A stretch of DNA of 34,986 nucleotides, taken from the UHGV virus genome UHGV-0285842, one strand, 5' to 3'. Below are positions 1 through 34,986 of the stretch, piece by piece (the first letter of the stretch is position 1; the number at the start of each line of letters is the position of its first letter). The notes beneath the pieces are model-generated. The model saw nothing but the letters and a program-made list of their open reading frames with translations, searched no databases and had not been told where the DNA came from. The translations under genes were made by a program, and so were the position numbers. This stretch comes from a virus.

Positions 1-2
1 AA

Positions 3-350
3 TTAAAGGTCTGCAAATTCCGCAATCGGTGCCATACCGCGAGATTCAAGGAAGTTCAGTAAGCGGCGCGGAGAAACATTCAAAATGCGCTCTGGCGGAA
101 AATCTACCGCGTCGAGGATTTTAAGACACTCTTCAAATTCCCCCATGGTAAACGCGGTGTGAGAATCCGAGCCTAATGCCACCCAACCTCCAGCATCACG
201 TACCGCTGCGGCTACCTCACGACAGTTGTCTTCACTGCCCTTACGTGAGTGTAAAAATGAGGAATTATTGATTTCCAGCGCCACCTGATGTTTCGCGGCT
301 GCTTCAGCAACGGCTTTCACATCTATTTCATATTTGGGATTCCCTAATAT
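3..350 (-). pseudogene. ycdX: 3' portion of a PHP-family phosphoesterase gene (YcdX-like), apparently truncated at the mobile-element junction
   Basis: Minus-strand ORF ends with stop at 3-5. The C-terminal ~115 aa ([10 protein letters not shown]...[12 protein letters not shown]...APIAEFADL) carry PHP-domain motifs and match my recollection of E. coli YcdX. The N-terminal 60 aa of the ORF (351-533) lack the PHP HxH motif and overlap a well-initiated plus-strand gene at 384. Gene symbol is from memory, not a search. Confidence 0.5.
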
Positions 351-383
351 CATGTACCCACAATAACACGAGGGGGTACAAAA

Positions 384-656
384 ATGAACATCGGCAAAGC
401 AATCATCAACTACGCAGCACGTCGCAACATGGACATTACCTTGATTGGCGATGAGACCGTAGCGTTCTGGGAAGCGGATAACGATTGTGAATGGATGTTC
501 TCCTACATGATTGGTAATGATGGTTTCCTCCACTTTAAAGGCAATGTGTATCTGCCGCAGGAGATTAAAGAAGAATTACCGGCGTGCATCGATACAGACA
601 AGAAGCTGAAAGAAGTAATCAACTTTATCGCTAAAGAGTTTATCAGCAAGAAGTAA
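384..656 (+). CDS. hypothetical acidic protein (90 aa), first gene of left-end cargo pair
   Basis: ATG at 384 preceded by GAGGGGG Shine-Dalgarno; stop at 654-656; next gene starts 12 nt downstream. Confidence 0.6.
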
Positions 657-668
657 GGCAGCAAAACA

Positions 669-1055
669 ATGTTCAATATCATGATTCGTAAATTTGGTGA
701 GATGACTTTCGAGAAAGCTGGTGTTGCGCGTACAGAAGAAGAAGCAATGGCCTTAGTTCTGGTAGCACTGAGATCATCACCTGAGATTATCGACGCTGAA
801 TATGTTGCGGCTGAGGGTGAGATTAAAGAGATTAAAGCGGTTGCTAAGGAATTAGGTGTTAAAGGTTTCCGTAAGCTGAAACTATCCCGCGAGACTTATG
901 TCATTGGACAGCAAGGACAATACCTAGATGAGAATAGCGCGATTGTCCTACTGAATAAGATCACCCGCTATGGTTTCCAGATTGAGCAATATAAAACGTG
1001 TTTCGAATTATACGAAAAAGGTTTGCTGGATACTCTGACCATCGTTCGCGCTTAA
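669..1055 (+). CDS. hypothetical protein (128 aa), second gene of left-end cargo pair
   Basis: ORF tightly coupled to 384-656 and followed by a rho-independent terminator at 1070-1095. Confidence 0.55.
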   Translation: MFNIMIRKFGEMTFEKAGVARTEEEAMALVLVALRSSPEIIDAEYVAAEGEIKEIKAVAKELGVKGFRKLKLSRETYVIGQQGQYLDENSAIVLLNKITRYGFQIEQYKTCFELYEKGLLDTLTIVRA

Positions 1056-1069
1056 TTAATTTCTAATTT

Positions 1070-1095
1070 GGTGGGTGTAATTCCCACCGCTTTTT
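1070..1095 (+). terminator. rho-independent terminator after the cargo gene pair
   Basis: Stem GGTGGG (1070-1075) / CCCACC (1083-1088), 7-nt loop, then GCTTTTT. Confidence 0.6.
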
Positions 1096-1111
1096 AAATG
1101 GAGAATCAAAC

Positions 1112-1192
1112 ATGTTAGCTTTTATCTCATTCGTGGGAGGTAGTCTCACAACCATGATTAGTCTTTCTTATATTGTCGTTAGTATGGGGTGA
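1112..1192 (+). CDS. tiny hydrophobic ORF (26 aa, MLAFISFVGGSLTTMISLSYIVVSMG)
   Basis: ATG 1112 with GGAG 9 nt upstream; entirely hydrophobic; below the ORF-track length cut-off. Sits directly after a terminator, so expression would need read-through. Confidence 0.25.
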   Translation: MLAFISFVGGSLTTMISLSYIVVSMG

Positions 1193-1195
1193 GCA

Positions 1196-1318
1196 ATGAA
1201 ACAATTTCATGATGGCATTTCATCTAAGACATTCAAGAAAGAATATTCGCTGTGTATTAACTGGATTGATTTGATTGGTGCGGTTGTGTTTGGGCTGATT
1301 ATTAGCATTAACTTTTAA
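1196..1318 (+). CDS. small C-terminally membrane-anchored ORF (40 aa, MKQFHDGISSKTFKKEYSLCINWIDLIGAVVFGLIISINF)
   Basis: ATG 1196, stop TAA 1316-1318; polar N-terminus followed by one predicted transmembrane segment. Confidence 0.3.
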   Translation: MKQFHDGISSKTFKKEYSLCINWIDLIGAVVFGLIISINF

Positions 1319-1363
1319 TGATATAAATATATCGTAATTCAAACAACAAGAGGAAATTCTACT

Positions 1364-1783
1364 ATGAAAAAGATTATCGCTGGTGTTGTTCTTGCTCTGG
1401 GTTTGGTTGGTGCTGCGAATGCTAATACCTATACCTATTATGTGTGCAATTCCTACTTCGAATATAAAGGAGATGATACACGCTACCTGAGTGATGGCGA
1501 CCGTTATTATCATGCGCCGTCTGGCAAATACCGTGGTTTTATCGGTGTAAAGGTTCGAGTGAATGATGATAATAGTCAATTTGCTTTCAACGATCCGGTA
1601 TATGATAAGACAATCAAAAGCCCTAAATTGAAAGAAGATAAGAACGAGAAAGAAGAATATTATGGTTCCGAAGATGGTAAAGCCTACATCAAATATCTGC
1701 ATTCTATTGATGGTTCTCCTATATTTGATGTTAAAAAAGGTGATACGTCTTATTCCCTGATTAGCTGCCGTGAAATTCTTTAA
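1364..1783 (+). CDS. secreted Tyr-rich protein with cleavable signal peptide (139 aa)
   Basis: AAGAGGAAA Shine-Dalgarno before ATG 1364. N-terminus MKKIIAGVVLALGLVGAANA is a classic Sec signal with AXA site and no lipobox cysteine; two Cys in the mature part. Confidence 0.7.
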   Translation: MKKIIAGVVLALGLVGAANANTYTYYVCNSYFEYKGDDTRYLSDGDRYYHAPSGKYRGFIGVKVRVNDDNSQFAFNDPVYDKTIKSPKLKEDKNEKEEYYGSEDGKAYIKYLHSIDGSPIFDVKKGDTSYSLISCREIL

Positions 1784-1797
1784 TCTTTAATCACCTA

Positions 1798-1833
1798 GCC
1801 CCTATCGTTATAATACGCGGTAGGGGCGTTTTT
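1798..1833 (+). terminator. rho-independent terminator after secreted-protein gene
   Basis: Stem GCCCCTA (1798-1804) / TAGGGGC (1821-1827) followed by GTTTTT. Confidence 0.55.
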
Positions 1834-1846
1834 GTTTGGAAATGGT

Positions 1847-3526
1847 ATGAAAACTAAACTGTATTCGTATATTCGCTTCTCGTCTATGCGTCAGAATGAT
1901 GGTTCGAGTTATGAACGACAAATCAGGATGGCGAGAGAGGTTGCGGCAAAGTATGACCTTGAACTGGTAAATGATTATCAGGATCTGGGTGTATCTGCGT
2001 TTAAGGGTGCTAACTCCAAAACAGGGGCGCTATCTCGTTTCCTTGATGCAATTGGTAGATCCGTTCCTGTTGGTAGCTGGCTATTCATTGAAAACTTGGA
2101 CCGCTTATCCCGTGCCGATATTGTCAGTGCGCAGGAGTTATTCCTTTCAATCATCCGTAGGGGGATAACCATTGTTACTGGCATGGATAACAAGATCTAC
2201 TCGCTGGATACTGTTACCGCTAACCCGATGGACCTGATGTTCTCCATCCTTTTATTCATCCGTGGTAATGAGGAAAGCCAGACTAAGCGCAATCGTACTA
2301 ACTCAAGCGCACTGATTAAGATTAAAGCCCATCAAGAAAATCCCCAGAATCCGGCAGTGGCAATCGAGGAAGTTGGAAAGAATATGTGGTGGACGGATAC
2401 CACTTCCGGTTATGTGTTGCCTCATCCTACATACTTCCCTGTTGTTCAGGAGATTGTGGAATTACGGAAGAATGGACGTTCAACCGCCGAAATACTGGAT
2501 CACCTTAACGAGACATATACACCGCCACCAGCGGTTAGTAATAAGAAGCATTCAAAATGGTCACGGGCAATGGTTGAAAGGTTGTTCCATACCCGCGCTT
2601 TGATTGGTATCAAGGAAGTCTCTGTAGATGGTGTTAACTATGAGTTAAAGGATTATTACCCTCGTGTTATTGATGATGCTACGTTCTATCACCTTAAGAA
2701 AAATATTGGTGCTAGAGCATGGAACTTTGGAGACAAGGAAGAAGTTAAACCGATCCCCCTGCTTAGTGGTATTGGCCTATTGAAATGTGATCATTGCGGT
2801 TGCGCTATGGTTAAAGTGAAGGGAACGAACAAACGTTCTGACCAGTATCGTTATACATGTGATGCGACCCGTTCACGTAGACTTGATTGCGAGCATCCAA
2901 ACTGGAGTTTTCGAGGTGATCAATTAGAGAAAGCTGTATTGCAATTGCTGGCTGATAAAATCTGGATTGCTGAGGACAAGGCTAATCCGGTTCCGGCGTT
3001 GAAAGTACAGGTTGATGAAATATCACGCAAGATTGATAACCTGATTGCCCTTTCTGCTATGACAGGAGCAACGAAGGAGCTAGCCGATCAGATTACTACC
3101 CTCAATAGCGAGCGTGAAACACTCTACAATCAGATCAAGATGGCAGAAGAGGAAATGTATTCTGTGGACTCTCAAGGCTGGGAGAAGCTCGCAGAATTTG
3201 ATTTAGAAGATGTTTATAACGAGGAACGACTAAAGGTCCGGTTTAAGATTAAGCAAGCTCTAAAGCGGATCGGGTGTAGCAGGATTGACAGAAATAAAAA
3301 CTTGTTTGTGCTGGAATACATCGATGGAAAGACCCAGAGAGTTGTAATAGAAAATTCAAGAGGAACGAGGAAAGGCCGGATATTCATTGATTTGAAAACT
3401 ATCAATGATAGGCAGATTCTGGAGAGTAACGGGCTTGTTTTGCATCCATGTTTAGACATGCTGACAGATAAGAACTGGAAACCAGAAGAGGAAATACCAG
3501 GTCCATTACAGGAATTTGGAATTTAA
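1847..3526 (+). CDS. large serine recombinase (integrase-type)
   Basis: N-terminal resolvase-type catalytic domain (YIRFSSMRQ, DLGVSAF, LDRLSR), central recombinase domain, Cys-rich zinc-ribbon (CDHCGCAMV...YTCDA...LDCEH) and C-terminal coiled coil. ATG 1847 preferred over the track's TTG at 1832. Confidence 0.85.
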   Translation: MKTKLYSYIRFSSMRQNDGSSYERQIRMAREVAAKYDLELVNDYQDLGVSAFKGANSKTGALSRFLDAIGRSVPVGSWLFIENLDRLSRADIVSAQELFLSIIRRGITIVTGMDNKIYSLDTVTANPMDLMFSILLFIRGNEESQTKRNRTNSSALIKIKAHQENPQNPAVAIEEVGKNMWWTDTTSGYVLPHPTYFPVVQEIVELRKNGRSTAEILDHLNETYTPPPAVSNKKHSKWSRAMVERLFHTRALIGIKEVSVDGVNYELKDYYPRVIDDATFYHLKKNIGARAWNFGDKEEVKPIPLLSGIGLLKCDHCGCAMVKVKGTNKRSDQYRYTCDATRSRRLDCEHPNWSFRGDQLEKAVLQLLADKIWIAEDKANPVPALKVQVDEISRKIDNLIALSAMTGATKELADQITTLNSERETLYNQIKMAEEEMYSVDSQGWEKLAEFDLEDVYNEERLKVRFKIKQALKRIGCSRIDRNKNLFVLEYIDGKTQRVVIENSRGTRKGRIFIDLKTINDRQILESNGLVLHPCLDMLTDKNWKPEEEIPGPLQEFGI

Positions 3527-3563
3527 GCGGCCTAAATCGACGTATAACGAGCTAAAACAGTTA

Positions 3564-3588
3564 AGGGGTACATCCGTACCCCTTTTTA
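3564..3588. terminator. hairpin terminator between convergent recombinase and nuclease-like genes
   Basis: Stem GGGGTAC (3565-3571) / GTACCCC (3576-3582), 4-nt loop, TTTTT downstream. Confidence 0.55.
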
Positions 3589-3599
3589 ATTTAATTGTA

Positions 3600-4598
3600 T
3601 TAAAGAGCCTCTAAAGGGCTTAAATCGAGTTCTAAGTCTTCCGGTGTTAAATCAGCTAACGGTGCATTCATCCACTGCGATAAATCTCGTTCTATGTCTT
3701 CATCACTAATGTAGTTGTTCAGATTGATTGCGTTGGTATCATCAAAATACATTGGCTTAGATGGGTTGGTGTGGATGTATTCATTGATGAATGATTTAAC
3801 ATCTTTCAGCTTGCTAATCGGTAGCGTTTCTGTGAATCCGCTATTCATTACCTTACGTGGGATTTTCTTGCCCTGAATATTCTTTTTAATCCCCATTTCT
3901 AAATCACCAGCTTTCCATCCAATGTTAAACAAATGTGAGCATTCAAAGGTGATTTTCTCGCTGGTGTGCTTCTGGTGTTCTCTTACCCGTTGCATCGGAT
4001 CTTTGCGAGTGGTAATTCCATATTTGAAAAACTTCTCGCCAACACGAATTAGATAAAAGTGCATAGGGCGCTGTGCAAACTTGTTTCTGATAACCTGTTT
4101 TCTACCATTCTGAATTGATTTAAGTACACCCCTAACCAAAGGGCATGTTAACCCGCCTTGTCTGCGGTTATTGTGTAAATCACCTTTCTTGTGAATCTTT
4201 CCGTGGCACTTACAACGAAGAATTAGTTTAGTGTCAACACCCTGATAAGGTTCAGCCAGACCTAACACATCCCACCCTATCGGCTTGTAGAACTTGCGAG
4301 CGTTTTCTAAGTGTTCTTCTTCGGTAAATCTAAACTTCTTCTTAGGCGGTGATACTCTATCTTTGCCAGTAAACTGACCAGTTAGAACATGACTAATACA
4401 TGGCGTTTTAACCTTTCCGTTAACTTCTATGCAAACTTTGGTGTTCTGGAATGGTTTCTTTACAGGAAGCACAAAACCACTGTATAACCATCCATGCACT
4501 TGACAAACTTTAATGATTCTGGTTTCATATTCGACCGGAGGGGTCGCACGTTTGCTTTTTGCGGTAAATTCGATATCCTTTGCTAAAGTAGTATTCAT
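3600..4598 (-). CDS. putative T5orf172 / GIY-YIG-like domain protein with Cys/His cluster (possible nuclease)
   Basis: Start ATG 4598 with GAGGAC Shine-Dalgarno (track ORF extends further upstream without a ribosome-binding site). Motif HFYLIRVGEKFFKYGITTRKDPMQRVREH resembles the T5orf172 signature; Cys/His cluster CKCHGKIHKKGDLHNNRRQGGLTCP upstream of it. Assignment from memory only. Confidence 0.4.
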   Translation of the reverse strand: MNTTLAKDIEFTAKSKRATPPVEYETRIIKVCQVHGWLYSGFVLPVKKPFQNTKVCIEVNGKVKTPCISHVLTGQFTGKDRVSPPKKKFRFTEEEHLENARKFYKPIGWDVLGLAEPYQGVDTKLILRCKCHGKIHKKGDLHNNRRQGGLTCPLVRGVLKSIQNGRKQVIRNKFAQRPMHFYLIRVGEKFFKYGITTRKDPMQRVREHQKHTSEKITFECSHLFNIGWKAGDLEMGIKKNIQGKKIPRKVMNSGFTETLPISKLKDVKSFINEYIHTNPSKPMYFDDTNAINLNNYISDEDIERDLSQWMNAPLADLTPEDLELDLSPLEAL

Positions 4599-4633
4599 AG
4601 TAGTGTCCTCGAAAATAATAAGTTCACTACTAT

Positions 4634-5074
4634 TTATTGAGAAAAATTTGTTGTAATGGTTGAAGACCACGGGCATGAGTAGTAACCACGACCGCCACCG
4701 ATCAAACAAATGGTCGGACGGAAACCAGTAAGATCACAAAATGAATCAGTGTCATGCGCAGGAGAACGATGCTCTGCTTCGTCAGAGAAAATGTTTGCCA
4801 CCGGAGATTCCACTTTAACTTCCGGTGCTTCTTCAACATCTGACTTAACTTCTTCAACCACTGGTTCAACTTCTGGAGATTCTTCTTTTGTTTCTTCAAT
4901 GACGATCTCAGGTTCTTTCATTGCTTCAACCAGAGACGGATCAACTTCGTCGAATACCACTTTATCATCTGCGGTATATTTGTCTATAATGAAAAAATGG
5001 TCAGAAATATAGCTAACGTCGCCAGCATATTCTAACAAAAAAGCGCCCACAAGAGGCGCTTTTGTTTTATCCAT
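4634..5074 (-). CDS. hypothetical acidic Glu/Val/Pro-rich protein; start uncertain
   Basis: ORF in a low-complexity region. Candidate ATG at 5074 overlaps the stop of the M15 gene and would place the 5043-5059 hairpin inside the coding sequence; alternative internal starts exist. Confidence 0.3.
   Translation of the reverse strand: MDKTKAPLVGAFLLEYAGDVSYISDHFFIIDKYTADDKVVFDEVDPSLVEAMKEPEIVIEETKEESPEVEPVVEEVKSDVEEAPEVKVESPVANIFSDEAEHRSPAHDTDSFCDLTGFRPTICLIGGGRGYYSCPWSSTITTNFSQ
5037..5063. terminator. bidirectional hairpin at the end of the late/lysis operon
   Basis: Stem GCGCC (5043-5047) / GGCGC (5055-5059), A-run upstream and T-run downstream; immediately 3' of the M15 gene stop (5067). 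Confidence 0.5.
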
Positions 5075-5420
5075 TCCACCGTGATTTTTTTGATCTGGAA
5101 TCAATATGCGTAAAGGTTTTATATTTTCCTAAGCCGTATTGAGTAGGATATTTCCCATCAAGATAAGCATGAACAATATCAGGCGAGACACCCTTGATAA
5201 CAATGTCAGCCGCACGGCCTCGAACATGATAGCTATTGGTTGCACCGCCAACATTCTTGTTATGAGTCGGGCAACGGTTGCCACTGTTAATAATCACTGG
5301 TTTACCGAAGTGCTCTCGTACATCCTCAAGAATCACCAGTAATTCAGCGTCGATTGTATCATAATCACATTTTCCGCATTTACATTTAAATTCCTTGCGA
5401 GAAAAATGCTTACTTAACAT
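5067..5420 (-). CDS. peptidase M15-family zinc peptidoglycan peptidase (candidate endolysin)
   Basis: FSRKEFKCKCGKCDY...SGNRCPTHNKNVGGATNSYHVRGRAADI...THID matches the M15A/YcbK-type zinc-binding pattern (H, D, H). ATG 5420 with GGGGG Shine-Dalgarno. Confidence 0.7.
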   Translation of the reverse strand: MLSKHFSRKEFKCKCGKCDYDTIDAELLVILEDVREHFGKPVIINSGNRCPTHNKNVGGATNSYHVRGRAADIVIKGVSPDIVHAYLDGKYPTQYGLGKYKTFTHIDSRSKKSRWNG

Positions 5421-5429
5421 ATTACCCCC

Positions 5430-5777
5430 TTAGATCATTTCGAAGATATAACCAATAAAGCGCATACCCTTGATATAATAAGGAGCAGTGCCTACACACA
5501 CCGCGCGTGCATCGCCCAGACAGTTAAAGCTATAAGGATTAACCACATCAACTTCTTGTCCTACACGAAAACGATACTTAGGACGTTTAGCCAATGTAGC
5601 GACACAAAACACGGTCCCTTTTTCATGATCGCGGATACATTCTTTATATTGTTTATGTTTAACTCTCTTCGCCTCAAAATCATGTGTCATAGATTCTGGG
5701 CTAATGCCATTAATAAAAATACCGGAAAGCTGATCGACCGGATAAGTAGGAAATTCAGTGAAAATATTTTTAGCCAT
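5430..5777 (-). CDS. hypothetical protein (115 aa)
   Basis: ORF with GGGGG Shine-Dalgarno 7 nt before ATG 5777; stop overlaps the ribosome-binding site of the M15 gene. Confidence 0.55.
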   Translation of the reverse strand: MAKNIFTEFPTYPVDQLSGIFINGISPESMTHDFEAKRVKHKQYKECIRDHEKGTVFCVATLAKRPKYRFRVGQEVDVVNPYSFNCLGDARAVCVGTAPYYIKGMRFIGYIFEMI

Positions 5778-5815
5778 GTTATACCCCCATAAGTTTCTAT
5801 GAGGGTATTTATGGA

Positions 5816-6499
5816 TTAAACGTATTTCATGCGCGATTTAATGTGCTTATTGATGTTTTCAAGCATCATTGCTTCGTTGCTTTCCCACGATCCTAGCGTC
5901 GAATAACGAGTAGAAATTTTATCCGATTTAACGGCAACAATTCGCTTGCTCTGTTTCTGTATGCGTTTCTCTAAGCGACGTTTTGCCACCGCCGATCCAT
6001 TCCTAGCGCGTTTGGTTCGGGATTTCTTAGGCTTGTACTTCTTCATGATAAAAGTCCCTTCCTTGTTCTCTACCTTGATGAAGTTGCCGTTTTCGAGGTT
6101 ACGCATCATCTTACCGCCTTTGATGGCCTTAATGTTCCCGTGGGCGTCTAAGACCTTACCGTTGGCGATTGGAACTAGCTTATTGATTTTGCCCCCATCG
6201 AAATAGTGTTTCAGATAGTCGTCCTGACTGCCGATCTTCTTATCCTTATCCCTTGCGCCCTTGATGAAGATTTGGTGTCTCGTCCCTGATCGGTTCTTGT
6301 AGTTGGTATTACCTACAGCTTGCTGAGTCCAGCGAGTAGGTCTATCAACATTCTTGTTAATCTTCTTCTGGAGTGCTCTGGAAGCAAAGATCGCCCCTTC
6401 CCCTAGTGCCCTTTCGAATGTATCGGTTGCCTTTTCAGACCATTGCCGTAACGCTTTCTTAGTCCTTAGAGCGTTTCGTTTATTGGTACTGGTTGCCAT
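5816..6499 (-). CDS. hypothetical highly basic Lys/Arg-rich protein (227 aa)
   Basis: ORF with AGGGGGCTAAC ribosome-binding site before ATG 6499; strongly basic composition. Confidence 0.55.
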   Translation of the reverse strand: MATSTNKRNALRTKKALRQWSEKATDTFERALGEGAIFASRALQKKINKNVDRPTRWTQQAVGNTNYKNRSGTRHQIFIKGARDKDKKIGSQDDYLKHYFDGGKINKLVPIANGKVLDAHGNIKAIKGGKMMRNLENGNFIKVENKEGTFIMKKYKPKKSRTKRARNGSAVAKRRLEKRIQKQSKRIVAVKSDKISTRYSTLGSWESNEAMMLENINKHIKSRMKYV

Positions 6500-6500
6500 G

Positions 6501-6671
6501 TTAGCCCCCTAATAACGAAAAGACCCCCGCCAGTGTCCTTAGCAATTGTTCATCCACGGTCATAGCCGGGAGTTCAAGCCCAAAGGACGTAAGCAGAGGT
6601 CTAATTGCTACGTTATAAGTGAGGGCGACAATCAAGAGATAACCAAAATATTTCTTAAGTTTATTCTTCAT
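6501..6671 (-). CDS. small single-pass membrane protein (56 aa), lysis-associated candidate
   Basis: Internal ATG 6671 preceded by AAGGGGTGAATAT; hydrophobic segment YFGYLLIVALTYNVAI. Confidence 0.4.
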   Translation of the reverse strand: MKNKLKKYFGYLLIVALTYNVAIRPLLTSFGLELPAMTVDEQLLRTLAGVFSLLGG

Positions 6672-6690
6672 ATATTCACCCCTTTTATTA

Positions 6691-6969
6691 TTATTTTTGT
6701 TTGAGTATGTCGAGAACTTGGTCAAACTTAGCGTCCATCGCAACCACTTTCTTCTCTATACCGTGTAGTGTTTGTTCCATTTGGTAAACACGTTCAGCAA
6801 TCTGAGTATGGTTATTCTGCATCGTCTCAAACTTCTGGTTTAACAATGCGTCGCTGGATTCCAATTTCGACAATCTATTTTCTGTGGCTAATTGATTTCG
6901 GTGAAGTCTCCAAAGCCCACCACAAATTAAGGCGATAACACCGATACCGCCATATATAATTTCAGTCAT
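6691..6969 (-). CDS. membrane protein with N-terminal transmembrane segment and coiled coil (holin- or i-spanin-like)
   Basis: ATG 6969 with GGGGGCG Shine-Dalgarno; transmembrane stretch IIYGGIGVIALICGGLW then heptad-rich periplasmic/cytoplasmic part. Confidence 0.45.
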   Translation of the reverse strand: MTEIIYGGIGVIALICGGLWRLHRNQLATENRLSKLESSDALLNQKFETMQNNHTQIAERVYQMEQTLHGIEKKVVAMDAKFDQVLDILKQK

Positions 6970-7011
6970 TACGCCCCCGATATTTTTATATAATTTAATG
7001 GCAGAATTATT

Positions 7012-7057
7012 TAGATAAAAATAATCCCGCCTAACTCAAAAGAATTAAGCGGGATTA
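7012..7057 (-). terminator. hairpin terminator downstream of the J-like gene
   Basis: Stem TAATCCCGC (7022-7030) / GCGGGATTA (7049-7057), 18-nt loop, U-run on the minus-strand transcript. Confidence 0.5.
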
Positions 7058-7074
7058 ATTATTAGAATTAAATT

Positions 7075-10000
7075 TTAAGAAACAGAAATACCAGTAGCGG
7101 CTTTCTTAGTTACCATTACCGTTAGATCGCTGATATATGCACTTGGGTTATAGTTGTTAACGCCCTTACAGTAAACTTCAAAAGTCATTGTTACTGCCCC
7201 GTGTCCGGCTGGCATGTCAATAACTCCACTGTACATACAGCCAGAAGTTGCAGTGCGATCATATAGAACACCACCATTTTTCTTAACGATTAGTCGGCAA
7301 GTATCCCAATGATCGCTACTTTCGCCACGACGAACAGACCCGTTATGATGAATCGCTGGAATCACTATTTGGCGATCGAATGGATGATCATCTTCGACCC
7401 TTACAGTGATTGCACCATCAGGCCAGTTTGGTTGGCGATGTGGGAAACTCCTACCAACCACTTTCACGAAGTCACCACGCACCTGATTAGCATCAAGCAT
7501 ACCCAAAATGCGGCAACTTGAATTAATCGTTACGTTGTTCATTTCGCCGGAATCAGCCACCAAATGACCACGAATATTAGCGTGTCTAAAATGACAAGTG
7601 CCATCTTTGCCGATATACCATCCATCGTTACCATTCCAGTTATAAGACTGGATATAGTTACCAATTTTAGCATTATCGATAGAGCCATCAATGATATGAC
7701 CTGTTCCGATCTGTGCGTGTTGGATGTGAGCGCCGTTAATCTGGGCTGTGCCGATCTTAGCCGTGGTGATACTAGCATCACTAATCTGGGCTGTGCCAAT
7801 TGCAGCATTACGAATCATCGCATTATCAAGATAAACTTTGTTATCTTCGATGCCAAACGGACAAACTTCTGATCCGTCTTGTGGAGCTACCGCGATTTTA
7901 TCAGCCGTAAAGATGATTCTTGTCGGTTCTGCCGGATCATTGGTTGCGCTCATATGAATACCAGCCACGCGACCATCTGCATTAACTGCCAGATTATATT
8001 TGCTGTTAATGGTTCCCTTCAAAGCATCGATTTTTACATCTGCTTCCTGATTCACACCAGCAATCTTGCCATCCATTTCTACCCGAACTTGATCAATCTT
8101 ACTTGCGCTTGCTGCCTCACTGGTAGCAATTGCTTGTTTCAGGGTAGTAGCGGATGCGCTAACTTCTTTGGTGATATCGCCTTTCAGTTCAGCTTTAACC
8201 TGATCAATCTTAGTTGCGCTGGCTTGCTCACTGGTAGCAATCAGACTCTTGAGAGTATCGGCTGAGGCTTGGACCGTCTGCCCTGTCTCGGTAGTAATCT
8301 GTTTATGCATTGCATCAATCTTAGCATCGGCATTAGCGCCAGCTTGAGCAATAGCATCCGCGATGGTTTCATCTAAGCGATCTTGTAAACCAATCAGGTC
8401 TTCCAGTGCTTCTTTGTCCTGATCGTCCCAGCTAATGGTAGATTTCATTTGCATGAAATACGGTTCAGACCAAACAGCATCATCCATGCCGAAAATATCA
8501 TAGTGAGCACCACGGATATAATAATCACCGTCAGCCAAATCAAAGGAAGTATGACTAACGCTATTGGTAGTCACTGCCCTTGCATCGGAGAAAGTATTAT
8601 CGGTTGCATACTGGATGATTGACCCTGCATAGTCATGTTCTACGTCATCCGCCCAGCTAACAAACGCAGTATTAAAGCCACCACGCGCACTAAAACCTTT
8701 CATCGGCTTATGTTGTGGGTTGATAGCCACTAAACGCGCTGGGGCGCTCTCTGAGTTGTTATAGCCCTTGACTGATACTTCTACCGTCAATTCACGGGAA
8801 AGGCCGTTAAACTGGTTCATATCAAGCGTATAAGTCCATGATTCAGGATCGCGGGTACGGTACTGAATAGACTTACCAGCCTTGTTAGTTACCTTGATAA
8901 TGTATGCTTCAAACAGGTCACTAAACTTGTTAGCTTCACCGTTGATCATCACATCTAATTGTTGCTGATTTTCCCATTCGATAATCAGATCATTGCCTTC
9001 GAAAGTACCAGGCGTGCTACCCTGATTTTTGATTCGAATAACCGGAGTCGGCAATTCATAGGTAACAGTAGGATTCTGGTTAACCAGTTCCACCCATTCG
9101 GAACGAGCAATAATACCGAAAGCACAAACGCGGTAATCGTAGGAGCGATCTTTTGCCAGTGCATTGATATTGAAAATTTGCTGTGAAGTCTGCCCCAGCT
9201 TAATCCAGTTAGGCGATCCACTTACACGGTAATCAATCTGGAAACCGTAGCGGTTAAAATCTTCCGGTGCATCCCATGTCAAAGTAACGTTTTTACCGTG
9301 GATTGTCTCACCAGTTGCCTTAATTCTGAAATTAGTAGGCTTCTGTACTGTCATTGAATCCGGTAAACCAGTAGGTCTATTGTCTGGAGTCGCCGCATAG
9401 TTCAGGTCAGTATAAACCTGAGAATTATATTCTGTAGCGGTGATAGTCATCATCCCAGCAATACCAGAATCAATCGAGCGATCAATTGCAGTAATACGCC
9501 ATAAGGAATTATTCAGCTTCAATTCATCATATGTTACGCTGATAACGTCCCAAACTTCGGCAGTGAATGCGTCAGTAGTCATAAAGCTGATAACCTGAGT
9601 GATACGAGATTTATTTCGTTCTACACTCGCTAGTTTATCAATCTGGGCTTTAGACTTAACAAAACGATATTCAATATCTTTAGCGATAATTCGACCATCT
9701 TGACGAATAGTAGCATCGTTTTCAGCATCAGCCGGATAACGTAGCATTTGCTCTGAATAGTCGATTGATGGTTCTTGATACATCGCGTTAATGGTATTGA
9801 AATAACCGTTAGTGCCACCTGTTTTCAGTGATACCTTACCCATCATGATATTGTCTTCATTGAAGGTATGCTTAACAATATCAGGAGCATCCAGTTTCAG
9901 CGTAATACGTCCAAAGGATTCGAACATCACCCCGCCGAAAGTCTGCATAAGGCTAGTTAAGTTCTCTTTAAAGCTGGCGTTCGGATCACATGCACCGTTG

Positions 10001-10821
10001 GAATGTAAATCCATCTGGCGTACTTGTTTACGCACTTTCAGGAATGAATCAACGTTAATATTTTCAATCGGTACACTAAGACCATACTTTGTATTTGTCA
10101 GATAATGGAAAATCTGGTCCACGCCGTTAGTGCTAGCCTCAATAGCATTGGTTTCAAGGTTACGAATCTTTAAGCCCATAACATCGACCGCTACCTGGCT
10201 ATTAGGCTGGAGAATATCAACACCAGCAGCCAAAGATTTGTCATCACGACGTAAAACAATACACATGGTCGCAATGCCGTTACCCTGATACCGATCATCC
10301 CAATCAGCGCCCAAATGATGTTTAGCTAAATCCAATGCAGTGTTAGGATTTTTACCCGTGCGAAACTCGACTTCTAAAACTTTGCGGTATTCGTCTTTAA
10401 TGTTTCCTTTATCGAGAATGCCATCACGAATTGTCATATTCTGGCTAATGAGAACGTTTTTATTATCGATGTGCAGTGCTTTAAAGTGATCGATCTCACC
10501 TTCGGCAATAGCAAAAATTTGTACCAGCTTGTTATTTTCACGCTGTGAAATTGCCTTGTAAACGCAGATTGCACCCGTGCGGGTAGTACCAAAAAGAACG
10601 GGTAATACTGTTTTCGGATCGTTTGATGTTCCTAGTGTCACCGCATTATCTGGGCTTTGTACTTTCGGTGTTTTTGGTGCGCCTACAGTGGAAGCGATCA
10701 AGGTCATTGCACCAGCAGCCATCCCGATAGCGACTGCGGTCATAACAGAAAATGTTGCGGCTGCCGCCATCCCCGCCGAAGCACCAGCGATCACCGCGCC
10801 TACTAATATTTCAAATCCCAT
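7075..10821 (-). CDS. central tail fibre / host-specificity protein, lambda gpJ-like (1248 aa)
   Basis: N-proximal block LVQIFAIAEGEIDHFKALHIDNKNVL resembles the lambda J N-terminus; fibronectin-III-like segment; C-terminal 120 aa (DDHPFDRQIV...MPAGHG...MVTKKAATGISVS) parallels the lambda J receptor-binding end as I recall it. Start overlaps the stop of the upstream gene (TAATG). Confidence 0.85.
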   Translation of the reverse strand: MGFEILVGAVIAGASAGMAAAATFSVMTAVAIGMAAGAMTLIASTVGAPKTPKVQSPDNAVTLGTSNDPKTVLPVLFGTTRTGAICVYKAISQRENNKLVQIFAIAEGEIDHFKALHIDNKNVLISQNMTIRDGILDKGNIKDEYRKVLEVEFRTGKNPNTALDLAKHHLGADWDDRYQGNGIATMCIVLRRDDKSLAAGVDILQPNSQVAVDVMGLKIRNLETNAIEASTNGVDQIFHYLTNTKYGLSVPIENINVDSFLKVRKQVRQMDLHSNGACDPNASFKENLTSLMQTFGGVMFESFGRITLKLDAPDIVKHTFNEDNIMMGKVSLKTGGTNGYFNTINAMYQEPSIDYSEQMLRYPADAENDATIRQDGRIIAKDIEYRFVKSKAQIDKLASVERNKSRITQVISFMTTDAFTAEVWDVISVTYDELKLNNSLWRITAIDRSIDSGIAGMMTITATEYNSQVYTDLNYAATPDNRPTGLPDSMTVQKPTNFRIKATGETIHGKNVTLTWDAPEDFNRYGFQIDYRVSGSPNWIKLGQTSQQIFNINALAKDRSYDYRVCAFGIIARSEWVELVNQNPTVTYELPTPVIRIKNQGSTPGTFEGNDLIIEWENQQQLDVMINGEANKFSDLFEAYIIKVTNKAGKSIQYRTRDPESWTYTLDMNQFNGLSRELTVEVSVKGYNNSESAPARLVAINPQHKPMKGFSARGGFNTAFVSWADDVEHDYAGSIIQYATDNTFSDARAVTTNSVSHTSFDLADGDYYIRGAHYDIFGMDDAVWSEPYFMQMKSTISWDDQDKEALEDLIGLQDRLDETIADAIAQAGANADAKIDAMHKQITTETGQTVQASADTLKSLIATSEQASATKIDQVKAELKGDITKEVSASATTLKQAIATSEAASASKIDQVRVEMDGKIAGVNQEADVKIDALKGTINSKYNLAVNADGRVAGIHMSATNDPAEPTRIIFTADKIAVAPQDGSEVCPFGIEDNKVYLDNAMIRNAAIGTAQISDASITTAKIGTAQINGAHIQHAQIGTGHIIDGSIDNAKIGNYIQSYNWNGNDGWYIGKDGTCHFRHANIRGHLVADSGEMNNVTINSSCRILGMLDANQVRGDFVKVVGRSFPHRQPNWPDGAITVRVEDDHPFDRQIVIPAIHHNGSVRRGESSDHWDTCRLIVKKNGGVLYDRTATSGCMYSGVIDMPAGHGAVTMTFEVYCKGVNNYNPSAYISDLTVMVTKKAATGISVS
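8088..8258. repeat. imperfect ~60-bp direct repeat (period ~111 bp) inside the J-like gene
   Basis: 8088-8148 and 8199-8258 are ~80% identical (both contain GATCAATCTTA...CTCACTGGTAGCAAT), encoding repeated ATSE-AS-KIDQV peptide units. Confidence 0.6.
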
Positions 10822-11240
10822 TATTCACCCCCGAATCTATAAACTTGTTCATAGTCAATGTCTGAAACAGGAATGGTCATCCAGATACCATCTTCTTCAA
10901 CGAGGCCATAACCGGAATAATGAGGAACTACGGAATAATATTTGCGGTTTCCTAATTTGTGGGCTGTGACCAGTAAGTCGCCGTCCTGTAAATCATCAGT
11001 GACTAATTTGAAATGTTTCTTAATTGGTTGAAGGATATTTGTGTATCCGCTTAATTCTTTGCAGATTTTCAAGCCTTCTTCTTTAGTTGAATATTTTTTA
11101 TAAAGAGAATTATATAGGTCAGTACCAGCGAGAATATCGATGATCTTACATGCAATTATATTGCAATCATTCTCGCCTTGAACGAACTCCTGACCTATTA
11201 AAGAATTGATGTAATCGGTGATAAGCCTAGTTTTTAGCAT
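10821..11240 (-). CDS. tail assembly protein, K-like position, with NlpC/P60-like Cys motif
   Basis: ATG 11240 with GGAGG Shine-Dalgarno (track ORF start at 11396 lies inside the upstream gene). GENDCNIIACKIID and downstream His residues suggest a small cysteine-peptidase fold; position between L-like and J-like genes. Confidence 0.45.
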   Translation of the reverse strand: MLKTRLITDYINSLIGQEFVQGENDCNIIACKIIDILAGTDLYNSLYKKYSTKEEGLKICKELSGYTNILQPIKKHFKLVTDDLQDGDLLVTAHKLGNRKYYSVVPHYSGYGLVEEDGIWMTIPVSDIDYEQVYRFGGE

Positions 11241-11286
11241 GTTGAATACCTCCATGCTGTTATTTACTAGGCTTAGGGAGAAGGGA

Positions 11287-11940
11287 TTATTTCTTCGATG
11301 AATGCCACTTGCTTTCCGATTGCCAGCGCCCGGTCCTTGAGAAGAATAGATCATTCTCGTTTCCGGCATAGGATCGGTGGATACCATCGGAGGCATGACT
11401 ACGAGCGTTTTTATCTAGAACTTCCCAGATACTATTAAGCTGAAATTCTGATTCGTTTTTACACTCATCATCTTCATGTTCGATGTTAATCCCGATGGAA
11501 TCGACTACCCCACGGAAAACAGGGTAAGTGGTTTCAACCTTGCCCGTGTTAGGGTTCAGGAACACCATTTCGATTTTCACATCTGATTTATCGAATTGCT
11601 TGTTTCGAATCAGGGTAATGTATTCCTCGCGAACGTTAGAAACGGTTACGTTAATCCCGTTGTTGTTAATCTCCTTCTCTTCGGTATTCGATGAGATTTG
11701 AAGAAAATCACCCGTTGCGAGATACGTAAATCCGTTATAGTCCAAATCGAAATACCCATCAGTAAGCCGTAGAACGTCCCCTGACGCTGTTATCACTTCG
11801 ATAATGTGAAACATCGATCCAGTGGAAAAAAGCTGCGGTAGCGTCAATCTAGTCACGTTCTGACCTGTCTGGTCGTTGTAGACCTCGATGAAGTCCAGAT
11901 TAGTGCATAGTTTGCTGAATGATTCCTGAATAGTTGCCAT
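11287..11940 (-). CDS. minor tail protein, L-like position (217 aa)
   Basis: ATG 11940 overlaps the stop of the upstream gene (TAATG); synteny with lambda L. Confidence 0.5.
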   Translation of the reverse strand: MATIQESFSKLCTNLDFIEVYNDQTGQNVTRLTLPQLFSTGSMFHIIEVITASGDVLRLTDGYFDLDYNGFTYLATGDFLQISSNTEEKEINNNGINVTVSNVREEYITLIRNKQFDKSDVKIEMVFLNPNTGKVETTYPVFRGVVDSIGINIEHEDDECKNESEFQLNSIWEVLDKNARSHASDGIHRSYAGNENDLFFSRTGRWQSESKWHSSKK

Positions 11941-12500
11941 TATACATTCTCCACTAATTCGAATTTCATCTTGCCAATCTGGGCGATCTTCCAATCGATG
12001 TTTTCAGTTTTGAGAACAAATTCACCTTCTACGTTCTGATACTTGATCACCTCACCCGCCAGGACGTTCTGACGCAAGTTAGGGAAGAGTTTCATTTCAC
12101 CACCTGATTTCACGTCTTCGGTGATCGTGTAGATTTTCTTGTGGTTCTCAAACTGGATGACAGTTCCCGCTTTCAGTGTTCCGGTGAAGTTGGAGATTCT
12201 CACCTTACGCCCACCGCGAGCAGTACCAGCAGCAGCCGTTACCATCTGGCGTACATCACCTGTATATTTTGAAAAGTAAGACAGTGGCACACTAAAAGGA
12301 CGACCAAAAAGGTGACGTGCTACAAATTCTTTTACTTCGTTAATATCCTGAGCCATGTAATTCGCGGTAAATTCTGCTTCGTAAAAATGGATGCCAGTAA
12401 AGCGACGCTGGAACTTACCGGAGATAGATTGCGCCTTGAAGAAAGGCTGTTTTGATTTAAGAGTAAAATCTGTGATTTTAATATTCTTGGATTTGAACAT
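11940..12500 (-). CDS. minor tail protein, M-like position (186 aa)
   Basis: ATG 12500 with GGGGG Shine-Dalgarno that lies in the 3' arm of the 12504-12547 hairpin; follows the tape measure gene. Confidence 0.45.
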   Translation of the reverse strand: MFKSKNIKITDFTLKSKQPFFKAQSISGKFQRRFTGIHFYEAEFTANYMAQDINEVKEFVARHLFGRPFSVPLSYFSKYTGDVRQMVTAAAGTARGGRKVRISNFTGTLKAGTVIQFENHKKIYTITEDVKSGGEMKLFPNLRQNVLAGEVIKYQNVEGEFVLKTENIDWKIAQIGKMKFELVENV

Positions 12501-12503
12501 AGA

Positions 12504-12547
12504 AAAGCCCCCATAGTTTTATGATTATTTATCACTATGGGGGCTTT
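12504..12547 (-). terminator. 13-bp perfect hairpin with U-tract immediately after the tape-measure stop; 3' arm contains the next gene's Shine-Dalgarno
   Basis: Arms AAAGCCCCCATAG (12504-12516) and CTATGGGGGCTTT (12535-12547), 18-nt loop; on the minus-strand RNA the stem is followed by UUUUCUAUG (start codon of the 11940-12500 gene). Confidence 0.6.
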
Positions 12548-12550
12548 TAA

Positions 12551-14980
12551 TTACATCTTACGACGCTGAACGTCTTCTATCGCCTGAGCAACAAACTTAG
12601 CGTGACGTTTGATAGCATCCATGACCATCTTGTCTGAGCTATTAACGTTGCCGTTAATGTTCAAAGGCGCATTTACTTCAATCGGCTGAGAGTTACCACC
12701 ACCTGATTTTTGAGCAGCAAGGAAGTCTTTCAAATCACCGTTAGTACGCTGATCAACTACTCGTTCACCCTTATCAAGCAACCATGTACCCTCACGAGGG
12801 ATGTTATCAATACCATCATGAGCCATACCGCTAACGTTAGTAGACTTGATGTTTGCGATGTTCCCCATGTTCTGAGAAACAGCCAATGCAGCAGCCGCGA
12901 TTTTTTGACCTGTGGTGACGTTGGTCGGATCGTTCCATGCATCGGTAGCAGCCGTCCACATGTTCACCGTCGCTTGTCCAATGGAGAATGCTTTATGAGC
13001 ATTGAAAGCCATCTGCATAGCTTTAGTGTTTTCCTGCCCGAAGAGAGTCATTGCAGCAGCAAAACCGCCGTACATATCATCGGCTATTGACTGGCGAGCA
13101 TCAGCATATTTCTTCTCAATTGCAGCCATTCGTTTTTGATGGTTTTCATTGAGTTTTTCTAATGCTTCCATCCGTTTAGCCGGATCATTAATACCGTCAA
13201 TCTTGAGTTTATCGGTCTTATAATCTTGTTCAGCATCCGATTTCTCTTTATCGATTGCATTAAATTTAGCAAACGGATTATTTGAGTCTTGATAATCATA
13301 ACCACTAGTTAATTGATTGGTTTTATAACCATCCATTCCCTGTAAAGAATTTTCAATCTGAGAATAGTTTTGCTCGGTATCGTTCACACGACGCATATAT
13401 TCTTCGTAGGAGATAGCTTTACCATCAAGTAACCGTTTATGGCTTTCTAGCTCGTTGTCCCTGATTTGTTGCAATTGTGTTAAAGCATTCAGAGCATCAA
13501 TCGGATCAGCACCCAACATCATTTTATAAACGTTTTCAGTATTCTGATCGATTAGCGCCTGGCGTTTCGCGGCTGCGTCTTCCTGAGAGATTAAGCCCAG
13601 AGCTAACGCGTCGTTCACATCTTTTAAGCTGTTTTGCAACTGGCTATTTTGAGAAGTGATAGACGCTGCAACTTGCCCTTGCAATTTAACATCAAGTGCA
13701 TTCAGTCGCTTGATTGCATCCTCGCGTGCTTTCTGTGCTTTTTCTGCGGCTTCCTTAGCCTTTTTAGCTGCCTCTTCCGCTTTCTTGCGTGCTTCTTCTT
13801 CGGCTTTCTTCTCATTACCAGACTTACCCAATGATTCTGGTCTTACTGGTTTATTTGGTATAGTCAAATCACGGTTAGGATCTGCCTTGCGGGTTAGATG
13901 TTCCCCGTTATCGACAACAATCAGAGAGCCATTTTTCTTATAAGAATCACCAAAACGTTTCTTAAATCCTTCAACATCAAAGCCAGCAGTACGAGGATCG
14001 ACACCAGCACCACGGATCGCGGCCTTTTCCCAATCTGCCAGATTATTCCAACGCTTTTCTTTATTGTACTTGTCAATAATTTTTTGAGCGTCTTTATGGT
14101 TGGCGTTAAGAATACCGCCAGTTGCGGTCTTGCCTTCTTTATTCAGTCGATCTAATGCCCTGAATAGAGAACTCTTTTCCCAATCAATATTAAACCAGTC
14201 AAATAACCAGTTTAAACTATCAACCAGCGGACCAGAAATGGTCATACCGACACCTTTCAGGTTATTTTCCAGCTTATTGATATTTTGAGAAAATTTATCA
14301 TATTTTTTAGCGTTTTCTTCGGTGACGTTAACAGATTGATTCTGAATAGCGATCATCGCCTCTTGAGCAGTATTATATTTCTCAAGCTGGCTGGTCATAT
14401 GGCTTGAATCACTGGCTAAAGATTCCATCATGAACTTGATTTCAGCCATTGATTTTCCGGCTTTCTTCATGTCATAGAACACTTGGATCGCCGCTTTCAT
14501 ACCACCTTGCGGATCAGTCATGAAGTGAGCATAGTTTTCTAACTTAAGGCCAACCGATTCTAAGTCATCGGCAATACCGCCACCGTTAGCCCATGCATCA
14601 CCCATTTTATCTAAGGTGTCTTTGTTGATATCACCAAATTTTTCAACTGTTAGGCCAGTGCCAGCAAATTCCTTTTCTAGTCTTTGAAGGGATTCAATCG
14701 AGAGTCCGGTCGCCTTAGATACTTCTGAATACTGTTTAACGTATTCCGCACCAGCTTTAGCGGCTGCAACCACTGCGGTCGCAACTAAGCCGATACCACC
14801 AGCAGCTAAACCAGCAGAGCCAGCAATACCACGAAGAGATCCAGTCAGACCAGACAAGCCACCACCAAAATCAATATTACTTGCCTTTTCAGACAAATCA
14901 TCGAGCAGGTCAGCGGCTTCACTAGTGCTTCTCTTTAGCCCTTTATTATCCCCTTCTATTGTTACTATATGTTTTGTCAT
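12551..14980 (-). CDS. tail tape measure protein (809 aa)
   Basis: Size and position after the G/T-like chaperones; N-terminal hydrophobic Gly/Ala segment, long coiled-coil Lys/Glu/Ala region. ATG 14980 with AAGGGGTAA. Confidence 0.8.
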   Translation of the reverse strand: MTKHIVTIEGDNKGLKRSTSEAADLLDDLSEKASNIDFGGGLSGLTGSLRGIAGSAGLAAGGIGLVATAVVAAAKAGAEYVKQYSEVSKATGLSIESLQRLEKEFAGTGLTVEKFGDINKDTLDKMGDAWANGGGIADDLESVGLKLENYAHFMTDPQGGMKAAIQVFYDMKKAGKSMAEIKFMMESLASDSSHMTSQLEKYNTAQEAMIAIQNQSVNVTEENAKKYDKFSQNINKLENNLKGVGMTISGPLVDSLNWLFDWFNIDWEKSSLFRALDRLNKEGKTATGGILNANHKDAQKIIDKYNKEKRWNNLADWEKAAIRGAGVDPRTAGFDVEGFKKRFGDSYKKNGSLIVVDNGEHLTRKADPNRDLTIPNKPVRPESLGKSGNEKKAEEEARKKAEEAAKKAKEAAEKAQKAREDAIKRLNALDVKLQGQVAASITSQNSQLQNSLKDVNDALALGLISQEDAAAKRQALIDQNTENVYKMMLGADPIDALNALTQLQQIRDNELESHKRLLDGKAISYEEYMRRVNDTEQNYSQIENSLQGMDGYKTNQLTSGYDYQDSNNPFAKFNAIDKEKSDAEQDYKTDKLKIDGINDPAKRMEALEKLNENHQKRMAAIEKKYADARQSIADDMYGGFAAAMTLFGQENTKAMQMAFNAHKAFSIGQATVNMWTAATDAWNDPTNVTTGQKIAAAALAVSQNMGNIANIKSTNVSGMAHDGIDNIPREGTWLLDKGERVVDQRTNGDLKDFLAAQKSGGGNSQPIEVNAPLNINGNVNSSDKMVMDAIKRHAKFVAQAIEDVQRRKM

Positions 14981-14991
14981 AAATTACCCCT

Positions 14992-15333
14992 TTAACCGCT
15001 TCTGAGTTTCTCAAGCAAAGATGAATCAAACATGTTCAGCATTGTCGCTTTACGTTCTTCTTCTTTCTTGCGTACAAGTTCTTCCTGTTCTTCTTTAGTT
15101 TTAAAGAGTTTTTCTTCTCTAATTAATTGGAATTGGCTAGGCTTGAGTTTCTTTGCAGTTTCACGAGTCATTCCTTGCGACGTCATATACATGGAATACT
15201 GCAACATCGCATTCTGCATATCATGAAACGCGGGGCTTTGTGGTTCTAAGTAGGTGTCGAAAATGTATAATTTCCAAAATAGAGTGATTGGCATATTATC
15301 CATTTCATCTTTACTAAGCCCCGATCTCATCAT
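14992..15333 (-). CDS. tail assembly chaperone, T-like downstream frame (113 aa)
   Basis: ORF in the -1 frame relative to the upstream G-like gene, no Shine-Dalgarno of its own, directly upstream of the tape measure gene. Confidence 0.5.
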   Translation of the reverse strand: MMRSGLSKDEMDNMPITLFWKLYIFDTYLEPQSPAFHDMQNAMLQYSMYMTSQGMTRETAKKLKPSQFQLIREEKLFKTKEEQEELVRKKEEERKATMLNMFDSSLLEKLRSG

Positions 15334-15362
15334 TTGCCGGAAATAGAAATTCAGAAGCGGGT

Positions 15363-15671
15363 TTACTTTACCTCGTTTTCAATTACCGCCGGATCTTGCA
15401 TCAATGAGGCTTGAGCAACCAAACCGATTAATTCACTGCGGACGTTAGTATACAGTGCCTTAACTTGTTCAATAGATTCAAATACTGGTTTACCGTCTTC
15501 ATCTTCAATACAACGAAGAATCGAACGTTCGTCACGGTCTTCTTTATCAGTATTAAAAACATGTTCGTTAAATTCTTTTACTGACATAGGGCGAGCATAG
15601 AAAGTGAATCCACCGATGGTCAGAGATTCGCGTTTCGGAGAGAGTGCGGCTAACATTTCGTTAATATTCAT
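15363..15671 (-). CDS. tail assembly chaperone, G-like (102 aa)
   Basis: Small acidic protein between tail tube and tape measure genes; AGAGGAAACAAGA before ATG 15671. Confidence 0.55.
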   Translation of the reverse strand: MNINEMLAALSPKRESLTIGGFTFYARPMSVKEFNEHVFNTDKEDRDERSILRCIEDEDGKPVFESIEQVKALYTNVRSELIGLVAQASLMQDPAVIENEVK

Positions 15672-15720
15672 TCTTGTTTCCTCTTAAGTTAATTAGATAT
15701 GTTTATTTAGAATTGGAAAC

Positions 15721-15744
15721 AAAAAAGCCACCCCGAAGGATGGC
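15721..15744 (-). terminator. intrinsic terminator (UUCG-loop hairpin plus U6) after the tail-tube gene
   Basis: Minus-strand RNA reads GCCAUCCUUCGGGGUGGC followed by UUUUUU. Confidence 0.65.
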
Positions 15745-15753
15745 TAGATAATA

Positions 15754-16224
15754 TTAGACTTTCTGGAAAACAGCTTGTTTAACCGGAGCACCATCTACTA
15801 CAAAGGTGAAGGTACGGCCTACTACAGCATCCTCACCACCGGTCATGGTAGTTTTAGACAGGAAGCCGTTATAAGCGATATGTACACCAGATTTTTTCGT
15901 AGCATCGATGTAGTAAGCAATTTTAAGCTGTACGCGCTTACCGTCTTCGGTTGCTTTAATCAGTTTTTCGTGTACTTCGTTACCAGGCATGTAGTTGATC
16001 GAAAGTTCGATATCCGGTACAGACATACGACCAACCAGCTTACGGTTATACGGACCACCGAAGTTAGGAACATCGATAGTAGAACGTTCTACACCAGTTT
16101 CCGGGAAAGCCGCACATTCTGGAATTTCCAGATAGCTTTCACTGTCAAGATCGGTGTTAGTTACTTCTTCATGCAGAAACAGACCAACGAGGCCACCAGA
16201 AAAAATATCAAATTTAGTAGTCAT
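15754..16224 (-). CDS. major tail tube protein (156 aa)
   Basis: Position immediately upstream of the chaperone pair, size and beta-rich composition; AAGGA Shine-Dalgarno; followed by a strong terminator as is common for abundant structural genes. Confidence 0.55.
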   Translation of the reverse strand: MTTKFDIFSGGLVGLFLHEEVTNTDLDSESYLEIPECAAFPETGVERSTIDVPNFGGPYNRKLVGRMSVPDIELSINYMPGNEVHEKLIKATEDGKRVQLKIAYYIDATKKSGVHIAYNGFLSKTTMTGGEDAVVGRTFTFVVDGAPVKQAVFQKV

Positions 16225-16278
16225 TATTCTTTTCCTTCTATTTTAAACAATAGGGCACATACCCGTAATTCTATTTAT

Positions 16279-16581
16279 TTAGCGGTTGCTCAAACGTCTA
16301 TAACGAAGATGAGCGATCCCCCTATTTGTGCTAACGGTAATTACCGCCCCTTGCGGTGCAATACAAGAATGAATCTGTCCCCAATCATGACCCTTATGGC
16401 TTCCAGAAACACACAAACCATGAATAAGCAATTCAGAGTCACCACCGCCACCACCGGAAGAATGAGCACAGAATGAAATAGTCCCGAAAGCGTCGGCTGT
16501 CCAACCGTTAGGAATATCAAACCATCCCTGATTTGCTTTACCCGCCCTATTCCCCAAAGCGCCATCTACCCAAAATGCCAT
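16279..16581 (-). CDS. small Gly-rich protein, paralog 3 of a tandem triplet (100 aa)
   Basis: AGGAGAA Shine-Dalgarno; start overlaps the stop of paralog 2; shares M-x-x-W, FDIPNGW, GL, WG and C-terminal aromatic/basic motifs with the two upstream genes. Confidence 0.6.
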   Translation of the reverse strand: MAFWVDGALGNRAGKANQGWFDIPNGWTADAFGTISFCAHSSGGGGGDSELLIHGLCVSGSHKGHDWGQIHSCIAPQGAVITVSTNRGIAHLRYRRLSNR

Positions 16582-16886
16582 TAGTGCATTCTCCTGAATT
16601 TAAAATAATGCAAACTACCTTTACCCAATGTAAAGCTAACGGTAGCACCAGCGCCAACTAAAGAACTAGCGCCCCAACTCCCAGCATCACCAGCATGATG
16701 ACCTGATTCAATCAATCCATTTACAGCCAATTCAGAATCAAGATCACCAGCACCGTTAATGGCTTCCATATGAGCAAAAACAATTCCGCATGAATCAGTA
16801 ACCCAGCCGTTGGGGATATCAAAATATCCACCATTAGCCCAAATACTAATAGCGTTTGACATTCTTTGATTTATCCATCCAGCCAT
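16581..16886 (-). CDS. small Gly-rich protein, paralog 2 of a tandem triplet (101 aa)
   Basis: GGAG Shine-Dalgarno before ATG 16886; conserved FDIPNGW block. Confidence 0.6.
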   Translation of the reverse strand: MAGWINQRMSNAISIWANGGYFDIPNGWVTDSCGIVFAHMEAINGAGDLDSELAVNGLIESGHHAGDAGSWGASSLVGAGATVSFTLGKGSLHYFKFRRMH

Positions 16887-16888
16887 AA

Positions 16889-17185
16889 TTAAAACTCCAT
16901 GAATTTAAAATATTCAACACCACCTTCACCCCCTAAACCAAAGGAGACGGTGCAGCCAGCAGGAACAAACGAATTTATAGTAGATCCCCAATTGGTCCCA
17001 CCACGACGACGAGCAACGGTCAAACCATCTACGTTAATATGTGCATCAGACCACCCACCACCAGCATTATGACGCATTACAGCGACACCAGCACGAGCAG
17101 TACCATAGCCGTTAGGAATATCAAATACATGCCATTTTAAAGCATCGATTTTAGTATTAATTTCACTACTTACCCAATATCCCAT
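16889..17185 (-). CDS. small Gly-rich protein, paralog 1 of a tandem triplet (98 aa)
   Basis: AAGGA Shine-Dalgarno before ATG 17185; conserved FDIPNGY block. Confidence 0.6.
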   Translation of the reverse strand: MGYWVSSEINTKIDALKWHVFDIPNGYGTARAGVAVMRHNAGGGWSDAHINVDGLTVARRRGGTNWGSTINSFVPAGCTVSFGLGGEGGVEYFKFMEF

Positions 17186-17223
17186 ATAAGAATCCTTAGC
17201 GGAGATTTCTCCCCGCTTTCCAA

Positions 17224-20200
17224 TTACCCTAATTTAGCTTCAATTGCAGCAAGACGTTCACGAAGAAGTTTATTTTCTTCGCTCATTTCTTGGACCGCTT
17301 TAATTAAAAGCGCGTTCACTGCGGAGTTTGAAATTGTTAAAATTTCTTCTGGGTTATCAAGACCACCAATTTTTGCGGTTTTAACAGCTTCCGGTAATAC
17401 CTCTTGTAAATCCTGTGCGATAATACCAATCTCATGACCTATAACTTCTCGGTCATTAAGAGATTTAACTTTATCGTAGGTTTTAACTTTGAGTTTATTT
17501 ACCTTATCCACCGCATTTTCTTCGTAATCTTCAACATTAATTTTCAGACGACCATCGGAACGAATATAAACATCGTTAAAGTTACCATTACCAGGAGAAT
17601 AGAAAGTACCATCATGATGGAACTCGAATACAGCTTGAGGATGACCAGCCGCTGGCGATGCCTCCGCAGATCCAACACGAATAATAGCTTGCCCCCAATT
17701 TTGAGGAACACGACGCATACCAAAATCGACGGCAGTTGTATACCCTTGATTGGTGATTAAACTTCTTCCTTTAATAATTGGATAATAGCTATCTGGTCCA
17801 ACATAGCCATGATCGACGAATATTGGAGCTTCTAATCCCCATTGATCGCCCCAACCTCCAGATTGGCTAGCAGTCCAACGTTCACCATGAACATAGAATC
17901 GAACGTTATTGACATGAGTCATTTCGACACCTTTTGGACTTAGCGCGATATCACCCGCGTTTGTAATATTGATAGCAGCATTAGTAGCATAGCTATAGAA
18001 CGCTAATCCATTATCAGCACCACCTTTACCGATATACCAGTTGTTATTATCAGCACAAGTACCCAGCAAATATATAGACGAATCACCCGTTTCGGCATTC
18101 ATGACGATTGCGTCAGAACCACGATTAACTTTAAGTTTCCCGAAGAAGGTGTTTTTAATGGTATTATCACCCAATCGTTCAAATTCTGCTAAAAATCCTT
18201 TTGAGTCACGAAGACTTAAAACGTTATTTCGACCTGTATTGCTTGCACCCCAATGGACGAGTTCCATATAGTCCATAGATTGACGAGAACCAGCTTTAAA
18301 GAACAGGTTGTCTTCGAGACGAGTGCTACCATCAATTCCAAGATGCAAACAACGAGCAGTTTCAGTGCCACCTAAATATAATCCACCGTCAGCAAAATTA
18401 TAGCTGAATGGTCTACGAGTATTCCACGGTCCAAATGAATCACCGAGATCTGTGGTAAGAATATGGAAGCCAACGCCATCATTTCTAAAAATTAAGCCAT
18501 AATTGCCACCTTTAACAGCCAAACGAGCATTTTCAGATAATGCAACTTCGCTATTCATTACAATTTTCTGGCCTTTACCGCCAGTAATATGCAATTCACC
18601 ATCTTCAATCAGGTTTATAGAGTTTTGACCGTTATCGTTCCACCAAATAAAATCTTTGGTCGTCAAATCACCAAAACCAAACCAACCATTACGAACATCT
18701 TGACCAGTGCGATAATCCATAAAATTAAAATGGCTTGATTCGTTTGGTCCTCGACGAATATCAATACCAGCATTACCAGTACCACCATCCAATGTTAATT
18801 TCTTGATATGTAACCCGGATGTTGCTGTCAGCAATAATTCCTGATTTGTATCTTCGTATCCAGTAGCAAGACGATATGCGTTATCATCAACTGTCTCATG
18901 CCAGATTGTAGCTGGTGCACAACTACGGAAGCGACGCAACATCTTTTTAGCATTTGTCGGTTGTTCGTTTAAATGCTCAATATCATATTGGCCTTGATGA
19001 TTGCCAGCAAAATTTAACGTCCCACGGTTGCTAAAGTTATTGAACGATGAAATGTTAAGAGCATCAAAAATTTCGTCTGCAACAGGTTTTTCACCACCCA
19101 GATATTCAGGAGTATCCAACAGGTTTAAAGAAACACCACCGGAAGAAACTTGATATTCTGCTAAAACAAATCCTGTATGTGCACCGTAGTAAGCGTAAAG
19201 ATCGTAATTGTCGCCATCGGTTGGAATAGCGCAAAAATGTTGTTCATAATGCCAAATAGTATAATACGCATTGAATACAACACCTTTCGGGCTATTGTTG
19301 CCGCATCGAATCACCAATTCGATAATATTGGCTTGTCCATTATGTCCTACGTTATAACCGTTACCACCAACCAAACGGATCTTAGCCGTGCGACCGTGTT
19401 GTTGTGGCATTGTCAAAGTGCCTAGTTTAAACCAACCACCCTCGATACCAAAATTAAGCGTCTTCTGGAACAGTCGGTCAATTTCTGCTTTCGAATATGC
19501 GCCAATTTCAGCCGGAGTAGGTTTATCGCCTTCATGATACATGCGGTGAGAATATGACAAATTACCTAATTCATCATAGCCGTATGTTCTTACAGTAGCA
19601 TGTGGATTAGACCCATAAGTGAACTCGAAGCCACGAGCATGATTAACACCAGATGGATGCGGAACATGCAAGATCATTGCAATATGACCCGCCAGGTCAT
19701 TCATGCGGAATGCACCAAAGTAATCAAGATTACGCGCATTTGGATCATCAAAATAGTTTGCGGTCTTAGACAGCAAATAACCATCAGTATAAGTGTTTAC
19801 GTGTTTTTTGATGTACTTGCCATCAGCAGATCCATCGGCTGCATCAATACGGCTTTCTAAACGTGCCAGTTCAGAATCAGTGTAAGACTTGTTATTGTCA
19901 ACTTTGCTATGAATTGCTGTATTTTTGGCTTCAACATCACGGGTTAATGCTGCGACGTTATCCGCTGCCTCTTGCTTATTGGCTGCAATCACACCAGTAA
20001 GGTTATTGTAGGTGTCAGTTAACTGATTTTCCGCATAGACTTTATTTGCTGCGATAGTGCGGTCAGTTTCTGCCTTAATCAAATCAACCTTGTCATTGAT
20101 TGCTTTGTCATTGCTTGCGATGGTTGCATCGGTGCGGGATTTAATATCATCAACTTTTTTATTGATGCGGGTGTCCAGTTCCTGAGTTGCTACAGCAGCC

Positions 20201-20631
20201 GCATTTTTATTAGCGTTGATGGTATCCGACAATTCAGCTTTAACACCAGCAAGGTCGGAAGCAGCTTTATTTTTATTGGCCTCGATTGTCGCGTCGGTTT
20301 CGCGTTTAATTACATCAACTTTATTGTTAATTTCTGCGTGATTTGCTGCGATGGTTGCATCAGTAGTTTGTTTAATTTCATCTACTTTAGCGTGAATATT
20401 GCGGTCATTTACTGCAATTGTGCTATCTAGTTCTTGTTTGTTAGCATCAACTTTAGATTCTAGTGCCGCGTGAGTTTCAGGAGAAACAGAGATTTGAACT
20501 ACTTCATGATCTCGGTCTTTGGTAAAAATAACATGGTCTTTAAGGTTGATTGCTACCTCACCGACCTGTAATTGTTCCGGCGTTGGTTTTTTGCCAGAAA
20601 CATTAGTTCGTTTAAATTGGATTGATTGCAT
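17224..20631 (-). CDS. side tail fibre (1135 aa) with C-terminal peptidase S74-type intramolecular chaperone domain
   Basis: N-terminal repeated KVDxIKxxTDATIxAN units, central beta-helix-like Gly/Asn-rich region, C-terminal ~110 aa (SDGRLKINVEDY...LLRERLAAIEAKLG) resembling autoproteolytic chaperone domains of phage fibres and endosialidases. GAGGTGA Shine-Dalgarno before ATG 20631. Confidence 0.8.
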   Translation of the reverse strand: MQSIQFKRTNVSGKKPTPEQLQVGEVAINLKDHVIFTKDRDHEVVQISVSPETHAALESKVDANKQELDSTIAVNDRNIHAKVDEIKQTTDATIAANHAEINNKVDVIKRETDATIEANKNKAASDLAGVKAELSDTINANKNAAAVATQELDTRINKKVDDIKSRTDATIASNDKAINDKVDLIKAETDRTIAANKVYAENQLTDTYNNLTGVIAANKQEAADNVAALTRDVEAKNTAIHSKVDNNKSYTDSELARLESRIDAADGSADGKYIKKHVNTYTDGYLLSKTANYFDDPNARNLDYFGAFRMNDLAGHIAMILHVPHPSGVNHARGFEFTYGSNPHATVRTYGYDELGNLSYSHRMYHEGDKPTPAEIGAYSKAEIDRLFQKTLNFGIEGGWFKLGTLTMPQQHGRTAKIRLVGGNGYNVGHNGQANIIELVIRCGNNSPKGVVFNAYYTIWHYEQHFCAIPTDGDNYDLYAYYGAHTGFVLAEYQVSSGGVSLNLLDTPEYLGGEKPVADEIFDALNISSFNNFSNRGTLNFAGNHQGQYDIEHLNEQPTNAKKMLRRFRSCAPATIWHETVDDNAYRLATGYEDTNQELLLTATSGLHIKKLTLDGGTGNAGIDIRRGPNESSHFNFMDYRTGQDVRNGWFGFGDLTTKDFIWWNDNGQNSINLIEDGELHITGGKGQKIVMNSEVALSENARLAVKGGNYGLIFRNDGVGFHILTTDLGDSFGPWNTRRPFSYNFADGGLYLGGTETARCLHLGIDGSTRLEDNLFFKAGSRQSMDYMELVHWGASNTGRNNVLSLRDSKGFLAEFERLGDNTIKNTFFGKLKVNRGSDAIVMNAETGDSSIYLLGTCADNNNWYIGKGGADNGLAFYSYATNAAINITNAGDIALSPKGVEMTHVNNVRFYVHGERWTASQSGGWGDQWGLEAPIFVDHGYVGPDSYYPIIKGRSLITNQGYTTAVDFGMRRVPQNWGQAIIRVGSAEASPAAGHPQAVFEFHHDGTFYSPGNGNFNDVYIRSDGRLKINVEDYEENAVDKVNKLKVKTYDKVKSLNDREVIGHEIGIIAQDLQEVLPEAVKTAKIGGLDNPEEILTISNSAVNALLIKAVQEMSEENKLLRERLAAIEAKLG
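20040..20420. repeat. imperfect tandem repeats (~48 bp units) in the fibre N-terminal shaft
   Basis: Recurring GCGATGGTTGCATC...TTTAAT-TCATC-ACTTT blocks, at least four copies, encoding the repeated KVDxIK-TDATI peptide motif. Confidence 0.5.
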
Positions 20632-20644
20632 CTAATCACCTCAC

Positions 20645-20677
20645 ATAAAACAGGAATAAGGGAGGCGTTAACCTCCC
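20645..20677 (-). terminator. hairpin terminator between the 277-aa gene and the fibre gene
   Basis: Stem GGGAGG (20660-20665) / CCTCCC (20672-20677); U-rich tract on the minus-strand transcript. Confidence 0.45.
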
Positions 20678-20702
20678 CGTCATGTTTTATTTAGAGAAGC
20701 AA

Positions 20703-21536
20703 TCAGTATTCCCCGAAATCGATCCGGTCATGGATAGAAACGGCTTCAATCTCGGCTGGTGTCGGTTTTTCTTCTGTGGAATACAATTTCACCCATCCAG
20801 AATTACCGTCTTTCTGGACTGTGCGAACTCGTAAACGTGGTGCACCAGAAGCGGTGCAAGTTAATTGCCATCCACCATCTTCATTAGGTTGAACGTGAAT
20901 TAGTGAAGTATCAGCACTAAATGGGTTAGATGCGCTCGATCCCTGATAGGTTACGAAACGGTTTCCGGCTAATGCTTCGCTATCAATCGGACCCGTGAAT
21001 GGATTTACACCAGCACCCAAACCAAAATCACCCTGACGTAAGATCCGGCCTTCGGTAGCAATACCGCGATCTAGAATCCCGCCATCAGGTTCTAATTTAA
21101 ACTCGATTGTAGTAACTTTGTTATCACCGGATTTTGTTTTATGTGACGAGACATAAGCGTCAAAAATGACGTAGTAACCTGTGTTAGCAGCACTGTAACC
21201 AGAGTTCACAACATAGAACATACGAAAGCGTAAAGGAGTTTTATCATTCACCGCTTTCATCAACATGTCTTGATGTTCGTCATCCAGAACACGGTTTACT
21301 ACTAACGTAGTTGATTCAAGTTTACGATAGCCAGCAAGTTTACCCGTAGCGTCCTGATCATACTCTTCTAACGTCTGGATCTCTGTGGATTCGGTTATCG
21401 TCGGGAATGCTGCGATGTTCTCGATAGGACTAAATGCAGGATCGAAAAAGTCCGGCTGGTTATCCACCATAGTAGACACGGAGACTTCAACATGCGACCC
21501 CGTGAAAATGTCTAAGTTATCTTGTGTAATATTCAT
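20703..21536 (-). CDS. virion structural protein (277 aa), possibly tail- or fibre-associated
   Basis: AAGGGGTAATA before ATG 21536; beta-rich; C-terminal EEKPTPAEIEAVS echoes KPTPAEIGAYS and KKPTPEQLQVGEVA in the adjacent fibre. Confidence 0.4.
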   Translation of the reverse strand: MNITQDNLDIFTGSHVEVSVSTMVDNQPDFFDPAFSPIENIAAFPTITESTEIQTLEEYDQDATGKLAGYRKLESTTLVVNRVLDDEHQDMLMKAVNDKTPLRFRMFYVVNSGYSAANTGYYVIFDAYVSSHKTKSGDNKVTTIEFKLEPDGGILDRGIATEGRILRQGDFGLGAGVNPFTGPIDSEALAGNRFVTYQGSSASNPFSADTSLIHVQPNEDGGWQLTCTASGAPRLRVRTVQKDGNSGWVKLYSTEEKPTPAEIEAVSIHDRIDFGEY

Positions 21537-21545
21537 TATTACCCC

Positions 21546-21968
21546 TTAAAAACGCGCTAGATAAGAAAATTTAAGGCTAAGTGTCCCAACGATACCCCCA
21601 TCACTAGAATCATCGTCATAATCGGTATTAGAAGCTACTGGAGTGATATCTGAAATAGAGAAGCCCAAATCTTTAAATCGTGGGTTATCTGGCTGAATCT
21701 GGATTATCTGGCAAATACCCTCATGAATTTTGGTTTCATGATTCTGAGAATACAACTGCATTTCGATAACGCATTCAGCTTGCATTGCATTACCACCACG
21801 GACCCTATTGTAAGTCTCATTCATTCCGGTAATCCAACAAACCACATCATCACTAAAGCCTTGCTGAGTTTGTTCTACGTTTAAAGCCAGACCTAAATCT
21901 TGTTCGATAATATCCTGCAAGGCGCGTTTGATTTTCAGTCTAGGCATATTATTAACGGTAGCGAGCAT
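21546..21968 (-). CDS. head-tail joining / tail completion protein (about 140 aa)
   Basis: ATG 21968 with GGGGG Shine-Dalgarno (track ORF start at 22016 lies inside the upstream gene); position after capsid and connector genes. Confidence 0.4.
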   Translation of the reverse strand: MLATVNNMPRLKIKRALQDIIEQDLGLALNVEQTQQGFSDDVVCWITGMNETYNRVRGGNAMQAECVIEMQLYSQNHETKIHEGICQIIQIQPDNPRFKDLGFSISDITPVASNTDYDDDSSDGGIVGTLSLKFSYLARF

Positions 21969-22242
21969 GTGTACCCCCTGCACGAGCAATAAAGCAATCA
22001 GTTGTATTGTCACCATTGCGCTTAACGTATTGAACTTTGAAACGCTGATTTTCTACAGTGACAATATCACCCTGCTTTAAGTCTCCCTCACGACAAAATA
22101 GAAATTCTGTCTCTGTCATTACCCCTGATTCGTCGGTAGTAGTAATTTCATGATAAGCACGAATTGATTTACCACCTTCCACCGAAAATACAGGAGCACT
22201 TCGGAACATTCTTGATAATTGTGATTCTGATAATTTGAACAT
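21952..22242 (-). CDS. head completion / connector protein (96 aa)
   Basis: AAGGGGGTAACT before ATG 22242; small protein directly downstream of the capsid gene. Confidence 0.45.
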   Translation of the reverse strand: MFKLSESQLSRMFRSAPVFSVEGGKSIRAYHEITTTDESGVMTETEFLFCREGDLKQGDIVTVENQRFKVQYVKRNGDNTTDCFIARAGGTHARYR

Positions 22243-22272
22243 AGTTACCCCCTTTATGGAGTATTTACATAC

Positions 22273-22298
22273 AAAAAAGCCCCACCGTTAGGCAGGGC
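22273..22298 (-). terminator. intrinsic terminator after the capsid gene
   Basis: Minus-strand RNA GCCCUGCC-UAAC-GGUGGGGC (8-bp stem with two G-U pairs) followed by UUUUUU. Confidence 0.6.
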
Positions 22299-22433
22299 TA
22301 ATTATTATTCTTTAGTTTTACGTTGTTTTTTAACTGTGGCTTTCGCCGTAACCGTCTGAGATTCTTCTTCCTGAGATGGAATCAGATTTTCTTCCCCCAA
22401 ATCGGGGGAAGGTTCAGAAGGTTCTACGCTAGT

Positions 22434-24440
22434 TCATTCAGCGGAGATGTGAAGAACTTTCAGAGCTTCCGGCTGAACTACGGTGAAGTCCAGGTCTACC
22501 CAGATACGCGGAACGATAGCAGACTGTGCACGGTAGGTAGTGTCATCCATATCCAGTTCCAGACCACCCCATTCGCCGATCATGATACCGGAGAAGTCAC
22601 CCAGAACGATGTGATCTGCCGGGATAACACCAGAAGTAACTACATCGTAACCAGCCAGTTTGCCGTTTTCGATGATATAACCGGAAACGCCGTTATCTTT
22701 CAGGGTAGATTCCAGTTCAGCAGCAGTTGCACCGCTCATTGCAAACTTGATGGACTGTGCCGGAACGCCAGCGTCGGTCAGTGCTGCAATTTCTTTCAGG
22801 AAGTCTTTGTAGCTAAAAGCGGCTTTCTTAGTAACGCGACCACCGTCTACCAGTTGCTTAACCAGACCTTTCGGACCGCGAGTATTGTCTTTGTCAGACA
22901 GAATCAGTTGTTCCAGTTTGATCCGGACAGCTTTGTTAATGTGATCAGTGATCAGAGTAGCAATATTCGGAACAGTTTTCAGAGACTGACGGCTGATCGG
23001 GTTGCCACCAGCAAACGTCTTAGGAGCCATTTTCACGTTTGCAAATTCAGCTTTGCTTTCCGGTGCAGCACCGTTTTCATCAACGAAACCGAAAGCATCT
23101 ACGCTGGAAGCAGTCATTTTCGGTACAGCAATCGGAGCATTCAGACCAGACAGAACAGTCACACCGAGGCGGCCTAAAACACTCTGAGGCAACAGCATTT
23201 CAACATAGGATTCGGTCAGCAGTTTTTCGTCGGTGATATCAGTCAGAGTAGCTTTGGTGTTACCATCAGCAGCAGCACGCAGAGCAGCAGCCGGAACGAA
23301 TACAGAGCCACCGCGAGCAGCACGACCACGCTGCATTGCAGCACCAGCAGCCATAGCGGAATATTCAGCTTCGTTAGCACCCAGAGCAGCACCATCTACC
23401 AGAGAGCGAATTACGTTGTTCAGGTCAAAAGTTTTTTCCATTTTAGAGTCCTTAATTTGTTGTTCGTTGTTACGTTGAGCAGTAGCGATTTTATTTAGTG
23501 CCTTAGTGCGGAATGCTTCCGGCGTCATATCTTTAACTGCCAATGCGCGTTCTAATTCTTCGTCGTTAATATTTAGCTCGCGTGCAATTTCGCGAATTTC
23601 TAATTCGTCTTCTTCGGAACGTTCAGCCACTTCTTCGATTTTTTCTTCTTCAACCGGAGCAGCTTCACGTTCTTCTTTTACTTCTTCTGCTTCCCGAACA
23701 GTTGAACTATCATCATCAACACTTTCAGGATGTTCAGCGTCTTTTCCGTCTTCGAGATTTTCATCTTCTTTATTCTCTTCAACTTGGCGCTCTTGAGTTT
23801 CTTCAACTTCCGGTTCTTTATTTTCTTCTACCGGAGTTTCTTCAACCTGAGCGGCTTCTTGTTCTTCTTTGATTTCTTCGATTTGTTCTTTAGTCATATC
23901 GCGTTTAGCCTCCAAATTAACTGTGATAGTATTTAGAGAGCGATTTAAACCGACAGAATCATCGGCAGGGACCGTCACAAATGAAATTTCAAAAGGTGCC
24001 CACTTAGTAACAATCAATTGCCCTTTGGCGTAATCGATTTGATATTCTTTAATGTCATAACCGACAGAAATTTTTTCCATCGTACCTTCAATGACTTTAT
24101 TGCGAATATCATTAGCCATAGTTCCATGCTTAGAGAATTTAACCAGAGCACGACCTACGTTATCCGCATCGATTCGAGCGTTACAAACGACACCAATGTG
24201 ATTATCGAAATTATGATTAAACAGCAACGGAGCGTTATTATTCAGACGAGACAGATCAACCGCTTCCGGTGTATGTACCAGAATTTCATCTAATACCACC
24301 ATTTCTTGATTTTGCTCATCCCAGAATTGGCGCTGATAAGGCTGTTCACTGGAGAAAGCAATTTCAAATTCGTATTGATCGTTCTGCCCTTCGTTAATAA
24401 CTCCACCGTAACCGTTAAGATCGCGGCGAAATTTAAGCAT
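22434..24440 (-). CDS. fused prohead protease (HK97 gp4 / S78-like), acidic scaffold segment and HK97-fold major capsid protein (668 aa)
   Basis: N-terminal ~170 aa with protease-like pattern (EFEIAFSS...LLFNHNFDNHIGVV...ISVGYDIKEY), central Glu/Lys coiled-coil low-complexity region, C-terminal ~330 aa capsid-like (SGVIPADHIVLGDFSGIMIGEWGGLELD...). AAGGTGA before ATG 24440. Confidence 0.75.
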   Translation of the reverse strand: MLKFRRDLNGYGGVINEGQNDQYEFEIAFSSEQPYQRQFWDEQNQEMVVLDEILVHTPEAVDLSRLNNNAPLLFNHNFDNHIGVVCNARIDADNVGRALVKFSKHGTMANDIRNKVIEGTMEKISVGYDIKEYQIDYAKGQLIVTKWAPFEISFVTVPADDSVGLNRSLNTITVNLEAKRDMTKEQIEEIKEEQEAAQVEETPVEENKEPEVEETQERQVEENKEDENLEDGKDAEHPESVDDDSSTVREAEEVKEEREAAPVEEEKIEEVAERSEEDELEIREIARELNINDEELERALAVKDMTPEAFRTKALNKIATAQRNNEQQIKDSKMEKTFDLNNVIRSLVDGAALGANEAEYSAMAAGAAMQRGRAARGGSVFVPAAALRAAADGNTKATLTDITDEKLLTESYVEMLLPQSVLGRLGVTVLSGLNAPIAVPKMTASSVDAFGFVDENGAAPESKAEFANVKMAPKTFAGGNPISRQSLKTVPNIATLITDHINKAVRIKLEQLILSDKDNTRGPKGLVKQLVDGGRVTKKAAFSYKDFLKEIAALTDAGVPAQSIKFAMSGATAAELESTLKDNGVSGYIIENGKLAGYDVVTSGVIPADHIVLGDFSGIMIGEWGGLELDMDDTTYRAQSAIVPRIWVDLDFTVVQPEALKVLHISAE

Positions 24441-24485
24441 TTAATCACCTTTAATTAATTGGGGGCATTGCGCCCCCGTTGGTTA

Positions 24486-32935: not shown

Positions 32936-32963
32936 AGCCTCCCTTGTTGCAGCAAAGGAGGCT
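32936..32963 (-). terminator. hairpin with U-tract on the minus strand
   Basis: AGCCTCC (32936-32942) / GGAGGCT (32957-32963); A-run on the plus strand upstream gives a U-run on the minus-strand RNA. Confidence 0.35.
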
Positions 32964-33009
32964 TGAAATGAACAATTAAAACTAACACAGCATTCAGGAG
33001 TATTTATAA

Positions 33010-34005
33010 ATGAAAAATTCTAAGCGCATCACCTTCAACCTGTTTATTAAATCCAACGGCAAACTGAACATTACCGTCATGGAAGGTAAAGCAAGCAAAC
33101 AAGACAAATCCTTTGAAGTAGTATCCGGTAAGACTCTGACCGAAATGCGTCAGAATGCTGGCATCAAAGACGGTGCTGAATGGCAGATCACTAACCGTTT
33201 CGACAAACGTCACGTTAAACCTACACTGGTAGAAGGTGAATCCGTTTATTGCTTCGCTCGTGCTGTTAAAGCCGATGAAACTTACTATCTCGCTGTTGTT
33301 AAAACTGCTTCCGGCTTCCGTGCTGTAATGCATCACAAGAGCAAGCGTAACGAATACGGCGTAGAGACCCAGGAAGTTGCTAAACGCTTCCGTACTGTTG
33401 CCACCGAATCCACTGTAAAAGATGTTTCTGGTACTGTTAACACCACTAAAGGCGGTTCCTTCTACAACCACGCATTACAGGTTACTTCCTCCTTCTTCTG
33501 CAAAAAAGAAGCACAGAAAGAAGTTGCTCCGGTAGTAGTTGAAGAAGTTAAAGAAGAAGTTGCAGTGGTTGAATCTTCCGAAGTTGAAGCACTGAAAGCA
33601 CGCATTGCTGAACTGGAAGCTGAAAACGCATCTCTGAAAGCTGAACTGGCAGCACAGGAAACCACTTTCGAAGTAGCAGCGGTTGAAGTTGAAGCAGTTG
33701 AAGAAAAATCCATTGATGAAGAACTGGAAGAACTCCTTAACTATCGCTGGGGTGTTGTTGCAGAAGTAGAACAAGAAGTTGCTCCGGTAGTTGTTCCGGT
33801 TGAAGTTGAAAAAGAATCCGCACCTGTTACTAACTTTGAATCCCTGCGCAATAACTTTATGGCTAAATTCAAAACCACTTGGGAAGATACCGAAGAAGAA
33901 CAAGAAGAGATTGAAGTAAACGAAGACGAGATCCGCGAAGCACAGATGGCACTGCATGACGCGATCTATGACACCAACTACAGCGCCTACGCACACGCAG
34001 CTTAA
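33010..34005 (+). CDS. acidic repeat protein (331 aa): N-terminal globular domain, Glu/Val/Ala-rich repeats and coiled coil
   Basis: CAGGAG Shine-Dalgarno before ATG 33010; codon choice (CGT, CTG, GGT, GAA, AAA, ACC) looks host-optimised compared with neighbours; internal EVAPVVV repeats and ALKARIAELEAENASLKAELAAQE heptads. Confidence 0.65.
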   Translation: MKNSKRITFNLFIKSNGKLNITVMEGKASKQDKSFEVVSGKTLTEMRQNAGIKDGAEWQITNRFDKRHVKPTLVEGESVYCFARAVKADETYYLAVVKTASGFRAVMHHKSKRNEYGVETQEVAKRFRTVATESTVKDVSGTVNTTKGGSFYNHALQVTSSFFCKKEAQKEVAPVVVEEVKEEVAVVESSEVEALKARIAELEAENASLKAELAAQETTFEVAAVEVEAVEEKSIDEELEELLNYRWGVVAEVEQEVAPVVVPVEVEKESAPVTNFESLRNNFMAKFKTTWEDTEEEQEEIEVNEDEIREAQMALHDAIYDTNYSAYAHAA

Positions 34006-34020
34006 TAGAGAGGTAATTCT

Positions 34021-34263
34021 ATGATTAATCAAAACAAAGAATTTCTGGGTAATCTGATGTTAGAAATTACCAAAATGAAAGAAAGAATGGTAGCGATGGA
34101 ATCAGAGATTAAAACACTTAAAGCTGATAATAAGGCGTTGAGAAAGTCCTTAAAGCTGATTGATGAGACTAATGCGGTTATGATGGATCATGTATTCCCT
34201 GAGTGGCGAAATGAAACTAAACCTACACAACATAAGAAACTTACACTTCGAATTGTTGCATAA
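34021..34263 (+). CDS. small coiled-coil protein (80 aa)
   Basis: AGAGAGGTAA before ATG 34021; heptad-rich; followed by a hairpin at 34269-34286. Confidence 0.55.
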   Translation: MINQNKEFLGNLMLEITKMKERMVAMESEIKTLKADNKALRKSLKLIDETNAVMMDHVFPEWRNETKPTQHKKLTLRIVA

Positions 34264-34286
34264 AAAAAGGGACTCCGAAGAGTCCC
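34262..34286. terminator. hairpin terminator (GGGACTC-CGAA-GAGTCCC) flanked by an A-run
   Basis: 7-bp stem; A7 upstream on the plus strand gives a U-tract for leftward transcripts; weaker T-rich tract downstream for rightward ones. Confidence 0.5.
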
Positions 34287-34363
34287 TAGTAAGTTTAGGT
34301 TAGGTTTGCACAACAAAGATGAGGTTATAATGAACATAATGCTACATTATTCTTTAAAGCCAG

Positions 34364-34388
34364 AAAAATAACCGCCCCGAAGGGCGGG
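34364..34388 (-). terminator. intrinsic terminator (UUCG-loop hairpin plus U-tract) for leftward transcripts
   Basis: Minus-strand RNA CCGCCC-UUCG-GGGCGG followed by UUAUUUUU. Confidence 0.55.
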
Positions 34389-34546
34389 AGGATTAATACT
34401 CAATCTATACTTGTTATGTTTTTATGTTGTATAGATCCTGACTATGAAAACACTGTACTGGAAGTGTGTTTTTATGGCTTTTAATCGGGAATCCTCAAAG
34501 AAGATCCCCTGTTAATAACCATAAGGAGAAAAGGCAGATTACACTA

Positions 34547-34720
34547 TTATTTAGTATCCTTTTTACAGCAACTAAAAAGAATAAACAAAAAGAAGCATAC
34601 CCAGCCGTAAGGCGTACCGATTAGAAATTTGAAAAACACCACCAGCGATATAAAAATCAATTTAATGCCAGCGACGATAGTCAAAAACAGCAGAGTAGCA
34701 AAGTAGACAAAAAGATCCAT
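34547..34720 (-). CDS. small hydrophobic membrane protein (57 aa)
   Basis: AGAGGAT Shine-Dalgarno before ATG 34720; sequence MDLFVYFATLLFLTIVAGIKLIFISLVVFFKFLIGTPYGWVCFFLFILFSCCKKDTK predicts two transmembrane segments; below the ORF-track length cut-off. Confidence 0.45.
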   Translation of the reverse strand: MDLFVYFATLLFLTIVAGIKLIFISLVVFFKFLIGTPYGWVCFFLFILFSCCKKDTK

Positions 34721-34773
34721 AGATAATCCTCTTTGAAAACGACCATCATCTATAGTTCAATTCATCGATTTAA

Positions 34774-34875
34774 TTAATGATACTTGAAAGCGTTACACAA
34801 AGTAGAAATGCCAATATGTGCCAGTGAATATACGATAGTTAATCCTACAGCCAGATAAATCAAAAATTCAACCAT
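34774..34875 (-). CDS. small membrane protein (33 aa)
   Basis: GAGGAT Shine-Dalgarno before ATG 34875 (track ORF 34774-34986 runs to the window edge without a ribosome-binding site); hydrophobic core FLIYLAVGLTIVYSLAHIGI. Confidence 0.35.
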   Translation of the reverse strand: MVEFLIYLAVGLTIVYSLAHIGISTLCNAFKYH

Positions 34876-34905
34876 AGGTAAATCCTCAAATAAGAAAAAG
34901 GTTAG

Positions 34906-34924
34906 CGGGGGATGTTCTCCCCCG
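34906..34924 (-). terminator. hairpin (CGGGGGA / TCCCCCG) with U-rich tail on the minus strand
   Basis: 7-bp stem; the minus-strand RNA continues CUAACCUUUUUCUU just before the 34875 gene ribosome-binding site. Confidence 0.4.
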
Positions 34925-34986
34925 TAGACGTTGACCAGCTCAACATCCTTCACGTATATATTTAGTATAGAAATTTTAAGACACAT

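Follow-up and report, generated by a model that had tools for sequence, protein, structure and literature searches.

A candidate nested start within the prohead protease–scaffold–capsid fusion gene of an Escherichia coli/Shigella prophage

Introduction

The fusion of prohead protease, scaffold and major capsid protein in one reading frame is an ordinary, catalogued arrangement. It is covered by PHROG families, by an NCBIfam model named 'prohead protease/major capsid protein fusion protein', by about 104 phage records and by published descriptions, and the known examples include gp6 of roseophage R4C, gp5 of Halomonas phage phiHAP-1 and the fusions of Vibrio phage VP882, Rhodobacter cluster RcC and the Microbacterium cluster EE phages. 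A different arrangement is found in lambda C/Nu3 and herpesvirus UL26/UL26.5, where an in-frame scaffold start lies inside the protease gene. Mu (I/Z) and PaMx73 (gene 27) likewise have in-frame scaffold starts inside their protease genes (PMC4378225). All of these nested genes yield a long protease–assembly product together with a shorter, in-frame, assembly-only product, so that the protease arrives as the rarer version of an abundant protein. Three descriptions of the protease–capsid fusions do not mention an internal start (PMC7302621; PMC8601537; bioRxiv 10.1101/2020.01.10.891226). Here we analyse a fusion gene in which the two arrangements may be combined, and in which a conserved internal start would be the new element of an architecture that had been catalogued before.

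The fusion gene and its genomic setting

The window, by which we mean the whole stretch of 34,986 nucleotides that was analysed (virus genome UHGV-0285842), contains the gene for head assembly in a lambda-like siphoviral prophage of E. coli/Shigella. It lies in the gene order gpA-type large terminase, gpW-like protein, lambda-family portal, fusion gene, gpFII-like protein and major tail protein.

22434..24440, minus strand: full-length ORF, 668 aa, 73.5 kDa, in the order protease, acidic linker, helical scaffold-like module, HK97-fold capsid domain
22278..22299, minus strand: terminator-like hairpin downstream of the fusion gene (9-bp stem, 6 G-C pairs, T-run)

Terminators are annotated at the position equivalent to the hairpin in the HK97, Mano and Mica records. 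Megablast of 9 kb around the fusion gene against the phage collection gave no match, and thus the prophage has no close cultured relative there. Antisense ORFs inside the gene, such as a 284-aa frame at 22323-23177 on the plus strand, were put down to its purine-rich coding strand.

The initial annotation had read a protease, a scaffold and a capsid protein from a single 668-aa ORF, and the ORF listing, Pfam and PHROG 617 all bear this out. The frame on the minus strand begins with ATG, runs without interruption and has in-frame stop codons directly 5′ of the annotated start. PHROG 617 is matched end to end (aa 20-663 against profile positions 23-621 of 626, E 5e-95), phrog_4523 ('major head and protease protein') is matched as well, and NF045541 is matched at E 3e-40, yet under its 'exception' cut-off. 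The protease and capsid domains thus share one uninterrupted frame that is reproducible across independent genomes. Prophages of Shigella and E. coli carry ORFs that match it perfectly or at >90% identity, with 52 positive genomes among 5,426 complete ones of E. coli; 80% or more of the gene is present in 44 complete E. coli genomes, and the same ORF is found on 33 IMG/VR contigs. Proteins from the Shigella and E. coli assemblies are 95-100% identical and 665-670 aa long, and each full-length E. coli match is annotated as one CDS among the matches listed. The wider family comprises 540 clusters at 50% identity that match at E <= 1e-30, with lengths of 560-890 aa in 149 of the best 150 matches. 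This recurrence of an uninterrupted ORF in hundreds of independent assemblies and in the homolog clusters refutes the idea that the single frame stems from faulty sequencing or assembly, or that a frameshift or stop-loss recently fused two genes in one copy; nothing was found in its favour, its probability is negligible, and the two-gene reading against which the ORF had to be checked falls with it.

The protease domain

23937..24380, minus strand: prohead serine protease domain, aa 21-168, Peptidase_S78/assemblin fold (Pfam, fold)
24213-24215, minus strand: codon of predicted catalytic His76, aligned with HK97 gp4 H65
24066-24068, minus strand: codon of predicted catalytic Ser125, aligned with HK97 gp4 S114

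The HK97 gp4-like protease region proposed earlier was recovered as a match to Pfam PF04586 (Peptidase_S78) at aa 40-162 (E 3.5e-11, 43.9 bits against a cut-off of 21), so that protease-fold similarity, whose absence would have counted against the proposal, is present. The NCBIfam equivalog TIGR01543 scores 36.3 bits, below its cut-off of 59, and the domain is therefore to be regarded as an S78 family member and not as an HK97 gp4 equivalog. The protease region alone gave no meaningful match to PDB sequences and a fold search was needed, by which the N-terminal domain belongs to the assemblin/prohead-protease fold. His76 (LLFNH) aligns to MFFNH of HK97 gp4 and Ser125 (ISVGY) to MSVGF; their gp4 counterparts, H65 and S114, are catalytic. 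Neither His76 nor Ser125 varies among 60 diverse homologs or in an alignment of 23 sequences, HK97 gp4 among them, and E52 and E151 are invariant or nearly so in the 60 homologs, whose mean column identity is 27%.

We therefore consider the N-terminal domain to be a protease with conserved catalytic residues and predicted activity. Could it instead be a dead relic that serves only as extra scaffold, with cleavage left to a host protease or to another protease of the phage? The sub-threshold TIGR01543 score is compatible with such decay, whereas the retention of His76, Ser125, Glu52 and Glu151 across homologs this divergent is not what a relic would be expected to show, and the head module has no second protease gene (S49, ClpP or S78) between the terminase and tail genes. 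The relic is accordingly very improbable.

Linker, scaffold-like module and capsid domain

23628..23936, minus strand: acidic linker, aa 169-271, predicted disordered (composition, AF2)
23250..23627, minus strand: helical scaffold-like (delta-domain-like) module, aa 272-397 (AF2, conservation)
23277..23279, minus strand: Arg388, proposed P1 residue of the maturation cleavage, conserved in 59/60 diverse homologs
23217-23249, minus strand: hinge, aa 398-408, pLDDT < 50 (AF2), corresponding to the start of the solved R4C chain
22437..23216, minus strand: HK97-fold major capsid domain, aa 409-668 (Pfam, 8gta, Foldseek)

Between the protease and capsid domains, the acidic coiled-coil scaffold segment of the initial annotation resolves into two parts: the acidic character holds, while the coiled coil does not. 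The acidic part (aa 169-271, pI ~4, pLDDT < 50) is predicted to be disordered, and it carries a 42-nt internal duplication (23646-23687 and 23838-23879, 86% identical) whose copies encode EEVKEEREAAPVEE and EEIKEEQEAAQVEE. The helical scaffold-like module is separate and mildly charged; it has a predicted 30-residue helix at 307-336 (AF2) and contains conserved [FY]-[DS]-L and G-x-[FY]-[IV]-P motifs.

The HK97-fold capsid domain is confirmed by Pfam PF05065 (Phage_capsid; aa 410-664, E 1.6e-26, 93.8 bits against a cut-off of 24.2), by a phmmer match to PDB 8gta (E 6e-27) and by Foldseek, which places R4C (8gta) first at E 8e-19 and the HK97, D3 and RcGTA capsids at ~1e-11. The deposited R4C chain consists of residues 362-629 of 629, i.e. 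the C-terminal 268, and the N-terminal 361 are absent from it. Cleavage probably falls between the near-invariant Arg388 and the hinge, most likely right after Arg388; this placement derives from conservation and from a spacing analogous to HK97 Lys103, and nothing further. With the cut right after Arg388, the mature capsid protein would have 280 aa and a mass of 29.6 kDa. Capsid-protein processing is not treated in the R4C paper, which has no gel or mass-spectrometry data, and nothing relevant to processing of the fusion family was found in the CBASS preprint, the cluster J mycobacteriophage, Paraburkholderia prophage and OsHV-1 papers or the T5 m6A preprint.

A candidate internal start at codon 182

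23909..23915, minus strand: internal Shine-Dalgarno (SD) sequence TTGGAGG, 11 nt upstream of the codon-182 ATG
23895..23897, minus strand: internal in-frame ATG, Met182, proposed start of a nested 487-aa, 52.9-kDa scaffold–capsid product (22434-23897)

An internal translation start near the scaffold segment was among the checks called for by the initial annotation, and an SD with an in-frame ATG was indeed found there, just 3′ of the protease domain; its use as a start is suggested by sequence. As in the lambda C/Nu3 type of gene, the start codon and ribosome-binding site thus lie in frame downstream of the protease. The predicted duplex with the 16S 3′ end is stronger at the internal SD (-9.3 kcal/mol) than at the annotated start (-6.9). 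Similar elements occupy the homologous place in R4C (GGAGG, 5 nt, ATG) and in DCP80 (AAGGAA, 6 nt, ATG).

Conservation was assessed in 19 lineages, defined as clusters at 55% identity from 73 fused ORFs, within a zone of 66 codons (5-70 codons after the PAD motif) that was picked after the first three examples had been seen; a lineage was counted when an ATG in the zone was in frame and was preceded by an SD whose duplex energy was -5 kcal/mol or lower. Eighteen of the 19 lineages were positive, where 27% would be expected by the standard of the remaining parts of these genes (binomial p 8e-10), and leaving out those three examples still gave 15/16 (p ~3.5e-8). When the expectation was conditioned on local SD density and ATG number, it came to 5.5 lineages, and 18 was reached in 0 of 200,000 simulations. 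The SD is found at 0.625 of zone ATGs compared with 0.20 of all zone codons (Fisher p 1e-7), at 20/32 in-frame versus 5/21 out-of-frame ATGs, and it is at least as strong as the canonical SD in 14/18 lineages. At the internal site the mRNA structure is relaxed, even relative to other parts of the linker (mean z +1.5, 17/18 lineages, p 8e-7). The signal also appears in 7/7 lineages whose protease is fused to a different capsid family, PF25209, and the same scoring finds the lambda nu3 start within gene C, which served as a positive control.

Taken together, the conserved SD and ATG suggest that the gene also makes a nested 487-aa scaffold–capsid protein. Since the internal ribosome-binding site points to a shorter, protease-free product, protease and capsid need not be made 1:1, and the fixed 1:1 synthesis that had been deduced from the fusion is argued against.

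Several observations run the other way or add little. The L042 cluster, the one exception among the 19 lineages, lacks any SD-preceded start codon in the zone. In eight held-out cultured phages an ATG was present in the zone in 8/8 and an SD energy of -5 was reached in 3/8 (~1.5 expected), with cyanophage S-LBS1 having no SD in the zone; this set supports the nested start only weakly. Synonymous sites were compared in 33 E. coli-group copies, and the whole acidic linker has very low synonymous diversity; the test is uninformative for the SD because the entire linker is unusually conserved. No sigma70-like promoter for a nested transcript was found 5′ of the internal start, which is a weak negative. 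Every GenBank and RefSeq record inspected annotates a single CDS. No description of an internal start in the fusion family was found in the searchable literature, from which key subscription papers were out of reach, and it may already have been reported.

These points bear on the main rival reading, in which the 668-aa polyprotein is the sole product, each capsid subunit brings its own protease (a true 1:1), all 415 copies self-process, and the SD–ATG is a relic of an ancestral gp4/gp5-like gene boundary or a pause site for protease folding. Single-CDS annotation throughout the databases, published treatments of a single fusion protein (PMC7302621; PMC8601537), the L042 lineage, and the SD that is weak in several cultured phages and absent in S-LBS1 are all in keeping with it. 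Nor does a rough packing estimate forbid it, as the internal protein, at 18.2 MDa, would take up 38-66% of the space in a cavity with a radius of 24-20 nm, where both the packing argument and the T number are assumptions. However, an idle relic should decay, yet the SD and in-frame ATG are kept in 18/19 lineages at <55% identity and in two capsid families, and the SD is tied to in-frame ATGs rather than to the zone at large. A relaxed mRNA centred on the ATG is the signature of a start site and not of a pause, and the other known protease–scaffold fusions (lambda, Mu, herpesviruses) use a nested start. We consider a single product unlikely, although it is the most serious of the alternatives.

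A second internal site, B, was also considered as the functional nested start, instead of or besides Met182.

23439..23441, minus strand: Met334, weaker candidate second internal start (AAGGA, 7 nt, ATG; -5.8 kcal/mol)

Initiation at codon 334 would give a 335-aa, 35.3-kDa capsid protein with an N-terminal extension of ~55 residues if cut after Arg388. The same Met and AAGGA occur in L042, L055 and DCP80, which include the one lineage lacking the codon-182 site, and outside the gamma-proteobacterial branch site B was not seen. Across the family it is not significant (5/12 lineages versus 3.5 expected, P = 0.23) and was rejected as a general second start; its SD-like AAGGA comes from conserved Lys-Asp codons. 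Because Met334 lies inside the predicted long helix 307-336, the product would lose most of the scaffold. A functional start there is improbable.

Proposed assembly pathway

The preferred reading, a nested start at codon 182, can be extended to a pathway of two in-frame starts, a shared scaffold–capsid part and cleavage by the protease inside the shell, to which as a whole we give a probability of roughly 0.6. One mRNA would be translated from both starts: the annotated ATG would yield the 73.5-kDa protease–linker–scaffold–capsid protein, and the codon-182 ATG with its SD the 52.9-kDa linker–scaffold–capsid protein that lacks the protease. The ratio of protease to capsid would then depend on how strong the two starts are relative to each other. 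On the model of HK97 gp5, both forms would co-assemble on the portal via their common scaffold–capsid part into a procapsid, assumed to be T=7, with everything N-terminal of the capsid domain facing inward. The long form would itself be a capsid subunit and would therefore deliver the protease, in place of the non-covalent C-terminal targeting tail of HK97 gp4. Inside the shell, the His76/Ser125 protease, whose catalytic residues are conserved, would cut in cis or in trans and remove protease, linker and scaffold. A mature capsid protein of ~270-280 aa would be left, an end state with which the solved R4C chain is consistent, with the exact site predicted. Whether fusion genes in general are nested two-product genes, with an abundant protease-free form and a minor, full-length form that carries the protease, across two capsid families and unannotated, is in our judgement evenly poised.

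If the nested start is real, the apparent paradox of one protease per capsid subunit is removed, and the fusion phages follow the rule of lambda, Mu, HK97 and the herpesviruses, in which the protease enters the procapsid as a minor scaffold variant or passenger. One protein product would then be missing from the annotation of a widespread gene class, and two starts in one frame would offer a simple genetic handle on the protease:capsid ratio for the engineering of HK97-fold nanocages. The nested start is directly testable in cultured relatives that have structural data or are genetically tractable (R4C, ECO1230-10, HeidiAbel/Bas97 and phiHAP-1).

Comparison with known systems

With the described fusions the gene shares its domain order, its place between portal and head–tail connector genes and an end-to-end profile match. 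Its protein is 27-46% identical to those of the named fusion phages and does not differ from them in architecture; its linker is longer and more acidic than theirs and has the internal duplication. HK97 gp4/gp5 has the same protease family, with catalytic His and Ser aligned, and the same capsid fold. In HK97 gp5 the scaffold is the delta domain, a covalent extension of the capsid protein that the protease cuts away; the window protein can be likened to it, and the predicted mature length of 280 aa is close to the 282 aa of gp5*. In contrast, HK97 uses two separate genes and targets its protease by a non-covalent C-terminal tail, whereas here the protease continues into the scaffold–capsid frame, and the window capsid protein has no detectable sequence similarity to the HK97 delta domain.

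T4 gp21 and the herpesvirus assemblins are structural relatives of the protease domain at only 7-16% sequence identity, and T4 gp21 is in a different MEROPS family, S77. The lambda protease belongs to the S49 family and that of the window to S78. In lambda, Mu, PaMx73 and the herpesviruses the part shared by the long and short products is the scaffold only, with the capsid protein encoded by a separate gene, whereas in the window the nested start deduced from sequence would make both scaffold and capsid the shared part.

Fusion gene and head module

The ORF listing bore out the initial annotation's single 668-aa frame, which starts with ATG at 22434–24440 (minus strand) and has in-frame stop codons directly upstream of that ATG. 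The HK97 gp4-like protease region and HK97-fold capsid domain were both recovered above curated Pfam thresholds, as Peptidase_S78 (aa 40–162, E 3.5e-11) and Phage_capsid (aa 410–664, E 1.6e-26). The protein aligns end to end with PHROG 617 ("major head protein") and also matches PHROG 4523, named "major head and protease protein". Its minus-strand neighbours, identified by Pfam/PHROG profile matches, are a λ-type head module:

26578–28482, minus, gpA-type large terminase
26008–26505, minus, gpW-like protein
24486–25997, minus, λ-family portal
21952–22242, minus, gpFII-like protein
20703–21536, minus, major tail protein

A large serine recombinase and a Rha regulator are encoded elsewhere in the window, which therefore fits a prophage. 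The 190-nt gap after the capsid gene holds a strong terminator-like hairpin (22278–22299, minus; 9-bp stem, 6 G-C pairs, T-run), and because terminators are annotated at the matching position in HK97, Mano and Mica, partial termination after the capsid gene is suggested. The gpFII-like ORF and the ORF at 21546–22016 (minus; 156 aa, no family match) share 65 nt as listed, and the latter gene probably starts in reality at an internal Met. The ORF at 17224–20631 (minus) follows the major tail protein gene directly, where a fibre gene is unusual, and encodes a 1135-aa tail-fibre-like protein with N-terminal ~22-aa repeats containing TDATIxAN, a Gp34_trimer domain and a C-terminal Peptidase_S74 intramolecular chaperone; the large ORFs 12551–14980 and 7075–10821 (gpJ-like) lie downstream of it.

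Distribution of the fusion class

Proteins of 665–670 aa with 95–100% identity, named "phage major capsid protein" or "caudovirus prohead protease", occur in other assemblies from Shigella flexneri, S. sonnei, S. boydii, E. coli, E. fergusonii and Salmonella, so a sequencing error or frameshift joining two separate genes does not explain the single frame. The gene was matched in 52 of 5,426 complete E. coli genomes, always on the chromosome, with at least 80% of its length in 44; every full-length E. coli match among the matches listed is annotated as a single CDS. Of 1.84 billion cluster representatives searched exhaustively, 7,141 matched at E ≤ 0.001 and 540 of these at E ≤ 1e-30; among the 150 best representatives, 149 measured 560–890 aa. 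In a tblastn search of 50,697 phage records, 104 showed the arrangement, among them phiHAP-1, VP882, the Rhodobacter RcCronus group, Xanthomonas FoX phages, E. coli phage ECO1230-10 and roseophage R4C, and NCBIfam model NF045541 is named "prohead protease/major capsid protein fusion protein". The fusion is thus real, being reproduced in many genomes, but known, as the existing family models attest. The window copy is a typical member of this gene class.

Some prophage copies are decaying, since an IS903B transposase sits inside the gene's homolog in one complete E. coli genome (NZ_OW848980.1) and L035, a copy from IMG/VR, is truncated at 393 aa. The record 'Escherichia phage DCP80' (PQ671644.1; 140,978 bp, classified Straboviridae/Tevenvirinae) carries in its first ~14 kb (bases 1–13786) a large terminase, a ~500-aa ORF at the portal position and a protease–capsid fusion sharing 46% identity with the window protein; the record appears to be either chimeric in its assembly or misclassified.

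Domain anatomy and processing

An AlphaFold2 model, which drew on 60 diverse homologs and has a mean pLDDT of 79, gives the following division:

aa 1–20, disordered N-terminus
aa 21–168, β-rich protease domain (mostly pLDDT > 90)
aa 169–271, linker (pLDDT < 50)
aa 272–397, helical module including a 30-residue helix, 307–336 (pLDDT 72–94)
aa 398–408, hinge, low confidence
aa 409–668, HK97 fold

The segment described initially as an acidic coiled coil is composed of two parts, a predicted disordered acidic linker and, after it, a distinct helical module that resembles a scaffold; the acidity (53 Asp/Glu in aa 171–300, pI about 4) belongs to the disordered part. A 42-nt stretch is duplicated within the acidic linker. 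Across 33 E. coli-group copies, synonymous diversity per codon is 0.02 in this linker (23628–23936) as against 0.10–0.17 in the protease, helical module and capsid, and at nonsynonymous sites the linker is as diverse as the protease; only part of the deficit is due to two-fold degenerate codons, and a nucleotide-level constraint or a recent recombinational sweep is possible.

The self-processing implied initially probably holds. In R4C, a relative with a solved virion structure (PDB 8gta), the product of gene 006 has 629 aa, and the deposited capsid chain of 268 aa matches residues 362–629 exactly; protease, linker and scaffold are therefore absent from the deposited model, and the R4C paper makes no comment on the missing N-terminal part. 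The chain start corresponds to about residue 399 of the window protein, within the hinge. Ten residues upstream, Arg388 is kept in 59 of 60 diverse homologs amid an otherwise variable stretch, and lies 24 residues from a conserved S-[FY]-[IV]-[ED] motif; the counterpart distance in HK97 gp5 is 22 residues, from Lys103, the P1 residue of the maturation cleavage, to the IIMPGL motif. On the basis of this conservation and spacing, we propose a maturation cut after Arg388, which would yield a 29.6-kDa mature protein of 280 aa, compared with 282 aa for HK97 gp5*.

A conserved candidate internal start

When each in-frame start codon was scored by how well the sequence ahead of it pairs with the 16S rRNA 3' end, Met182 (23895–23897) stood out (TTGGAGG, 11 nt, ATG; −9.3 kcal/mol versus −6.9 at the annotated start). 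This codon falls in the disordered linker, just past the protease domain. At the homologous place R4C has GGAGG-5 nt-ATG and DCP80 has AAGGAA-6 nt-ATG; these were the two most distant homologs in the initial comparison. We extended the comparison to 73 fused ORFs from IMG/VR, GTDB genomes and GenBank phages, with domain boundaries set by HMMs and clustering at 55% identity into 19 lineages. In 18 of the 19, the zone lying 5–70 codons past the invariant PAD motif holds an in-frame ATG whose Shine-Dalgarno (SD) duplex reaches −5 kcal/mol or better, against 27% expected from the rate elsewhere in the same genes (binomial p 8e-10); the L042 cluster lacks a candidate in this zone. The zone was set after three examples had been seen, and leaving those out gives 15/16 lineages (about p 3.5e-8 by our own arithmetic).

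Because the linker is purine-rich, the test was also run with local SD density taken into account. Of all zone codons, 20% have SD-like sequence upstream, as elsewhere (23%), but of zone ATGs 62.5% do (Fisher p 1e-7); given SD density and ATG number, 5.5 lineages would be expected, and 18 was reached in none of 200,000 simulations. The signal is frame-specific (SD at 20/32 in-frame versus 5/21 out-of-frame ATGs), predicted mRNA structure from −25 to +25 is weaker at the start than elsewhere in the same linker in 17/18 lineages (mean z +1.5, p 8e-7), and the internal SD equals or exceeds the canonical one in strength in 14/18. The signal also occurs in all seven lineages in which the S78 protease is fused to Phage_capsid_4 (PF25209, Mu gpT-like). 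These GTDB loci (L063, L066, L073, L074, L075, L080, L082; 578–696 aa), carrying PF25209 instead of PF05065, place the fusion in at least two capsid families, both with a post-protease SD-ATG; they belong to Acidobacteriota, alpha- and beta-proteobacteria and Verrucomicrobiota. Identical scoring of λ gene C (NC_001416) recovered the annotated nu3 start (RefSeq, codon 239) at −6.9. Codon 309 of the same gene has a much stronger signal (AGGAGG, 4 nt, ATG, −10.8; MTKETQST...) and would yield a 132-aa product.

Support from eight held-out cultured phages is weak: each has a Met in the zone, but three have SD energies of −5.9 to −6.1 and four of −3.5 to −4.6, and a cyanophage has no SD. In a Jilinvirus-like clade (ECO1230-10, FoX2, Persinger, Alexa, Mano and Mica; L084–L086, L088–L090), the post-protease Met, with weak SDs (−3.5 to −6.1), heads the motif M-x-[EIV]-K-x-[LI]-R-[DN]-A-x-G-[ND], conserved within an otherwise variable linker and consistent with the N-terminus of a discrete module.

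A second candidate, Met334 (23439–23441), has AAGGA 7–8 nt upstream and lies just ahead of a conserved [FY]-[DS]-L motif. Its equivalents (L042, L055, DCP80) are confined to the gamma-proteobacterial branch, including the lineage lacking a Met182-type start, and it is not significant as a second start across the family; within that branch it may be an alternative nested start.

A nested CDS is annotated in none of the GenBank and RefSeq records inspected. Read from sequence alone, the conserved nested start is a statistically strong and mechanistically expected candidate, and the one result here that may be new, with prior publication possible. The initial observation of a fusion is confirmed and its interpretation partly supported: the fixed 1:1 protease:capsid synthesis it implied probably does not apply, given the candidate start at Met182.

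Proposed mechanism and comparison with known systems

The gene would yield two in-frame products, one of 73.5 kDa (protease–linker–scaffold–capsid) and one of 52.9 kDa (linker–scaffold–capsid). Since the scaffold–capsid part is common to both, they could co-assemble, the long form carrying the protease into the shell, where it would then cut away everything N-terminal of about residue 389. If 415 copies (T=7) and a cavity 20–24 nm in radius are assumed, a rough packing estimate puts 18.2 MDa (38–66% of the volume) inside a shell of long subunits only and 9.7 MDa (20–35%) inside one of short subunits only; a protease-free form would help packing, and an estimate this rough does not prove the need for one.

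Nested protease and scaffold products are known from λ C/Nu3 and herpesvirus UL26/UL26.5. The proposal shares its logic with these and with Mu I/Z, in all of which the protease is an N-terminal extension of an abundant assembly protein, made from an upstream start, and with HK97, whose capsid protein carries a fused scaffold. For Mu and its relatives, Mu-like phages, a scaffold start in frame has been described (PMC4378225).

Follow-up and report, generated by a model that had tools for sequence, protein, structure and literature searches.

Replication initiators that read arrays of short repeats are the closest described counterparts of the gene analysed here. The O proteins of lambdoid phages exchange their N- and C-terminal modules independently, and lambda O is unstable through ClpXP. 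At the lambda origin, four iterons are bound by the amino-terminal half of O, with an AT-rich segment adjacent (PMC4488673). The protein described here resembles O in being an early product of ~300 amino acids whose amino-terminal half would set the specificity for phased iterons beside an AT-rich segment, in that its iteron (N) and partner (C) modules are exchanged independently between related phages, and in having a conserved ssrA-like -AA end that suggests a similar instability. It clearly diverges from O in other respects. The two have no sequence or predicted-fold relationship, and no membership of the Phage_rep_O or winged-helix N-domain type rose above noise in Pfam, PHROG, NCBIfam and PDB searches. 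The candidate iterons are direct repeats of 9-12 bp located 0.9 kb upstream, whereas those of lambda are 19-bp palindromes inside the gene; the gap between array and gene holds a promoter, operators and another gene, and the putative origin does not lie inside the putative initiator gene. No P-like or DnaB-like gene follows, and long acidic linkers, a coiled coil and extreme codon adaptation further set the protein apart from O.

The initiators of iteron plasmids (RepA, pi, TrfA; Rep_3 winged-helix proteins) provide a second comparison, with direct repeats in ~22-bp phasing beside an AT-rich region and a specificity that co-evolves with the iterons; some plasmid Reps are remodelled by Clp or DnaK chaperones. 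Unlike them, our protein bears no Rep_3 or winged-helix signature in Pfam or fold searches, its N-domain is predicted to be beta-rich, and its module was not found on plasmids. Plasmid Reps are moreover made in limiting amounts, whereas the codon usage of this gene points to massive synthesis. The p6 protein of phage phi29 is a very abundant early DNA-binding protein which nucleates at replication origins and activates initiation, and likeness to p6 would account for the high codon adaptation observed here. However, p6 is ~100 amino acids long, reads DNA bendability rather than a strict motif and acts in protein-primed replication, and there is no homology. T7 gp2.5 and T4 gp32 are likewise highly expressed early, and in both an acidic C-terminal tail that contacts partners follows a basic core that binds nucleic acids; an OB-fold core of the gp2.5/gp32 kind was sought in our protein and not found.

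The window, i.e. the whole stretch of 34,986 nucleotides that was analysed (UHGV-0285842), covers the greater part of an E. coli prophage of ~37 kb, whose genes are of the siphovirus type according to Pfam and PHROGs. Besides the genes listed below, these searches identified an endolysin, a lambda-J-type tail tip, a tape measure protein, a T4-gp37-like fibre, a lambda-type portal, a gpA-type large terminase and a Rha/Ant-like regulator. The 2-kb region around the target gene was found in 63 of 5426 complete E. coli genomes (~1%), always on the chromosome. The prophage end in strain 2014EL-1346-6 is a truncated hicB gene, and ycdX is the integration site in other strains. The lineage is likewise present in Salmonella, Shigella, Providencia, Proteus and Edwardsiella. 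Isolated phages include no close relative (the best portal match has 36.7% identity), and a literature search by integration sites returned nothing relevant on the prophage. In all genomes inspected, the target gene is annotated as encoding a hypothetical protein, and it belongs to no curated family.

We propose that the target is a sequence-specific iteron-binding protein and most likely the origin-binding replication initiator of the phage, a reading to which we give a probability of about 0.5. It would be the iteron binder of an uncharacterised family of temperate siphovirus-type enterobacterial prophages. The features on which the argument draws are:

1832-3526: large serine recombinase (Pfam/PHROGs)
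15754-16224: major tail protein (phrog_158)
22434-24440: fused prohead protease and HK97-type capsid protein (Pfam/PHROGs)
32025-32146, plus strand: iteron array, seven direct copies of (T)AGTGTAGG(TTT), all on one strand
32141-32330, no strand assigned: AT-rich tract adjoining the array, AT 0.77 in its first 60 bp, candidate DNA-unwinding region
32343-32371, plus strand: near-consensus sigma-70 promoter TTGACA-17-TATACT, probable promoter of the rightward operon
32509-32528 and 32594-32613, plus strand: operator-like palindromes CACTG-N10-CAGTG in the leader, with a degenerate copy at 32491
32714-32893, plus strand: p60, first gene of the operon, encoding a 59-amino-acid protein that is helix-turn-helix-like by eye
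32935-32964, no strand assigned: conserved hairpin with a 12-bp stem, between p60 and the target gene
33010-34005, plus strand: target gene, stop codon included, 331-amino-acid product; RefSeq has the same coding sequence in the related locus L001
33010-33504, plus strand: N-terminal domain, residues 1-165, basic and predicted beta-rich, the proposed iteron-recognition domain
33505-33831, plus strand: acidic linker rich in Glu, Val, Ala and Pro, residues 166-274, length-polymorphic among homologues
33832-34002, plus strand: C-terminal helical module, residues 275-331, exchangeable, shuffling independently of the N-domain
34021-34263, plus strand: gene downstream of the target for an 80-amino-acid coiled-coil protein ending ..LRIVA, possible partner
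34268-34287, no strand assigned: hairpin closing the three-gene operon, T-run on the minus side

The target gene thus lies in an early-type rightward operon (p60, target, 80-amino-acid gene) behind a near-consensus promoter and operator-like palindromes, and a conserved non-coding region of 1.2 kb separates this operon from the leftward genes (150-amino-acid, 110-amino-acid and Rha). It starts with an ATG preceded, 9 nt upstream, by AGGAG, a good ribosome-binding site, and the RefSeq annotation of L001 places the start at the identical codon. The hairpin that separates p60 from the target has its T-run on the minus strand only and is therefore no terminator for the plus strand. The 80-amino-acid protein, whose tail reads ..LR(L/I)VA, is absent or replaced by larger proteins in other lineages and is missing in type-B phages (types are defined below), and family searches placed the proteins downstream of the target in no known family. 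An Rfam search of positions 28000-34986 and a tRNA scan of the window found nothing. Near 31905 lies the end of a candidate RNA.

The main evidence for a link between the protein and the array is covariation. Prophages of Escherichia, Salmonella, Providencia, Proteus and Edwardsiella carry at least seven types of N-domain (~165 amino acids), and in all ~45 loci the N-domain type corresponds 1:1 with the repeat array. Five types occur in 17 E. coli and Logan loci, each paired exclusively with its own motif: A with TAGTGTAGG, which is the motif of the window, A' with TAGTGCAGG, B with TTCAGGGGCAA, C with GGAATCTTGGGG and D with ACGGGGACGGGG. In a wider sample including IMG/VR contigs (39 non-identical loci), 15 of 15 type-A loci had 6-9 A repeats and 0-1 B repeats, and 23 of 23 type-B loci had 6-9 B repeats and 0-2 A-like repeats; many of these type-A and type-B loci are closely related, so that independent events are far fewer than loci. 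Loci in other genera were reached via p60 homologues. The Providencia protein combines an A-like N-domain with a different C-terminus, and its array is still TAGTGTAGGT, in six copies. Proteus has a new N-domain type, E, together with eight copies of GCTAGGGATAT. In Salmonella, A' is found with six copies of TAGTGCAGG and a B-like type with five copies of TTCAGGGGCAA. Edwardsiella possesses a further N-domain and a different repeat, situated farther upstream.

Natural recombinants show which part of the protein the repeats follow. Strain 23CRST001 matches the window at ~96% identity over the promoter, operators, p60 gene and hairpin, and has two separate segments swapped: the array, which becomes TTCAGGGGCAA, and the N-terminal ~160 amino acids, which begin MLFSANFF. 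The acidic and C-terminal parts of the 23CRST001 protein remain recognisably related to those of the window. The ~850 bp of DNA from array to gene, the p60 gene and the 150-amino-acid gene each reshuffle independently: locus L007 has p60 and p150 proteins 97-99% identical to those of the window yet is type B, while L001 is type A with a p150 of 65% identity. L008 and L100 are chimaeras of N-domain B and the C-terminus found in L009, and both have kept B repeats; consequently, it is the N-domain, not the C-terminus, with which the repeats go. Because both the flanks and the C-terminus reshuffle independently, the coupling of N-domain and array is not mere linkage. The p60 and 150-amino-acid proteins were also considered as the repeat-binding factor and rejected, neither of them tracking repeat type. 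It is very probable, judging from these loci, that the N-domain recognises the array repeats. We infer both direct binding and the replication role, the former from the covariation alone. As the array belongs to a control region of the phage, the 1:1 covariation points to phage DNA as the target of the protein and away from a target in the host.

The two halves of the protein differ in charge, residues 1-165 having a pI of 9.8 and a net charge of +12 vs a pI of 4.1 and a net charge of -32 for residues 166-331. Across types, the N-domains are mostly basic (pI 7.7-10.1) and the C-terminal halves are acidic in all. A previous sequence-only reading had described an unrecognised domain of ~160 residues followed by EVAPVVV-containing Glu/Val/Ala repeats and a coiled coil, and this description holds: the domain, of ~165 residues, has no match by sequence or predicted fold; EVAPVVV is present at residues 171-177 (33520-33540) and 256-262 (33775-33795), both copies inside Glu/Val/Ala-rich direct DNA repeats; and AlphaFold predicts a long coiled-coil helix at residues 190-226 (33577-33687) in the linker. 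The linker region also contains the conserved motif IDEELEELLNYRWG, and its length varies among the 122 full-length homologues.

The C-terminal module of the target ends in ..NYSAYAHAA. Among the 122 full-length homologues the C-terminus is nearly always ..NYSAYAYAA, with extra AY units in some, and 120 of them terminate in -AA, mostly as ..YAYAA. A protein with 46% identity to the target has an unrelated C-terminal region, yet it ends in ..RRAA, and the -AA end recurs in four of the five E. coli/Salmonella C-terminal types as well as in the Providencia type, despite the differing sequence before it. The pattern of an ssrA-like C-motif 1 (non-polar end, -AA, conserved) is therefore present as a sequence pattern. 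Tails of the ssrA type are recognised by ClpX, and the -AA tail on the target, along with ..LVA on the 80-amino-acid protein, suggests a high-flux protein that would be turned over or remodelled by ClpX-type unfoldases.

Structure prediction and homology searches place the protein in no described family. With a 14-sequence alignment, AlphaFold reached a mean pLDDT of 55.6 and was confident only for residues ~30-110 (pLDDT 77-86), predicted as a beta-beta-beta-alpha-alpha-beta-beta-beta unit; C-terminal helices were also predicted. The prediction from the single sequence (pLDDT 44) was unusable. Pfam, PHROGs and NCBIfam returned coiled-coil noise only, PDB sequences gave no match, and a Foldseek search of the model against BFVD and PDB yielded no fold match, all hits having E >= 0.05. 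An exhaustive phmmer search with residues 1-170 against 1.84 billion representative proteins produced three real clusters only, two further matches being rejected as repeat-protein artefacts, and a profile search of a set of 5.8 billion proteins added nothing beyond fragments and close relatives. No match to the target was found by tblastn with types A, B and D against 50,697 phage records or with type A against 72,556 plasmids; a megablast of the target locus against phages and plasmids was empty, and a scan of GTDB species representatives for the target found nothing. Profile searches did reveal detectable homology among types A, E and D and likewise between B and F, which indicates that the N-domain has diversified in specificity.

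The codon usage of the target gene is exceptional within the prophage. We derived weights for the codon adaptation index (CAI) from 30 E. coli K-12 ribosomal-protein, tufA, fusA and rpoA genes (L002), a reference set with a mean CAI of 0.684 (range 0.55-0.84); for weakly expressed K-12 genes the index is 0.24-0.54. The target gene reaches 0.756, the top value of the window, where all remaining ORFs range from 0.20 to 0.70 (major tail protein 0.700, protease-capsid fusion 0.619) and the genes near the target from 0.23 to 0.60 (adjacent p60 0.29, 80-amino-acid gene 0.34). Such a value could conceivably be inflated, since the optimal codons for Glu, Val, Ala and Lys are also those favoured by AT pressure. 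To control for composition, the target protein was simulated under the pooled synonymous usage of the phage itself, giving a CAI of 0.498 +/- 0.024; the observed value lies at z = +10.7, which rules out an artefact of Glu/Val/Ala/Lys richness. All three parts of the gene are adapted: 0.744 for residues 2-165 (z 7.4), 0.794 for residues 166-274 (z 6.6) and 0.720 for residues 275-331 (z 3.1). Comparable composition-corrected z values were obtained only for the protease-capsid fusion (10.0) and the major tail protein (6.7). Leu is encoded by CTG in 11 of 15 cases, Arg by CGT or CGC only and Gly by GGT or GGC only.

High adaptation is conserved among the relatives. Orthologues with 77% and 46% identity have CAI values of 0.765 and 0.666, each the highest of its own locus, positional equivalents without homology to the target reach 0.63-0.73, and the CAI is high in every N-domain type (range 0.63-0.77). 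The gene has a GC content of 44% (0.444) vs 33-35% in its neighbours, and with its GC3 of 0.387 it is phage-like, unlike E. coli. The sequence-only reading is thus borne out in its observation of host-like codon usage in AT-rich surroundings; the CAI is raised above that of the neighbours, and no known structural or housekeeping homologue was matched. The reading had explained this usage by high expression or recent acquisition. The first part stands, as the data are consistent with strong selection for translation and very high expression, the abundance of the protein being read from codon adaptation. The second does not: recent horizontal import from the host is unsupported by a phage-like composition and by a gene position, conserved across genera, and a CAI that are retained in relatives.

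The array is organised like an origin. Spacing from start to start is mostly 11 or 22 bp in the window, and in all types examined most spacings are 11 or 21-23 bp. The array is the sole cluster in the window (8 matches vs 1.33 expected), and none of 100 shuffles reached 8. The AT-rich tract at 32141-32330 includes two copies of CAAAAATTTTGATAG, and in five of five types examined an AT peak of 0.75-0.83 comes directly after the array. It is the combination of direct, helically phased repeats on a single strand, a single cluster and the AT peak following it that makes the region origin-like. Searches of the array region for DnaA boxes and IHF sites gave only weak one-mismatch DnaA-box matches and, in one of six loci, a single match to the IHF core.

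This layout, together with the lack of any other recognisable replication gene in the ~37-kb prophage and the presence of a separate TerS, favours a replication initiator. In such a scheme, the basic N-terminal ~165 residues would read a 9-12-bp motif present in 5-9 copies in helical phase beside the AT-rich tract, the central coiled coil would multimerise the protein on the array, and the acidic linkers and exchangeable C-terminal module would contact a partner, which could be a host factor or the small protein encoded downstream. The resulting assembly of protein and array would most likely be the origin complex of the phage. The logic would be that of lambda O, namely N-terminal iteron specificity joined to a C-terminal partner domain, built from unrelated parts, and the protein would be translated at the level of a structural protein.

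Several observations weigh against the initiator. The protein has no homology or fold similarity to any initiator family, and its AlphaFold model is only moderately confident overall. No strong DnaA boxes or IHF sites are found in the region, genes for a helicase, loader or primase are absent nearby, and type-B phages lack the downstream "partner". The module was on no plasmid searched, so that there is no independent sign of autonomous replication. Finally, the gene for a replication initiator does not, to our knowledge, normally rank with the most codon-adapted genes of a phage, and a CAI above that of the capsid gene better fits a stoichiometric DNA-coating or architectural protein. It is this last point that keeps two other explanations alive.

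The first of them, improbable in our view yet the strongest competitor, is an architectural or genome-coating protein, not a classical initiator, which would nucleate at the array, then spread or oligomerise on phage DNA as phi29 p6 or ParB do, and organise this DNA for packaging, replication or a switch in transcription. A conserved CAI above the values of both the capsid and the major tail gene is what would be expected of a stoichiometric protein; a coiled coil together with long stretches of acidic disorder would lend itself to higher-order assembly, and the covariation data would indicate a specific nucleation site. However, neither sequence nor fold relates the protein to p6, ParB, HU/IHF or H-NS-like proteins and no NTPase partner is present, and a strict specificity maintained across seven types argues that a few specific sites are the functional target.

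Somewhat less likely still is a transcription regulator of the divergent early promoters, for which the array would be an upstream operator or enhancer. Such a protein, e.g. an autoregulator or a component of a lysis-lysogeny switch, would control both the rightward operon (p60, target, 80-amino-acid gene) and the leftward one (150-amino-acid, 110-amino-acid, Rha/Ant). The array does lie ~200 bp upstream of the promoter at 32343-32371, whose -35 hexamer falls within the palindrome TTGACAACTGTCAA, and between the divergent operons; iteron-binding proteins, moreover, commonly autoregulate. Yet separate CACTG-N10-CAGTG operators are already present between promoter and genes and are unchanged across N-domain types, 5-9 phased direct repeats followed by an AT-rich tract are origin-like rather than operator-like, and regulators are rarely the most codon-adapted genes.

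The sequence-only reading had envisaged an abundant early protein acting in host takeover, on the nucleoid or as a DNA mimic. An early-type operon and a link to DNA are indeed found; a role in host takeover, on the other hand, is not supported, given the covariation with a phage array. An acidic DNA mimic or takeover protein directed at nucleoid or defence proteins of the host, comparable to Ocr or ArdA, now appears very unlikely. Its C-terminal half is strongly acidic, and in being early and highly codon-adapted the gene resembles T7 gene 0.3; against this, the N-domain is basic and not acidic along the whole length as a mimic would be, it co-varies with repeats in phage rather than host DNA, one N-domain/repeat pair is common to Escherichia and Providencia, and no similarity to known mimics was detected. 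A structural or assembly protein (scaffold, decoration) or a small terminase recognising the packaging site is equally implausible: a high CAI is typical of virion proteins, a sub-threshold Phage_scaffold match exists (E 0.16, 12.4 bits vs a cut-off of 35) and small terminases are similarly tripartite, with a DNA-binding N-domain, a coiled coil and a C-terminal domain for a partner, but the gene lies in the early region on the strand opposite to the virion genes and the capsid gene is already fused to its protease via a long linker. The target was rejected as TerS, a different protein of 184 amino acids at the right end of the prophage matching phrog_57, terminase small subunit (E 1.6e-10); in Edwardsiella, a faint Phage_Nu1 match hints at a separate TerS.

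We consequently retain the origin-binding initiator as the preferred reading of an unannotated, modular and very highly codon-adapted protein, which most likely works in an initiator-like manner and belongs to no known family. A bolder and rather doubtful extension is that the family represents a new class of phage origin-binding and organising proteins. These would combine a novel beta-rich DNA-binding domain having at least seven iteron specificities with a coiled coil and acidic disordered arms, would be synthesised at capsid level and continuously turned over through ssrA-like tails, and would form a dynamic nucleoprotein assembly, nucleated at the iterons, that takes over the host replisome without a helicase, loader, primase or polymerase gene of the phage's own.

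The covariation turns a hypothetical protein into a testable assignment that links a protein domain to a DNA motif in seven natural specificity variants. These variants provide material to study how a new DNA-binding fold reads sequence, and from which orthogonal origin/initiator pairs could be built. If the replication role is true, the association of sequence specificity with codon adaptation at the level of structural proteins would need a new explanation, and these prophages would carry a minimal phage replicon without a recognisable gene for helicase recruitment.

The rightward operon, which opens with the 59-aa gene p60 and continues with the 331-aa codon-adapted target gene (33010-34005, plus strand), a proposed iteron-binding protein, is preceded by a control region.

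32343-32680, rightward control region: near-consensus promoter, operators, an invariant block and a hairpin

The -35 hexamer of the promoter falls within the palindrome TTGACAACTGTCAA. Two or three copies of the operator CACTG-N10-CAGTG are present, the block CTCTTTAGCAATTCGTGCTCC is invariant, and a terminator-like hairpin lies immediately ahead of p60 (32658-32680). A sub-lineage of related prophage loci (L013-L018) bears a distinct control region together with a distinct type of p60. A second hairpin, located between p60 and the target gene (within 32935-33009), is kept in all lineages; since its T-run is found on the minus strand only, it would block antisense transcription. The plus-strand 3' arm of this hairpin reads AAGGAGG and is followed in every lineage, 5-8 nt further on, by a mini-ORF of 2-4 codons whose product varies by lineage (MNN*, MKH*, MKNT* or MK*).

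The C-terminal tail of the target protein (window 33970-34002) exhibits an (AY)n length polymorphism among the homologues P0001-P0120, the tails ranging from ..SAYAYAA to ..AYAYAYAYAYAA, and the window copy carries a rare Y-to-H substitution giving ..AYAHAA. The gene is broken into two CDS in E. coli ETEC1739 (L012 2765-3761), which is probably an inactivating mutation of a resident prophage. Downstream of the target gene (L009 3878-4738, L011 3898-4839, L003 11035-11445), some lineages encode a larger protein instead of the small gene. The larger protein contains its own N-domain of ~150-200 aa, which looks beta-rich by eye, and a coiled coil. The downstream protein ends in ..LR(L/I)V(A/G) in four lineages, the large L009 protein included. 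The larger protein might constitute a second DNA-binding module that looks paralogous.

Raised codon adaptation is also found in the first two genes of the leftward operon.

31001-31480, minus strand: leftward operon gene 1, 159 aa with an acidic tail
30548-30880, minus strand: leftward operon gene 2, 110 aa

The codon adaptation index (CAI) is 0.58 for the 159-aa gene and 0.60 for the 110-aa gene, with z values, expressing the excess over the phage's own synonymous usage, of 4.4 and 3.3, respectively. Family searches returned no match for either protein.

A structured element is located upstream of the iterons, the direct-repeat array at 32025-32146, and is kept across lineages.

31770-31905, plus strand: conserved structured element

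Inside the element, a long-range stem (GCGAAGCG/CGCTTCGC) flanks a variable segment; next come the hairpin ACGGCTACGCCGT and a T-run, which score as a plus-strand terminator. This terminal hairpin shows compensatory changes in type-B loci, one of the N-domain/repeat classes. RNAalifold on 5 sequences gave weak support for the structure, and Rfam contained no match. The element possibly corresponds to a small RNA or to an origin-proximal transcript.

The right end of the prophage, past that of the window, was examined in related loci.

L001 (E. coli) 17480-18034, minus strand: small terminase, TerS (phrog_57)

TerS lies ~6 kb from the large terminase, with the whole early region in between, which is an unusual arrangement. 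The cargo at this end varies with the host: an LprI-family protein in E. coli (L001 18393-19172), an AbiTii-domain protein in Providencia (L112 7141-8043) and a reverse-transcriptase-TIR protein in Edwardsiella (L114 8413-10044), the domains of the latter two being typical of defence genes.

Two further observations concern virion genes.

22434-24440, minus strand: prohead protease (S78) fused to an HK97-type major capsid protein, a single ORF of 668 aa
17224-20631, minus strand: tail-fibre gene, of which 17224-19035 is the 3' part

In the fusion, protease and capsid parts are connected by a ~250-aa linker that probably serves as scaffold. The tail-fibre protein also has an S74 chaperone domain. 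The 3' part of its gene shares 96.6% DNA identity over 1.8 kb with a gene of KFS-EC, a virulent T4-like phage, in which the counterpart is a gp37-type long-tail-fibre distal subunit. Such identity suggests that a receptor-binding module was recently exchanged between very different phages, this temperate prophage and KFS-EC.
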